Shown: one piece after another, positions 1 through 64,000 of the stretch
Layout: the number at the start of each line of letters is the position of its first letter
Numbering within the stretch: position 1 is the first letter of the stretch
Origin: Elusimicrobiota bacterium
Lineage (GTDB): Bacteria; Elusimicrobiota; Elusimicrobia; FEN-1173; JAKLIF01
NCBI GenBank assembly: GCA_022709755.1
Contig: JAKLIF010000001.1
Coordinates: 318,661 to 382,660, forward strand
Length of the DNA: 64,000 bases
Direction: 5' to 3'
The notes under the pieces: model-generated
The model's database searches: none
What the model was told of the DNA's origin: nothing
What the model saw: only the letters and a program-made list of their open reading frames with translations
Translations under genes and position numbers: made by a program

Positions 1-1875
1 CCCCTCCACCGGTTGGCCGAGCGCGAACAACGAAGAGACCATGACGATACACACCCCGACGAATTGGGAGGCGGTCCGAAGACAGGGCCCGCGTTGTAAA
101 AATCCCAGCAGATGTCCCCACCCCCTTCTCCCCGAGGACAACAACCGGCCCACCACCGAACCCACCACGGGAGCGAGGGGATCGTGTTCCTTTCCCGAAC
201 GGCCCGTCTCATCCAGGACGACGGGGGCCAGACAGGGGATCACGGTGAGGGACACGATCAACGAGGAGACCAGTGACGCGGTCACCGCCAGACCCAGGTC
301 GGAATAGAAGCCCGTGACGTCGGGAGGGAGGAACAGGAACGGAAGGAAGACGACCAGGGTGGTGACCGTGGAGGCCAACAGCGGGCCCGCCGCCGATTCC
401 GCCGCCGGCGCCACCGATTCGGATCGAGATCCGACCTCGGCGCCCTCCCACCGCTCCCGGATCCGTTCGAACACGACGATGGCGTTGTCGACCAGAAGAC
501 CGGCGCCGAGCGCCAAGCCGAACAGAGTCATCGCATTCAACGTGGCTCCCGCCGACTTCAACAGGATGAGACTCAGAAGGAGGGAGAGCGGGATCACGCC
601 CCCCACCAGGAGCGCGGGACGGAGAGAGCGGAAGCGAATGCCGGAAGCGAACACGACGACCAGGACGACACCGAGGAGGATCTCGATGGCGACGGATTCC
701 CACTGGAAGAGGGCTCTGCCGCACAACAGGAACACCGTGCCGGCGAGGAGCGAAATTCCGCCCCACCGGAGATGTCTCGACGCCGTGTGGATGACGGAGA
801 GGACCAGCACGATCAGGAGAACCCCGAACAGAACCGATATCCTCATGGACCGGATGCTGGAGCGGACCAGCGCCGCCTGATCGACGATGACGACGGACTG
901 GACGTTTTTCCGCCACCCCGCCGGCAGGCCGCCCCAGACTTCCCGCAGGCAACGTTGAACGGAACGGGCCACCGTCAGCGTGTTGGCCGACGATTCCTTT
1001 TGGACGTAGATCGATATGGCCGGGCGGCCGTTCAGTCGGGAGAATCCTTCCGGCTCCAGCGGGGATTCCTCGACGGTGGCCACCTGACCCAAGCGGATCG
1101 TTTCCCGCGACAGGTCTCGTCCGACCCGCACGTTCCGGATGTCTTCCACGCGGGGGAACAGGGCATCCAGCCGGACCGAGAGGTTCCGTTCCCCCGTCTC
1201 GCCGGATCCGACCTTCACAGCCAGATTCCTCTTTGACAGAAGAGACGTGACGCGCTGAACGGAGAGGCCGTAGGCGGCCATCCGGCTCTGATCCAGACTC
1301 ACGATGACCTTCTTCTCCCGGCCGCCGGCCAACTCGACATTGGCCACGCCGGGAACACGCAGTAAGCGTTCGCGGACGTGCCGGTCCGCCCAGGAACGGA
1401 TCTCCTCCGGGCTCGACGAATCGCTCGTCAGAGCGGCCACATATACCGGCGCGTCCGAATCCTCGTAATGGGCGATGACGGGTTTTTCAGTTTCGGGAGG
1501 GAGCTGGTCCGCGATCTGTTCGATCCGTTCATGAACCGCCACGGTCATCCGCGGCATATCGGCTTTGGAATCGAAGGTCAGGCCGACGACACAGCGGCCG
1601 TATTTGGCCACGGAAGAGACCGCCTCCAGATGGGGCAGACCCTCCAACGCCGATTCCAGGGGTTTGGAGAGACGTTCCTCGACCTCCAGGGGCGCAAGCC
1701 CCCCTCGGACCAGGACGCTGACGGTGATTATTTGAGATGCGTGATTCGGAAGGAGTTCAACAGGGAGAGATCTCAGCGATAAAAATCCGCCTACCAGCAG
1801 CCCCGCGACGAGGACCGAAAACAACGTCCGTCGGCGCAGAACCCACCGTGGCGCCCCGCGTGCAAAGACGAGCAC
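1..1875 (-). CDS. RND-family (AcrB/CzcA-like) efflux transporter permease, N-terminal ~625 aa; C-terminus runs off the window start
   Basis: Manual translation of the minus strand (1920->1620) gives ...RRRTLFSVLVAGLLVGGFLSLRSLPVELLPNHASQIITVSVLVRGGLAPLEVEERLSKPLESALEGLPHLEA..., a canonical RND N-terminus (TM1 followed by the first periplasmic loop). The same frame is open at ~700 (LRWGGISLLAGTVFLLCGRALFQWES, TM-like). It is absent from the ORF track because there is no stop codon inside the window. Start is ambiguous (GTG 1875 or TTG 1914). Confidence 0.75.
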   Translation of the reverse strand, partial: MLVFARGAPRWVLRRRTLFSVLVAGLLVGGFLSLRSLPVELLPNHASQIITVSVLVRGGLAPLEVEERLSKPLESALEGLPHLEAVSSVAKYGRCVVGLTFDSKADMPRMTVAVHERIEQIADQLPPETEKPVIAHYEDSDAPVYVAALTSDSSSPEEIRSWADRHVRERLLRVPGVANVELAGGREKKVIVSLDQSRMAAYGLSVQRVTSLLSKRNLAVKVGSGETGERNLSVRLDALFPRVEDIRNVRVGRDLSRETIRLGQVATVEESPLEPEGFSRLNGRPAISIYVQKESSANTLTVARSVQRCLREVWGGLPAGWRKNVQSVVIVDQAALVRSSIRSMRISVLFGVLLIVLVLSVIHTASRHLRWGGISLLAGTVFLLCGRALFQWESVAIEILLGVVLVVVFASGIRFRSLRPALLVGGVIPLSLLLSLILLKSAGATLNAMTLFGLALGAGLLVDNAIVVFERIRERWEGAEVGSRSESVAPAAESAAGPLLASTVTTLVVFLPFLFLPPDVTGFYSDLGLAVTASLVSSLIVSLTVIPCLAPVVLDETGRSGKEHDPLAPVVGSVVGRLLSSGRRGWGHLLGFLQRGPCLRTASQFVGVCIVMVSSLFALGQPVEG

Positions 1876-2111
1876 GAACAGGGTGAATGAAACAGGTATG
1901 ACCAAAGATTCCAACTAGCAGCCGCAGGGTTTCTTGGGGCCCATAAATTTCTCCTTGTTTGTTTTCGTTGGTGACGAACTCTACGCCTCTTATTGTACCA
2001 ATTTTCAAAGCCGGGGTGTCAACGCCCTCTTTTTCTTCGACCGGCCGACATGAATTTTGATAGAATAAAAAGGTGGGCTCCAAATGGGACCTCACGAGGC
2101 TGGTTCGATAT

Positions 2112-2184
2112 GGCGGGGTAGCTCAGTTGGTAGAGCAGCGGACTCATAAGCCGTTGGTCGCCGGTTCAAATCCGGCCCCCGCTA
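2112..2184 (+). tRNA. tRNA-Met (anticodon CAU), elongator type; tRNA-Ile(LAU) not excluded
   Basis: Cloverleaf folded by hand: acceptor GGCGGGG/CCCCGCT (G1:U72), D-arm GCTC-AGTTGGTA-GAGC, anticodon stem GCGGA/GCCGT with loop CTCATAA (CAT), T-arm GCCGG-TTCAAAT-CCGGC, discriminator A, no encoded CCA. C11:G24 and lack of three consecutive G:C pairs in the anticodon stem argue against an initiator tRNA. Confidence 0.85.
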
Positions 2185-2234
2185 TTTCCTTTTTTCCTCA
2201 TATTCTCCGATCCCCCTGACATAAGAAGAGCTCC

Positions 2235-4499
2235 ATGAAATCAAAGACAGCCCTCATCCCCCTGCTGACCGCCCTGATGTTCCTGATTCCGGGCCGACCT
2301 CTCCATGGCGCGCCGAAGAACGTCATCCTGTTCATCGGGGACGGGATGGGTCCCGAACAGATCAAGGCGGCCGGCATCTACAAGAACGGCCAGTCCGGTT
2401 CACTCAACTTCGAATCCTTCCCCCATCAGGGGACTTTTACGACCTATTCGGCGGACAATGCCGTCACCGATTCCGCGGCGGCGGCCACGGCCATCGCGAC
2501 CGGCCATAAGGTCAACAACGGCGTTGTCAGCCAACAGACGCCGGGAGATGGTAGCGAGCTAGAAACCCTGCTCGAATATTTCAAAACCCGCGGTAAGAAA
2601 ACAGGGCTCGTCACCACCACGTACATCACCCACGCCACGCCGGCCTGTTTCGGGGCCCATGAATCCAGCCGCAACAACGAAACAGAGATCGCCGGGGACT
2701 TCCTGAACCAGACGCTGCCCGACGTCCTCTACGGTGGAGGAGCCCACGGTATGACGCCCGCCGACGCCCTCACCGCCGGGTATACGGTCGTCACCGACCG
2801 GAGCGAGATGCAATCCTTGGACACGGAGACGGTCGCCCGCGTCTCGGGCCAGTTCGGGACCAGTTACCTCCCCTTCGAAGCGGACGGATTGGGAACTCTG
2901 CCGCACCTTTCCGAGATGACGGCGTCCGCTCTGGCCGTCCTGGACGGAGACGCAGACGGTTTTTTCCTCATGGTCGAAGGAGGGATAATAGACACGGCGG
3001 GACACGCGAACCACCTTCAGCGGAACATATTCGAAACGATCGAATTCTCCAGCGCGGTCCAAGTCGCCCTCGATTGGGCTCAGGGGCGCACGGACACCCT
3101 CATCCTGGTCACGGCCGACCACGAGACGGGCGGGTTGACGGTCACGCAAAACAACGGGCAGGGCAACCTTCCGGATGTGACATGGGCATCAGTCGACCAT
3201 ACCGCAACGGACGTCCCCGCGTATGCCCGGGGCCCCAACTCGGGATTGGTCTCGGGAACGATGAACAACACGGACATCTTCCGTATCTGCACGGTGGACA
3301 CCGCCGACATCAACGGCCATGTCCGGGACCTCCGGGGAACCGGCTTGTCCGGGATGACGCTGGTTCTATCGGGGGACGTCTCGACCTCCACCGTCACCGA
3401 CGCGAGCGGATATTACGAATTCGCCACCCTCTTTTCGACGGTCTCCTACACCGTGATGCCCTCCTCGTCGGCGACCCTTCAATTCTCGCCGGCTCAACGC
3501 GATTACAACCCGTTGGGCCCGACGAAGACGGCGGCGGATTTCACCCGCAAAAACTATTCCATCGGCGGCACACTCCGCGACATCCACTCCCAACCGATCT
3601 CCGGCGCCTCGATGACCCTCTCGGGGGGCTCTTCGGCGGCCTCCACGACGGACAGCGGCGGGGCCTATGCGTTCTCCATGCTCACCCCGTCCCTCGACTA
3701 CACGCTGACCCCTTCGAGAACCGGCTATGATTTCACTCCCGTCTCAAAGAGCGTGACCTCCCTGCAATCCGATCAAACGAACGTCGATTTTCAAGGGATC
3801 GTGACCCCGCTGAACACATCGATCCCCTCGACCGACCCGGTGTCGCTGCAATACGAACTCCCGGCGGGAAAGATCGACCTGAACCTCCCTTCCCAGGTGT
3901 TCGGGGAGACCGTGACCCTGACCCTGTCGGAACCAGGATCGTTTCCTCCCATGTCTTCCACCCACGGGAATCTTCGGGGTATCAACGTCGGTGTCGAAAT
4001 CACCAACGATAAGAACCTCCAACCGCGAAGAGAGATCAGCCTGACTTTACGTTACCGGGATTCCGACGTGACGGGGCTGGATGAATCGGCGCTGAAGGTG
4101 GCTTACTATGACGGGACTACGGCCACCTGGACACCCTGCCCGTCGACCCCGGACCCCGCCCGCAATCAGGTGACGGCCCTCCTCCAGCACCTGAGCGTGT
4201 TCCAGATCGTCGCCATGGCCCCCCCGGCGAACATCGATCGGGTCATCGCTTATCCCAATCCGTTCCGCCCGGGTCTGGGACACGCCCGAATCACCTTCAC
4301 GAACCTGACCCAAGACGCCACTCTTCACATCTACACGAGTTCGGGGGAACTGGTGAAAAAACTTTCAGCGGACACCTCCGGACAGGCCTTTTGGACGGGT
4401 CACAATGACCACGGGAACCGCGTGGCCAGCGGGGTCTATTTCGTCCTCGTCAAAGACGGAGAGGACACGAAACGATTGAAATTGGCCGTGATCCGCTGA
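2235..4499 (+). CDS. Secreted alkaline phosphatase (PhoA family) with two carboxypeptidase-regulatory/Ig-like repeats and a T9SS-type/FlgD-Ig-like C-terminal domain
   Basis: N-terminal signal peptide (MKSKTALIPLLTALMFLIPG). PhoA motifs FIGDGMG and catalytic-Ser motif TDSAAAATA. Two internal repeats (LSGMTLVLSGDVSTSTVTDASGYYEF / ISGASMTLSGGSSAASTTDSGGAYAF). C-terminus AYPNPF...LHIYTSSGELVKKL...WTGHNDHGNRVASGVYFVLVKDGEDTKRLKLAVIR matches the por-secretion/FlgD-like sorting domain pattern. AAGGAG-like SD upstream. Confidence 0.85.
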   Translation: MKSKTALIPLLTALMFLIPGRPLHGAPKNVILFIGDGMGPEQIKAAGIYKNGQSGSLNFESFPHQGTFTTYSADNAVTDSAAAATAIATGHKVNNGVVSQQTPGDGSELETLLEYFKTRGKKTGLVTTTYITHATPACFGAHESSRNNETEIAGDFLNQTLPDVLYGGGAHGMTPADALTAGYTVVTDRSEMQSLDTETVARVSGQFGTSYLPFEADGLGTLPHLSEMTASALAVLDGDADGFFLMVEGGIIDTAGHANHLQRNIFETIEFSSAVQVALDWAQGRTDTLILVTADHETGGLTVTQNNGQGNLPDVTWASVDHTATDVPAYARGPNSGLVSGTMNNTDIFRICTVDTADINGHVRDLRGTGLSGMTLVLSGDVSTSTVTDASGYYEFATLFSTVSYTVMPSSSATLQFSPAQRDYNPLGPTKTAADFTRKNYSIGGTLRDIHSQPISGASMTLSGGSSAASTTDSGGAYAFSMLTPSLDYTLTPSRTGYDFTPVSKSVTSLQSDQTNVDFQGIVTPLNTSIPSTDPVSLQYELPAGKIDLNLPSQVFGETVTLTLSEPGSFPPMSSTHGNLRGINVGVEITNDKNLQPRREISLTLRYRDSDVTGLDESALKVAYYDGTTATWTPCPSTPDPARNQVTALLQHLSVFQIVAMAPPANIDRVIAYPNPFRPGLGHARITFTNLTQDATLHIYTSSGELVKKLSADTSGQAFWTGHNDHGNRVASGVYFVLVKDGEDTKRLKLAVIR

Positions 4500-4592
4500 C
4501 GTCGCGGCCTCCCCGCCCTGCCAAAGCCCGAAAAGTTTTGTAAAATCACTTCGACCAGACGGTGGAACCCACATTGAAAAAGGAGATTCGAC

Positions 4593-5339
4593 ATGATCAA
4601 ACTCGTTTTAGTCCGGCACGGGGAAAGCACTTGGAACAAGGAGAACCGCTTCACGGGATGGACGGACGTGGATCTCTCCGACACGGGAAGGACTGAGGCC
4701 CGCGAGGCCGGCGTCGTCCTGAAACGAGAGGGATACGTTTTCGATGTCGCCTACACCTCGCTCCTCAAACGCGCCATCCGCACATTATGGTCGATCCTCG
4801 ACGAGATGGACCTCATGTGGATCCCGGTGCATCGCACGTGGAGACTGAACGAACGGCACTATGGCGCCCTGCAGGGGCTCAACAAAGCGGAGACGGCGGC
4901 GAAGTTCGGGGAAGATCAGGTCAAGGTTTGGCGGCGGAGCTATGACGTTCCGCCCCCGGCCCTGGAACCGTCGGACGAGAGATATCCCGGACGCGATCCC
5001 CGATACAAATCCCTGACCCCGGCCGAGTTGCCGAAGACGGAATGCCTCAAAGACACGGTGGCCCGGTTCCTCCCCCTCTGGAAAGAATCTATTTCATCGG
5101 ATGTCCGCGCGGGGAAGAAAGTCCTGATCGCCGCGCACGGGAACAGTCTGCGGGCCCTGGTCAAATACCTGGACGACATCTCGGACGCCGATATCACGGA
5201 ACTCAACATCCCGACGGGGATGCCTCTGGTCTACGAGCTGGACGATCGGCTGAAACCGATCAAGAAGTATTATCTGGGAGACGCGGAAAAAGTGCGGAAG
5301 GCCATGGAAGCCGTCGCCAATCAAGGAAAGAAAAAATAA
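4593..5339 (+). CDS. gpmA: 2,3-bisphosphoglycerate-dependent phosphoglycerate mutase
   Basis: [26 protein letters not shown] (catalytic His in the RHGE motif), ...[10 protein letters not shown]; ~248 aa, typical dPGM length. AAGGAG SD 8 nt upstream of the ATG. Confidence 0.93.
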
Positions 5340-5342
5340 TCC

Positions 5343-6710
5343 CTAGCGGAGCCGCTCGAGGACCGAGCGGCCCGAACTCAACAACCGGGCGAACATCTCC
5401 GCCCGGACGAACGGATAAATCAGATACGGATGGCCCGATTCCAGGACGGCGGCCATCGTCTTCTCGTCAACCCGGTGATCGTCATCCTGCAGCACGACCA
5501 CGCGCCAAGCCCTCGGGAGAAAACCGTCCAACTTGGGATCGCGGGTCCGGCCCGCGTGATAGAGCAACGTGAGCCCGGCCGATTTGGCCGTCTCGAAATA
5601 GCCGCTGCCTTCTGATTCGTCCCCCCCGATCAAAACCAACGTCTCCCCCCGATAGACCGTCGGAACCGACCCGGAAGACGATTCCATCACCTTCTTCAGG
5701 ACCGCGATCGTGGTCCGCTGTTCGGATTGGGTCCGTTGGAGGACCGGGAGATCCCCCTGAAGTTTCACCGCCTCCTCCGACTTCTCCTCAAACACCCGTC
5801 TCAACCGAAGGAGCTCGTGCTCCAGTTCCGCCATCCTCTTCTGATTCTTCTTGATCCGGCCCTCCGCCTCCTGAAGGTCGGCGAGTCGCTTCTCCAACGA
5901 GGCTATTTTAGATTCCAGTTGAACCCGCGCCTTTTCTCCGGCGGAGCCGGCCTGCTGGAGTTTCTTCTGTTCTTCCGTCAGCCGGAGGATCCTCTCTTCC
6001 AGTTCCAGACGCCGATTGTTCTCCTCCCGCCAACGAGCCGACACCGCTTCTTTCTCGATGACCAGTTCATCGACCTCGTTTTTTAAGCGCTTGAGGTCGT
6101 CGCCCTCCTCCAGCGGCGGGAGTTTCCAAAAAGAGTCCTCCCCCTCGGGCGTGAGGCGGTTTTCCCCGGCCGCCCGGACGATCTCATCCAATTTCCCGTC
6201 CTTCTCGGAAACAGTCTTCAATATCTGGAACGCCAACCGACGGAGCGGCTCATTCGTCGATAGGAGGAACAGCCAGAACGTCAAGGGAAACCCCATCCGT
6301 TCGACGAACCGCCAGGGGTTCTTCTGGACATCCCCGACGTTGAGCATCTTCAGGGAATCCGTCTCTTTCCGATGGCCTTCCAGCCATTTCAGCACCAGGT
6401 GGGATTGGAACGGAAGCTCGCGTTGAAGCCGCTTCTTCAATATCTTCACGGCCTCCGCGCGGGGAACGCTGTCCGGACGGTAGCCATGGATCTTGAAACG
6501 AACCACGGTCTCCTTCGCCAGATCGTGCAATAACCGGGGATCCAGATCCTCCAGGAACCAGGTCAACAACGCGTCCGGGACAGACGGCGGGATGGGGAAT
6601 CGGGGCCCGACGGGGCGCGGGGGGACCCCGCGCTGTATGTTCTGTATCGCCCGGAGCGCGTCCAGGTGGATGTTCATTTTTTTAAACGGATCGGGAGGCG
6701 GATGGGGCAT
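5343..6710 (-). CDS. Hypothetical protein: central ~150-aa coiled coil plus a C-terminal alpha/beta domain of unknown function
   Basis: 455-aa ORF. Heptad-rich E/K/L/R segment (LKRLKNEVDELVIEKEAVSARWREENNRRLELEERILRLTEEQKKLQ...LADLQEAEGRIKKNQKRMAELEHELLRLRR). C-terminal LVLIGGDESEGSGYFETAKSAGLTLLYHAG... Last gene of the co-directional block that begins at the TonB-dependent receptor. Confidence 0.7.
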   Translation of the reverse strand: MPHPPPDPFKKMNIHLDALRAIQNIQRGVPPRPVGPRFPIPPSVPDALLTWFLEDLDPRLLHDLAKETVVRFKIHGYRPDSVPRAEAVKILKKRLQRELPFQSHLVLKWLEGHRKETDSLKMLNVGDVQKNPWRFVERMGFPLTFWLFLLSTNEPLRRLAFQILKTVSEKDGKLDEIVRAAGENRLTPEGEDSFWKLPPLEEGDDLKRLKNEVDELVIEKEAVSARWREENNRRLELEERILRLTEEQKKLQQAGSAGEKARVQLESKIASLEKRLADLQEAEGRIKKNQKRMAELEHELLRLRRVFEEKSEEAVKLQGDLPVLQRTQSEQRTTIAVLKKVMESSSGSVPTVYRGETLVLIGGDESEGSGYFETAKSAGLTLLYHAGRTRDPKLDGFLPRAWRVVVLQDDDHRVDEKTMAAVLESGHPYLIYPFVRAEMFARLLSSGRSVLERLR

Positions 6711-6721
6711 GGGCTCCTCTT

Positions 6722-7756
6722 TTATAAAGGCAAGGCGATGTACTCCAGATGAAGGACATCCTGAGTCAGGTTCTCGAAATAGTAAGGGCTATCCGGGGGG
6801 ATCAAGAGATATCCATAATCCATCTCCTGCTGTTCGGACCCGATGTAGGCCAGGCCGCGCCCTTTGCTCACCCGATAGATCAGGCTGAGCCCCTTCTCCC
6901 GCACGGTGACCGTCCTTCCTCCCGGAGGAACGATGAACCCACCCACCCGGTGAGGGGAATTCGTCGGGAGAAGCCCCTGCGACTGATAGAACGGGGCGAC
7001 GTCGAAACGGGCCGCTTCGGACAGTTCTCCGGGGGCCACGACCTGGGTGACCGGCCCCCGCGTCTTCTTGCCCGGAGTCTCGATGGCCTTGAGCAGTCTC
7101 CAGAGATCGCGCGCCAAAACCGCTTCCACCGACCAGTCCTCATGAGGGCGGCCCGGGGAGGACCGGGTCTCATCGGCCTGGATCAACAACGGGGGCATGG
7201 CATTATAGAGCAGTTGCCGCTCGGTCGCCGACTTCAACGACTCATAGCGGGTCATGATATCCCAATAGATCCGGCTTTCCGGCTCTCCCAGTCGCCGGCG
7301 AAGAAGAACGTCCTCCAACAACCCGTCGAATTCACGGCGATAGCGTTCCCAACTCTGAAATACCAGTTTTTCCGCTTCGGGGTCGGCCGGGACGGATCTT
7401 CCCCGGGACCGCTGCATCCGGACCGACTGAGACCGCTGCCGAAGGGATTGAACGTCGCCGTCGAGCGTCGTCGGGGGGGTCCCCCCCGCGACCTTGAACT
7501 GTTCGTGGAGCTCCCGAAGGCGTTCTTCTCCCAGTTTCGTGACCCGCTGATAGTCGTAGTGGGCGGCCCGCACGCGCTCGCAGGTCAACCGAGAGACAGC
7601 CTCCACATCGGCCTTGAACTGTCGGGACGAGGGCGGGTCTCCCGCCCAGAGCGTCGCGGGACAAAGGAGCGAAACGGACACCACGGCGATTCGGCATTGA
7701 TGAGAAAAAAAGACGGGCTTTGACATTCTCCGTCTGTGGAAGAGGGGCGGGATCAT
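6722..7756 (-). CDS. Hypothetical secreted protein (signal peptide), no recognisable domain
   Basis: Probable start at MSKPVFFSHQCRIAVVSVSLLCPATLWAG (signal peptide, start ~7726). 4-bp overlap with the upstream GT-C-like paralog (7753-7756). Confidence 0.65.
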   Translation of the reverse strand: MIPPLFHRRRMSKPVFFSHQCRIAVVSVSLLCPATLWAGDPPSSRQFKADVEAVSRLTCERVRAAHYDYQRVTKLGEERLRELHEQFKVAGGTPPTTLDGDVQSLRQRSQSVRMQRSRGRSVPADPEAEKLVFQSWERYRREFDGLLEDVLLRRRLGEPESRIYWDIMTRYESLKSATERQLLYNAMPPLLIQADETRSSPGRPHEDWSVEAVLARDLWRLLKAIETPGKKTRGPVTQVVAPGELSEAARFDVAPFYQSQGLLPTNSPHRVGGFIVPPGGRTVTVREKGLSLIYRVSKGRGLAYIGSEQQEMDYGYLLIPPDSPYYFENLTQDVLHLEYIALPL

Positions 7757-9537
7757 GATCTTAGTCTATCACGTATGAAACGGTTGGGCAACGAACCGGG
7801 AGGAGGCGACATCCCCGATTCCGTTCGTCCGTGACGGGACTTGAAAACAAAAAGATACACCCTCTCCGTCATCCGATAGCCGACCGCATCGCGATACGAA
7901 TCGAATATCTTCCGATACTTGGTTTTATCGACGAGTTTTTGGAGTCCCTCCATCGTTTCCCGACGGACAACCTCCACGGGGCTCCCCTCTCCCCGTTCAT
8001 CATCGACCACCATGAACAGATAGCGGCGACCGTCGAACAGTCCCAGATGCTTCCGTTGCCACTTCTTGCCGGGAGAGGGAAGGATATCATACATGTTCCA
8101 ATCGAAACGGATATCGTTATAAAATGCCTGGGAATCGACCAAATAGGACACCAAGCCCCAATGATTCCTGATCCCCTGCAGAGTCCCATCGGATTGTATC
8201 CTCACCCCGGTCTCCACAACGGGGATCGGGCCCCCCGGCGGGACCGGCTGTTCCTGTTTCAGGTAATGGAACAGCTGTCTCAGGTCATACAGTTCCTGAT
8301 AATAATCCCTCTCGTTGTATTCCCTCGAATGTCCGTGTTGGGGAGCCAAGACGTGGAACCCGGTCAGTGAAGCCAAACAAAACCATATCAGGAATCGTGT
8401 CTTGGGACCGGACCGCTGTATGATCCTCCAAGACAACAGCACGAAGAGCATGATCCCGGCCGAATAAAAAGCCGTGTAATTGCCGACATAAGTCCTCGGC
8501 ACGGCGATCAAGACCAAAAAATTTGCGGCCACAAACGACGAAAGGAACCCAAGAACCCTCCCCCCTTCTTCCGGCGGACGGGACTGCGCGGATTTCAACC
8601 GGATCCGATAATAGAGGAGCGCCACGGAACAGAACGAATAAAACACCGAAGGACCCCAATACCCCTTCAGGTCTCTCATCACGCTCATGAAAGCCCAAGG
8701 AGAACGACTTCCGATGGTGACCGCGTGGGCGCGAAGCAATCCCTTGAAATCGAAATACGGGAAACCATCCGTTAAAAACCGATTCAAACAATAATCCTCC
8801 CGATATCCATTCCCCAGCAGAAGGGCGACGAAGAAGAGGATGAAGACAACCGGCGCGAATTTTTTATCGGCCGAGAAGAACCAATACACCCAGATGATGA
8901 AAAAATAGAGGTAGGCCGAATAATGGATCCATGTGGAGACATAGAACAGAGCACCGAAGAGGATGAGATATCTCATCCTCCGGCCTTCCATATAAATCCA
9001 ATGAATGTGCAGGGCCCAGACAGTGACACAGGCCAGCGGCAAGAAACCGAAATAGCGTCGCGACATCGCAATGACGTTGGGGGTGGTCAGCAACAACATC
9101 GCCCCCACGAGACTGATCAATTCGTTCCGCGTTTGCCGGAAGAGGAACACAGAGACGGCCAGAGCCAACCCGAGCAAAGCCCAGATCATGCTCATCTTAT
9201 AGACAAACAAGGATTTTCCGAAGACCTGGAAACAGACCGCCAGGACCAGCGTTTGCAAATTCTTTCCATACCAATAGTCGCTCCGATGAAAGAGCAGGTC
9301 CCGAATGCTGTCGCGGATATAGCGGCCGGGATCCCGGTCATAATCCGAATACATCCCGGAAGCGGACAGGATCACACCATCGTGATCGAAAGCGAAGATC
9401 TGGTCGCTGATGGCATAACTCGAGTAATCCAGGACCGTATAGCCGACAATCAACGCCAAACAGAGCCCGAACAGAAGCGGGGTCTTATCAATCTTCGATA
9501 TGTCCAAGAGACGCCTCTCCGCGCGACCGGAAGACAA
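7753..9537 (-). CDS. GT-C-like polytopic membrane protein, paralog 1 of 5 (putative PMT_2/ArnT-like glycosyltransferase)
   Basis: 594-aa ORF. TM1 (LLFGLCLALIVGYTVL), then an ~80-aa loop with the acidic motif FAFDHDGVIL...YSDYDRDPGRYIRDSIRDLLFHR, then ~10 more TM helices, then a ~190-aa C-terminal soluble domain. This topology is typical of GT-C enzymes. Family assignment is a fold-level inference. Confidence 0.8.
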   Translation of the reverse strand: MSSGRAERRLLDISKIDKTPLLFGLCLALIVGYTVLDYSSYAISDQIFAFDHDGVILSASGMYSDYDRDPGRYIRDSIRDLLFHRSDYWYGKNLQTLVLAVCFQVFGKSLFVYKMSMIWALLGLALAVSVFLFRQTRNELISLVGAMLLLTTPNVIAMSRRYFGFLPLACVTVWALHIHWIYMEGRRMRYLILFGALFYVSTWIHYSAYLYFFIIWVYWFFSADKKFAPVVFILFFVALLLGNGYREDYCLNRFLTDGFPYFDFKGLLRAHAVTIGSRSPWAFMSVMRDLKGYWGPSVFYSFCSVALLYYRIRLKSAQSRPPEEGGRVLGFLSSFVAANFLVLIAVPRTYVGNYTAFYSAGIMLFVLLSWRIIQRSGPKTRFLIWFCLASLTGFHVLAPQHGHSREYNERDYYQELYDLRQLFHYLKQEQPVPPGGPIPVVETGVRIQSDGTLQGIRNHWGLVSYLVDSQAFYNDIRFDWNMYDILPSPGKKWQRKHLGLFDGRRYLFMVVDDERGEGSPVEVVRRETMEGLQKLVDKTKYRKIFDSYRDAVGYRMTERVYLFVFKSRHGRTESGMSPPPGSLPNRFIRDRLRS

Positions 9538-11326
9538 AAAGACGCGTGCCCGGATCCATCTGATAATCCACGAGATACTGGTACATTTCCATTACTTTTT
9601 TCAGGAATTTGGAATCCGCCAAGGACCTCATCTGATCCTCCACGTAGACATGATCAAACTTCATGCTTCGTTCAACCCCCTCCATGTGTTTGACAAGGAC
9701 GAACAGATAACGATACCCATCTAACACAGCCACGGCACGGTCATCCGGGGAGACCTCCTCAGGCGATGTTTTGGCCTTCGTCGTCAACGCGTCGAAATGA
9801 TACGGCCTAAAACGGACATCCTCATAGAAAGACTGCGCGTCCACAAAACAGCTCATCATGTAAACGTCACTGAAGTCCTTCTGATAGACCAATTGTTGCT
9901 GATTATTCAAGACCAATCCCGTCCGAAGAGACCCGATCTCCTTGGCTCCCCCTCCGTCCTCCGTTTGCCTGACGTAATGAAAGAACTGCCCCAAACCATC
10001 GCTCCCCTTTATTTCCGACGGGACCCCGAAGCGCCAAACCCCCCCGGCCCGCACGAGTTGCAGCGGGACGACGATAAACAGACAGGCCCATCCGACATTT
10101 CTGAACCAAACCGATGGACTCCTCGTCAAACCCCACGCCATCAAGACATAAAGCAGCGCGCCCGCCGAGTATAACACCACGTAACTCTCCGTCTTAACAA
10201 CGCCGATCAAGCGCATGATGACGATCAGCGAGACCATGATCGCCCCCAAGAACCGCATCGTCCGGATGGTCGCCGCCACCGGCTCCGGATTTTTCCTGTT
10301 CCCGATGAAACAGCGAAGGCCATAAACGATCAGGAGAAATCCGGACATATAAAACAGCGCTTCGCCATACTCCGCTTTCAGTCCATGATGGAAATCAGCC
10401 AGACCCGGACCCGGGTGTTTCCTCAAGAAAACCAGTCCGGAAGAGATCAGATCCGTCACCGGGCCATTCGGAGCGGCCGATCCCAGGATCGGTCCTATTC
10501 TCTTCTGAAACCGGCTCAACCACCACAACAATTGGTCCTTGTTCCATAACAGAACCGACAGATAAAATATCGAATAAACCGCGAGGAAACGACGCTCCTT
10601 CCACACGAACAGGCCGACGACGGCGAACATCATGAAATACAAATAGACCGAATAATGGATCCATGTGCCGACGACAAAAAGAGCGCACAACAGGGCGAAC
10701 CAGCGCCGCCCCCCCTCCTCCTGGTAACGGAGATACGCATAGAGCGCCCAGAGCGCCACGCAGGCCATCGGCAAAAATCCGAAATATCTTCGAGACATCG
10801 TGATCGTGTTCGTCATCGTCAATAAGAGCAGCGCCCCCCACAGGCCGGCCAGTTCACTCCGCGTTTCGCGATAAAGCAGGAGATAGGCGGCCAGGACCAG
10901 ACCCAGAAGCGCCCAGATCATGCTCATTTTATAGACGATCAATGTCTTTCCGAAAAGCATGAAGCAGCCCGCCAGGATCAGCGTCTGTAGATTCTTCGTA
11001 TACCACCGGTCTCCGCGGTGAAAAAGGATATCCTGAACGCTCTCCCGCAGATATCGCCCGGGAGCCCGCTGATCATAATCCGAATAGATCCGGGCGGAGG
11101 ACAAGATCATATAATCATGATCGATGACGTAATCGCGATCGGTGATTGAATACACATAATGGCCAGCCCAAGCATAGCCACAGACCGTCAGCAAGCAGAG
11201 ATAAAACAGGATCTTGTTCTTGAACAGACGGGTTTTCATCATCGGCCAGAGCGAGGAGAGACGGGAGGCCCCCCGTCCGGACAACGGGACCACGGGATTA
11301 ACGCGGGGCACTTCCTGCCCGAGCAT
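9488..11326 (-). CDS. GT-C-like polytopic membrane protein, paralog 2 of 5
   Basis: 612-aa ORF; true start probably MMKTRLFKNKILFYLCLLTV (~11242). Loop motif VIDHDYMILSSARIYSDYDQRAPGRYLRESVQDILFHRGDRWYTKNLQTL. Core ~60 % identical to paralog 1. Confidence 0.8.
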   Translation of the reverse strand: MLGQEVPRVNPVVPLSGRGASRLSSLWPMMKTRLFKNKILFYLCLLTVCGYAWAGHYVYSITDRDYVIDHDYMILSSARIYSDYDQRAPGRYLRESVQDILFHRGDRWYTKNLQTLILAGCFMLFGKTLIVYKMSMIWALLGLVLAAYLLLYRETRSELAGLWGALLLLTMTNTITMSRRYFGFLPMACVALWALYAYLRYQEEGGRRWFALLCALFVVGTWIHYSVYLYFMMFAVVGLFVWKERRFLAVYSIFYLSVLLWNKDQLLWWLSRFQKRIGPILGSAAPNGPVTDLISSGLVFLRKHPGPGLADFHHGLKAEYGEALFYMSGFLLIVYGLRCFIGNRKNPEPVAATIRTMRFLGAIMVSLIVIMRLIGVVKTESYVVLYSAGALLYVLMAWGLTRSPSVWFRNVGWACLFIVVPLQLVRAGGVWRFGVPSEIKGSDGLGQFFHYVRQTEDGGGAKEIGSLRTGLVLNNQQQLVYQKDFSDVYMMSCFVDAQSFYEDVRFRPYHFDALTTKAKTSPEEVSPDDRAVAVLDGYRYLFVLVKHMEGVERSMKFDHVYVEDQMRSLADSKFLKKVMEMYQYLVDYQMDPGTRLFVFRSRGEASLGHIED

Positions 11327-11332
11327 CGACGA

Positions 11333-13108
11333 TCACACCCCTTCCGAGGACGGGGGAACGCCACGTTTCGCTCGAAAGACGATGAGCCGGCGCCCCGGGG
11401 CCCCCATACCATAATGCACCAGATACCGATAGTTTCTCGTGACCTCCGCGAGAGCATTGTTTCCCGCCGTCTCTTTCACCGCAGAAAAAACCCGGTCCGG
11501 AAGAACATCCGAACCCTGCGGTGTGAACACGAAGAGGACGGGAATCTCTTTCGAAATATCTTTCTTCTTCCCCAATGAAGCATCCCCCCGTCTCCCCGCC
11601 GACAACCCCGCCTCCTCACACAGACCTTCCCATTCCAATCGCACGCCTCCATAAAAAGCCTGGGCGGTGATCAATTCATCGTGGATGTTCGGCCTCCCTT
11701 TAAACAACGGAGGGCACGTCCAGCGCGATTCTCCGGCCTTGTCTTTTTCTATGAAACCCACCATCGCCGGGATGGTCTTATCACCCGACGGGACATAATT
11801 ATTTTTTAAATAATGCATCAATTGGGAGAGGTCAATCATTTCATTGGACATCCGATAGGTATTGGAAGGCCGGGGGGCATTCCAAGACACCGCCATCACG
11901 GTGCCGACCAGACAGCTCCACGAGAACACCCTGAGCCAGGGGCCCCCCGACCGCCCCATATCCCACAAGATAAGAACGAAAAGCAAGACCCCCACCACAT
12001 AAAACACCACATAGTTGGACAATTGGACGATGTCGTTCATGAACATCGCCAGGGCGATGCCGGCCAAGACAGCGGCCAAAATCTTTATTCCAAACCGGGA
12101 CCTCGAGAGATCGTCGGCCTTCCTCTTTAAATGCCACAGAGCGTATAGGAACGCCGAAAAGACATAAAGATAGAATACCACTCCTCCGAACTGATATCGA
12201 AGTATGTCATACTCCGCTCGGTAATGCCGCGAGAAAATGCCGTGAATGACGTATCGACACGCCTTCATTGTTTTGTCCGCAATCCCGTTGAGTCCGCCCA
12301 GCGGGCCCTCCTCATAGAATTGCCACTGCAAGCCGAGTGTCTGATGGATGTTCATCATGAGTACCCCGACATAAAGAAGGAAGAAGAGCCCCGCGGAAGT
12401 CCGGCGACGAGGGATCATCAACAGGAGAACCCCCATCACAAGGAAATAGAGGTAGGCGGAATAATGGGTCCAACTGGCGACATAGAACACCCCGCAGAAA
12501 AGAAGGAAATACCGTTTCCCGTGATCCTGGAGATAAAGCAAGAAAGCACAGGCACCCCATAGGAACAGGCAAGCCAGGGGGATGAACGCAAAATACGTGC
12601 GAGACATCGCGACGATGTTCGGGATGAGGAGCATCAGGAGCGTTCCCAGAAGTCCGACCATTTCGCTTCGGGTCAGGACATACAAAATGCAGTATCCCGC
12701 CAGCGCGAGCCCGAGGAGCGCCCAGATCATGCTCATCTTATAGACGAACACCGTTTTCCCGAATAGTGCGAACAGGATGGCGAGGACCGTCGTATGGAGA
12801 CGACAGGCGTCCCCTTGCCGGCGCCAGGGAGCCACCATATCTTGAAAACACCGCCGAATGTAACCCGCCGGATCCTCCGAATACACCGAATAGAACCCGG
12901 CCTTCTCCAGAATGACGCAATCATGTTCGACCACGAAATTCCTATCACTGACGGCATATCCGTACTGCATCACGCACACATGAGCACAGATGAAGAGCAG
13001 GCATATCCCCGCAAGGATCTTGTTGTGATAGGACCGCATCAGGACAGTCCCCGCTCCGCCGATCCATCCGCGCAGAACAGCTGTCATACCGGTCATCGAC
13101 ACCGTCAT
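11333..13108 (-). CDS. GT-C-like polytopic membrane protein, paralog 3 of 5
   Basis: 591-aa ORF; probable start MRSYHNKILAGICLLF (~13039). Loop motif VVEHDCVILEKAGFYSVYSEDPAGYIRR. Core VYKMSMIWALLGLALAGY...MSRTYFAFIPLACLFLWG. Confidence 0.8.
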   Translation of the reverse strand: MTVSMTGMTAVLRGWIGGAGTVLMRSYHNKILAGICLLFICAHVCVMQYGYAVSDRNFVVEHDCVILEKAGFYSVYSEDPAGYIRRCFQDMVAPWRRQGDACRLHTTVLAILFALFGKTVFVYKMSMIWALLGLALAGYCILYVLTRSEMVGLLGTLLMLLIPNIVAMSRTYFAFIPLACLFLWGACAFLLYLQDHGKRYFLLFCGVFYVASWTHYSAYLYFLVMGVLLLMIPRRRTSAGLFFLLYVGVLMMNIHQTLGLQWQFYEEGPLGGLNGIADKTMKACRYVIHGIFSRHYRAEYDILRYQFGGVVFYLYVFSAFLYALWHLKRKADDLSRSRFGIKILAAVLAGIALAMFMNDIVQLSNYVVFYVVGVLLFVLILWDMGRSGGPWLRVFSWSCLVGTVMAVSWNAPRPSNTYRMSNEMIDLSQLMHYLKNNYVPSGDKTIPAMVGFIEKDKAGESRWTCPPLFKGRPNIHDELITAQAFYGGVRLEWEGLCEEAGLSAGRRGDASLGKKKDISKEIPVLFVFTPQGSDVLPDRVFSAVKETAGNNALAEVTRNYRYLVHYGMGAPGRRLIVFRAKRGVPPSSEGV

Positions 13109-13120
13109 ATTGGAACGCCC

Positions 13121-14941
13121 CTAGACACCCTCATCACGCGCCCCGGCGGGTCCCGCCTCACGGCTCCCCGCGGGCCTTTTCCCATAGACGTAGAAATACA
13201 GCCCCTCGGTCGCTTTAAAACCGGTCATATAACGGAACGGGCTGAATATCTTCCGATAAGCAACGGAGCCGATGTTATCCCGGATGACATGGGCTACCCG
13301 TTCTTGGGTGGCCTCTGTCGCCATGTCTTGGCGGTCACGCCAGTCGACCAAGACGATCAGATAGTGATATTCGGAGGCTGTATCCGCCGCTTTGTCCGGA
13401 GGGATCCATTTACCGACAAAACCGGGCAAATGGGTCTCGAGCGGATCGAAGTATTGTGTCTGGAATATCACGTCATGGAAGAATGCCGGAGAATCAAGGT
13501 AATTCCTGAACGGGTGTATATAATAAAAGTTGCCGACATATTTCAACTGTCCGTCGGGAGCGGCGCGAAGACCCGTCCGCAACGTTTTAATGACAGTCAT
13601 CCCGTCCATGTTCCGGAATCCTTTCATGTAGTCCACGAGAAGACCCGGATCATACACATCCCGCGGATAATCTCTTTCATTATATGCGGGAGGGTGTCCG
13701 TGGTACGGCGACGCCGCATGATACAACGCCAGACCGACCAGGCAAATCCAAGCCGATCCGCTGACCCAACTATTTTCATACCGGCTTAATTCCCATAACA
13801 CCAAGACCGTCAACAGGATCCCGGCCACATAGACGGAAAGGAAATTGATGCTTTCCACGCACACGAACACGTTCATAATGAGGAAGCTGCCCGCCAAGAA
13901 CGCCGCCAGAAGCATCATCGCCTTCCTGGTTGCGCAATCCGACCACTTCCGTCCTCTCCGGAGAGAGCCGGCATAAACCAGGATGCCGAGGATGAGCGCA
14001 TAAAACACATTGCTCCCCAAATGGCCCCGGAAGTTCATGATGATGCCCTTCAAAGCGTTCCAAGAGGTGTCTTCGAAGATATAGCCGACATAAGCCTTGA
14101 CGCGCAGGAGAATGCCGATGTCAGCGGACGGAGCGCCCCCTACTGTTTCAGCGCCGAAAAGCATGCTGAACCATAGAGCATATTTAGGGCTGTTCCAAAG
14201 AATGATCCCGATGACGATCGATAGGAACGACAATGCGGCACGCCGGTCTTGGATCAGCCAATAGGCGCCGAAGATCCCGGCATAGAGGTAGATCGAATGA
14301 TGGGCCAATGAGCCCAGATAAAATAATGCGCACACCATTGCGAAGTAACTCGTCCTCCTGTTCTCCTCATACAACAGAAAGACATGGAACGCCCACAACA
14401 ACAGGCACGCCACCGGCAGGAAACCAAAATATTTCCGGGAGTTTGTGATCACGCTTGGGAGTGTCACCAGGAGGAGGGTCCCCGACAAAGCGGTCAATTC
14501 GCTTTTTGTCTGCCTGAACAGGAACACGTACGCGGCCAACGCCAAACCCAACAACCACCACACTAAACTCATTTTATAGGCCACCAACGTTTGGCCGAAC
14601 ACCAGAAAGAACAACGACAGTGTCAGAGATTGGATGGTCTGGCCGCGCCAGTTCTCCCCCCGGTGAAGGACCATCCCCTGAACACCCTCTTTGATGTGTG
14701 ACCAGGGCCCGTATTCCTCATTATCGAATATATGCGCGAGATGCAAATAGGGATAATCATGATCCACCGCAAAGGAGGGATCGCTGACAGCATATCCCCA
14801 TTGCATCAGGACGACATACCCACACAGGAACACGATACACATCCAATGCAAAACCCCGCCGGAATATACTTTTGATGATTTGATCGAATGGTTCATCGTC
14901 TCAAGCCACTGCGCCATGAAGAAGGTCCGTTGGTCATGCAT
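13121..14941 (-). CDS. GT-C-like polytopic membrane protein, paralog 4 of 5
   Basis: 606-aa ORF. Loop motif AVDHDYPYLHLAHIFDNEEYGPWSHIKEGVQGMVLHRGENWRGQTIQSL. Core AYKMSLVWWLLGLALAAYVFLFRQTKSEL...NSRKYFGFLPVACLLLWA. Confidence 0.8.
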   Translation of the reverse strand: MHDQRTFFMAQWLETMNHSIKSSKVYSGGVLHWMCIVFLCGYVVLMQWGYAVSDPSFAVDHDYPYLHLAHIFDNEEYGPWSHIKEGVQGMVLHRGENWRGQTIQSLTLSLFFLVFGQTLVAYKMSLVWWLLGLALAAYVFLFRQTKSELTALSGTLLLVTLPSVITNSRKYFGFLPVACLLLWAFHVFLLYEENRRTSYFAMVCALFYLGSLAHHSIYLYAGIFGAYWLIQDRRAALSFLSIVIGIILWNSPKYALWFSMLFGAETVGGAPSADIGILLRVKAYVGYIFEDTSWNALKGIIMNFRGHLGSNVFYALILGILVYAGSLRRGRKWSDCATRKAMMLLAAFLAGSFLIMNVFVCVESINFLSVYVAGILLTVLVLWELSRYENSWVSGSAWICLVGLALYHAASPYHGHPPAYNERDYPRDVYDPGLLVDYMKGFRNMDGMTVIKTLRTGLRAAPDGQLKYVGNFYYIHPFRNYLDSPAFFHDVIFQTQYFDPLETHLPGFVGKWIPPDKAADTASEYHYLIVLVDWRDRQDMATEATQERVAHVIRDNIGSVAYRKIFSPFRYMTGFKATEGLYFYVYGKRPAGSREAGPAGARDEGV

Positions 14942-14944
14942 GTC

Positions 14945-16714
14945 TCAGGGCCTCCTGTTCCGATAGACGGTGAGTGTCATCCCCATGTCGATCGGATAAT
15001 GGGCCAGTAAACGATAAGACTCACCCATTCTCCGGTGCGACAACGGGTCCCCGTTTTGTTCTAAATATTTCTCAAAACATCGCGCCCGACCCTCCCGATC
15101 GTCCATCTCCCGGCGCTCATCGCCCACGAACACGAAGAGATAATCATATGGCTTCCCCCCTCGATCCATGTCATTATCCACCAAATCCCGCATGGCTTTC
15201 TGCGATGCGAGCCCCGCCGGGGGATTCAAAATAACCCACGATATCCTCATGGAGCTGTAAAACGCCCTTGAATCCAAGCAAGAGATGTTCTTTTTGAGGT
15301 CGTACATCTTATCGCACTGCCCGCCGGATCCCATTTCCGCCCCCGCGACGAGGCAAACCGTGGATCCCCGTTTTGAGGCATCTTGTTCCGTTTGGATATA
15401 GTGCATGAGTTGAACCAAATCGAGCTCTTCTCCCTGCCCCCAATATTTGCGGACACGCTCGTATCGGGCCGAATAAACATCCTGTTGAGACAGCACCAAG
15501 ACAACAAGGATCCCGAAGACACAGGTCCCCATCCATCGGGGCATATATCGACTCATATCCCATAACAAGAGTGTCAACAAAATGGCTTCGAGCACATAGA
15601 ACATGGTGAAATTTCCCGCCGCCACACCCGACGTCATCAACATGACGGACAACAGGGCCCCCATGCAAAACAAAAGAAAGGCGACGACGGCGTCGACCTC
15701 TCTTTTTCCGTCGATCCGAGGTCTGATGTATTTCCGATGAAACCAGATATAGACCGGCAACAGAGCCGCCAACAGGGAATAGGTGGCCGGCCCCCCGTGC
15801 CTCTTCAGTCCTCGGAAACAGAACATCATCCCTCGATAGAAATCATGTCCATCACCCACGGCCAAGGGAGTCAACGGGAGCCCCCCATGGAATAAATTCA
15901 GGAACGAAAAAAACCATCTCGGCATGACGTTCATGTCCTTATAGAAGAGCATGAAAAACACGAGGAGGAATGCGATCGCAACGCGCCTCGTGTTCGGCCG
16001 CAAAAACAAATAAAAACCCAATATCCCGAAATAAAGATATCCCGAATAATGGGTTCGGACGGCCATAAAGAACAACATGATGAAAAAAAAGAAATCCCTC
16101 CACCGAAAACACCGGCACATCGAGATACACAGGTTCAAAGCCCACATCATGACGCAGGCCAAGGGAAGAAAACCGAAGTACAAACCAGCCATTTTCACGA
16201 CGTTGGGAAGGACCAATACAAGGAGTGTTCCCAGAAAAGCCGTCATTTCCATCTTGGTCTGCCGATAAAGAAAGACATACACGCCGAACGCCAACCCCAA
16301 TAAAGCCCAGACCATGCTCATTTTGTAGACGAACAGGGTCTTGCCAAAAAAGATGAAACAGAGGGCAAGGATCAGCGTATGAGGACTATATCCTCTTCTC
16401 CCATCGCCGAAACTGAACAACCGGCGCAACGACACCCGAACGTACCCAGGGGGGTTTTGGCTGAACAAAGCGCCCCCCCCCATGAACCCGGCGGCAGTCA
16501 ATATGTCGTAATCATGGTCCGGAGCCACGACGCGATCCGTGATGGCGAATCCATATTGGCCGAGAATGACATAGCCGGTGATGAACAAAAGGCAGAACCA
16601 ATGAAGAAGGACCGATTGATAGGGTTTATTGAATAATGTTGGTTTCATCATCAGACCGATGGGCACGGCGGGAGCCGGCATGGAGCGGAAAGGGGTCATG
16701 GGGCCTGCCATCAA
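14945..16714 (-). CDS. GT-C-like polytopic membrane protein, paralog 5 of 5
   Basis: 589-aa ORF; probable start MMKPTLFNKPYQSVLLHWFCLLF (~16651). Loop motif VAPDHDYDILTAAGFMGGG. Core VYKMSMVWALLGLAFGVYVFLYRQTKMEM...LYFGFLPLACVMMWA. Confidence 0.8.
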   Translation of the reverse strand: MMAGPMTPFRSMPAPAVPIGLMMKPTLFNKPYQSVLLHWFCLLFITGYVILGQYGFAITDRVVAPDHDYDILTAAGFMGGGALFSQNPPGYVRVSLRRLFSFGDGRRGYSPHTLILALCFIFFGKTLFVYKMSMVWALLGLAFGVYVFLYRQTKMEMTAFLGTLLVLVLPNVVKMAGLYFGFLPLACVMMWALNLCISMCRCFRWRDFFFFIMLFFMAVRTHYSGYLYFGILGFYLFLRPNTRRVAIAFLLVFFMLFYKDMNVMPRWFFSFLNLFHGGLPLTPLAVGDGHDFYRGMMFCFRGLKRHGGPATYSLLAALLPVYIWFHRKYIRPRIDGKREVDAVVAFLLFCMGALLSVMLMTSGVAAGNFTMFYVLEAILLTLLLWDMSRYMPRWMGTCVFGILVVLVLSQQDVYSARYERVRKYWGQGEELDLVQLMHYIQTEQDASKRGSTVCLVAGAEMGSGGQCDKMYDLKKNISCLDSRAFYSSMRISWVILNPPAGLASQKAMRDLVDNDMDRGGKPYDYLFVFVGDERREMDDREGRARCFEKYLEQNGDPLSHRRMGESYRLLAHYPIDMGMTLTVYRNRRP

Positions 16715-16785
16715 CGGAAAAGATCCGTCATATCTTCTGAAAACCGATCATCCGGAAATTCCGGGGAGCCGCACAATCCCGCCGG

Positions 16786-18696
16786 TCAGTCGACGAACCA
16801 GATCGTGATTCCCGCCCAATAAGTCCTCGCCACATTGGGGACCAACCCGGTGCTGACGGATTCGATGAAACGCTTGTTCGTTATATTATCCACACCGAGA
16901 TAAAGATCGGAACTCAGGATCTTCTTGACCAACCTCGCGTGCCAGAGGGTATAGGAGGGGAACCTCATCCCCTGTTCGTTATCATATTGAAAACGATGGT
17001 GCACGTATTGCACCGTATTGATCAACCTCCATTTTCTGGGGAGAGAAGTCGTCAGGCGATAGTTCGCCGTATGACGGGGCGTCATCTGGAGCGGGACGTA
17101 ACGATAGGACCCCATGGAGTTCCCGATCGCCCGCTGATAGGTGTAATTGATACTCTCCTCGAAGGGTCCCCAACGCGAATCCATCTCCGCCTCGCCCCCC
17201 GTCACCTCGGCCCGCGGAGCATTCTCATAAACCGCCGATTTCGCCGCAATCCGTTCCCTCAACTGAGAATGAAAACCCGTCAGTTTCAACGAGAATGTCT
17301 TTCCAGACCGCCATTCCGTCCCGGCGTCATAAGTCCAGGCGGTTTCGGGTCTCAAGAAGATATTCCCCAAAGTTCCGCTCGACGAGTAGAGTTCGGTGAA
17401 CGAGGGGGCGCGGAACGAGCGGGCGGCGCTGCATGAAAGCCTCCAATTCGGGGTGGCCCGAAAAACGATCGCCAATCGTGGATTCACCACGTTACCGAAC
17501 GCGCTGTGCTGGTCCAGTCGCACTGTGGGGATCAGATCGCATCGGTCTCCCTCCCAATGCTCCTGCACGGTGACGCCCCACGAGGCGGCATGATGCGGCG
17601 TTCCCCCCTCAATCAACTCTTCATCCCGTTCATAGGAACCCCCGACGCTGAAACCGCCGGGGAACTGAAGTCGCGTGGTGTTTCCGACGACCTGGTTGAC
17701 CCGTTCCATATCCGGATCAGCACCGCTGGACGGACGGGTCAGATATTTCTGTCTGGACCCATAGGACATCGTCTGCAATCCCGCGGGGGACTCCCCGAGG
17801 GGGAGCGACAAGGTGAGCCGACCCAGATCGGTCGTCTGTTCCACACGACGCCATCGGTTCGACGGCTCTTTTTCCCGCCGCCCATCCCACCGGTCAACGG
17901 GAATCGGGGTCCCCTGGGGATCTCCGGTCTCCTGACTCACGCGGGACAGGGCCAGGGAGATCCGCGTTCCGTTCTGGGCCGTGTATTCGCCATTCCCGGT
18001 CAGAGCCGCATTGTGCCCCTCGGAATTCGTCTGGTATCCACCCGTGTAATACTTGCTCCCCGTGATATAGGTATCAAACCCCTTGCCCCCCGTGCCCAGT
18101 TGAGCGTTATACATGCGGACCGGATAAGAACGTCTTTCCCCGCTGGAAATCGGATAAGAGCGGGTTTGATATCCGAAAGAAGAATGGGCCTTCTCGGCGG
18201 TGTGCCGTTTGGTGATGACATCGATGACCCCGCCCAAGGTGTTGGCTCCATGGACCATGGAGGACCCTCCTCGGACGACCTCAATCTTCTCGATGTTATC
18301 GACGGGGATCTGAGAGAGATCGACGAACTGGGAAGAGACCCCTCCCAACGGCTGGCCATCGATCAGGATCCGGCACGAGGCGGGCGACGGCAGTCCCCTC
18401 ATCCGGCATGTTGCCATGGAACCCAAGGCGCCCGTCTTCTGGACGTCGATCGAAGGCAATCGGTCCAGGACGTCGGCCAGAGATTGGCCTCCCGTGTTCC
18501 GAATCTCCTCTTTCCGGTAGACAGTGATATTGGTGGGTAAGCGGCGTGAATCTGTCTTTGACAGCGTATAGGACAAAAACTCCGAATCCGGATCGACCTT
18601 CTGCGCCGCCATCGACCGCGTCTTCGTAAAAAAGAATGTGATCGTCGCCAATGCGACGAAGGTTCTTAGCCGCATCTCAAATGAGACAAAAAACAT
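16786..18696 (-). CDS. TonB-dependent outer-membrane receptor
   Basis: Signal peptide (MRLRTFVALATITFFFT). Plug-domain motifs ...ITVYRKEEIRNTGGQSLADVLDRLPSIDV... and IEKIEVVRGGSSMVHGANTLGGVIDVITK. Long beta-barrel region rich in alternating aromatic residues. C-terminus ...TYWAGITIWFVD. Confidence 0.88.
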   Translation of the reverse strand: MFFVSFEMRLRTFVALATITFFFTKTRSMAAQKVDPDSEFLSYTLSKTDSRRLPTNITVYRKEEIRNTGGQSLADVLDRLPSIDVQKTGALGSMATCRMRGLPSPASCRILIDGQPLGGVSSQFVDLSQIPVDNIEKIEVVRGGSSMVHGANTLGGVIDVITKRHTAEKAHSSFGYQTRSYPISSGERRSYPVRMYNAQLGTGGKGFDTYITGSKYYTGGYQTNSEGHNAALTGNGEYTAQNGTRISLALSRVSQETGDPQGTPIPVDRWDGRREKEPSNRWRRVEQTTDLGRLTLSLPLGESPAGLQTMSYGSRQKYLTRPSSGADPDMERVNQVVGNTTRLQFPGGFSVGGSYERDEELIEGGTPHHAASWGVTVQEHWEGDRCDLIPTVRLDQHSAFGNVVNPRLAIVFRATPNWRLSCSAARSFRAPSFTELYSSSGTLGNIFLRPETAWTYDAGTEWRSGKTFSLKLTGFHSQLRERIAAKSAVYENAPRAEVTGGEAEMDSRWGPFEESINYTYQRAIGNSMGSYRYVPLQMTPRHTANYRLTTSLPRKWRLINTVQYVHHRFQYDNEQGMRFPSYTLWHARLVKKILSSDLYLGVDNITNKRFIESVSTGLVPNVARTYWAGITIWFVD

Positions 18697-18720
18697 CCTT
18701 CATCATCGGATCGCGTCCCC

Positions 18721-19077
18721 TCAACCCAACTTCTTCATTTTAGCCAAAAGCCCGATCACCTCGGTCGTCTTGCTTCTAAACGGTGATTGGGGGTTGTCGA
18801 GTATGGCCAACGCCTCGGTGATTTTATTCGAATTAACCAGATTGACGATTTCCGCAGCGTATCGATGGAACTCCGCATGAATCTCAATCAATTTCTGGAA
18901 ATCGGGGGAACTCCCGAATTTTTCCTTCGCCTCTCCGTGGATCCATTTCCCCAGATCACACCGGTTATCTTTATTGACCAGATTCGAATCCAGGTTCTCT
19001 TTTCGATCGGCTTTGCAATAATCCCGAAGTCTCATCTTCCAATTCACATGAGCCTGCATGGCTTCATCGATGTTCAT
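18721..19077 (-). CDS. Stand-alone CZB (chemoreceptor zinc-binding) domain protein
   Basis: 118 aa with the CZB signature H-x2-W ... C-x-LGKW-x-H ... FH (AHVNWKMRLRDYCKADRK...NRCDLGKWIHGEAKE...EIHAEFHRY). GC content markedly lower (~48 %) than surrounding genes. Confidence 0.8.
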   Translation of the reverse strand: MNIDEAMQAHVNWKMRLRDYCKADRKENLDSNLVNKDNRCDLGKWIHGEAKEKFGSSPDFQKLIEIHAEFHRYAAEIVNLVNSNKITEALAILDNPQSPFRSKTTEVIGLLAKMKKLG

Positions 19078-19272
19078 GACACACCTCCATCGTCATTAAA
19101 GTCATTTTCATTATAAGAGTATTACCCGTAAACCGCAACAGCATATTCCCGCCGGGGAACACCCCCGACCACCGTCTTTTCAGTATTTAAAACGCGGGCC
19201 GCGCGGAAACGACACGATTAATCTTCTCACTCGGGCGTCCTTATCTTATAATTCTACCAGGAAGCGACAGAC
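19078..19272. promoter_or_regulatory. Divergent promoter region between the CZB gene (-) and the SGNH hydrolase gene (+)
   Basis: AT-rich. TATAAT at 19247-19252, ~20 nt upstream of the SGNH ATG, with an AGGAAG SD. On the other side it is the likely promoter for the CZB-TonB-dependent receptor-GT-C block. Confidence 0.3.
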
Positions 19273-20229
19273 ATGGCATTTTTTCATACATTAAAAACAT
19301 CCTTCTCCACGCTCATCAAGATCGCCGGGAAAATCATCCTCATCTTGATCCTCACCGAGATCGTATTGGGTACCACTGGAATCCTGCTTTTAACCTACTA
19401 CAGGCATTTCGTCTATTCCAAGATCCCGTTATTAAAGGACGAACACAGGATTCTGTTTATCGGCGAATCGACGACCTGTGGAGACGGCTCCACCAACAAA
19501 CAAACGGACTCATACCCGGCCCAACTTGAAAGGATTCTGAATTCTCAAACCCCCCGCAACCGGTTCCGGTCGATCAATATCGGGTTCGGCGGTCTGACGA
19601 CAGAACACATGCTCAGAGACCTAAAAGAAAATATCTATCGGTATAAGCCAGACATCGTGGTGATCCAGGCGGGATTCAACAATTGTTCCCCCAGCCTGTT
19701 CACCCTATTCAAAGGCCAATCCTTGCCGGCGGCCTGGAGGAAGATCGTCATCATGAAATTGGAGATGTCGCGGACCTATCGTCTCATGAAATGGGCCTAT
19801 GAGTCCGTCTGGAAACAATGTTTGCTGCGCTACCTGCAGAACCGTGGGTTCACCCCGACATCAAATCCGGGGTTTTGGGTGACCGACATGTATCCGGAGG
19901 AATACCAAATAACGAAGGTGGAATCGGAAATACACCTATGCCGGATGATCGAAATCCTCCGCGAACACAACATCCCGCTCGTCCTGTGCGGGTATTTCAT
20001 CGCCGAAGACGAGAACATCATGCTGCGCCGGTTATCAAAGACATACGCCGTCCCCTTTTGCGACAATGAGTTGGAGGACACGCCGTTCAATAGAAAGGAA
20101 TACATATCCGTGGACCAATTCCATCCCAACACGAACGGATATTTCCTCATCGCCCAGAATCTATTCAAGACGTTGACCGACCATCATCTCATCCCAGAAA
20201 CCCCTTCCGACCCGTCCACCGCGTCTTGA
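19273..20229 (+). CDS. Membrane-anchored SGNH/GDSL-family hydrolase (esterase/acyl-hydrolase, possibly carbohydrate O-acyl esterase/transferase)
   Basis: N-terminal TM helix (IILILILTEIVLGTTGILLLTYY). Block I FIGESTTCGDGS (GDS-like with nucleophile Ser). Block V DQFHPN (catalytic Asp/His). Low GC (~45 %). AGGAAG SD 8 nt upstream. Confidence 0.8.
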   Translation: MAFFHTLKTSFSTLIKIAGKIILILILTEIVLGTTGILLLTYYRHFVYSKIPLLKDEHRILFIGESTTCGDGSTNKQTDSYPAQLERILNSQTPRNRFRSINIGFGGLTTEHMLRDLKENIYRYKPDIVVIQAGFNNCSPSLFTLFKGQSLPAAWRKIVIMKLEMSRTYRLMKWAYESVWKQCLLRYLQNRGFTPTSNPGFWVTDMYPEEYQITKVESEIHLCRMIEILREHNIPLVLCGYFIAEDENIMLRRLSKTYAVPFCDNELEDTPFNRKEYISVDQFHPNTNGYFLIAQNLFKTLTDHHLIPETPSDPSTAS

Positions 20230-20260
20230 CTTTTTTGACCAACTCGGCTAAAGTCTTGTC

Positions 20261-21232
20261 ATGTTTCGGAAAGAAATCAAGGTATTGGACTGCACCATCC
20301 GCGACGGCGGGCTGATCAACAATTATCAGTTCTCCGACGATTTCGTCAAAGCCGTCTACCGCGCCATCTGCGAGGCCGGAGTGGACTTCATCGAACTGGG
20401 AAAGAAACTCTCCGAGAGCGCCGAGTATTCCCGTTCGAAGTTCGGCCCCTGGAATTTCTGTGACGACGACATCCTGAAGCGGATCGTCGACAGCCATGAC
20501 TGCAAAGTCCGCCCGGCCATTGCGGTCATGTTCGACGTGGGGCGAGTGGATATTTCCTCCCTGAAAGACAAGAAGGACAGCCCCGTGGACATGATCCGAA
20601 CGGCCTGCTACGTCCCCCAGATCGACAAGGGCCTTGATCTGGTCAAACGGAGCAAAGACAAGGGATACAGGACTTCTTTGAACATCATGGCGGTTTCAGC
20701 GGCCATCGAATCGGAGTTGATCGAGGCGCTGGAAGAAGTGGCCAAGGTCCCCGAAGTGGATTACCTCTATCTGGTGGACAGCTACGGTGCTTTCTATTCG
20801 GAACAAGTCTCCTATTATCTCAACCTGTATTCCAAATACGTGCCGAAGGAAAAACTGGGTTTCCACGGCCACAACAACATCCAGCTGGGATATTCCAACA
20901 CGCAACAGGCCATCATCGACGGCGTCAACCTATTGGACGCCACCATCAACGGGATCGGGCGCGGAGCGGGGAACTGCTGTTTGGAACTGCTGTTGGGATT
21001 CCTGAAGAACCCGAAATTCGACGTGCGGCCGATCTTCAAGGTGATCCAGAAGGAATTCGTTCCTCTGAGGAAACAGATCGAGTGGGGATACAACGACATC
21101 TACGGGATCTCCGGGATACTGAACCAGCACCCTCGGGAAGCCATGAAGTTCCGGGCCACTCCCGAGACCCGCGATAATTGCTACGATTTCTACGAATACG
21201 TCACGCGACAAGACATCGTCGCGGCCGAATAA
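20261..21232 (+). CDS. DRE-TIM metallolyase (HMGL-like; 4-hydroxy-2-oxovalerate aldolase/DmpG-like) family protein
   Basis: LDCTIRDGG (cf. DmpG DVTLRDGSHA). LVDSYG. HGHNNIQLGYSNTQQAIIDGVNLLDATINGIGRGAGNCCLELLL (metal-binding His pair plus GxGxGAGN). No adjacent acylating dehydrogenase partner (no DmpF). Confidence 0.75.
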   Translation: MFRKEIKVLDCTIRDGGLINNYQFSDDFVKAVYRAICEAGVDFIELGKKLSESAEYSRSKFGPWNFCDDDILKRIVDSHDCKVRPAIAVMFDVGRVDISSLKDKKDSPVDMIRTACYVPQIDKGLDLVKRSKDKGYRTSLNIMAVSAAIESELIEALEEVAKVPEVDYLYLVDSYGAFYSEQVSYYLNLYSKYVPKEKLGFHGHNNIQLGYSNTQQAIIDGVNLLDATINGIGRGAGNCCLELLLGFLKNPKFDVRPIFKVIQKEFVPLRKQIEWGYNDIYGISGILNQHPREAMKFRATPETRDNCYDFYEYVTRQDIVAAE

Positions 21233-21247
21233 GAACCCTCCAACAGA

Positions 21248-21585
21248 CTAATCCTTTTTCCCTTCTTCCTCCTCCGACCAGACCTTCATCTCCTCCGGCC
21301 GGCCGTCGGACCTTTCCACGAACCTGAATTCGATCTCTCCGGGACGAACGAGCCCCAACTGCCGGCGGGCTTCGTTCTCGCTGTAGAAAGAATTCGTCTC
21401 CAGCCGTGAGATCCGCCGTTTCTTGCCGGTCATCCTCTCGGAGCGCTCGAAGATCTCCTTCTGGACGGCCCTATATTCGGTGCGGCGCTTCACGTACTTC
21501 TGAGGTCCCCCATGGATCAGGACAAAGAGGACCCCGGCCCCGAGGAACGTCAACAGGGCGAGATGTCGGGAAAAAAATTCCCTCA

Positions 21586-21586
<1 letters not shown>
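21248..21586 (-). CDS. ftsB: Cell-division protein FtsB/DivIC-like (septum formation initiator)
   Basis: Probable start MREFFSRHLALLTFLGAGVLFVLIHGG (TM) followed by a coiled coil. Sits immediately downstream of eno, the widely conserved eno-ftsB arrangement. The longer ORF in the track (to 21691) overlaps the eno 3' end and is probably an artefactual extension. Confidence 0.7.
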
Positions 21587-22971
<1,385 letters not shown>

Positions 22972-24426
22972 TTAAGCTGTGAGACCGGCCAACTGGCGGC
23001 CGGCCTGTTCCAACGCCTTGACTTTGGCGGGCGAATCGGTTTCCAGATAGATGCGGACGACGGGTTCGGTCCCGGACAAACGGATCCCGAGCCAGCTCCC
23101 GTCGGTCAGGATGAACTTATGCCCGTCGGTCTCGACGATGCGGCGCACGTTGAAATGTTTGAACTTCGTCGGCGGGCTCTCCCGGAGTTTCTCTTTGAGG
23201 TCGATCATCTTCTCCGGGGTCAGATGGAAATTGAGCCGTTGGGAATAAAAAGTGCCGACTTCCTTCTGGAGGGCTTGGAGCTGTTTCCGAAGGGATTTTT
23301 TGTTCACAGCCACCATCTCGGCGGCCAGAAGACAGGCCAGAACGCCGTCTTTCTCGGGCACATGTCCCCGGATGGAAACCCCGCCGGATTCCTCCCCTCC
23401 CAGGATGAAATTCCCCTCCTTGGAAGGATAAACGGAATTCTCGCGGGCCATGATGTCGCCGATGTATTTGAAACCGACGGCGGTCTCCTGGAGTTCCAAT
23501 CCGTGTTTGCGGGCCACCGCATCGAAGAAATGGGACGTCATGACGCTCCTCACCACGATCCCCTTCCATTGGCGGGTCTTGACCACGTGGTCCAGCATCA
23601 GCGGCAGGAGTTCGTTGGGGGATAAAATCGATCCGTCTTCGTCCATAATGCCGAAACGATCCGCATCGCAATCAGTCCCCAGACCGATCTGCGCCCGTTG
23701 TTTGACCATCGTCTGCCGCATCAACCCCAGGGTCTCCGGGATCGGGTTGGGCACCCCGCCGCCGAAAAGGACATCGCGGTCGGTATGGAGGGAGACGACC
23801 TGGCAACCGCACTTTTTCAAGAATTCGTCGGTATATCCGCGACCGGCGCCCCACAACGAATCGACGACGATCTTGCTCTTCCCCCGGCGCAACGCGCGCA
23901 TATCCACGAGGCGTTCGAGATGTTTGAAATAATAGGGCTGGGGGTCGATCGGAACGATCAATTTCTGTTTGACGCCCACCGCTTCCTGGGCCGTCTTCGG
24001 CAGGTGGGAGGCGGCCAGATAACCGTCGCAGGCCATCTCGATGCGCTGAGTGATCTCGGGGAGGGCCGGTCCGCCCTCCTGGGATGAATATTTGAGTCCC
24101 GAATAGTCGTACGGGTTGTGGCTCGCCGTGATATTGATGGCGCCGGCGGCCTTTCGACGGAGGATCTCGAAAGCGATGACGGGGGTGGGCGTGTCCCGGT
24201 CGCAGAGGAGCGCCTGCAATCCGTTCGCCGCCAGCACCCCGGCGGCCGTTCGCGCGAAATGTTCCGACAGGAAACGCGTGTCGTAGCCCACCACGACGGG
24301 GAGGTTGTGCAGGTTTTCCTGTTTGAGGTAATCCGCGATCGCCTGGGTGATGATACGGACCCGCGGATAGGTGATGTCGTCCGAGATGATACCGCGCCAA
24401 CCGGATGTGCCGAACTTTATTTTCAT
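22972..24426 (-). CDS. Phosphoglucomutase/phosphomannomutase (alpha-D-phosphohexomutase family)
   Basis: Active-site loop INITASHNPYDYSG, metal-binding GLGTDCDADRFG, sugar-binding GGEESGG. 484 aa. Confidence 0.92.
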   Translation of the reverse strand: MKIKFGTSGWRGIISDDITYPRVRIITQAIADYLKQENLHNLPVVVGYDTRFLSEHFARTAAGVLAANGLQALLCDRDTPTPVIAFEILRRKAAGAINITASHNPYDYSGLKYSSQEGGPALPEITQRIEMACDGYLAASHLPKTAQEAVGVKQKLIVPIDPQPYYFKHLERLVDMRALRRGKSKIVVDSLWGAGRGYTDEFLKKCGCQVVSLHTDRDVLFGGGVPNPIPETLGLMRQTMVKQRAQIGLGTDCDADRFGIMDEDGSILSPNELLPLMLDHVVKTRQWKGIVVRSVMTSHFFDAVARKHGLELQETAVGFKYIGDIMARENSVYPSKEGNFILGGEESGGVSIRGHVPEKDGVLACLLAAEMVAVNKKSLRKQLQALQKEVGTFYSQRLNFHLTPEKMIDLKEKLRESPPTKFKHFNVRRIVETDGHKFILTDGSWLGIRLSGTEPVVRIYLETDSPAKVKALEQAGRQLAGLTA

Positions 24427-24490
24427 ATTTTCGTCCTATAATGACTTGATCGGTGGAAACGCTGGGATGTTAGCAAAGCCTAATATGTCT

Positions 24491-24518
24491 GTCAATAAAG
24501 CCCCCGGAACCCCGGGAA
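24491..24518 (-). terminator. Putative rho-independent terminator after the crcB-DUF190 pair (end of the nucleotide supercluster transcript)
   Basis: On the minus strand, 10 nt after the DUF190 TAA: CCCGGGGUUCCGGGGG hairpin (CCCGG/CCGGG stem), followed by CUUUAUUG. Confidence 0.45.
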
Positions 24519-24525
24519 CACCGTC

Positions 24526-24873
24526 TTAGGCGCCCTTCTCACCGGCCCGGTAGAGTATGACGTTGGCCTTCTCCAGGGTGATGAGTCCCTCCCGGACCAT
24601 CTCATCCAGATGGGGCAGGAAACCGTTGATCTTCTCCTCGCTGTCGACCATCTCCACGATGATCGGCAGGTCTTCGGACAAGCGGAGGATCTTGGCCGTG
24701 TGCATATGGCTCTTGCAGCCGAACCCCATCATCCCTTTCAACACCGTGGCTCCCGCCATGCCGTTCTTCCGGGCCAGGTTCACGATGGCCTCGTAGAGCG
24801 GAGCGCCGTTCCACCGGTCGCTCTCCCCGATGAATATCCTCAGCAGTTTTCCATCTTCCGGAATCTTCATGTC
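24526..24873 (-). CDS. DUF190 (P-II-like) protein commonly paired with CrcB/Fluc fluoride channels
   Basis: Probable start MKIPEDGKLLRIFIGESDRWNGAPLYEAIVNLARKNGMAGATVLKGMMGFG...; the longer ORF in the track overlaps crcB. Confidence 0.75.
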   Translation of the reverse strand, partial: DMKIPEDGKLLRIFIGESDRWNGAPLYEAIVNLARKNGMAGATVLKGMMGFGCKSHMHTAKILRLSEDLPIIVEMVDSEEKINGFLPHLDEMVREGLITLEKANVILYRAGEKGA

Positions 24874-24883
24874 ATCCCCCCGT

Positions 24884-25264
24884 CTATACGAACTCGCCGA
24901 TCCAGGCGCCCACACGGAACAACAGGTAGCCGAACACCACGCTGCCGCCGACATTCAAAACGACCTTCAACCACTCCCCGTCTTTCAGCAGGTTCGAGGA
25001 TTCCAGGATGAACGTGGAGAACGTCGTGAAAGCCCCGCAGAAACCGGTCATCAGGAGTATCCGAGAATTCGTCCCCAGGACGAACTTCACTTCCGCCAGA
25101 CTGTTGAAAAATCCGACCAACAGGCAGCCGCACAGGTTGACGACCATCGTTCCGTAGGGGAAATCCGCTCCCCAGAACCGGTAGACGAACCCTCCCAACT
25201 GATACCGGGAGAATCCGCCGAGAAGACTTCCCAACGCCAGGCATAGATATTTTTCCATGATCAT
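24884..25264 (-). CDS. crcB: Fluoride ion channel CrcB/Fluc
   Basis: 126 aa, four TM helices, hallmark GFCGAFTTFSTF motif. Start ATG overlaps the purN stop (ATGA). Confidence 0.9.
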   Translation of the reverse strand: MIMEKYLCLALGSLLGGFSRYQLGGFVYRFWGADFPYGTMVVNLCGCLLVGFFNSLAEVKFVLGTNSRILLMTGFCGAFTTFSTFILESSNLLKDGEWLKVVLNVGGSVVFGYLLFRVGAWIGEFV

Positions 25265-25890
25265 CCTCTTCCGGATCGACCGGAAGTGTTCCCCTCCTTT
25301 CTGATCTGTTCGACCAGCCGGCCGACGACCAGGGGATAGATCCGGTGTTCTTCCTTCAGCACGCGAGCCGCCAAGGTCTCCGGCGTATCCCCGGGAAGAA
25401 CGGGCACGCGGGCCTGCATCAGGACCGGGCCGTGATCGTATTCCTCATCCACCACATGCACGGTGCACCCGGATTCAGTCTCGCGCTCCCCCAGGACGCT
25501 CTCATGGACCCGGTGTCCGAACATCCCGCGGCCGGCATGTTTCGGCAACAGGGATGGATGGATGTTGAGGATTCGTCCTGGATACTGCTGGATGAGGCCG
25601 GATTCCACCTTGAGTAAAAACCCCGCCAGACAGACCAAGGACACTCCCTTTTTTCGGAACTCGGAGGCGATCTTCATGGAGTAGGCCTTTCGGTCCGGGA
25701 AGAGGGCGGGATCCAACACCAAAGATTCCACTCCCAGATCCTTCGCCCGGTCGAGGGCGCCCACCCCCGGACGGTTCGAGATCACCAGTCGCACTTCGGC
25801 CTCGGGGATGCGCCCGTCCTGGACGGCGCGGGCGATCGCCTCGAAATTGCTCCCGCTTCCCGACACCAGCACGCCGATCCCGATCGTCAT
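25261..25890 (-). CDS. purN: Phosphoribosylglycinamide formyltransferase
   Basis: MTIGIGVLVSGSGSNFEAI...ISNRPGVGALDRA...VCLAGFLLKV...NIHPSLLP...H; start ATG at 25890. The ORF-track N-terminal extension overlaps purM. Confidence 0.9.
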   Translation of the reverse strand: MTIGIGVLVSGSGSNFEAIARAVQDGRIPEAEVRLVISNRPGVGALDRAKDLGVESLVLDPALFPDRKAYSMKIASEFRKKGVSLVCLAGFLLKVESGLIQQYPGRILNIHPSLLPKHAGRGMFGHRVHESVLGERETESGCTVHVVDEEYDHGPVLMQARVPVLPGDTPETLAARVLKEEHRIYPLVVGRLVEQIRKEGNTSGRSGRG

Positions 25891-25904
25891 GGGGAGACGG
25901 GGGT

Positions 25905-26885
25905 TCAGATCAATCTGACTTTCTGTGAGCCGGCGGACACCCGGCCGATCTCGTAACAGGGGGATAGATATTTTTGAATGGACCGGGACCGGTCTGGGGA
26001 GACCGCCAACACCATTCCGATGCCCATGTTGAACGTTCGGAACATCTCCTGGTCCCGGACGCGGCCGCGCCGTTGAAGTTCCACGAAGACGTCGTGGACG
26101 GGCCAACGGCCCAGAGTGAACACCGCATCGCATTTCTTCGGGAGGAAACGGGGAACGTTCTCCAAAAGACCTCCGCCGGTGATATGGGCGAGGCCCTTGA
26201 TGTCACCCGGATATCTCTTCAGGGCTCCCAGAACGGGCCGGACATAGATCCTCGTCGGGGCCAGGAGTTTCTTTCCCCATTTTTTCAGCAAAGCCCCCCG
26301 GTAGACCGCCCTCACGAGGGAATACCCGTTGGAATGGAAACCGGAAGAGGGCAGACCCAAGAGCACGTCGCCGGGTTTGATCCGGGAGGGATCCACCCGC
26401 TGGGAATGGTCCACCACTCCCACCGAGAACCCGGCCAGATCGTATTCTCCGGGACGGTACATCCCGGGCATCTCCGCCGTCTCTCCGCCAATCAGGGCGC
26501 ACGCGGCCTCGCGGCAGCCTCGGATGATACCGCCGACGACCTTCTCCGCCACGTCCACATCCAGTTTCCCGGCGGCGAAATAATCCAAGAAGAACAGGGG
26601 CCGGGCTCCGCAACAGATGAGATCGTTCACGTTCATGGCGACCAGGTCAATCCCGATGGTCTCATGCACATCGAGTTCCTGGGCGATCTTCAATTTCGTT
26701 CCCACGCCGTCGGTGCATCCGACCAGATAGGGCCTTTTGTATCCGGCCGGGAACGGGAACAGTCCGGCGAAATCACCGATGGACGGCAGTCGGCGACGGA
26801 TGCGGTCCACCAGCGCGTCCCCGGCATCGATGTCGACTCCGGCCCGACGATAGGTCCAGGATTCGGTTTTTTTCGGCATTCTCAT
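25905..26885 (-). CDS. purM: Phosphoribosylformylglycinamidine cyclo-ligase (AIR synthetase)
   Basis: YRRAGVDIDAGDALVDRI...GLFPF...LVGCTDGVGTKLKIA; start ATG 26885 (MRMPKK). Overlaps the pyrE stop by 4 bp. Confidence 0.92.
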   Translation of the reverse strand: MRMPKKTESWTYRRAGVDIDAGDALVDRIRRRLPSIGDFAGLFPFPAGYKRPYLVGCTDGVGTKLKIAQELDVHETIGIDLVAMNVNDLICCGARPLFFLDYFAAGKLDVDVAEKVVGGIIRGCREAACALIGGETAEMPGMYRPGEYDLAGFSVGVVDHSQRVDPSRIKPGDVLLGLPSSGFHSNGYSLVRAVYRGALLKKWGKKLLAPTRIYVRPVLGALKRYPGDIKGLAHITGGGLLENVPRFLPKKCDAVFTLGRWPVHDVFVELQRRGRVRDQEMFRTFNMGIGMVLAVSPDRSRSIQKYLSPCYEIGRVSAGSQKVRLI

Positions 26886-27481
26886 GTCCTCCCTTCGGGA
26901 CGGCTCCCCGGTTTTTCGACCGGTTTCCCTTCCCGGCATAACGGGCACTGGGTCGGATCGTAATTTTCCAAATCGACGGTCAGCAAGGCAAAATGCGGCG
27001 CCGGGAAAGACGGCGCGTCTTTCCCCCGTTGGACAAGACACGCCAGGCCCGCCACCCGGGCCTTCCAGGACCGGACCAATTCCGTCAGTTCGTTGAAAGA
27101 ACCGCCCGTCGTGAGGACATCGTCCACCAGAAGGACGTTCTCCCCGTCACGAAGGGTGAATCCCCGTCTCAAGACCATCCCCGGGACGTCCCTCTCGGAA
27201 AACACGTGTCGGACTCCCAGCGCCCGGGCCACTTCATGTCCCAGGATCAGCCCCCCCACGGCCGGCGACGCCACCACATCGATCTTCCGGCCTTGTTTTA
27301 AAAGAGCATCCCGGCACTTTTCCGCCAGGGCCCGGCCCAATTGTTCGGCTCGGTCGGGATGCTGAAGAGCTTTGGCGCACTGCATGTAATTCCGGCTGTG
27401 CCGGCCGCTGGACAACTTGAAATGACCCGTGAGCAGCGCCTGGGAATCCTCCAAAATCCTGGTGACGTCTTTTTCGTTCAT
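26882..27481 (-). CDS. pyrE: Orotate phosphoribosyltransferase
   Basis: Start MNEKDVTRILEDSQALLTGHFKLSSGRHSRNYMQCAKALQHP; PRPP-binding motif VLLVDDVLTTGGS. Confidence 0.9.
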   Translation of the reverse strand: MNEKDVTRILEDSQALLTGHFKLSSGRHSRNYMQCAKALQHPDRAEQLGRALAEKCRDALLKQGRKIDVVASPAVGGLILGHEVARALGVRHVFSERDVPGMVLRRGFTLRDGENVLLVDDVLTTGGSFNELTELVRSWKARVAGLACLVQRGKDAPSFPAPHFALLTVDLENYDPTQCPLCREGKPVEKPGSRPEGRT

Positions 27482-28188
27482 GGTTTCCACGCCTTTCTGA
27501 TGTCTCGGACCGCCCGGGCCGGATCCCTGGCCTCGAGGATGGATCTCCCCATCACGACGAAATCCGCCCCGTTCTTCCAAGCGTCCTGCGGGGTGGACAC
27601 TCTCTTCTGATCGGTCCCCGAGACCTTTCCCCACCGGATCCCCGGGGTCACCAAGGTGAGCCCGAACTTCTTCAAGAGCGGGAGTTCCAACGGGGAGCAG
27701 ACCATTCCGTCGAGCCCCTCTCTCCGGGCAAGCCGCGCCAAACGCAGGACCTGTTTCCTGACGCCCGCCGATACGCCGACATCCCTCAGATCCCGGTCGG
27801 AAAAACTCGTCAGCACGCTCACTCCCCAGATCAGGGGCCGCGGACGCGCGGACAGGGCCGCCCTCAACACGTCCCGTCCGGCGCTCAGATGGACCGTGCA
27901 CGAGTCCACGCCCAGCCGGGCGGCGGCCTCCACGGAACGTTTCACCTGGGAAGGGATGTCATACCACTTAAAATCGAGGAATATCTTCTTGCCGCGCTGT
28001 TTCAACCATCGGACGATCGTGGGGTCCTTGAAATACAGGCCCGGGGACACCTTATAGAACCGGACTTGGGATCCGAGTTTCATCACGAGATCCTTGTCCT
28101 GACGGACGGTCTTCCCATCCAACGCCACGATGATATCCTTCTTCGGTCTGGTCATCGTCTTCATCCTCCGTCCGTTGGCCGGGCTCAT
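27478..28188 (-). CDS. pyrF: Orotidine-5'-phosphate decarboxylase
   Basis: IIVALDGKT...KIFLDFKWYDIPSQV (catalytic DxK...D). 4-bp overlaps with pyrE and pyrD. Confidence 0.9.
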   Translation of the reverse strand: MSPANGRRMKTMTRPKKDIIVALDGKTVRQDKDLVMKLGSQVRFYKVSPGLYFKDPTIVRWLKQRGKKIFLDFKWYDIPSQVKRSVEAAARLGVDSCTVHLSAGRDVLRAALSARPRPLIWGVSVLTSFSDRDLRDVGVSAGVRKQVLRLARLARREGLDGMVCSPLELPLLKKFGLTLVTPGIRWGKVSGTDQKRVSTPQDAWKNGADFVVMGRSILEARDPARAVRDIRKAWKP

Positions 28189-29288
28189 ACACCGCGGCCG
28201 ACGGCCTGCATCACGCTCGAAAAACCGTCGCGTCTCAAGAGATCCGAAAGGCCCCGGTTGATCCGGTTCACCAGCGTAAACCCCGAATACACCCAGCCGG
28301 TATAGATCTGGACCAGCGACGCCCCGGCCAATATCTTCTCATACGCGTCCTCGGCGGAAAAGACACCGCCCGACCCGATGAGGAGCAACCGCCCCTTGGA
28401 GAACCGATGGATCCTCCGGAGCGAATCGGTGGAGAGATGTCGGAGAGGCCGGCCGCTCATCCCCCCCTCTTCCGGATAAGGGGGTGTCAGCCCGTCCCGC
28501 GACCGCGTGGTGTTCGTCGCGACGATCCCATCGAACCGGGCCGCCAGGACGCTCTCCACGACGGACTCTTCCATGTTCTCGTCGGGCGAGATCTTCACCA
28601 GCAGCCGGGGCCTCGTCCGAGCCGGCCTCTTCCCGGCCCACTCATCCGCCTTCTCCCGAACCGCCGTCAACAACGCCGCGAGGGAAGCCCCCTCCTGAAG
28701 ACGGCGTAATTCCGGCGTGTTCGGCGAACTCACGTTGACGACGAAATAATCCGCGTGATCGTAAAGAACCTCAAGACACCTCACATAATCGCCGGCGGCA
28801 CGGTCCAACGGCGTCTCCTTCATCTTTCCGATGTTGAACCCCAGCGGGACGGAGACGATCCGTTTCCCCGGCGAGCGGGCCAACCGTTCGGAGACCTTGT
28901 CCGCCCCGGCGTTGTTGAATCCCATCCGGTTCACCAGGGCTTCTTCTTTCACGAAACGGAACAGGCGCGGCGGCGGGTTCCCCGGCTGGCCGGTCGGTGT
29001 CAACGTGCCGGCTTCCAGGAATCCGAATCCGAAATTTTCAAGGGCGGGCAGCGCGACGGCGTCCTTGTCGAAACCCGCGGCCAAGCCGACCGGGTTCGGG
29101 AAAACCAGCCGGTCCTCTCCCTCGCCGACGGTGACTTTCAGAATCTCATCCTTCACGGTCAACACGGACCGAAGGACTCCTCCCCACGGACGAGCGCCCC
29201 ACCGGAGAGCGCAAATCGCCATCCGATGGGCCGTCTCGGGCGGCAGTCGGAAAAGCACGGGGCGGATGAGATTCTTATAGATATTCAA
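28185..29288 (-). CDS. pyrD: Dihydroorotate dehydrogenase (quinone), class 2
   Basis: FPNPVGLAAGFDKD...GFGFLEAGTLTP...NVSSPNTP...GIVATNTT...IGSGGV; N-terminal amphipathic segment typical of class 2. Confidence 0.92.
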   Translation of the reverse strand: MNIYKNLIRPVLFRLPPETAHRMAICALRWGARPWGGVLRSVLTVKDEILKVTVGEGEDRLVFPNPVGLAAGFDKDAVALPALENFGFGFLEAGTLTPTGQPGNPPPRLFRFVKEEALVNRMGFNNAGADKVSERLARSPGKRIVSVPLGFNIGKMKETPLDRAAGDYVRCLEVLYDHADYFVVNVSSPNTPELRRLQEGASLAALLTAVREKADEWAGKRPARTRPRLLVKISPDENMEESVVESVLAARFDGIVATNTTRSRDGLTPPYPEEGGMSGRPLRHLSTDSLRRIHRFSKGRLLLIGSGGVFSAEDAYEKILAGASLVQIYTGWVYSGFTLVNRINRGLSDLLRRDGFSSVMQAVGRGV

Positions 29289-29338
29289 TGGGGGATCCGG
29301 ATCGATGGGTCCGTGACGGTCCCTGAGGGACCGGTCTA

Positions 29339-30649
29339 TTATTTTAAAAGCCCGTCCCGCATCACCACGCGGCCGCCGACGATCACGACCGTCGCAAAAC
29401 CGGTCAGGGTCTTTCCCGCGAACGGCGAGTTCTGGCTGAGGGAACAGAACGAGGTGATCGTCCGTGTCCGATTCGGATCGATCAGGACGACGTCGGCCGG
29501 CGCCGCCGGACCCAGATGACCGACGGGGAGCTTCAATATCTTCGCCGGATTCAAGGATATTTTGCGGATCAGGTCGGTCCAGGACAACGCCTTCTTCCGG
29601 ATCAAATGGGTGACGGCCAACGGCAACAGCGTCTCGAGACCGATGATCCCGAACGGCGCGACGGAAAATTCCTGTTCTTTGGCCGAGCGCGTATGAGGCG
29701 CGTGATCGGAAGCGATGGCGTCGATCGTCCCATCGACCAGTCCCGTCACCAGCGCCTCACAGTCCTTCTTCAGGCGCAGGGGCGGGTTCATCTTCGCGTT
29801 GGTCCCGCACCGGGTCACGGCGTCCTCGGTCAGGGTCAGATGGTGAGGTGTCGCCTCCGCGGTCACGCGGACTCCCCTCTTCTTGGCCGCGCGCACGAGT
29901 TCCACGGATTCCAGAGTCGATAGATGGGCCACGTGCAACCGGGACCCGGTCAGTTCCGCCAACGCGATATCCCGCGCCACGGCCACATATTCCGCCTGCC
30001 GGGGGATGCCCTTATACCCCAGGCGGGTGGCCAACGGTCCCTCGTTCATGACGCCGTCCGCCATCAACGCGCGGTCTTCCGCGTGTTCGATGACGACCAG
30101 ATCAAAGACTTTCGCGTATTCCAGGGCGCGCCGCAACAGCTGGCTGTTCGCGACGGAGGCCCCGTCGTCGGTGATGGCGACGCAACCGTCTCCGACCATC
30201 GCGCCGATCTCGGAGAGGGATTCGCCGGTCCGCCCGCGGGTGATGGTGCCGGTGGGCCACACACGCGCCGCGCCGGACTCTTCCGCCTTGCGGAGGATGA
30301 ACCGGACTCCCGCCACGTTGTCCATGGGCGGCCTCGTGTTGGGCATGGCCACCACGCTGGTGATCCCGCCGGCCACAGCCGCCCGTGTCCCCGACTCGAT
30401 CGTTTCGGCGTCTTCGTTGCCGGGCTCGCGAAGATGGACGTGCATGTCCACCAATCCCGGAGCCACGATGAGCCCCCGCGCTTCCAACACGGAGACATCG
30501 CCCGACACCTTGATATTCTTCCCGACCTGGGCGATCTTCCCTTCGCGGACCAACACATCCATCAAACCGTCCCGCTTATGGGCGGGATCCACCACGCGTC
30601 CACCCCGGATCAACAGCGGTCCTTCTGAAAACTTCTTGATGTCGTTCAT
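29339..30649 (-). CDS. pyrC: Dihydroorotase
   Basis: Start MNDIKKF (ATG 30649). PGLVDMHVHLREPG (HxH metal site), ...ASDHAPH. The long N-terminal ORF extension overlaps pyrB and is discarded. Confidence 0.92.
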   Translation of the reverse strand: MNDIKKFSEGPLLIRGGRVVDPAHKRDGLMDVLVREGKIAQVGKNIKVSGDVSVLEARGLIVAPGLVDMHVHLREPGNEDAETIESGTRAAVAGGITSVVAMPNTRPPMDNVAGVRFILRKAEESGAARVWPTGTITRGRTGESLSEIGAMVGDGCVAITDDGASVANSQLLRRALEYAKVFDLVVIEHAEDRALMADGVMNEGPLATRLGYKGIPRQAEYVAVARDIALAELTGSRLHVAHLSTLESVELVRAAKKRGVRVTAEATPHHLTLTEDAVTRCGTNAKMNPPLRLKKDCEALVTGLVDGTIDAIASDHAPHTRSAKEQEFSVAPFGIIGLETLLPLAVTHLIRKKALSWTDLIRKISLNPAKILKLPVGHLGPAAPADVVLIDPNRTRTITSFCSLSQNSPFAGKTLTGFATVVIVGGRVVMRDGLLK

Positions 30650-31635
30650 GCGATGTCCCTCAAGGCCGGTTCGATGGCATTGTTCTCTTTCTCGATCTCG
30701 GAGGGGTCCAACGTGAACCCGTTCGGTCCGGAGAACATGTAGAGGACCGCCATACGGACGGCGATGCCGTTGGTGACCTGTTCGAGGATCATGGAACGGG
30801 GCCCGTCGGCCACTTCCGACGATATCTCCACGCCTCGGTTCATGGGCCCCGGATGGAGAACGAGACAGTCGGGTTTGGCGAGCCGGAGCCGGTTCTGGTT
30901 CAATCCGTACAGTTCCGTATATTCCCGGAGGCTGGGGAGATAATTCCCCTCCTGTCGTTCGCGCTGGAGCCGGAGCACGTTGATGACATCCGCCCCGCGG
31001 AGGGCCTCCTCCAGGTTGAAGGAAACCTGCACTTTCTTTCCGAAAACTTCCCGGATCCCGGGCGGGATCAGCGTGGCCGGACCGCAGACCGTGACCTGGG
31101 CGCCGAGTTTGGTGAGCCCCCACAGGTTCGAACGGGCGACGCGCGAATGGAGGACGTCTCCGACGATCACGATCCGCAGACCGTCGACGCGGTCTTTCTT
31201 CTCAAGGATCGTGAACATATCCAACAGGCCCTGCGTGGGATGCTCATGCGTGCCGTCGCCGGCGTTGATGACGCGCGCCTTGACTTCCGGCGCGACCAAA
31301 TCGGGCGCCCCCGACGAGGAATGGCGCAACACCATGAAATCCACCTTCATGGCCTCCAACGTCTTGGCCGTATCGAGGAGGGATTCCCCTTTCGTCACGG
31401 AGCTCGTGGCGACGGCGATGTTCAGCGTATCGGCGGACAAACGTTTGGCGGCTAGTTCGAACGAACTCCGTGTGCGGGTGGACGGTTCGAAGAACAGAAG
31501 GGCCACCGTCTTTCCACGCAAAACGGGGACTTTCTTGATGGACCGCGTGAACAACGCCTTCATGGGGCGGGTCGTCTCCAAAATCCGTTCGATCTGCGCC
31601 CGCGTCATCTTCTCCAAACCCAATAGGTCTTTCAC
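30646..31635 (-). CDS. pyrB: Aspartate carbamoyltransferase catalytic subunit
   Basis: ALLFFEPSTRTRSSFE, HPGP, LQ...; GTG start at 31635, 4 nt after the pyrR stop. Confidence 0.93.
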   Translation of the reverse strand: MKDLLGLEKMTRAQIERILETTRPMKALFTRSIKKVPVLRGKTVALLFFEPSTRTRSSFELAAKRLSADTLNIAVATSSVTKGESLLDTAKTLEAMKVDFMVLRHSSSGAPDLVAPEVKARVINAGDGTHEHPTQGLLDMFTILEKKDRVDGLRIVIVGDVLHSRVARSNLWGLTKLGAQVTVCGPATLIPPGIREVFGKKVQVSFNLEEALRGADVINVLRLQRERQEGNYLPSLREYTELYGLNQNRLRLAKPDCLVLHPGPMNRGVEISSEVADGPRSMILEQVTNGIAVRMAVLYMFSGPNGFTLDPSEIEKENNAIEPALRDIA

Positions 31636-31639
31636 GCTG

Positions 31640-32215
31640 TCACCTCGCCCCTTTCCGACCGGGACTCTCTTTTCCCGGCGATCTCAACCAGACGGCATCC
31701 TCGCCGTCGATCTCTTCCAGATGGACTTCCACCATCTCGTCGGCGGCGGTGGACACCGTCTCTCCCGCCACGTCCGCGTGGATGGGCAGTTCCCGATGCC
31801 CCCGGTCCACCAGCACAACCAGGTAGATCTTCTTGGGCCGTCCGAAATCCATCAGTTCATCCAGCGCCGACCGGATCGTGCGCCCCGTGTAAAGGACGTC
31901 GTCCACCAGCAGGACCACCTTTCCCGTCACGTCGAAGGGGATGTCCGTGTCCTGAACGATCGGGTGCAAGGCCACTTCATCCATGTCGTCCCGATAAAAA
32001 GTGATGTCCAGCGTGCCCACGGGCGGGCGGGGAACGCCGGCGTCGGCCAAGTGGCGGCCCAACCGTTCGGCGAGAGGAACCCCGCGCCTCTGGATCCCCA
32101 CGACCACCCATTCCGCCGTCGGTTCAGGAACGGTCTTCAGGATGGTCTTGGCCATCTTCTCGATGAGGACGCGGACCTGGTTCTTGGTCAGTATGTTCTT
32201 TCTCGGTAGATTCAT
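31640..32215 (-). CDS. pyrR: Bifunctional pyrimidine regulatory protein PyrR / uracil phosphoribosyltransferase
   Basis: Start MNLPRKNILTKNQVRVLIEKMA (ATG 32215, overlapping the purD stop). PRPP motif VVLLVDDVLYTGRTIRSAL. Confidence 0.9.
   Translation of the reverse strand: MNLPRKNILTKNQVRVLIEKMAKTILKTVPEPTAEWVVVGIQRRGVPLAERLGRHLADAGVPRPPVGTLDITFYRDDMDEVALHPIVQDTDIPFDVTGKVVLLVDDVLYTGRTIRSALDELMDFGRPKKIYLVVLVDRGHRELPIHADVAGETVSTAADEMVEVHLEEIDGEDAVWLRSPGKESPGRKGAR
31656..31680 (-). promoter_or_regulatory. Candidate PyrR-binding-loop-like RNA hairpin overlapping the 3' end of pyrR, ~20-45 nt upstream of the pyrB GTG
   Basis: Minus-strand RNA CGCCGGGAAAAGAGAGUCCCGGUCGG. 5-7-bp GC stem closing a purine-rich loop that contains AGAGAG, reminiscent of the ...AGAGAGG... 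loop of PyrR binding sites. Confidence 0.25.
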
Positions 32216-33510
32216 GAGCGAGCTCCGGACGCCGTCTTCAGCGCTTTGGCGGCGATGTCTTTTCTGAAATAGATTCCGTCGAATCGGATGGATCGGGCGG
32301 CCGCGTAAGCCCGCCGACAGGCCGTTTCCAGGTCGGGGCCCAAACCCGTCACTCCCAACACCCGTCCTCCGGCGGTCAGGCACCGATCGTTCCGGCGCAC
32401 GGTTCCCGCATGGAAGACCGCCACATCTTCCTGAAGGGCCACGCGGTCCAGCCCGGAGATCTCTTGGCCCTTCTCATAGTCGCCCGGATACCCTCCCGAC
32501 GCCAGCACCACGCAGACCGCCGCGCCGGATTTCACGCGCAACTCGACTTCGTGGAGACGGTTCCCGACCGAGGCCTGGATCACATCAAAAAGATCGTTTT
32601 CCATCAGGGGGAGCACGGCCTGCGTTTCCGGATCGCCGAACCTCACGTTGAACTCCAATATCTTCGGGCCGGATTCCGTCACCATTATACCGAAATAAAT
32701 CACTCCCTCATATCGGAGATTTCGTTCCCTCAACCCCTTCAGGAACGGCTCGAACACCCTCTTCCGGACGGATTCCCAGACCGGGCCCGTCACGAAGGGC
32801 ACCGGCGCATAGGCGCCCATCCCGCCGGTGTTGGGACCCTGATCCCCATCGCCGATACGTTTATGGTCCTGGGACGGGGGAAGGGGGCGGAGGGTCTTTC
32901 CATCGCAGAACGCCATGACGCTCAACTCGTCCCCCTCCAAAAGCTCTTCGATCACCACGCGGGCGCCGGCCGATCCGAAGGCCTTCCGATCCATCAACTC
33001 CCGCAGCGCCTCCAACACTCCGGCGCGGTCCTTGCAGACAAAAACTCCTTTACCCGCGGCCAACCCGTCGGCCTTCACCACCCGGAACGGCTCTTTCCAT
33101 TCGACGGACTCCACAAAGGCGACCGCTTGGGAAAGGTCCGAAAACTCCCTGTAATCGGCTGTGGGGATCCCGTGTTCCGTCATGAACCGTTTAGCGAAAA
33201 TCTTGCTCCCCTCGAGTTGCGCCGCCTCCCGGCCGGGCCCGAAGACCGCCCCCCCGTCTTTCCGGATCAGGTCGGCCAGTCCTTCCACCAGGGGCGCTTC
33301 CGGACCGACGACCGTCAATCCGATCTTCTGTTCCTTCAGGAAAGAGAGGACGTTCCGTCCGTCCTTCAGGTCCAGCGGCACGCCGCGCGCCACGGCGTCG
33401 ATCCCGGCGTTGCCCGGCGAACACCAGAGCGTCTCCACCCGGGGACTCTTCTTCAAGGCCCAGGCCAACGCGTGTTCGCGACCGCCGCCACCGATGAGGA
33501 GAACGTTCAT
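32212..33510 (-). CDS. purD: Phosphoribosylamine--glycine ligase
   Basis: MNVLLIGGGGREHALAWAL...; ATP-grasp region; 432 aa. Confidence 0.93.
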   Translation of the reverse strand: MNVLLIGGGGREHALAWALKKSPRVETLWCSPGNAGIDAVARGVPLDLKDGRNVLSFLKEQKIGLTVVGPEAPLVEGLADLIRKDGGAVFGPGREAAQLEGSKIFAKRFMTEHGIPTADYREFSDLSQAVAFVESVEWKEPFRVVKADGLAAGKGVFVCKDRAGVLEALRELMDRKAFGSAGARVVIEELLEGDELSVMAFCDGKTLRPLPPSQDHKRIGDGDQGPNTGGMGAYAPVPFVTGPVWESVRKRVFEPFLKGLRERNLRYEGVIYFGIMVTESGPKILEFNVRFGDPETQAVLPLMENDLFDVIQASVGNRLHEVELRVKSGAAVCVVLASGGYPGDYEKGQEISGLDRVALQEDVAVFHAGTVRRNDRCLTAGGRVLGVTGLGPDLETACRRAYAAARSIRFDGIYFRKDIAAKALKTASGARS

Positions 33511-33513
33511 GTA

Positions 33514-34017
33514 TTACCTGGATTTCAATTTTTTCGACAGGACCTTCCGTCGGAGATCGCGCTTATAGGCCGCCACTCGGTTCAAAAGCCCCTCATCGAC
33601 GAGCGTCCCGCCGGCGCCCAGGATCTGGGCGGCCAACACCCCCGCGTTCCAGGCGTTGCCGATCGCGACGGTGGCCACCGGGACGCCGCGCGGCATCTGC
33701 ACGATGGACAACAGCGAATCCTGTCCCTTCAGCGGCCCGAAAGGGACCGGCACCCCGATCACGGGCAGTTCGGTCAACGCGGCGATCATCCCCGGCAGAT
33801 GGGCGGCCCCGCCGGCTCCGGCGATCACCACGCGAACGCCCCGCCGGCGCGCTTGCTCGGCGAACCCCACCATCTCTTTCGGCGTGCGGTGCGCGGACAC
33901 CACCGCCGTCTCATGGGGAACGCCCAGCACGGTCAAAATCTCGGCGGCTTCCTTCATCACCGGCCAATCCGAATCACTCCCCATCACGATGCTGACCTTG
34001 GGTCTGCTCTTTTTCAT
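33514..34017 (-). CDS. purE: N5-carboxyaminoimidazole ribonucleotide mutase
   Basis: Start [21 protein letters not shown]...SAHRTP...[15 protein letters not shown]. Confidence 0.92.
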
Positions 34018-35210
34018 CGTTCGGTCCCTTCCTTCCCTCTCTTCAGATTTTCTTCCCATTGCCGACGGTAATCTTCCATCATTTTGACCAGCTTTGCAAT
34101 CTGTTCCGGCGACCCGGCCGTGGCGTTCAGATGTCCCATCTTCCGGCGCGGCTGAAGGTCGTCCTTGTCATACCAATGAAGATGGAGTTGGGCCGGGACG
34201 GGGGGAAGGTCTTTCCGCGACGCGATCCCCCGACAACCGGCCGGACCCAGCAAGTTCTGCATGGCGAACACGCCCGGACAATCGGTGGGTCCCAACGGCC
34301 AGCCCAGGACCGCCCTCCAATGGTTCTCGAACTGGGCGGTCTTGGCGGCATCCATGGTATAGTGGCCGCTGTTGTGGACGCGCGGCGCGATCTCGTTCAC
34401 CCAGAGTTCTCCGCCGGAGGTCTCGAACAGTTCCAGCGCAAAACATCCGTACAGGTTCATCTTCTCCGCCAGACGGCGGGCATACTCGCGGGCGTCCCGG
34501 TCCAACTGAGCCGACACGCCGAACGAGACGGCCGGACCCTGGACCCGGAAACAGATCCCCTCATCCTGTTCGGAGATCACCAGGGGATACGCCGAGAATT
34601 CGGAGGTGCGGGAATAGCACGCCACCAACGCCAGTTCCCGCCGGAAGTCGACCCGCGGTTCGGCGAAAAGGGGGATGCCCCTCTTGTCCGCCTGGCGGCA
34701 AAAATCGACCGCCGCGTCGCGATCGGCGCGACCCCCTGTCGATATAAAAACGCCTTTCCCGTCATATCCCCCCTGGGCCCATTTCATCACGCAGGAACCC
34801 GAATACCGGTCGAAGGCCCTTTTGACCCAGGCCTCCGCCGTTTCCCCGTCGGACCTGACGATGAAGGGGGCGCAGGGGATATCCAATTGGACGAGCAATT
34901 CCTTCTGACGGATCTTATTCTGGAACAGCCGGATCACATCGACGGCCGGCTGGAACTCGCAGTACAATCCCTGAGCCGCTTTCCGGAGGATGTCGGTGTC
35001 GATGAACTCGTTCTCATAAACCGCCACATCCACCGACTCCAAAAAATCCCTCAACGACTTCGGGTCGCCCCACCGGCCCGACACGGTCTTGCGGCAGACC
35101 TTGGCGGCGGGACTGGAGGGATCGTCGGTGTAGACGACGGGGCGGAGCCCCATCGAATGAGCGGCGTCGGTCAGCATCCGCGCCAACTGGCCGCCCCCCA
35201 GGATCCCCAT
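34014..35210 (-). CDS. purK: N5-carboxyaminoimidazole ribonucleotide synthase
   Basis: [21 protein letters not shown]... ATP-grasp; N-terminal ORF extension probably not translated. Confidence 0.88.
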
Positions 35211-35295
35211 GGATCGGACCCCCGAATCCGTCCGACGGACATCCGTGCGCCGGTTCATCCTCTTTTTGTTCATCATCAGTGTCATCATGGCCCTG

Positions 35296-36735
35296 TCACT
35301 TCATCGTCCCGTGCGCCGGGACGGGGATCGGATACATATTCGTAAAACACGCGGTGCAAAAATCGCGGGGCGGAAGGCCGGTCGCCTTCAACATTCCCCC
35401 CAGACTGAGATAGGTGAGGCTGTCCGCGCGGAGATACTCTTTGATCCGGTCGGTCTTGAGCCGGAAGGCGATCAGTTCTTTGTCCCGCGGCGTGTCGATC
35501 CCGTAGAAACAGGGGCCCACGATCGGGGGCGAACTGATCTTGATGTGAATCTCCCGGGCTCCGGCCTGACGGAGCATCCGGATGAGCTTCCGGCTCGTCG
35601 TCCCCCGGACGATGGAATCATCCACGAGGATCACCCGTTTTCCACGGATGGCTTCCGGAACCACGCTGTATTTCATCCGGGCGCCGAAATCACGAATGGC
35701 CTGTTTGGGCTCGATGAACGTGCGCCCCACGTAGTGACTGCGGATGAGCCCGATCTCGAAGGGGATGCCGGACTGTTCCGAATAACCGACCGCCGCGCAG
35801 TTGGCCGAATCGGGAACGGCGACCACGATGTCCGCCCGCACCGGCGCCTCGCGGGCCAGTTGACGGCCCAGTTCCCGGCGGACCTGATAGACGCTCTTGC
35901 CGAAGATCTGGCTGTCGGGACGCGAGAAATAGATGAACTCGAAGATGCATTGAGCCCGGCCCGACGACGGGAGCTTCTCGACGGAGCGGATCCCCTGGTC
36001 ATCCAGACAGACGATCTCGCCGGGGTTCACTTCCCGCACCAGCCGCCCGCCGATGATCTCGAACGCGCAGGTCTCCGACGCCAGGACGAAAGACCCGTTC
36101 AGCCGGCCGATGTGGAGGGGTCTGACTCCCCACGGATCGCGCACGGCATAGAGCGCTTTGGGGGTGAGGATCCCGATGGAATAGGCGCCCTCCACCTGAG
36201 AGAAGGCGTCCTTCATCGCCGCGACGAACGTCTTCGCGTCCGACTTGGCGATCAAGTGCAGAATGGTCTCGCTGTCGGCCGAGGTCTGAAAAATGGACCC
36301 TTCCTTCTCCAAGCGCTGCCGGAGGATCTGCGCGTTGGTCAGGTTCCCGTTATGAGCCAGCGCCAAAGGACCCCACGCCGTGGCGACCACGATGGGCTGG
36401 GCGTTGACCAGCAACGACATCCCCGCCGTACCGTACCGCACATGGCCGATGGAATGCCGGCCCCGGAGACGGTCCAAGACCGACTGATTGAAAACGTCCG
36501 ACACCAATCCCATCCCGAGATGGGAATAGAACCTCTTCGTGTCCGACGTCACGATCCCCGCCGATTCCTGTCCGCGATGCTGGAGCTGATGGAGACCGAG
36601 ATACGTGAGGCGGGACACGTCCGCGTGGTTGTAGATGCCGAAGACGCCGCATTCCTCGCGCATCCGGTCGAAGGGCTCTTTCATGGACTCCTCTGAAGAC
36701 ATGACTTCAATTCCTCTCTTTCCATTCCATCGCAT
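35296..36735 (-). CDS. purF: Amidophosphoribosyltransferase
   Basis: N-terminal nucleophile CGVFGI (after a propeptide). PRTase motif VILVDDSIVRGTTS. C-terminal Cys ligands for a 4Fe-4S cluster (CTACFTNMYP). Confidence 0.93.
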   Translation of the reverse strand: MRWNGKRGIEVMSSEESMKEPFDRMREECGVFGIYNHADVSRLTYLGLHQLQHRGQESAGIVTSDTKRFYSHLGMGLVSDVFNQSVLDRLRGRHSIGHVRYGTAGMSLLVNAQPIVVATAWGPLALAHNGNLTNAQILRQRLEKEGSIFQTSADSETILHLIAKSDAKTFVAAMKDAFSQVEGAYSIGILTPKALYAVRDPWGVRPLHIGRLNGSFVLASETCAFEIIGGRLVREVNPGEIVCLDDQGIRSVEKLPSSGRAQCIFEFIYFSRPDSQIFGKSVYQVRRELGRQLAREAPVRADIVVAVPDSANCAAVGYSEQSGIPFEIGLIRSHYVGRTFIEPKQAIRDFGARMKYSVVPEAIRGKRVILVDDSIVRGTTSRKLIRMLRQAGAREIHIKISSPPIVGPCFYGIDTPRDKELIAFRLKTDRIKEYLRADSLTYLSLGGMLKATGLPPRDFCTACFTNMYPIPVPAHGTMK

Positions 36736-37504
36736 GGCGAACCATGTTCTTGAAAATCTGGAATCCCACGCCGTGTTCGGGCTGACGGCTCAGACGGGTC
36801 CAGTGGGAATGCTGATGGGGGAACGCGTGCCGTTCCGGGTGAGGCATCAGCCCCAGCACGTTCCCCGCCGGATTGCACAGTCCCGCCACATGTCCGACGG
36901 ATCCGTTCGGGTTCCACGGATATCCCGCCAGACGGCCGTGGGCGTCGGCGTATTTGAAGACCACCTGCCCCCGCTTCTCCAAAGCGGTCAGGAACGAACT
37001 GGATTCCGGAACGAACTTCCCCTCTCCGTGCGCCACCGGCAACGGGAACACCGACGGAAGACCTTTCACGAAAGGGCACCGGCGGGACGCCACCTTGAGA
37101 TAGGACCACCGGCATTCGAACCGGCCCGAATCGTTCTCGGCCAGCGTCACCCGGATCCGGAAATCCTCACCGTCGAGACCGGGCAGAAGCCCGCACTTCA
37201 CCAACACCTGAAAACCGTTGCAGATCCCGAGGAGGGGGCGTCCCGACTTCACGAACTCTTCCAACGGGGACCGGAGCCGGTTCAACAGTTGGTTCGCCAG
37301 CACCTTCCCCGACGCGATGTCGTCTCCATACGAGAAACCGCCGGGGATGACGACAATGTCATAATCCTGCAACTTCTTCTCCCCCCGGACGAGCCGGTTG
37401 ACGTGGACGCGGTCGGGCTGGGCTCCGGCCTCTTCCAAAGACCAGGCCGTCTCCTCATCGCAATTCGTTCCGGCGCACCGGATCACCAACGCCCGCACGA
37501 TCAT
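36707..37504 (-). CDS. purQ: Phosphoribosylformylglycinamidine synthase, glutaminase subunit
   Basis: Class I GATase: GICNGFQVL (catalytic Cys), HPE. Confidence 0.9.
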   Translation of the reverse strand: MIVRALVIRCAGTNCDEETAWSLEEAGAQPDRVHVNRLVRGEKKLQDYDIVVIPGGFSYGDDIASGKVLANQLLNRLRSPLEEFVKSGRPLLGICNGFQVLVKCGLLPGLDGEDFRIRVTLAENDSGRFECRWSYLKVASRRCPFVKGLPSVFPLPVAHGEGKFVPESSSFLTALEKRGQVVFKYADAHGRLAGYPWNPNGSVGHVAGLCNPAGNVLGLMPHPERHAFPHQHSHWTRLSRQPEHGVGFQIFKNMVRHAMEWKERN

Positions 37505-39937
37505 CTAAGGAGTCAATCCTTCCCGCCAGGCCGTTTCCACCTGGCGCAACGACCATGAATATTTCCCCCGGGTCAACCCGACCATGTCGATCCGCCCGTT
37601 CTCCCGCACCTGCCCGACGCGCGCAAAAGAGACTCCCTGGAGATGTCCCTCGAACCGGCGGGCCTGCGTCGACGGGACCTCCGCGACGAACCGCCCGTTG
37701 GATTCCGAAAAAAGGATCTTATCGTCCCGCTCCTGCGCCTTCAGGTCCGGCGAAACGGGGACCCGGTCCAGATCGACATGCAGTCCCATCGCCCCCCCGA
37801 TGGCCATCTCGGCCAGGGCCACGCCCAGCCCTCCATCGGAACAATCGTGGCACGAAACCACCCAGCCCCGGTGGATCGCCTCCGATAATCGTTCATAAAG
37901 GACGATGGTTTCCTTCGGGTCCAGGCGCGGCACCTCTCCCCCCGGCGTGTTCAGGAGCCGTCCGTATTGCGATCCGCCCAACTCGTCCCGCGTGGTCCCC
38001 AGGACATAGATCCAATTCCCGGCCCGCTTGAAATCCATGGTGATCAGCCGGCGGATATCGTCGACCCCGGCGATGGCCGACACCAACAGGGTCGTCGGGA
38101 TGCTGCGTTTGCCTCCCGAGGCCCGGTCCACGAACTGATTGTTCAGACTGTCTTTGCCCGAAATGAACGGCGTGCCGTAGGCGAGGGCCACGTCATAACA
38201 AGCCTGGGCCGCGCGCACCAACTCCCCCATGCACTTGGGCGTCTGCGGATCCCCTCCGCAGAAATTATCCAGGAGCGCGACCCGGTCGAGACGGGCCCCG
38301 ACGGCGATCAGGTTCCGGATGGACTCGTCGATGGCCGACGCCGCCATCCAATACGGGTCCCACCGGCTGAAATGGGGGCACAACCCGTTGGAGACGGCCA
38401 CGCCCGCCATTGAAGGAGGGTCGCCCCTCAACACGGCGGCGTCGCCGGGACCCCGCTGTTGCACCCCGACGAGCGGCTTCAACACGGTGCGGCCCTGGAC
38501 TTCGTGGTCGTATTGACGGATGATCCATTCCTTGCTGGCCACCGTGGGGGCCGCCAACACTTTCATCAGGATGCTCTGCAAATGCGTCGAGTCCCTCAAT
38601 GCCCGCAACGTCGGGTTCGGAAATGCCTTCTGCGGAGGAGGAGACCAAAAAGATTTCAATTGGCGTTTCGGGACCCCGTCATGGAGGAAACTCATCTTCA
38701 GGTCCACGATCCGCTCGTCCCGGTAGTTGACCCGGAGGCGCCCGTCGTCCGTGAACTCCCCGATGTCGCTGCATTCCACGTCCTCGTCGGACAGGAGGAG
38801 ACGGAGCTCGTCCATGTTTTCGGGAGGGACCGCCAGCACCATGCGTTCCTGGGATTCGGAGAGCCAGATCTCCCACGGGGTCAAACCGGTGTATTTGAGC
38901 GGGACCCGCTCGAGAGAGACGGAGGCCCCGGTCTCGGCGCCCATCTCGCCGACCGCCGAAGACAATCCGCCCGCGCCGCAATCCGTGACGCCCCGATACA
39001 ACCGCCGGTCCCTCGCCTGAAGAAGGGCATCCATCATCTTCTTCTGGACGATGGGGTTCCCGATCTGAACAACGCTCGACGGGATGCCGTCACTGAGACT
39101 GTCCGATGAAAAAGTGGCCCCATGGATCCCGTCCCGTCCCACGCGCCCCCCCACCATCACGATGCGGTCGCCGGGCCGGACTTCCTTATGCACCGCCGAT
39201 ACGGGGAGGATCCCCACCGTGCCGCAGAACACCAGCGGGTTGTCGGCGAAGTCCTCATCGAAATAGACGGCCCCGTTCACCGTCGGGATCCCCATGCGGT
39301 TTCCGTAATCCCTCACGCCGGAGACGACGCCATGAAAGATCCTTCGCGTCGAAAGCCGCCGGCCTCGATCCCCCCTCTTCTGACCCTGCAGGGGGGCGAA
39401 ACAAAAAACGTCCGTGCTCGCGATGGGACGCGCGCCCAACCCCGCCCCCATGATATCCCGGATCACGCCGCCCAATCCCGTGCCGGCGCCCCCATAAGGT
39501 TCCAACGCGGAAGGATGGTTGTGCGTCTCCACCTTGAAAGCGATCGCCCGGTCCCCGTCGTAAGAGACGATCCCCGCATTGTCTTTGAACACCGAAACGC
39601 ACCAGGGGCGGCGCAGCTCCTCGGTGACGCGCATGATGGTCTCTTTCAACAGGTTCTTGTATTTCCGGCACCGGTCCATCCCCAGTTCATCCTTCTCCGT
39701 GTGAGTGACAGAGGCGCGGAACGATTTATGATTGCAATGTTCGGACCACGTCTGGGCCAACGTCTCCAACTCGGCATCGGTCGGATCGCGCCCGAGGGCG
39801 TTGAAATATTTCTGGATGGCCGCCATCTCCGGCAGGTTCAAGGACAAACCGCGGCCACGGCTCAATTCCATCAGTTCATCCGGCGAACGGTCGGCGAAAC
39901 CGATCTCGATCCGGTGAGTCGCGGCGGCGGGGTTCAT
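37505..39937 (-). CDS. purL: Phosphoribosylformylglycinamidine synthase subunit PurL (FGAM synthase II)
   Basis: 810 aa; ...EHCNHKSF...; duplicated AIRS-like domains. Confidence 0.92.
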   Translation of the reverse strand: MNPAAATHRIEIGFADRSPDELMELSRGRGLSLNLPEMAAIQKYFNALGRDPTDAELETLAQTWSEHCNHKSFRASVTHTEKDELGMDRCRKYKNLLKETIMRVTEELRRPWCVSVFKDNAGIVSYDGDRAIAFKVETHNHPSALEPYGGAGTGLGGVIRDIMGAGLGARPIASTDVFCFAPLQGQKRGDRGRRLSTRRIFHGVVSGVRDYGNRMGIPTVNGAVYFDEDFADNPLVFCGTVGILPVSAVHKEVRPGDRIVMVGGRVGRDGIHGATFSSDSLSDGIPSSVVQIGNPIVQKKMMDALLQARDRRLYRGVTDCGAGGLSSAVGEMGAETGASVSLERVPLKYTGLTPWEIWLSESQERMVLAVPPENMDELRLLLSDEDVECSDIGEFTDDGRLRVNYRDERIVDLKMSFLHDGVPKRQLKSFWSPPPQKAFPNPTLRALRDSTHLQSILMKVLAAPTVASKEWIIRQYDHEVQGRTVLKPLVGVQQRGPGDAAVLRGDPPSMAGVAVSNGLCPHFSRWDPYWMAASAIDESIRNLIAVGARLDRVALLDNFCGGDPQTPKCMGELVRAAQACYDVALAYGTPFISGKDSLNNQFVDRASGGKRSIPTTLLVSAIAGVDDIRRLITMDFKRAGNWIYVLGTTRDELGGSQYGRLLNTPGGEVPRLDPKETIVLYERLSEAIHRGWVVSCHDCSDGGLGVALAEMAIGGAMGLHVDLDRVPVSPDLKAQERDDKILFSESNGRFVAEVPSTQARRFEGHLQGVSFARVGQVRENGRIDMVGLTRGKYSWSLRQVETAWREGLTP

Positions 39938-40398
39938 TCCATCTCCATCGTCTGGACAAGGTCGTTCATCAGGTATCTCTCACAAAACGTTTTGACGTCC
40001 TGGCGGGACACCGGCCCCCGGAACTCATAGGCGAACCCGGTGCGGACCCGTTCAATGTTGTCGCATCCCAGATCGCGCGCCCCGAGCATCACCGTCTCAG
40101 CGGGAGGGTCCGAGACGCCCGGCTTGGGCCAGATCCGGACCCGGCGGACCCCGCTCCGGGTCGGCCGATGGTCGGCATACACGATCTCGCCGGTCTGGGT
40201 GATCGGATCGGTGAGGAGCGACTCCGTCAGGCGCTGAACATCCGCATCGCTCAGTCCGGAACCCGACAGTTCATAGACCTGCCCCGTCCCGATACCGTCG
40301 AGGGAAGGAAGTTTCGCGTGTCTCCACTCCGCCTCCAAGGCCCGTCCCCGATGGTCGATGACCCGGGGTTTCAGACTCACGAACACCCGCCAATTCAT
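39934..40398 (-). CDS. purS: PurS, tandem-duplicated (two PurS-like halves in one 154-aa polypeptide)
   Basis: First half WRVFVSLKPRVIDHRGRALE...DVQRLTESLLTDPITQ. Second half VRRVRIWPKPGVSDPPAETVMLG...VKTFCERYLMNDLVQT. Each resembles the ~80-aa PurS fold. 4-bp overlap with purL. Confidence 0.7.
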   Translation of the reverse strand: MNWRVFVSLKPRVIDHRGRALEAEWRHAKLPSLDGIGTGQVYELSGSGLSDADVQRLTESLLTDPITQTGEIVYADHRPTRSGVRRVRIWPKPGVSDPPAETVMLGARDLGCDNIERVRTGFAYEFRGPVSRQDVKTFCERYLMNDLVQTMEME

Positions 40399-40408
40399 CC
40401 CCGGGCCC

Positions 40409-41293
40409 TCATGAGAACTTCTCTCCGGTCAACGTCTCATACGCCGACACATATTTTTCCCGCGTCTTCCGGACGACATCCGGCGGAAGGGCCGGGGCGG
40501 GCGGGCGGCGGTCCCAACCGATGCGGTCCAAATGGTCCCGCACGTACTGTTTGTCGAACGACTCTTGAGGGCGGCCCGGCCGATAAGACGACCGGTCCCA
40601 ATAGCGGGATGAATCCGGGGTCAATAACTCATCGATCAGGATGATCCCGCCGTCTATTTCGCCGAACTCGAATTTGGTGTCCGCCAGGATGAACCCGCGG
40701 GACTCGGAGGTGGCCGACGCTTCCTTGAAGATCTTCAGGCTGAGGTCCTTCAACCGGCCGGCCCGTTCCGTTCCGACCAGCGCGCAGAGCCGCTCGTAAT
40801 CGATATTTTCGTCGTGCGCCCCCTGCGGGGCCTTGATGGCGGGCGTGAAAAGCGGCTCCGGAAAGCGGTCCGATTCCTTCAGTCCCGGCGGCAGGGGGAT
40901 CCCGGCGACGGTCCGCTTCTCCTGATATTCCTTCCAAGCGGACCCCGCCAGATATCCGCGCACCACGCACTCGACGTCGATCCGGCGGGCCTTCTTGACC
41001 AGCACCGTGCGTCCCTCCAGGGCCGGCCGGTAGGCCGCGGCCTCCGGCGGGAAACGGCCGATATCCGTCGAGACCAGATGGTTCGCGCAGACCGTCCCCA
41101 TCCTCTGGAACCAAAAATTGGACAGCCGGCACAACAGCACCCCTTTTTGAGGGACGAGCGTCGGGAGGATGGAATCGTAGGCGGAGATGCGGTCCGTGGC
41201 GACGATCAGAAGGTTCTCTCCGAGGTCGTAGACATCCCGGACCTTGCCGCGGGTCCACAGTTTGAAAGGGAGTTCCGGCGTCGGGAATGTCAT
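40409..41293 (-). CDS. purC: Phosphoribosylaminoimidazole-succinocarboxamide synthase
   Basis: GKVRDVYDLGENLLIVATDRISAYD...; 294 aa. Confidence 0.92.
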   Translation of the reverse strand: MTFPTPELPFKLWTRGKVRDVYDLGENLLIVATDRISAYDSILPTLVPQKGVLLCRLSNFWFQRMGTVCANHLVSTDIGRFPPEAAAYRPALEGRTVLVKKARRIDVECVVRGYLAGSAWKEYQEKRTVAGIPLPPGLKESDRFPEPLFTPAIKAPQGAHDENIDYERLCALVGTERAGRLKDLSLKIFKEASATSESRGFILADTKFEFGEIDGGIILIDELLTPDSSRYWDRSSYRPGRPQESFDKQYVRDHLDRIGWDRRPPAPALPPDVVRKTREKYVSAYETLTGEKFS

Positions 41294-41321
41294 CAGAGAT
41301 CGGTGTCCGAAACGGGGGTCG

Positions 41322-42848
41322 TCATTCCCACTCGATGGTCGCGGGAGGTTTGGAAGTGATGTCGTAGACGACGCGGTTGACTCCGCGCACCTCGTTGACG
41401 ATCCGGGACGATATCTTCGCCAGGACGTCCTCCGGCAGGCGCGCCCAATCGGCGGTCATGGCGTCCACCGACCGGACGGCGCGGACGGCGATGGTGTCCT
41501 CATAGGTACGTTCATCTCCCATCACGCCCACGCTGTTCACGGGCAGGAGGACGGCGAACGCCTGCCACAGACTGTTGTAAAGACCGGCGGCGCGGATCTC
41601 CTGTTCCACGATGTGATCCGCCTTGCGGACGCAGTCCAGCCGCTCTTCCGTCACGGCGCCCAAAACGCGGATCGCCAAACCGGGTCCCGGGAACGGCTGT
41701 CTCAACAAAAGGTCGGCGGGCAATCCCAGCCGGCGGCCCAACTCACGGACCTCGTCCTTGAACAGGAAGCGGAGCGGCTCCAACAGCCTCATCTTCATCC
41801 GCTTCGGCAGACCGCCCACGTTGTGATGGGTCTTGATCGTGGCCGAGGGTCCTTTCACGGAGACGCTCTCGATCACATCCGGATAAAGGGTCCCCTGGGC
41901 GAGGTATCGGATCCCCCGGTATTTCCGGGCGCTCCTTTCGAAGACGGAGATGAATTCATGCCCGATGATCTTTCTTTTCCGTTCCGGATCGGTCACGTTC
42001 CGGAGCCTGGAAAGGAACTGTCGACGGGCATCCACGATCTCCAAGGTCAGCCCCCGCGTCTTTCCGAAAACCGCCCGGACGCGCTCCTCCTCTCCCTGCC
42101 GGAGCAGGCCGTTGTTCACAAAGATGCAGATCAGTTGTGTCCCGATCGCTTCGCGGAGGAGGGCCGCCGTCACCGACGAATCCACCCCGCCGGACAGCGC
42201 GAGGATCACCCGCTCGCTTCCCACCGTCTCCCGGATCTTCCTCTTCTCGGATTCGGCGAACGAGGCCATATCCCAATCCGGCGTCTCTCCGCACACCCGG
42301 AACAGAAAATTGGACAGGATCTCGCGTCCCTGCGGCGTGTGATGCACCTCGGGATGGAATTGGACGCCGTAGAAACGCCTCGCGGGATCGGCGCACGCGG
42401 CGAAGGGAGCGTTCGCCGTGGTGGCCAGCGACACGAACCCCTCCGGAAGACGTTGGGCCGCGTCACCGTGGCTCATCCACACGTTCAACGTTTTGGAAAG
42501 CCCGGCGAACAGGTCCCGGCCGGCGGCCACATCGATGCGGGCCGGGCCGTATTCCCTCCGCGCGGACCGGACGACCTGACCCCCGAAATGAGTCACCATC
42601 ACCTGCAATCCGTAACAGATGCCCAAGACGGGAAGCCCCAACGCGAAGATCCCCGGATCCGGATGGGGAGCCCCCTTGGAGAAGACGCTGGCGGGCCCGC
42701 CGGACAGGATGAGGCCCCGGGGATTCGACGCCCGGATCTTGTCGACGGGATAGTTGAACGGATGTATCTCGCAGAAGACGTTCGCCTCGCGGACACGCCG
42801 GGCGATCAACTGGGTGTATTGGGATCCGAAATCAAGTATGACGATCAT
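41322..42848 (-). CDS. guaA: GMP synthase (glutamine-hydrolysing)
   Basis: [21 protein letters not shown]...GICYGLQ (GATase Cys). ATP-PPase SGGVDSSV. 508 aa. Confidence 0.95.
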
Positions 42849-42967
42849 CGGGTTGTGTCTTATCCTTTCCGATCGGGGGACCGGTCATTTAAAACCAGAA
42901 AACAGCGGGTGTTCTCGCTTCGGATGCGGCGACGGCGGCGATGACAGGATGAAAGAACGGAGGGGAC

Positions 42968-44131
42968 CTATTTCTTCCCCATTCCCACTCTCTGGGCCTG
43001 CTGAAAAAGTTTTCCTTCGTGCTTGATCTCCGGGGCGATGATGATCTCCGCCAACTGCAGTTCCCGGATGGTCCTGGCGCCGACGTATCCCATGCAGGTC
43101 CGCAACGCGCCCACGAAGTTCTGAAGTCCTTCTTCCTGGGTGGCCGGCCCGAAGAGGATCTCCTCGAGCGTGCTGGTGGTCCCCACATGGATCCGCGTGC
43201 CGCGCGGCAGGTATCGGTCCGGCATGGCCATGCCCCAATGATATCCCCGGCCGGGGGCTTCCTTGGCGCGGGCGAAGGTGGATCCCATCATGACCAGGTC
43301 CGCGCCGGCGGTGAACGCCTTGCAGACGTCGCCGGAGTTGGTCATCCCCCCGTCGGTGATGATGGAGACGTAACGGCCGGTCTTCTTGAAAAAATAGTCG
43401 CGGGCGGCCGCGCAATCCACGGTGGAAGTGATCTGCGGCACGCCGATCCCGAGCACTCCGCGGGAGGTGCAGGCCGCGCCGGGGCCGACCCCGACGAGGA
43501 TTCCCGCGCAGCCGGTCTCCATCAGTTCCAGAGCCGCCGTGTGCGTCACCACGTTTCCGATGATGACCGGGATCTTCAGCTCCTTGCAAAGTCTTCCGAG
43601 ATCCAGCGGTTTCCCGCGGGACGATTCATACCTCGCGGTGGCCACGGTCCCCTGCACCACCAGCACGTCCGCGCCGGCCTTGGCCGCCACGGCGCCGAAA
43701 TGAGCCGCGTTCTTGGGAACGCAGGACACCGCCGCGGCCGCGCCGCCCTTCTTGATCTCCTGGATCCGCCTGGAGATCAACGATTCCTGGATCGGCTGGG
43801 AGTAGATCTTCTGCAATATCTTGGGAGCGCTCTCCGGCGTGGCCTTGGCGATCTCCGAATACGCCTCTTCCGGCGATTCATAACGCGTGTGCAGCCCTTC
43901 CAGGTTCAGCACGGCCAAACCGCCCAGTTTTCCCATGGCCACGGCGAACTTCACGTCCACCGTGCCGTCCATGGCGCTGGCCACGAACGGGATCTTGAAT
44001 TTGAGGGGACCGATCACGGTCTCCGTGTTGGTGTCTTCGGGGTCCACCGTCATCATCCCCGGAACGATCGCCACTTCGTCGAACCCATACGCCCGCCGCG
44101 CTTCCCGATCCCGTCCTATGAAAAATGACAT
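42968..44131 (-). CDS. IMP dehydrogenase/GMP reductase family protein (CBS-less GuaB-like)
   Basis: FDEVAIVPG...; active-site loop [20 protein letters not shown] (cf. IMPDH GIGPGSICTTR..GVGVPQ). 387 aa, no CBS pair. Confidence 0.8.
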
Positions 44132-44194
44132 CCCATCCTCCTTGTGTGATGAATCTCAACGTCCCCGGCGTGTCGCCGGCGAAAATATTTATTT

Positions 44195-44752
44195 TTACAG
44201 ACGCGGCAACGTGATCGCCGTCTGTTTCTGATATTTCCCCTTCTTGTCCGCGTAGGAGACGGCGCACACCTCGTCCGCCTCGAAGAACAGCACCTGCGCG
44301 ATCCCCTCATTGGCGTAGACCCGGGCCGGCAACGGCGTCGTGTTCGAGATCTCCAGCGTGACGAACCCCTCCCACTCGGGCTCGAACGGCGTCACGTTGA
44401 CGATGATGCCGCAACGCGCATAGGTGGATTTCCCGACGCAGATGGTGAGCACGTTCCGGGGGATCCGGAAATATTCCACCGTCTGGGCCAGCGCGAACGA
44501 ATTGGGCGGCACCACGATGAAATCCTCCGTGATGATGTCCACGAACGACCGGGGATCGAACCGTTTCGGGTCCACGACCGTGTTGTGCACGTTCGTAAAG
44601 ACCTTGAAATGGTTCCCCACGCGGATGTCATACCCGTAACTCGAGACCCCGTAAGAGATCACGCCCTCGCGCACCTGCGCATCCACGAAAGGTTCGATCA
44701 TCCGGTGTTCCAACGCCATGCGGCGGATCCACGAATCTTGTTTTATCGACAT
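44195..44752 (-). CDS. dcd: dCTP deaminase
   Basis: [13 protein letters not shown]...GYDIRVGN...; 185 aa. Confidence 0.88.
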
Positions 44753-44786
44753 GAGAGCTCCTTGGGTGATGGTCCCCGGCGGCCGG

Positions 44787-47333
44787 TCAGGAACATTCCG
44801 AATGGCCGCAATCGTGACAGGTCACGCCGGAACAGCCGCTTTCCCGGGCCACGTTGTTTGAATAACAGGACGGGCAATAGAGGGCCGCGGCGCGGTCCCA
44901 CAATTCCAATCCCTGGGACGGGACCGGCGTGGCCCCGTTCCCGTTGGCGTTCGGCTCCAGCTTGTTCGTCTTCTGGAGATGCGTGCGCAGGGCCGTCGAG
45001 ATCGCGTGCGGGATGGAATCCACCCGGTAAGCGCCGAACCCGAAGGGACGGTCCCCCTTCACGGAGTTCAGATGTTTGAGGACGCGCACCGGATCTCCGC
45101 CCGCTTCCATGTATTTGGAGATCAGGATCCCCACCACCGACGTCAACCCGGACAGTTCCGTCCCGAGCGGAGGCAGATTGGTGAACACCCGGTAGGGCCC
45201 GGTCTCGTCGTAATCGATATGGACGTGCAGGGGACCGTAACCGGTCCGGATCTCGTAATACTCCGACGCCACGCCGCGCGACGAATCGCGCGACCGCGTC
45301 CCGTTCTCCGCCTTCTTCGCATCCAGGTTCAGCACCTGGTGGGACTTCGATCCGTCCCGGTAGATCGTGATGCCCTTGCAGCCCAGCCGATAGGCCAGCC
45401 AATAGGCCTCCTTCACGTCGTCCACCGTGGCGGTGTTCGGCATGTTGATGGTCTTGGACACGGCGTTGTCCGTGTGTTCCTGAAACGCCGCCTGGATCTT
45501 GACGTGGAACGGCACGGCCACGTCATGGGCGGAGGTGAACAGGTTCTGGATGTCGGCGGGAATCTCGGAGATCCCCTTGACGGACTTGTGGTTGTTCTCG
45601 ATCTTCTTCCACAACTCCTCTTCTTTGAGCCCGTAATAGCCGTCCCGGCGCGCCACCTCGCGGAAGAGCGGGTTCACTTCATAGAACACGTCCTTCTCGT
45701 TGGGGGTCTCGCCGCTCTTGATGGCGTCGAGCGCCTTGGCGTTATATCGCGTGTAGGTGATGGCGAAGAAGGGCTCGATCCCGGCGCCTTGCAGTCCGGC
45801 GGCCAGACCGATCGTCCCGGTCGGGGCGATGGTCGTGCGGGCGCAATGACGCGGATAACTTTCCCGTCCACGGAAGTGGGGGCTCTGCGGGTCATAGATA
45901 CTGCTTCGCCAGTTGGGGAACGCGCCGCGTTCCTGGGCCAACGACTCGGACGCTTCCTGGGCCTTGTCGTTGACAAACTTCATCACCTCGCGGGCCTGCG
46001 CCAACGCCTCCTCCGAATCGTAGGGGATCCCCAGTTTCACCAGGGTCTCCGCCCAACCCATCACGCCCAAACCGATCCGGCGGTTGCCCTTGGAAAGGAT
46101 CTCGATCTCCGGGAGCGGATAATTGTTCACTTCGATGACGTCGTCCAGGAACCGCACGGCCAGGGCCACCGTCTCACCGAGACGTTCCCAATCGATCTCG
46201 CCCTCGAGGATCTCGCCCCGCACGAAGTTGGACAGGTTGATGGACCCGAGGTTGCACGGCTCGTTCGGGAGGAGCGGCTGTTCGCCGCAGGGGTTGGTGC
46301 TCTCGATCTGGCCCAGATGGGGCGTGGGATTCGAGTTGGACTGGTTGATGCGGTCGATGACCACGATGCCCGGATCGCCGGTCTTCCAGGCGAAGTCCGC
46401 CATCATGTCGAACACCTCGCGGGCGTTGGCCTTGCCGACCGGCGTCATGGAACGCGGGTTGAGCAGGTCGTAATCTTCGCCCTTTTCGACGGCCTGCATG
46501 AACTTGTCGTCGATCGCCACCGACACGTTGAAATTCTCCATCACGCCCTGCTTGGACTTCATGGTGATGAATTCCTTGATCTCCGGATGCCAGTAGGGGA
46601 GGATGCCCATGTTGGCGCCGCGGCGGGCCCCGCCCTGCTTCACCACGTCCGTCATCTTGTCGAAAACCTGCATGAAGGAAATCGCCCCGGACGCCACCCC
46701 CTGGGTGGTCTTGACCTCGTCTCCCGACGGACGCAAGCGTTGGAACGAGAAACCGGTCCCCCCTCCCGACTTATGGATAAGCGCCTGCGCCTTCACCGCG
46801 TTGGCAATCCCCTCGATCGAATCCTCGACGGGGAGCACGTAACAGGCCGACAACTGCTGGAGTTCCCGGCCGGCGTTCATCAGCGTCGGCGAATTGGGGA
46901 GGAAATCCCAGCGGGCCATCATGTTATAGAACCGCGTCTTCCACGTGTCCGCGAGGATCTTGGCTTCGGGGATCTCCTGACCGGCCCGCTTCAGGTTCGC
47001 CAGGTACTTCGAGAAGTTGTGGTCGCGCTCCCGGGAGGACAAAAGCCCCTGATGGAAGAGGATCAGCCGCGTCGTATGGCCGTTCCTCGTCGCCACGTCC
47101 GAGATGCGGCAATGGACGTCGTCCCAAATGCCCCAGGACTCCGACTTGGGGGAATGGACCAACTCGGCCAAAGCGATGTTCTCGGCGACGCGATCCAGCC
47201 ACTGTTCGGCGGTATCGTCCCCGCGCACATATTTATCCTGTATCACTTTCTTCTGGTTTTCCGCCATCCGAAGGGTCACCTTCAACGGGTGTGCCGCCTC
47301 CGCGGGGCGGACCGGTGTTTGAATCATGTTCAT
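44787..47333 (-). CDS. nrdJ: Ribonucleotide reductase class II, adenosylcobalamin-dependent (monomeric NrdJ type) with C-terminal zinc ribbon
   Basis: ...[15 protein letters not shown]..., [23 protein letters not shown] (active-site Cys/Glu). C-terminal ...YCPSCYSNN...[10 protein letters not shown]. Start probably MNMIQTP; the ORF-track N-terminal extension overlaps nrdR. Confidence 0.92.
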
Positions 47334-47385
47334 TCCTTTTTTCCCCTTTGCTTTATTGGTGGAAGGTGACGATGATTTCGATGAA

Positions 47386-47916
47386 TCAGCGCGGTGAGTC
47401 GACATGCGACAGCTTCCATTTCTCTTTTTCCAAAGCGTTCTGCTTGGTCTTCATATGCTCCCGTTGGTGGCGGCGCTTCAACTTGCGCAGCTCCCCCAGG
47501 AACGCCTCCAGGTCCGCGAACTTCTTGTAGACCGACGCGAACCGCACGTAGGCCACGGGATCCAGCTCGTGAAGTTTCTTCAAGGTGCGCTCCCCGATCT
47601 CCCGGCTCGGCACCTCCAAAACGAAGTCCTGCAACTCATACTCGATCTCCGCCACCATCTTCTCGATGGCATCGGACGAGATGGGCCTCTTCTCGCAAGC
47701 GTGGAGTATCCCGTTCCTCAGTTTGGCCCGGTTGAACGGTTCCCGCCGGTTGTCGTTCTTGATCACCATGAGGGGGGTTGACTCCACCCGTTCGTAGGTG
47801 GTGAACCGTTTCCCGCAATGGCCGCAGACGCGGCGACGGCGGATCAACGTGGCCGATTCCAGGGGCCTGGAATCGATGACTCTGTCTTCAGGATGACGGC
47901 AATAGGGACAACGCAT
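47386..47916 (-). CDS. nrdR: Transcriptional repressor NrdR
   Basis: MRCPYCRHPEDRVIDSRPLESATLIRRRRVCGHCGKRFTTYERVE (zinc ribbon) followed by an ATP-cone. Directly upstream of nrdJ. Confidence 0.92.
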   Translation of the reverse strand: MRCPYCRHPEDRVIDSRPLESATLIRRRRVCGHCGKRFTTYERVESTPLMVIKNDNRREPFNRAKLRNGILHACEKRPISSDAIEKMVAEIEYELQDFVLEVPSREIGERTLKKLHELDPVAYVRFASVYKKFADLEAFLGELRKLKRRHQREHMKTKQNALEKEKWKLSHVDSPR

Positions 47917-48314
47917 AGTCTATATGTTGTGGTGTTATATCCTTATTTCAATATGTGTCAGATTTCGAGTAAATTTCGACTCGGGAGGCAAATCAATATG
48001 ATGTATACATAGATTCTACACCACTATGGCTAGGATGTCAAGCTTTTTCTTCCGACGGAGATGATAGATTTTATTTTTATTTGGTGTCGGTTAATACACC
48101 GCTACACAAACACCCGCATGGGCGCCACGGAGTCCCAACGTGGCTCATTATAGGTATATATATACTATATATGGTGGTATATAAAGGTATTAAAGATAAG
48201 AAAAATGCCCCCCCACCGAAAAGGTTTCAGAGGGCCATTATTGGGTCAGATCAGAGCCTATTTATAGAGAGCGAGGCAGTCTGATCCCACAAAAAACTTT
48301 TCTCTTCTGATTTA
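47917..48314. promoter_or_regulatory. ~400-bp AT-rich intergenic region (ferritin 3' end / nrdR promoter) with TA-rich repeats and an inverted repeat
   Basis: Local GC is far below the genome background. TATATATATACTATATATGGTGGTATATAAAGGTATTAAAG. Imperfect inverted repeat TGGGTCAGATCAGA...TCTGATCCCA followed by AAAAAACTTTTCTCTTC. Several ACAC/ATAT-containing near-palindromes that could be NrdR boxes. Confidence 0.35.
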
Positions 48315-48812
48315 TCAGTCCTTTTTCCCTCTCTTGCCCAGTTCTTTATCCAGATACAAAAGACCGCCCGAACTGTCACCGATCATCTTCAACTTCTCAA
48401 CGATTTCGGTCGCATTGGCCTCTTCTTCCACTTGTTCCGTCACAAACCAGTGGAGAAAAATCTCCGCCGCGGAGTCCTTTTCTTTCCTTGCCAGTTCCAG
48501 CAACCCGTTGATGCGTCCCGTGATATGGATCTCATGTTTATGTGCATCCTCGAACGCGGCGAGAGGCGATTTCCAATCGGTTTTCGGCGCGGAAATATCC
48601 GCCAATTGAACCCGACCTCCACGCTCATGGATGAATTCAAAAAACTTCATGGCGTGATCCCGCTCTTCTTTCGTCTGAACTCTCATCCAATTGGCCATCC
48701 CTTTGAGATTTTTGGACTCGAAGTACGCCGCCATGGAGAGATAGATATAGGCGGAAGCCAATTCCTCGTTGATCTGCTTGTTTAATTCATCCTGAATTCT
48801 TTTATTCAACAT
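48315..48812 (-). CDS. Ferritin (bacterial non-haem ferritin-like diiron protein)
   Basis: Start MLNKRIQDELNKQINEELASAYIYLSMAAYFE...EERDHAMKFFEFI...; ferroxidase E/H ligand pattern. Confidence 0.85.
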   Translation of the reverse strand: MLNKRIQDELNKQINEELASAYIYLSMAAYFESKNLKGMANWMRVQTKEERDHAMKFFEFIHERGGRVQLADISAPKTDWKSPLAAFEDAHKHEIHITGRINGLLELARKEKDSAAEIFLHWFVTEQVEEEANATEIVEKLKMIGDSSGGLLYLDKELGKRGKKD

Positions 48813-48870
48813 GGTTTGACACCTCACTCTATGATTTTATTTTCGTCAAAAACCACTGCCGATGTCTATC

Positions 48871-51087
<2,217 letters not shown>

Positions 51088-51110
51088 TCATTCTAAAGAT
51101 TTCGATTTTT

Positions 51111-51128
51111 GGCACTTTTTACAGTGCC
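51111..51128. promoter_or_regulatory. Perfect 6-6-6 palindrome GGCACT-TTTTAC-AGTGCC, 40-55 bp upstream of the katG start; candidate operator
   Basis: Located in the AT-rich katG upstream region, which also carries TTATTAATGA and TATATTAGAG (a -10-like element). Confidence 0.3.
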
Positions 51129-51312
51129 CCTCTAATATAACCCGCTTATTAATGACGTTGAACTGCTTTTTTATTCCGACAGGCACATCGATCTGTTCAT
51201 ACGATTTATTCTCAAAATCAATTATTGCGCCGTATTGCAAACACCTCATGAAGGGTTCCATCGCGTCGTTTCTTCCCTCCCGACACGGGCAAATAAGATT
51301 CCCCCCGCTTTC

Positions 51313-52791
51313 CTAGGACATGACGGCAAGAATTTCCCCCAAAGAGACAAAAGCGAATCCCGTGACGCGGTCTGACATGCCGTAGGGCAGGACCAATTGT
51401 TCCCCGTGCACGAGTGCGCCGCAGGTGTAGAGAACGTTGGGCACGTACCCTTCCCGCTCGATGCCTTCCGGGCGCATCAACGGTTCGCTCAGGCGGCCGA
51501 TCACCTTGGAAGGATCCTTCCGATCCAAAAGGAACGCGCCGAGGCAATATTTCCGCATGGGGCCCACTCCATGGCTCAAAATCAGCCAGCCCTCCTCCGT
51601 TTCGATGGGACAACCGCAATTGCCCGTCTTGATGAACTCCCAAGGATAGGCGGGCGAGAGGAGAAGACTCGCTTCGTTCCAAAAATGCACGTTGTCGGAA
51701 TACATCAGAAAAATATTCTCCCCATCCTGCCGGGAAAGCATGGCGAAGCGCCCGTCGATCTTGCGCGGGAAGAGAGCCATCCCCTTATTCTGCACGCCCG
51801 GACCGTTCAATGTGGCGAACTTGAAGTGACGGAAATCCTCCGTCTGAAAGAGCTGGGGAAGGACATTGCGCCCGTCGTAGGCGGTATAAGTGGCGTAATA
51901 GGTCGTTTTTCCGTCGTCATCCCGATGTGCCGTCAAACGAACGTCCTCCAGGCCGTTGCTCTGAATGGGAGTGACGGGAAAGATGATCCTTTCGGAAAGG
52001 TCCTGATCCGGCGGGAACCGTATATCGTAGTTGGACTGAGCCAAAAGCCAAAGGCCCTTGGCGGCGTTGTTGTCGCCGATCCGTTGGCCGGGCGCCGTTT
52101 CGCGGAGGACCTCCTTCAGTTCATTCTTGAGCTCGCTGATCGTGAAAAAATCCGCCAGCCGACCCAGCACGCGATCCGTCCATTCACCGGCCAACCCCAT
52201 TTCCGCGACTTTCCGCCGGAAGAGGTCTTTATGATAGGTCGAGTTTTCAACCAGAACGGGCTCGGCCAAAAATCGGGACGCCGGATCCACGGCAATGCCG
52301 TTGTGGGCGTTGATGACGCCGCTACGGAAAGAGATTGAAGAGATGTGGCCTTCGCCCGTCGAGCGGAGACTCAAGAGGAAGCGAAGGCTCCCCTTCGGCA
52401 ACTTCGATTGATCCGGATGGGGAAGGATGGAGGGATTGAAGAGTGCCGCGGATTCAGGCGAATATTCAAACATGAAGTAAGAACCGATCAAGAGCTTTCG
52501 CGCCTCCGAGAGGTCGTGGCCCGGGGGCAAGAAATGCTCAAGATAATGGAATCTTTTCAGGAGACGCTCGGTCAGCCAACGATGGCGGGAAGAAAACTCC
52601 GCAAGCGTTTGGTCCAGAACGATCCGGACATCCTTCTCGGAAAGCGCCAAGACCCGGCGAATGATCTTCACGTGTTCTTCATCGGAAGAAAAACCCAGAG
52701 GCCGCAGGACCACCCGGGTTTGATCCGGCGAGAGCCGGACTTCCGTCCGGCGGACATTTATGTTTTTGAGCGGACCGGAATGTTGATCCAT
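51313..52791 (-). CDS. GH130-family (DUF377) glycoside phosphorylase-like protein with ~150-aa N-terminal extension
   Basis: C-terminal ~340 aa match the GH130 pattern: EDVRLTAHRDDDGKTTYYATYTAYDG, NKGMALFPRKIDGRFAM, GNCGCPIETEEGWLILSHGVG...YCLGAFLLDRKDPSKVIGR, GYVPNVLYTCGALV. Confidence 0.78.
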   Translation of the reverse strand: MDQHSGPLKNINVRRTEVRLSPDQTRVVLRPLGFSSDEEHVKIIRRVLALSEKDVRIVLDQTLAEFSSRHRWLTERLLKRFHYLEHFLPPGHDLSEARKLLIGSYFMFEYSPESAALFNPSILPHPDQSKLPKGSLRFLLSLRSTGEGHISSISFRSGVINAHNGIAVDPASRFLAEPVLVENSTYHKDLFRRKVAEMGLAGEWTDRVLGRLADFFTISELKNELKEVLRETAPGQRIGDNNAAKGLWLLAQSNYDIRFPPDQDLSERIIFPVTPIQSNGLEDVRLTAHRDDDGKTTYYATYTAYDGRNVLPQLFQTEDFRHFKFATLNGPGVQNKGMALFPRKIDGRFAMLSRQDGENIFLMYSDNVHFWNEASLLLSPAYPWEFIKTGNCGCPIETEEGWLILSHGVGPMRKYCLGAFLLDRKDPSKVIGRLSEPLMRPEGIEREGYVPNVLYTCGALVHGEQLVLPYGMSDRVTGFAFVSLGEILAVMS

Positions 52792-52792
52792 T

Positions 52793-55078
52793 TCAATGTG
52801 GGTCGGCGGAATTTTTAAAAGCGGCCTTTTCGTTGTGCACCTGCTGCATCTCCACCAACGAAATGAGGAACGCCAGGGTGGACTCGGCCCCCTGGTTTTG
52901 GTTCACGCGGTCCACGTGCAACCCATCCCGGCAACCGCCGGTATTGGCATCGTAGAGGAACAGACCTAGATCATTGCGGCCCAAAAACCAGTCGAAGGCG
53001 CGGCGCGCTTGGCCGAACCAGTAATCGTCCGAAGTGCAGCGATAGGCCTCCAAACAGGCGGACACCATGGTCTGGGCTTCGATGGGCTGCTGGTCAAAAT
53101 TGGCCCTCTCTCCGCCACGCTTAAAAAAACCATTGGAACCGACGGGCCGAAGATAGCCTCCCTCGGCGGTCTGGATTTTTGTGAGCCAGCGCAACGTTTT
53201 TAATCCTGTCTCAAGCACGTCCGCGCGGGAGGTCCAGCGCCCGCTTAAAATCAGCGCGTGGCAAAGCACGGCGTTCATATAGGTCACCGAATCTTCAAAC
53301 CAGGGCCACTCCGGCGTGGCGGTGCGGGAGTAGAGCCCCATCAGCAAATCGGTCAGTGCTTCACGGGCTTGGTTCACCTGCCGGTCTCCATTCAACCGCC
53401 GCAAATATTCATGGGTGCCGATCAAAGCCAGGGCCCAGGCCCGAGGCGAACTGAAACCCGTGACCGGAGACAGCGCCTGGGCGAAAATCTGCCCGGCCAT
53501 GGTTTGAAAACCCGGGTTCTTGGATCGGCCCACGCAGGTCCCCAGGGCCAACAGGGCGCGGCCGCAACAGTCCTCCGATATGGTCTCGTCTTTCCAGGAT
53601 CGATCGAATTTCATGAAATTGCGGAACCGGTTCAACGAAGGGTCGAAAGCATATTGAAGGAAAGCGGCGTAGACAGTGGCGACGTTTATCAGATGGGGCG
53701 AGTCTTCCCCCAGTTCTTCCAGCAGCACCGTCAACGCCAGGGCCCGGGCGTTGTCGTCGGTACAATAGCCGGTGGAAAAGTTCGGCACAGCCACAATGGC
53801 GTGCTGAAAAATGCCGGTCGAATCGGTCATGCGGTAAAGGTGATCGAGCCTCATATCCGGAAGCTCGGTGAGCTGTTTATCCAGAGTCTTCATCGTGAAA
53901 AGCTTCCGGGTCAGGCCGGCACGCTGGTTCCGCGCGTTCTCAAAAGCCTGCATGTAGGAACAGGCCACGTTCCCCCACACCATGTCCCGTCCCATTTTGT
54001 AGGCGTTCTTCCGCATGATGTTCCGACGTACGTCATCCGTCAACAACCCTATCACCGCCCGGGCAATGGCGTCCGGGTCGCCGAAGGGGACCAATACGCC
54101 TCGGTTGTCGGCCAAAAGCTCTTGAGCATACCAGTAGGGCGTGGACACCACGGCTTTACCCGCTCCGAAACAATAGGCCAGGGTTCCCGAAGTGATTTGT
54201 GTCTCGTTCAAATAGGGGGTAATGTAGATATCCGCGGCGCCGATAAATTCCTTCAATTCAGCCAGCTCTACGAAACGATTGTAAAAGATTACGTTCTTCT
54301 GAACGCCGTTTTTTTCGGCCAACAATTCCAAACCCAAACGATACGATTCCCCTTGTTCACGCAGAAGGTTCGGGTGTGTGGCGCCCAAAACGATGTAAAC
54401 AACATCGGGGTGCGTCGCCACGATCTTGGGCAGGGCATTGAGCACATTTTCAATACCCTTGTTCGGGGAGAGCAAGCCGAAGGTCAGAAGAACCTGTTTG
54501 CCCTCCGCGCCGAAAAGATCTTTATAAAAATTGGAGTCCACGAAAGAGGTTTCCGGAATGCCGTGGGGGATGATGTCGATCTTATCCGCAGGCGCCTTAT
54601 ACACATCCTGCAGGAACCCCGCACCTTTTTGCGACATCACCACCAGCCGGGTGGAGAGGTGGATCAGTTCTTTCATCACGCGCTTTTGATCGGCGTTGGG
54701 ATCCTTCAGCACGGTGTGCAACGTGGTCACGACGGGAATATCCACTTCCCGTAGCAGGGCCAGGAGGTGCCCGCCGGCCACCCCCCCGTAAATGCCGTAT
54801 TCGTGTTGGACGCAAACCACATCCACATCGTTGATGCCCAAAAAATCCGCGGCACGGCGGTAGGAAGACAGGTTCTGCTCCTCAATCTCAAAGCGCACAT
54901 CCGACGGATAGTCGTATCCACCCTCCACGTCGTTGACGGGCACGGCAAAACACTGTACTTGGGGAAACTGAGTTGCCACGGAGGTGCACAGATCCGTGGT
55001 AAAGGTGGCAATACCGCAGAGGCGAGGAAGATAGTTCCCCACAAAAGCGACCTTTCGGATTTCGGAACGGGACATCAT
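52793..55078 (-). CDS. Two-domain protein: N-terminal GT4 glycosyltransferase (~400 aa) fused to a C-terminal (alpha/alpha)6-barrel glycoside-hydrolase-like domain (~350 aa)
   Basis: GT4 part: KVAFVGNYLPRLCGIATFTTDL...VVCVQHEYGIYGG..., GATHPN..., YCFGAGKAVVSTPYWYAQELLADNRGVLVPFGD (E-x7-E region). C-terminal part, ...IFQHAIVAVPNFSTGYCTDDNARALALTVLLEE... to ...ESTLAFLISLVEM, is helical-repeat, six-hairpin-like. Confidence 0.75.
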   Translation of the reverse strand: MMSRSEIRKVAFVGNYLPRLCGIATFTTDLCTSVATQFPQVQCFAVPVNDVEGGYDYPSDVRFEIEEQNLSSYRRAADFLGINDVDVVCVQHEYGIYGGVAGGHLLALLREVDIPVVTTLHTVLKDPNADQKRVMKELIHLSTRLVVMSQKGAGFLQDVYKAPADKIDIIPHGIPETSFVDSNFYKDLFGAEGKQVLLTFGLLSPNKGIENVLNALPKIVATHPDVVYIVLGATHPNLLREQGESYRLGLELLAEKNGVQKNVIFYNRFVELAELKEFIGAADIYITPYLNETQITSGTLAYCFGAGKAVVSTPYWYAQELLADNRGVLVPFGDPDAIARAVIGLLTDDVRRNIMRKNAYKMGRDMVWGNVACSYMQAFENARNQRAGLTRKLFTMKTLDKQLTELPDMRLDHLYRMTDSTGIFQHAIVAVPNFSTGYCTDDNARALALTVLLEELGEDSPHLINVATVYAAFLQYAFDPSLNRFRNFMKFDRSWKDETISEDCCGRALLALGTCVGRSKNPGFQTMAGQIFAQALSPVTGFSSPRAWALALIGTHEYLRRLNGDRQVNQAREALTDLLMGLYSRTATPEWPWFEDSVTYMNAVLCHALILSGRWTSRADVLETGLKTLRWLTKIQTAEGGYLRPVGSNGFFKRGGERANFDQQPIEAQTMVSACLEAYRCTSDDYWFGQARRAFDWFLGRNDLGLFLYDANTGGCRDGLHVDRVNQNQGAESTLAFLISLVEMQQVHNEKAAFKNSADPH

Positions 55079-55302
55079 CGCGCCGGAGCTTTCATATCAC
55101 TATTGTGCCTTATCGAGGGTGTAAGAGGAAACATATTTTTCCGGAAGTGAAATGTGCCATAAAATAAATCGTAAGCCCCAGACGGCCTCACGATGTTATC
55201 CCAAGTTGTTGTTCTATCTTATAATTCAGGTAGATGTGTTTAGCTAGTTTGACACTCGTCGTAGGCGGTAGGTTACTTAAATTCTCTATGACTTTAACAG
55301 AT

Positions 55303-55351
55303 ACTAAAAACACGAGGTCTGCTCCGCTATAAAAACGGAACAAACCTCGTC
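55303..55351 (-). terminator. Putative rho-independent terminator downstream of the PLD-family gene
   Basis: Minus-strand RNA ACGAGGU-uuguuCCGuuuuuauagCGGagcag-ACCUCGU (7-bp outer stem, 4-bp inner stem), followed by GUUUUUAG. Confidence 0.4.
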
Positions 55352-55401
55352 AAATTGCCGGATGGGTCAGGGGGATTTGAACCTTCTTTTTACAGATCCC
55401 G

Positions 55402-56613
55402 TCAGTATTCTTCTCCGACCTTCGGGGGGGCGTATTCCGTGTCGACATCGACGGGGTAGGAGTATTCGCTGTTCCACATGTTGTCAAAAAACGATTGGGC
55501 CTCCCGAGCGATGAGGCCATCTTCAACGACCACCCCGGCGTTCCGAGATTTGTAAAAATAATCTTTCTCCCAGTTATTGGAACCGATCCAGACGATCTTC
55601 CCATCCACGGTCATGTATTTGCAGTGCGACACCCTCGCGTGGGGGATGAATCCGGCCGAATATTCCGGAATGGTGCACATCTTCACTTCGATATTGGGAA
55701 AAAGAGAAAGGATCTTCAGGTCGTCGATCTTGGGAGGTTTCTTGCACCAATCCGAGCACAACAACCTCACCTTGACACCTCTTTTCGCCGCCCGCTGAAG
55801 GGCATCATCCAATTCTTTGAACCTGCCCTTGGTCGAATACGTCAAAACCTGCACGTTCACCTCCGAAACGGCCCCATCGATCAACCGCCTCAGAACGGGT
55901 TCGTCCCAGCCGTTGGCGTTGGGCAGATAACCCTTGGGACTGAACACCGGCGTCACCGGAACGACGCGGTCCCCCATATCCAGGGAGATGGTCGTCGGCA
56001 GAACGACGGTCTCTTCGGTGTAACCCATCCGGCCGAATGAGGCGGCTCGCCAATCACGCTCGAAAAGCCGCGTCATCTGGGCGGCCAACGCCTCGTTCTT
56101 GATCCGGATGCCGAGTTCCTGGATGTGCTTGATGGACCGCCAATCGAAGTTCTGGCTCCCGAGGAACACATCTTTCCCGTCGACGATGATATATTTGGCG
56201 TGCATGACCCCGCCACCGATCTCCTGGAAATTGATCTCCCGGTAATTGATGTTCTTGAGCAGTCCCAACGACGCCAGGGGTTCCGGATAGGTCTTGCGGA
56301 GAAGACTATCGATCAGCAACCGGACCTGCACCCCCCGTTCGGCAGCCGCGCGGATCCCGTCCAGGACCGCTTCAAGGGGTTCTCCGGGTTCCGACGTGAG
56401 ATAGAAGATGCCGATGTTCAGGGTCTGTGTCGCCGAAGCGATCATGTCGAGCCAGACCACGTCCGTATTGCGGATGTTCTCCAGATCCAGCGTCGTCTCC
56501 ACCGGCACGCTCTCGACCAACTCGATGAAAGCCGGTTCCTCGGCCCTCAAGGAGCGGGAAAAAACGACGCTCAGGAGGAGCGCCGGCAGTATTGTGATAT
56601 ATCTCCGAGTCAA
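55402..56613 (-). CDS. Secreted phospholipase D-family protein (two HKD motifs)
   Basis: Signal peptide MTRRYITILPALLLSVVFSRSLRA. HKD motifs HAKYIIVDGKDVFLGSQNFD and HCKYMTVDGKIVWIGSNNW. Confidence 0.85.
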   Translation of the reverse strand: MTRRYITILPALLLSVVFSRSLRAEEPAFIELVESVPVETTLDLENIRNTDVVWLDMIASATQTLNIGIFYLTSEPGEPLEAVLDGIRAAAERGVQVRLLIDSLLRKTYPEPLASLGLLKNINYREINFQEIGGGVMHAKYIIVDGKDVFLGSQNFDWRSIKHIQELGIRIKNEALAAQMTRLFERDWRAASFGRMGYTEETVVLPTTISLDMGDRVVPVTPVFSPKGYLPNANGWDEPVLRRLIDGAVSEVNVQVLTYSTKGRFKELDDALQRAAKRGVKVRLLCSDWCKKPPKIDDLKILSLFPNIEVKMCTIPEYSAGFIPHARVSHCKYMTVDGKIVWIGSNNWEKDYFYKSRNAGVVVEDGLIAREAQSFFDNMWNSEYSYPVDVDTEYAPPKVGEEY

Positions 56614-56623
56614 ATTTTTCCCC

Positions 56624-57061
56624 TCACGCGGAGAGCCGCTTCATCTTAAGGAAGGCGGGCCGTGCGAACAGCGCCTTCTGCCCGTGCAGTTGTTCGGAGA
56701 AACCGAACCGCTTGAAGATGTTCTCCCGATCCGTAATGGCAAGGACTTCATACACGCGCTTTTTCTTCGCCTCGCGCAGACATCGGTCCACAAGACCGCT
56801 CGCGATCCCGCGGCCGCGATACCTGTCATGGACCGCCAATGACCGGATCTCCGCCAATTTCCGGTTATAAGTCTCCAGTGCACAACAAGCCACCACGTCT
56901 TCATTCTCTTCCGCGACCCAGAAATGGTGGATCAGCCCTTTGATCTCGGCCTTGGATCGTTTCAGAATCTTCCCGCTTTTCTTCGCCAAGCGGATCAACT
57001 CATGGATGCGAGTCACGTCACGTTCCTGGGCCTTTCGAATAACGATCTTTCCGCTCATCAT
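56624..57061 (-). CDS. GNAT-family N-acetyltransferase
   Basis: Probable start MMSGKIVIRKAQERDVTRIHELI... Acetyl-CoA motif LAVHDRYRGRGIASGLV. ATGA overlap with the upstream gene. Confidence 0.75.
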   Translation of the reverse strand: MMSGKIVIRKAQERDVTRIHELIRLAKKSGKILKRSKAEIKGLIHHFWVAEENEDVVACCALETYNRKLAEIRSLAVHDRYRGRGIASGLVDRCLREAKKKRVYEVLAITDRENIFKRFGFSEQLHGQKALFARPAFLKMKRLSA

Positions 57062-57063
57062 GT

Positions 57064-58995
57064 CTATCGGGTCCCCCTTTCTATTTCGGACAATCTTTTC
57101 ACGTAATGAGATGACTGTTTCATAAAAGCGTCTTTCCTGGCGAGAGGCACATTCTTTTCCGGGGGCAGTTTTAAAGTCATGAAGTTCACATAACTCCCGT
57201 TCTTTCTCACGCGGAAATCCAGGTGGGGGCCCGTAGACCAACCCGTCGAGCCCACGTAACCGATGACCTGCCCCTGACGGACCTTGCTGCCTCGTTGGAG
57301 TCCTTTCGCATATCGGGACAGGTGGCCATAACAGGTGGTATAGGATGAGTTATGCCGGACCTCGATGTAGTTCCCGTAGGCCCCTTTCCTCCCCCGATAG
57401 ATGACTGTGCCGTCACCCACGCTCACAACGGGAGTGCCCGTCGGGGCCGCATAATCGATGGCCAGATGGGGACGGAAATAACGGAGGATGGGATGGAAGC
57501 GCCGACGGCTGAACCGGGACGTTATCCGGCGAAAAGCCAAGGGGGCTTTCAAGAAAGCCCGGCGGTGGGCTTCCCCTTTGGTGTCGTAATAATCGCCTTC
57601 GAAATGGATGCCGACCTGTTTTCCGGTCTGGCGGCCCTCGTAAGAAGCGGCCCGGATGCGCCGTTCCACGATCCGTCCGGTGGGTGTCAGATGGTCTTCC
57701 CACAAGAGAGCGAACCGGTCGCCCGCCCGGGGGTCCACGTTGAAATCGATCTCCCAGGCGAACACGTCGGCAAAAGCCGCGATCACGTCCGGGTCCACCC
57801 CTTGAGTCACCATGGAATTCCAGAGGGAATCGCTGAGCGTGCCGGCGGCCGTTTTTTCCTTGACCGTGAGATCCACCGGACGCGACTGGGCCATATAGGC
57901 GCCGGTCGTGGAGAGAGACACGATGAAATCTTTCACGCCCTGAGTGACGATGAACTCCAAGACTTCCCCCCCGGTGGACTGGATGATCCGGTAATGATCG
58001 TCGGCGCGGAGCCGCCGGAGGTTCAGAATGCGTGACAGTTCCCGGGTTAAGACGGCCTGCTCGTCCCTCTTCACCGAGACGCCGTCCATCACAGCCGCCA
58101 GCGTGCCCCCGCGGGCGAACGTGCCCGTGGTCACCACGATCTGGGACGAGTCGTAGCCTTCGAACTCGACGGCGGAGTCATCCCCCCGGAAAGACCGCCA
58201 GAGCCCGATCGCCGCCAACAAAACGACGAGGAGCGCCGCGGCCAGACCGATCTTGGCCTTCAAAGTCCAGAATCCGGGGGGAGTTTCAGGTCCGTTCATG
58301 TTTTTCAATATAGCATGCTTATTCCAATAACACCATCCCCGAGAAGCAACCATCACTTCCTGCTGGGCGCTACAGATCGTCTTCTCCGTGAACCCACCGG
58401 CATCCAAGAAACGGCGGACCTCACCCATCTGACGATGGAATGAATCATGGCTTTTTCCCTCCAAGCTATGACACCGATTGACCATCTCCATCCCTCTGTC
58501 TGTAAAATCACTCAAGATAATCTTGCCGTGATCCTTCAACACGCGGATCAACTCTTGAGCCACAGCCCGGGGATGTTCCAAGTGGTGGATCACATTCACA
58601 GACACCACGACATCAATCGATCCGGTCGGGAATGGCAGGCGTTCGGCGTCCGCCAGGATGAAATCGGCCCGATGGTCACACCCGTAATAGGCCAAGTTCA
58701 TCCGTGCGATGGATTGATCGACGGCATTCACATCCACGCTGGAAAAACGGTGCCCGTTCCGGGCCAGAGTGAGAGAAAAATGTCCCTTCCCGGTCCCGAT
58801 CTCGACGAGAACCCCACTCAACGGGAGGCATTGCCTGTAGATGAAATCCCGCTCCGCGATGAAATCACACCCGTTGCCGTCGTAAAATTCGAGCCGTTGG
58901 AGGAATGCCGCGTGGTTATCCGACACACCGGCGGCGAGAAACCGGGCCGGTGGAGCCGCCAACCACGGATGTTTTCGTTGAATTTCGGAAACCAC
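57064..58995 (-). CDS. Fusion protein: N-terminal class I SAM-dependent methyltransferase, central TM helix, C-terminal M23/LytM peptidase domain with an HxH->HxD variant
   Basis: MTase motifs VLVEIGTGKGHFSLTLARNG (motif I), IDVVVSVNVIHHLEHP (II), LKDHGKIILSDF (III). TM helix KIGLAAALLVVLLAAIGLW. M23 motifs HLAIDYAAPTGTPV (HxxxD) and GYVGSTGWSTGPHLDFRV (expected HLHF). A single uninterrupted 643-codon ORF. Confidence 0.7.
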   Translation of the reverse strand: MVSEIQRKHPWLAAPPARFLAAGVSDNHAAFLQRLEFYDGNGCDFIAERDFIYRQCLPLSGVLVEIGTGKGHFSLTLARNGHRFSSVDVNAVDQSIARMNLAYYGCDHRADFILADAERLPFPTGSIDVVVSVNVIHHLEHPRAVAQELIRVLKDHGKIILSDFTDRGMEMVNRCHSLEGKSHDSFHRQMGEVRRFLDAGGFTEKTICSAQQEVMVASRGWCYWNKHAILKNMNGPETPPGFWTLKAKIGLAAALLVVLLAAIGLWRSFRGDDSAVEFEGYDSSQIVVTTGTFARGGTLAAVMDGVSVKRDEQAVLTRELSRILNLRRLRADDHYRIIQSTGGEVLEFIVTQGVKDFIVSLSTTGAYMAQSRPVDLTVKEKTAAGTLSDSLWNSMVTQGVDPDVIAAFADVFAWEIDFNVDPRAGDRFALLWEDHLTPTGRIVERRIRAASYEGRQTGKQVGIHFEGDYYDTKGEAHRRAFLKAPLAFRRITSRFSRRRFHPILRYFRPHLAIDYAAPTGTPVVSVGDGTVIYRGRKGAYGNYIEVRHNSSYTTCYGHLSRYAKGLQRGSKVRQGQVIGYVGSTGWSTGPHLDFRVRKNGSYVNFMTLKLPPEKNVPLARKDAFMKQSSHYVKRLSEIERGTR

Positions 58996-59001
58996 GTTAT
59001 T

Positions 59002-59841
59002 TCAGAAGGAATAAACGGCGCCGGCGAGACCCTGAACACAGCGCGTGCCGAAACGTTCTTTTAAGAACGCCGTTCCGGAATCACCGGTACAGTGACAGGG
59101 GATGATTAACGACGGTGCAACCGCGTCGAGCGCCTGTGCCGCGACAGACAACTGTTCGTGAGACGCCCGGGACAAGTGCAACCCGCCGACGATCGCCTTG
59201 ACCGGGCTCTTATTCGTCAATTCCGAAATATATCCCAACGTGTTCTCCAGCCCAGAATGGGCGCAACCGGTCACGACCACTATCCCATCCGCCATGTCGA
59301 TCCACATCGCCTGGTCGTCGACGATGAGATCCGGCCGGATACCGGCTTCGTCCAGAAACAGGAAGGGATCCATCACATGGTGGGCCAAACGGCGCGGGAT
59401 GGGACCCGTCACCCACACGCCGGACCGAACCAGGACCGGCTCCCTGCACCAGACTACCTGCCCGGACGATCGATGAACGGCACCCCGCGACGCCGGCGGC
59501 ATCCCGATGGATCTCATCGATCCTCGCCGGGAACTGAAACGATCAATCAGCGCGTCCGGATGAAGATGAAGAGGAAGAACCCCACGCGTCTCCACCAGCC
59601 CCGCCAACCCTCCGGAATGATCCGAGTGCCCATGGCTGATGACAGCCTGGGACACCTTTTTCAGATCCAATCCCAGGCGAGGCGCATTGTTGACCAGGGC
59701 CGGACCCGCCCCTGTATCGAACAGGATGACGTCATCGTCCGCCTCGATCCAAAGGGACAATCCATGCTCTGTCCAGATCGCCCCAGAGACGGCATTATTG
59801 TCCGTCAGGACGCGGATGGTCAGATTCTTCACACCATCCAT
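59002..59841 (-). CDS. MBL-fold metallo-hydrolase
   Basis: HGHSDHSGG zinc-binding motif, ...DTGAGPALV..., ...VVTGCAHSG.... Start probably MDGVKNLTIRV (the longer ORF overlaps the NifX-like gene). Confidence 0.75.
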   Translation of the reverse strand: MDGVKNLTIRVLTDNNAVSGAIWTEHGLSLWIEADDDVILFDTGAGPALVNNAPRLGLDLKKVSQAVISHGHSDHSGGLAGLVETRGVLPLHLHPDALIDRFSSRRGSMRSIGMPPASRGAVHRSSGQVVWCREPVLVRSGVWVTGPIPRRLAHHVMDPFLFLDEAGIRPDLIVDDQAMWIDMADGIVVVTGCAHSGLENTLGYISELTNKSPVKAIVGGLHLSRASHEQLSVAAQALDAVAPSLIIPCHCTGDSGTAFLKERFGTRCVQGLAGAVYSF

Positions 59842-59863
59842 ATTGGCCTCTCTCCCCGAGTTC

Positions 59864-60226
59864 TCAATGGGAACATTCATGACCCTCCACGTGGTCACAA
59901 ACATTCAGCCCGGACTGGAGCGACCCGTTCAGGTAACACCGGACAATTTCCTCGGGAGTGTCCGACGGAGCGCCGAGAACCACTCGAATGGAATATTGAG
60001 CGAACAGTTCCTGGGCGTGACCGCCCATCCCCCCGGCAATAATCACATTCGCCCCCTGTTGAGCCAACCATGGCGGCAAGAGGCCCGGTTGGTGAGGAGG
60101 CGCCTTGATGTCGTCCCGCTTGAGTATCTTCTTCGCTGAAGTATCCACATCCAGGATTGCGAAAGATTCGCAATGCCCGAAATGGGCGGACAATTTTCCG
60201 GCAACGATAGGAATTGCTATTTTCAT
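59864..60226 (-). CDS. NifX/NafY/NifB-C-like (dinitrogenase Fe-Mo cofactor-binding domain) small protein
   Basis: MKIAIPIVAGKLSAHFGHCESFAILDVD...ANVIIAGGMGGHAQELFAQYSIRVV; 120 aa, typical of this domain family. Confidence 0.7.
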   Translation of the reverse strand: MKIAIPIVAGKLSAHFGHCESFAILDVDTSAKKILKRDDIKAPPHQPGLLPPWLAQQGANVIIAGGMGGHAQELFAQYSIRVVLGAPSDTPEEIVRCYLNGSLQSGLNVCDHVEGHECSH

Positions 60227-60321
60227 TGACTCCTCCTTTTGATTTCAAAACTCCCCTGCTCTAATGATACGTCCCCACAAACAAACCTTTTCTCTTTCCC
60301 TGACCGGGCCCGAGAGGACCC

Positions 60322-61590
60322 CTAAACGGACCCCCACATCTTTTTCAACGCGACCACCAGCGAATCGATGTCCGACCGATCGTTATAGACGTAGAAACTG
60401 ACCCGACAAGTGCCGGGAACCCCATAACGCGCCATCAACAATGGGGAACAGTGGTTTCCCACGCGAATGGCAATTCCTTCCCGATCCGCCATGGCACCGA
60501 CATCGCGGGAATCGACACCCTGGAGATTGAACGACACCACCCCTCCCCTGAGAGGGGTCTCGCTGACACCATACAACGAGATTCCGGGGACTTCGCCGAG
60601 AGCATGAAGCGCATACTGTGTCATCTCGATCTCATGCCGACGAACGTTCTCCATTCCTAAGGTCTCCAGATAATCGAGCGCCGCCCCAAAAGCCACGATG
60701 CCGGCGATGTTCGGTGTGCCCGCTTCGTATTTATGAGGAAGAACGTTCCAGGTCGCCCGGTCAGGCCATACATCCTTGATCATGTCCCCTCCGCCAAGGA
60801 ATGGAGGCATGGACTCCAATATCTCCCGCCGGCCCCACAGAACCCCAACACCCGTGGGTCCCAGCATCTTATGAGCCGAGAAGGAGAGAAAATCGCACCC
60901 GAGATCCTTCACATCCACCGGAAAGTGGGGCACCGACTGCGCTCCGTCCACCATGCAGAGCGCGCCGACGGCGTGAGCCCTCCGCGCGATTTCCCTGACC
61001 GGGTTGATCGTGCCGACAGCATTCGACATCTGAGTGACCGACACCAACCGCGTCCTCTCGGACAGCAACCGGTCGATATTCGACAGATCCAGCGTTTCCG
61101 TTTTAAGATCGACCGGGATAAAACGAAGCCGGGCCTCCGTTCTCTGGGCCAGGATCTGCCAGGGGATCAGATTGGCATTGTGTTCCATCTCGGAGATGAG
61201 GATCTCATGGCCCGGTTTCAGATTCGCAAGACCCCAGGCGTATGAAACCAGGTTGAACCCCTCCGTGGCGTTCCGAGTAAATATGATTTCGGCGGAATCG
61301 TCGACCCCGATGAAACGCGCCACCTTCCGCCGCGACGATTCCATCAGATCCGTGGCCGTCTTGGAAAGTTCATAGGGGCCCCGATGGACGTTCGCATAAC
61401 TCTCCCGATAAAAATCATCGGCCGCGCGAATGACACACGATGGTTTCTGCGTGGAAGAAGCGTTATCCAGATAGACCAACCGTTTTCCCTGGACCGGCCG
61501 GCCCAGGATGGGGAAATCACGGCGGACCGATTCAGTATCGATGGAGGGGGCTTCCCTCTCGGGGGCCGTCATCGCCGGGTCTCCGCGCAC
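60322..61590 (-). CDS. sufS: Cysteine desulfurase (SufS/class V aminotransferase family)
   Basis: ...YLDNASSTQKP...; PLP-Lys motif SFSAHKMLGPTGVGVL; active-site GNHCSPLL (Cys persulfide loop). 422 aa. Confidence 0.9.
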   Translation of the reverse strand: MRGDPAMTAPEREAPSIDTESVRRDFPILGRPVQGKRLVYLDNASSTQKPSCVIRAADDFYRESYANVHRGPYELSKTATDLMESSRRKVARFIGVDDSAEIIFTRNATEGFNLVSYAWGLANLKPGHEILISEMEHNANLIPWQILAQRTEARLRFIPVDLKTETLDLSNIDRLLSERTRLVSVTQMSNAVGTINPVREIARRAHAVGALCMVDGAQSVPHFPVDVKDLGCDFLSFSAHKMLGPTGVGVLWGRREILESMPPFLGGGDMIKDVWPDRATWNVLPHKYEAGTPNIAGIVAFGAALDYLETLGMENVRRHEIEMTQYALHALGEVPGISLYGVSETPLRGGVVSFNLQGVDSRDVGAMADREGIAIRVGNHCSPLLMARYGVPGTCRVSFYVYNDRSDIDSLVVALKKMWGSV

Positions 61591-62849
61591 AGACCCATCA
61601 CGTCCTGCGCGATTTTTCTGAACACTCGCGCGGTTTTCCCGTCGGAGCCGTTCGACACGAACGGGCGGCCCGCATCGCCCGATTCACCGATGGCAGGATC
61701 GACGGGGATGGATCCGAGGAACGGGACCTTCATATCGCGAGCCATCCTCTCTCCTCCCCCGACCTTGAACAAAGACGCCTCGCCCCCGCAATGGGGACAC
61801 ACATAACCGCTCATATTCTCGATCACCCCCAACACCGGCACGTTCAGTCTCCGGCAGAAGGTGACCGATTTTCGCACGTCCACCGTAGAGACACGCTGGG
61901 GGGTTGTGACGATCAACGCCCCGTCCACGTTCCCGATCAACTGGCAGACAGACAGCGGCTCATCTCCGGTCCCAGGGGGAGAATCCACGATCAGAAAATC
62001 GAGGTCTCCCCAAGCCGCGTCCGTCAGAAACTGCTTGATCGCTCCCATCTTTTTCGGGCCTCTCCAGATGACGGCTTCATCCGGATCGGGCAGAAAAAAT
62101 CCAATGGACAACACTTTGATCCCGCCCGACAATACCGGCACCAGTTCTCCCCCCTCAAAACGGACCGTCTTTCCGTCGAGACCCATCAATGTCGGCACGC
62201 TCGGCCCATGGATATCAGCGTCGATCAATCCGACTCTCTTCCCGGACTGCGCCAGGGCGACAGCCAGATTGACGGCCACCGTGCTCTTTCCCACCCCGCC
62301 CTTTCCAGACAAGACGACGATCTTACGGCCGATCCGGTCCAGTCGGGCCTGCACCCGGCAACGATCCCTGAAATCCTCTTCACTTTCACCAGGCCGCCGG
62401 GAGCCGGCCCCATCTCCGGTCCGTTTCTCGGGATCCCTTCCATCCGTCTCCCCGTTTCGTCGGTAATCCTCGCAGGCCGCCTTCAAGGTGTCGGACGCCA
62501 GGAGCGCGCAATGTTCGGAATCCTGTGGCAAACCGCCGAGGGCTTCCAAAATATCGCGCTGACTGACTTGGGCCGCCGCCGGAATCATTTTCCCTTCTGC
62601 CAAACACGTGGCCATGCTCCCGCTGGCATAAGAGGGCCCGCATCCCGTGGTGGTGAAGTGGGCCTGCATCACTTTCTGATCCTCGCAGAACAGCCACATT
62701 TCCATGGTGTCCCCGCACGGCCCCGTGATCTTCGCATGACCGTTATAGTTCTTCAGCCTCCCGTTGTTCCGCGGGTTCTGAACATGGTCCATCAACGTCT
62801 TCGACACCTTGAATGTATCCATCATCTCCTCCTTGGAAAAATCACCCAC
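61569..62849 (-). CDS. Fusion of an IscU/NifU-like Fe-S scaffold domain (N-terminal) with an Mrp/ApbC/NBP35-type P-loop Fe-S carrier ATPase
   Basis: N-terminal: GPCGDTMEMWL...TGCGPSYASGSMATCLAEG...DSEHCALLASDTLKAA (three scaffold Cys). C-terminal: VLSGKGGVGKSTVAVNLA (deviant Walker A) and CPHCG (CxxC). Confidence 0.8.
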   Translation of the reverse strand: MGDFSKEEMMDTFKVSKTLMDHVQNPRNNGRLKNYNGHAKITGPCGDTMEMWLFCEDQKVMQAHFTTTGCGPSYASGSMATCLAEGKMIPAAAQVSQRDILEALGGLPQDSEHCALLASDTLKAACEDYRRNGETDGRDPEKRTGDGAGSRRPGESEEDFRDRCRVQARLDRIGRKIVVLSGKGGVGKSTVAVNLAVALAQSGKRVGLIDADIHGPSVPTLMGLDGKTVRFEGGELVPVLSGGIKVLSIGFFLPDPDEAVIWRGPKKMGAIKQFLTDAAWGDLDFLIVDSPPGTGDEPLSVCQLIGNVDGALIVTTPQRVSTVDVRKSVTFCRRLNVPVLGVIENMSGYVCPHCGGEASLFKVGGGERMARDMKVPFLGSIPVDPAIGESGDAGRPFVSNGSDGKTARVFRKIAQDVMGLCAETRR

Positions 62850-62887
62850 TCGCCCACAGACCTCAGGACCTCTCCTCCCGAATATGT

Positions 62888-63208
62888 CTAGAAGGAAACG
62901 ACCTTATCATGCGTCTTTATGATGTCGTATAAATCCTTCATCGTCGAAAGAGGACAAATCTCGGTGCCCGGCATATTGCGGAACTTCAGGCAGGTCCCGC
63001 AAGCCAATATTTTTCCTCCATTCCGATGGAATTCCATCATTTGTCCCTTGATGTCATATTTATCCGTGCCGATGTTCTCGCATTCCACTCCCTTGGCCAC
63101 AAGGAAAACAGAGACCTCATCACCCTGATTCTTTGAGAAGTTTGACAGACGAAGAGCATTCCAAACCGCCTCCGCATCCGCCGAATATAAAATAATCCCT
63201 AATTTCAT
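62888..63208 (-). CDS. DsrE/DsrF-like sulfur-relay family small protein
   Basis: 106 aa; MKLGIILYSAD...KILACGTCL (conserved Cys); size and motif fit the DsrE/DsrF-like family. Confidence 0.6.
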   Translation of the reverse strand: MKLGIILYSADAEAVWNALRLSNFSKNQGDEVSVFLVAKGVECENIGTDKYDIKGQMMEFHRNGGKILACGTCLKFRNMPGTEICPLSTMKDLYDIIKTHDKVVSF

Positions 63209-63223
63209 GTGACACCTCCCCTT

Positions 63224-64000
63224 TTATAATTCAAGATTCTTCCAGAGATTCCGAATATCGGCGGCGGCAGGGGATTCCCTTTCAACGACAGACCTCCCCT
63301 CTCTCTGGGCCTGAGTAACGGACCGATCATATCTCACCCGACCCACCGGATGGACGTCCAAAGATCTGGCCCTTTCCTCCAAACGTTCCGTCAGAGAAGG
63401 ATTCAGATCCCATCGATTCACGCATATCATCGAACCAATCCCGAAATGAGCGGTCAGGTTGGCGGCCCTCTCGAAATCATGCAATCCGGATACGGTCGGT
63501 TCGGCGACAAAAAGAGCGCCAGAAACCCCTCCCAAAGACGCTATCACAGGACATCCGATCCCCGGAGGACCATCCACAAGGACCAGATCCAAATTCCGCT
63601 CTTTGGCAATCCGGCGAGCTTCTCTCTTGACTAAACCGACGAGTTTCCCAGAATTTTCACCGGACGGGGCAAGCCGGGCATGAACCAACGGCCCGGCGCG
63701 GGTCTCGAATTCGAACCATTCTCCCGTCAAGCGTTCCTGAAGTTTGACGGCCTTCGAGGGGCAAACCTCATAGCAAAAGCCACATCCCTCACACGCCAAC
63801 GGATCCACTTTGTATTTGGGACGAGGTCGGTCTCCCTCCCGATGAACAGCCCCGAAACGGCAAACAGATTCACACCTCCCGCAACCAACGCACAAATCGT
63901 CCGTTACACATGCGATCTCTCCGGAATAGAATGATTCCCTCCTCCTGACCGATACGTCGAATAAAAGGGGCAGATTGGAACCATCCACGTCGGTATCCGC
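63224..64000 (-). CDS. MinD/ParA-superfamily P-loop ATPase with inserted 2x[4Fe-4S] ferredoxin domain (CooC-like), N-terminus beyond window end
   Basis: CVGCGRCESVCRFGAV...CEGCGFCYEVCP (two CxxCxxCxxxCP motifs), then ...LVLVDGPPGIGCPVIAS.... No Walker A seen, so the true start lies beyond 64000. Confidence 0.75.
   Translation of the reverse strand, partial: ADTDVDGSNLPLLFDVSVRRRESFYSGEIACVTDDLCVGCGRCESVCRFGAVHREGDRPRPKYKVDPLACEGCGFCYEVCPSKAVKLQERLTGEWFEFETRAGPLVHARLAPSGENSGKLVGLVKREARRIAKERNLDLVLVDGPPGIGCPVIASLGGVSGALFVAEPTVSGLHDFERAANLTAHFGIGSMICVNRWDLNPSLTERLEERARSLDVHPVGRVRYDRSVTQAQREGRSVVERESPAAADIRNLWKNLEL

Follow-up and report, generated by a model that had tools for sequence, protein, structure and literature searches.

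A probable orange protein (ORP) complex-type operon with its own Fe-S assembly genes in an Elusimicrobiota bacterium

The DNA considered here (the 'window') is a stretch of 64,000 nt from an Elusimicrobiota bacterium MAG (GenBank GCA_022709755.1, contig JAKLIF010000001.1, positions 318,661-382,660). Six minus-strand genes at positions 59002-64000, which encode an MBL-fold protein, a Nitro_FeMo-Co ('Di-Nase') protein, a SufS cysteine desulfurase, an IscU-Mrp fusion, a DsrE-family protein and a ferredoxin-MinD ('Fd-MinD') ATPase, had been picked out by a sequence-only reading; all were confirmed by Pfam and NCBIfam profile searches, with strong support. The limits given to the cluster were too narrow, since it runs on in both directions: the six genes are the distal (3') part of an operon of approximately 7-9 kb, the start of which lies some 2 kb past the window end. 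On the source contig the order is a sigma70-like promoter, DUF134 regulator, Di-Nase A, Fd-MinD 2, Fd-MinD 1, DsrE, IscU-Mrp, SufS, Di-Nase B, MBL and methyltransferase-M23 peptidase. Upstream, outside the window, there are therefore another Fd-MinD paralogue, another Nitro_FeMo-Co gene and the DUF134 gene (itself preceded by the promoter, a strong one). Just upstream of the operon region are a gene with an FmdE domain, Fur and a metal ABC importer. The starts of the longest open reading frames are probably too early for the fusion, SufS and MBL genes, which likely begin later. All features given with coordinates below lie on the minus strand.

The fusion gene (61569-62825) encodes 418 amino acids, within a longest open reading frame of 426; its likely start is the ATGATG at 62825, behind a AAGGAGGAG ribosome-binding site. 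Matches to PF01592 (E 1e-27, residues 16-132) and PF10609 (E 1.5e-100, residues 173-417, both in 426-aa numbering) bear out the proposed joining of a NifU_N scaffold and an Mrp carrier in one reading frame. In the 418-aa numbering, the scaffold domain occupies residues 1-125 (62451-62825), an interdomain linker that is predicted to be flexible residues 126-160 (62346-62450), and the P-loop carrier domain residues 161-418 (61569-62345). An AF2 model accordingly contains two confident domains (pLDDT approximately 90 or more for the IscU domain) separated by a low-confidence linker (below 50 for residues 127-139).

The three scaffold cysteines on which the assignment depends are all present and occupy ligand positions known from solved structures of IscU. 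An alignment of 30 homologues has C37, C62, H105 and C106 invariant and D39 nearly so, and these ligands are in register with the archaeal IscU structures 7c8m and 4eb5_C (E 1e-25 to 1e-26). The domain carries the His-Cys third ligand and the IscU-like spacing between the second and third cysteines, lacks the Lys-Cys ligand and the long insertion of SufU, and is only about 30% identical to a SufU encoded in a suf operon. It is a true IscU-type scaffold. The linker (alignment columns 130-165) is without the cysteine-rich motif TCxTCxDxSCSA that is present in most homologues. The carrier domain has a deviant Walker A motif (GKGGVGKS) and a CxxC motif (C343/C346) that is invariant in the 30 homologues; it scores 371 bits against positions 1-250 of the 365-position NCBIfam MrpORP model, versus 243 bits against ApbC, and its relatives in the PDB include Cfd1 (6g2g, E 9e-67) and 3kb1.

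Flanking the fusion gene are the two sulfur-handling genes. SufS (60322-61572, 416 aa) is, as had been proposed, a cysteine desulfurase, here assigned to type II (TIGR01979, 558.8 bits where the cut-off is 475), and in alignment with Synechocystis SufS (1t3i, E 7e-129) both the PLP lysine (in SAHKM) and the catalytic cysteine (in GNHCSP) are intact. The fusion gene stops and SufS starts within a shared ATGA, an overlap that argues for expression coupled with that of the scaffold. The closest relatives of the enzyme are found in canonical suf operons, and it shares 60-62% identity with SufS proteins of Elusimicrobiota whose next gene is SufU. The DsrE-family protein (62888-63208, 106 aa) was likewise correctly placed (PF02635, E 2e-9, 38 bits where the cut-off is 22.7); C70 and C73 (ACGTC), C85 (CPLST) and R77 are invariant in alignments of its homologues, and the top PDB fold matches of its AF2 model (pLDDT 83) fall within the DsrE/DsrF family. 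It is a candidate persulfide carrier.

The remaining genes associate the locus with a recognized system. Fd-MinD 1 (63224-64000) matches Pfam Fer4 and ParA/CbiA, in agreement with the earlier call: a 2x[4Fe-4S] ferredoxin domain is inserted into a P-loop ATPase of the MinD/CbiA type. The gene is cut by the window end; in full it encodes 300 aa, reaches approximately 64126 and has its P-loop outside the window. No CODH gene was found in the window or upstream flank, leaving a CooC role without support. Di-Nase B (59864-60226, 120 aa) belongs to PF02579 (E 1e-20), the family implied by the description 'NifX/NafY-like cofactor-binding protein', although its identity is another: it scores 126 bits against positions 265-365 of the MrpORP model and shares 55-71% identity with the C-terminal domain, or the adjacent gene, in related loci. 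It corresponds to the C-terminal domain of MrpORP (Orp9) as a separate protein, so that MrpORP is split here. The MBL-fold protein (59002-59880, 292 aa), also as originally assigned (PF00753, E 6e-13), belongs to the TM1679 family (PDB 3h3e, E 1.6e-32), and its gene is conserved downstream at ORP/IscU loci. A class I SAM methyltransferase domain (58351-58995, Pfam and NCBIfam matches), part of the same conserved neighbourhood, constitutes the first ~215 residues of a 643-aa protein that continues (57064-58350) as a MepM/ShyC-type M23 peptidoglycan endopeptidase, and whose gene begins 6 nt past the end of the MBL gene. In tblastn searches, homologues of this domain were found in 11 ORP/IscU loci (35-46% identity, E 4e-25 or better), where they sit between both Fd-MinD genes wherever the contig holds both.

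The hallmarks of the ORP system are an Orp3/Orp4 pair of Fd-MinD proteins and the Di-Nase domains of Orp8 and of Orp9, or MrpORP (PMC6345978). [quoted passage not shown] The cluster of D. vulgaris Hildenborough comprises orp3-orp4-orp5, orpR and orp7-orp8-orp9, with MrpORP as Orp9 (DVU2109; Dde_3202). Like it, the Elusimicrobiota locus combines two paralogous ferredoxin-MinD ATPases (by architecture and synteny, Orp3/Orp4-like), small PF02579 proteins and an MrpORP-type Mrp/NBP35 carrier, in a host of an anaerobe-type lineage, and its carrier shares the deviant Walker A and CxxC motifs of MrpORP as well as an equivalent of the C-terminal Di-Nase module. The combination of a NifX-like protein with an Fd-MinD ATPase, once thought to imply an unidentified client enzyme, is instead a hallmark of an ORP complex cluster. 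There are also differences. Unlike characterised MrpORP, the Mrp protein here bears an N-terminal IscU domain and no N-terminal or linker cysteine motif, and the Di-Nase domain is encoded by its own gene, with SufS between it and the Mrp gene. Regulation appears to involve DUF134 and a sigma70-like promoter rather than sigma54 and OrpR; SufS, DsrE, MBL and methyltransferase genes are present; and the small Zn_ribbon_8 homologue of many related ORP loci was not found.

The neighbourhoods of 83 other IscU loci were compared, with upstream and downstream fractions limited to those with enough flanking DNA (45 and 40, respectively). A recurrent order was apparent (Di-Nase, Fd-MinD, Fd-MinD, IscU(-Mrp(-Di-Nase)), MBL), and at least one ORP partner gene was present in 70 of the 83. 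Fd-MinD 1 lies upstream of IscU in 37 of 45 loci (directly so in 28); Mrp is fused to or adjoins IscU in 24 of 40, Di-Nase B is found in 22 of 40, and 18 of 40 have an MBL homologue no more than 4 kb downstream. Both fused and unfused IscU modules are seen, and the recurrent synteny indicates that, free or fused, the module is a common part of ORP clusters; no description of it as such was found in the literature. Accessory domains known in the Mrp/NBP35 family are DUF59, DUF971, the Nbp35 ferredoxin-like N-terminus and Di-Nase. A 2019 survey of that family recorded an IscU/NifU_N domain in one of 17,511 members, and left it undiscussed.

The core of the cluster is therefore syntenic elsewhere, whereas SufS (absent from all 83 other loci) and DsrE (seen at a single one) are not, so the whole is not a conserved six-gene unit. 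These are the unusual genes of the cluster, and their rarity at other ORP loci implies that they are dispensable for ORP function in general. It is conceivable that the two act together in moving sulfur or selenium for a purpose other than Fe-S assembly (such as thio-modification), rearranged into the operon and functionally separate from IscU-Mrp. Proteins of the DsrE/TusD type serve as persulfide relays in tRNA thiolation and in sulfur oxidation, homologues of this DsrE protein occur in varied, unrelated contexts, and it weakly matches the C-terminal domain of YedF, a protein of selenium metabolism (E 9e-6, well short of the cut-off); together with the non-syntenic character of both genes, these points speak for the idea. 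However, the two genes are not adjacent but lie one on each side of the fusion gene, the start of SufS overlaps the fusion stop, and no gene for a thiolation enzyme, TusA or rhodanese is found nearby, and we regard such a separate pair as very improbable.

A different question is whether SufS and IscU-Mrp might be the main, minimal housekeeping Fe-S machinery of the cell (a hybrid of SUF and MIS that includes its own carrier and supplies many apo-proteins), their adjacency to ORP genes being incidental or a matter of co-regulation. No sufBCD, sufU or sufT was found in the 64-kb window or 8.8 kb upstream, and a related Elusimicrobiota contig has a full suf operon directly after the same GT4-GH130 pair that is followed by KatG and ferritin in the window. 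Mrp carriers are moreover not strictly target-specific, since MrpORP of D. alaskensis also loads aconitase in vitro (PMC6345978). The absence of suf genes nevertheless covers approximately 73 kb of a source contig that spans at least 211 kb (or 537 kb in a different assembly); the IscU domain is of a clade almost always within ORP synteny; its Mrp partner is of MrpORP rather than ApbC type; and the lack of a neighbouring desulfurase in all 83 related loci means that those organisms must have other Fe-S systems. A housekeeping role is, on balance, unlikely.

Comparisons with other assembly systems illustrate how the parts are combined. The scaffold domain is closest to archaeal and anaerobe IscU/MisU-type proteins, and, as in MIS (MisS-MisU) and the archaeal IscS-IscU system (A. 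fulgidus, 4eb5), is paired with a single desulfurase, with no chaperones or ferredoxin encoded nearby. Unlike MIS, which is described as having no carrier (PMC13066941), the desulfurase is a type II SufS rather than an IscS-like MisS, and the carrier is fused to the scaffold. The SufS-SufU pairs of Bacillus and of Elusimicrobiota suf operons also place a NifU_N-fold partner next to SufS in overlapping or abutting genes; here that partner is IscU-type, and SufBCD, SufT and a Rieske protein are not in the visible DNA. SufS of the same clade normally works with SufU in a suf operon, and its productive coupling with the IscU domain is presumed.

The ensemble also resembles nitrogenase cofactor maturation (NifS, NifU, NifH, NifX/NafY, NifB) in uniting a desulfurase, a U-type scaffold, SIMIBI-class Fe-S ATPases and PF02579 carriers. 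The likeness is best treated as analogy, not membership: nifHDK, nifEN and nifB are absent, the ATPases are MinD-like with ferredoxin inserts rather than NifH, and no nif genes occurred among the 37 longest open reading frames scanned in the window, in line with the earlier impression of a non-diazotrophic organism. The likeness does raise the prospect that the cluster assembled is complex or heterometallic, either Mo/W-Cu-S as on the D. gigas orange protein or another cofactor for a client encoded elsewhere. Orp8 homologues bind a [S2MoS2CuS2MoS2] cluster (PMC6345978), PF02579 proteins act as cofactor carriers in nitrogenase maturation, and, in approximately two thirds of the larger related loci, genes for a radical SAM enzyme, a methyltransferase and small Cys-rich proteins are also present, a set reminiscent of cofactor biosynthesis; the FmdE-domain, Fur and importer genes upstream would suit such a role. 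At the Elusimicrobiota locus, however, several accessory genes common elsewhere (radical SAM, Zn_ribbon_8, DUF5320 and sigma54 activator) were not found, nor were a molybdate transporter, a Moco riboswitch or, in the window, a candidate client; the importer is of the ZnuA/ABC-3 type, and the sole available biochemistry concerns ordinary [4Fe-4S] and [3Fe-4S] clusters on MrpORP. Such a specialised product is quite doubtful.

The best reading remains Fe-S maturation, which retains the original suggestion of a dedicated metallocluster pathway and for which a route through the operon can be proposed. PLP-dependent SufS would convert the sulfur of L-cysteine to a persulfide, which the IscU cysteines would receive from it directly or via the DsrE-family protein; a [2Fe-2S] or [4Fe-4S] cluster would be assembled there and handed across the flexible linker to the CxxC motif of the MrpORP-type ATPase domain, in the same polypeptide or dimer; and the Mrp domain would then supply it to the Fe-S proteins of the ORP system, which here are both ferredoxin-MinD ATPases and the Di-Nase proteins. 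These transfers, and the ultimate physiological function of the ORP proteins in this host, are inferred. With the Mrp/NBP35 family (bacterial ApbC/Mrp and eukaryotic Nbp35-Cfd1, NUBPL/Ind1 and HCF101) the carrier shares the P-loop fold, a CxxC cluster site that bridges the dimer, and the ATP-dependent handling of Fe-S clusters. The ORP system is known, and the form described here, with an Fe-S carrier fused to its scaffold and a cysteine desulfurase of its own, is undescribed. The locus is thus probably an ORP complex-type operon, in an anaerobic Elusimicrobiota bacterium, that has its own Fe-S assembly line.

Six consecutive minus-strand genes occupy positions 59002-64000 of the window, as the sequence-only reading had described them, and Pfam and NCBIfam profile matches back that description: an MBL-fold protein (59002-59880; PF00753), a Nitro_FeMo-Co or 'Di-Nase' protein (Di-Nase B, 59864-60226; PF02579, E 1e-20), the cysteine desulfurase SufS (60322-61572; TIGR01979, 558.8 bits against a cut-off of 475.1), a two-domain NifU_N and Mrp protein (61569-62825; PF01592, E 1e-27; PF10609, E 1.5e-100), a DsrE-family protein (62888-63208; PF02635) and a MinD/CbiA ATPase into which a two-cluster ferredoxin is inserted (Fd-MinD1, 63224 to the window end; Fer4 and CbiA matches). 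The last of these genes runs past the window end, its start and P-loop lying approximately 126 nt past position 64000. From the source contig (ERZ761563 NODE_58, 211 kb), recovered as locus L001, the open reading frames were read and scanned with profiles. Directly upstream of the cluster, outside the window, this locus holds three further genes, encoding a second ferredoxin-MinD ATPase (Fd-MinD2; intact, 298 residues, 26% identical to Fd-MinD1), a second Di-Nase protein (Di-Nase A, 110 residues) and a DUF134 protein, which is a putative DNA-binding protein. Fd-MinD1 has 300 residues, and it and Fd-MinD2 each carry the CbiA domain and two Fer4 motifs. In the public annotation, antisense or partial reading frames (L001 6850-7398 minus, 7771-8328 minus and 8357-8722 plus) mask the intact DUF134 and Fd-MinD2 genes (L001 6795-7286 and 7826-8722, respectively), just beyond the window end.

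The most likely start of the two-domain protein is the ATGATG at 62825, in front of which lies the ribosome-binding site AAGGAGGAG; this start yields 418 residues, identical to a database protein from an Elusimicrobiota metagenome-assembled genome (P0001) and 8 residues shorter than the 426-residue reading frame. Its scaffold domain (residues 1-125; PF01592, 96.8 bits against a cut-off of 22) has the arrangement expected of an IscU/NifU_N scaffold, with three cysteines, an aspartate after the first and a histidine before the third: C37, D39, C62, H105 and C106 are all there, the cysteines and the histidine being invariant and D39 nearly so across an alignment of 30 homologues. These residues are in register with the ligands of the closest solved relatives, the IscU structures 7c8m (Methanothrix) and 4eb5_C (Archaeoglobus). 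The carrier domain (residues 161-418; PF10609, 336 bits) is an Mrp/NBP35-type P-loop ATPase with the two hallmarks of that family, a deviant Walker A motif (GKGGVGKST) and a CPHC motif (C343/C346), both of which are invariant in the same alignment; the CxxC aligns in Cfd1, 3kb1 and 8zkc. The proposed fusion of an IscU/NifU-type scaffold to an Mrp ATPase, with its three scaffold cysteines, is thus borne out by both domain matches and by structural register. An AlphaFold model of the protein predicts two domains with confidence and the linker between them with low confidence, pLDDT falling under 50 at residues 127-139. In most homologues, this linker (62346-62450) carries a cysteine-rich motif, TCxTCxDxSCSA, which recalls the Fe-S site near the N terminus of Nbp35 and MrpORP and could form an additional site of that kind; no cysteine occurs in the linker of the window protein, which lacks the Nbp35-type or MrpORP-type site (three to four cysteines before the P-loop), and a few other homologues, such as P0002, have also lost the motif.

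The scaffold domain was compared with each of the established U-type families. Its assignment to the IscU of an ISC system was rejected: the LPPVK motif, to which HscA binds in ISC IscU, is replaced by LPQDSE, and the equivalog cut-offs for IscU and NifU are all missed (TIGR01999, 70 versus 192 bits; TIGR03419, 105 versus 188; TIGR02000, 67 versus 273). SufU, the hallmarks of which were taken to be a long insertion between the second and third cysteines, a lysine rather than a histidine before the third cysteine and the TIGR01994 cut-off, was rejected in turn, given a spacing of 44 residues between these cysteines, a His-Cys pair and a TIGR01994 score of 44.6 against 92.5 bits; an Elusimicrobiota SufU in which both the KC motif and the insertion are present is approximately 30% identical to the domain. 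Because the domain falls under every NCBIfam cut-off for IscU, NifU and SufU, it is not a SufU but belongs to a divergent clade of U-type proteins, with archaeal IscU as the closest.

The fusion is not peculiar to this organism. At least 120 matches to the family were obtained from a large protein database, and among the matches listed (clustered at 90% identity), all 120 of 120 carry both PF01592 and PF10609, at 56-63% identity to the window protein; the lineages represented include Elusimicrobiota, Acidobacteriota, Sumerlaeota and TA06, and approximately 20 representatives at 50% identity span the junction between the IscU domain and the P-loop. Triple fusions of approximately 555 residues carry the NCBI name 'MrpORP', and annotation pipelines do label the individual domains. 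A literature search for the IscU/NifU-Mrp fusion, or for neighborhoods combining DUF134 and PF02579, found no paper describing either, and a 2019 survey of 17,511 Mrp/NBP35 proteins lists the association with NifU_N once, in a supplementary table, without discussion. The IscU-MrpORP architecture is therefore common but undescribed, and the form equipped with SufS and DsrE is rare.

The 'orange protein' (ORP) complex of Desulfovibrio comprises Orp3 and Orp4 (MinD-like proteins with ferredoxin motifs), Orp5 (a small [2Fe-2S] protein), Orp8 (the Di-Nase orange protein) and Orp9, or MrpORP (PMC6345978, PMC8359166). The best NCBIfam match of the window's Mrp domain is MrpORP (NF041136), of which it covers positions 1-250 of 365 with 371 bits, against 243 bits for ApbC; the missing part, positions 265-365, is matched with 126 bits by the 120-residue Di-Nase B, encoded by a separate gene located after SufS. 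With its Di-Nase domain split off and a score of 371 against 450 bits, the fusion is not an MrpORP member under the curated single-polypeptide rule; the Mrp domain and the separate Di-Nase B are nevertheless predicted to work like a split MrpORP. The paralogous ferredoxin-MinD pair that defines an ORP cluster is also present, Fd-MinD1 and Fd-MinD2 lying next to Di-Nase A, Di-Nase B and Mrp in an order that is kept in related loci, and the Fd-MinD pair corresponds to Orp3/Orp4, an assignment made by architecture and synteny rather than by direct comparison with DVU2103/2104. Given the composition of the Desulfovibrio complex, the pairing of a NifX-like protein with a ferredoxin-MinD ATPase, from which a dedicated pathway for an unidentified client enzyme had been suggested, is real and is a signature of the ORP system; it is this known system that it marks, rather than the pathway of such a client. 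A CooC-like identity for Fd-MinD1 was set aside because no CODH gene was found in the window or the upstream flank and the ferredoxin insert is of the ORP type. Di-Nase B was likewise rejected as a NifX/NafY nitrogenase carrier: PF02579 is present, no nif genes occur among the reading frames scanned in the window and its flank, and the best family match is the C-terminal domain of MrpORP.

The assignment was then examined across other genomes. Eighty metagenome loci were fetched by means of an alignment restricted to the IscU domain and compared with the window proteins, and together with three further loci (L002-L004) they give a sample of 83; as retrieval was by the IscU domain, the counts describe IscU-containing ORP clusters rather than ORP clusters in general. 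At least one ORP partner gene is present in 70 of the 83. Among loci with at least 3 kb of upstream sequence (n=45), Fd-MinD1 lies upstream in 37, directly so in 28, and Fd-MinD2 in 36; among those with at least 3 kb downstream (n=40), Mrp is fused or adjacent in 24, Di-Nase B follows in 22 and an MBL protein lies within 4 kb in 18. The genes recur in the order Di-Nase A, Fd-MinD2, Fd-MinD1, IscU(-Mrp(-Di-Nase B)) and MBL. Of 84 loci, that of the window among them, 50 encode the IscU module as a protein of its own, 29 as an IscU-Mrp fusion and five within a triple IscU-Mrp-Di-Nase protein. These searches confirm the ORP assignment, so that synteny backs the reading of the cluster as a known system. 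A separate profile search with the full-length fusion alignment took its patterns from the P-loop and returned 80 loci that are almost all plain Mrp, which makes it uninformative on the synteny of the fusion; only L024 and L056 among them had a stand-alone IscU close to genes for Mrp, Di-Nase and Fd-MinD.

The surroundings of the cluster differ in part from those of its relatives. The Desulfovibrio system shares the defining gene set, but its sigma54/OrpR feature has no counterpart here: the search for a -24/-12 pattern gave nothing above chance at the locus, no sigma54 activator or OrpR is encoded within 10 kb on either side of the cluster (some related loci do have such an activator), and in their place stand the DUF134 gene and, immediately before it, a sigma70-like promoter that matches 11 of 12 consensus positions. 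A Rfam scan of the 21-kb source locus found no riboswitch and therefore no Moco-sensing or other metal-sensing RNA. Farther upstream, outside the window (L001 2241-6639), lie genes for Fur, a FmdE-domain protein, a 387-residue protein without a Pfam match and a ZnuA/ABC-3 metal importer; metal uptake genes (Feo or other) also flank the ORP locus L003. On the other side, the MBL gene is followed, at spacings of 6, 2 and 10 nt, by genes for a methyltransferase-M23 endopeptidase fusion, a GNAT protein and a PLD-family protein. The first of these products (57064-58995, minus) is a single 643-residue protein, beginning 6 nt after the MBL gene, in which a SAM methyltransferase of the kind found in ORP neighborhoods is followed by a peptidoglycan DD-endopeptidase (M23, MepM/ShyC type) that has a Csd3_N2 domain. 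Since a role in cell division has been proposed for the ORP complex, such a protein beside ORP genes is a curious link. Homologues of its methyltransferase domain (58351-58995) occur in 11 of the IscU loci at 35-46% identity, and sit between the two Fd-MinD genes wherever the contig has both. Elsewhere in the window, a TonB-dependent receptor gene (16786-18696) is immediately followed downstream by five tandem paralogues of approximately 590-610 residues each, with 28-35% mutual identity, at 7753-16714 on the minus strand; the three that were scanned (7753-9537, 9488-11326 and 11333-13108) have no Pfam match.

The desulfurase is one of the two genes that set this cluster apart. All the features of a type II SufS are present: the protein passes the TIGR01979 cut-off, and its PLP lysine (SAHKM) and catalytic cysteine (GNHCSP, in the RxGxHC loop) align with those of 1t3i. 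The stop codon of the fusion gene overlaps the SufS start (ATGA), and SufS would therefore be translationally coupled to the IscU-Mrp gene. None of the 83 other IscU loci encodes a SufS, even at E 1e-3. Its nearest relatives are from Elusimicrobiota (60-62% identity), and all three of the contexts that were read are canonical operons with Rrf2, SufC, SufB, SufD, Rieske, SufS, SufU and SufT genes; since related loci have Mrp and Di-Nase B fused or adjacent, a SufS of the SufU-dependent clade now sits between these two genes. One of these operons, complete and with an intein in its SufB, lies on a related Elusimicrobiota contig (L167, 1-9185) behind the same GT4-GH130 gene pair that the window has within 48315-55078; the pair in the window, downstream of the cluster, precedes genes for a KatG catalase-peroxidase and a ferritin instead. 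A rearrangement artefact or assembly chimera as the source of SufS was judged unlikely, because the same proteins (in 90%-identity clusters) occur on three to four contigs of up to 537 kb and the SufS start overlaps the Mrp stop.

A SUF system, in which SufBCD and a SufE or SufU acceptor are encoded with SufS, was rejected as well: tblastn with Elusimicrobiota SufC, SufB, SufD, Rieske and SufT sequences gave nothing in the 64-kb window, and no SufBCD, Rieske or SufT gene lies in the 8.8 kb upstream. The MIS system (MisS-MisU) differs in having a type I desulfurase and no carrier, whereas the window has a type II desulfurase and a carrier fused to the scaffold (PMC13066941); on IscS models, the window desulfurase scores 103-109 bits, against cut-offs of 548-643. 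With a desulfurase, a scaffold and a carrier together and no SufBCD gene beside them, the cluster might be read as a minimal housekeeping Fe-S system; on the approximately 73 kb of genome covered, this reading is considered unlikely.

The DsrE-family protein (PF02635, 38 bits against 22.7) has a predicted DsrE-like fold, matching the DsrE/DsrF family with TM scores of 0.5-0.63, and its C70, C73, C85 and R77 are invariant. Proteins of the DsrE/TusD type typically have an active-site cysteine and form DsrEFH or TusBCD heteromers; partner genes of the DsrF/H or TusB/C kind are missing here, and the window protein is a candidate persulfide carrier. The 106-residue family is tightly conserved, the listed matches being 61-69% identical to the window protein and annotated to at least seven phyla. 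Its genome contexts vary (for example, L169-L171), the gene standing alone, near Hdr-like genes or, in one lineage, in an ArsR-DsrE-methyltransferase arrangement, and therefore give no functional clue. Only one of the 83 other IscU loci (L108) has a homologue. So rarely found beside ORP genes, SufS and DsrE could in principle be an unrelated sulfur-trafficking pair; set against the overlap of the SufS and fusion genes, this is regarded as highly improbable.

The best-supported reading of the cluster is a self-contained Fe-S supply line for ORP proteins. SufS would make a persulfide out of cysteine, and the sulfur would pass, perhaps via DsrE, to the IscU domain, on which a cluster would be assembled; this cluster would then cross the flexible linker to the CxxC of the Mrp domain, which would deliver it to Fd-MinD1, Fd-MinD2 and the Di-Nase proteins. 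In Desulfovibrio, MrpORP hands its cluster to Orp3-Orp4-Orp8 in vitro (PMC6345978), and it is only from these homologues that the delivery step has experimental backing; the other steps are inferred from the domains identified, their conserved ligands, and the fused and overlapping genes.

Many other ORP loci are furnished differently. Frequent in L002-L004 and in many of the metagenome loci (L086-L165) are genes for COG0731-like radical SAM, Zn_ribbon_8, DUF5320 and CGGC-domain proteins, peroxiredoxins, a TrmO-like protein and a PAS-sigma54 activator; a radical SAM gene is found in 23 of the 36 larger IscU loci. This set looks like a cofactor-biosynthesis neighborhood. Radical SAM, Zn_ribbon_8, DUF5320, CGGC and sigma54 activator genes are absent at the window locus, including any homologue of the small Zn_ribbon_8 protein common in related loci, the equation of which with Orp5 is an assumption only. 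That the window cluster is itself a heterometal or complex-cofactor assembly line is decidedly unlikely. A broader proposition, about as unlikely, is that ORP-type clusters are a widespread, anaerobe-specific assembly line for a complex metal-sulfur cofactor built on the logic of nitrogenase maturation, with the window version the most self-contained; the parallels would lie in the U-type scaffold and the Mrp carrier, in two Fe-S ATPases of the NifH class and in the NifX-like carriers, to which a radical SAM enzyme and a methyltransferase are often added. If this were true, the window version, which alone has recruited a desulfurase and DsrE and would thus be the most self-contained, would be the best starting point for reconstituting the pathway and for learning what the ORP complex makes or does.

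The ORP complex is conserved in many anaerobes; its role has been termed unclear since 2011 and still is (PMC8359166), and as of 2019 it was still to be settled what matures its metalloproteins (PMC6345978). If the supply-line reading is true, a U-type scaffold is a regular part of these ORP clusters, often fused to the MrpORP carrier. The fusion suggests a direct hand-off from scaffold to carrier, and would bear on the long-standing debate as to whether proteins of the Mrp/NBP35 family are scaffolds or carriers. With SufS added, a single short operon would encode the whole route that leads from cysteine to the Fe-S proteins of the ORP complex, so that an in vitro reconstitution could be designed directly, and the combination of a SufS from a SufU-dependent clade with an IscU-type domain would constitute a natural experiment in desulfurase-acceptor specificity.
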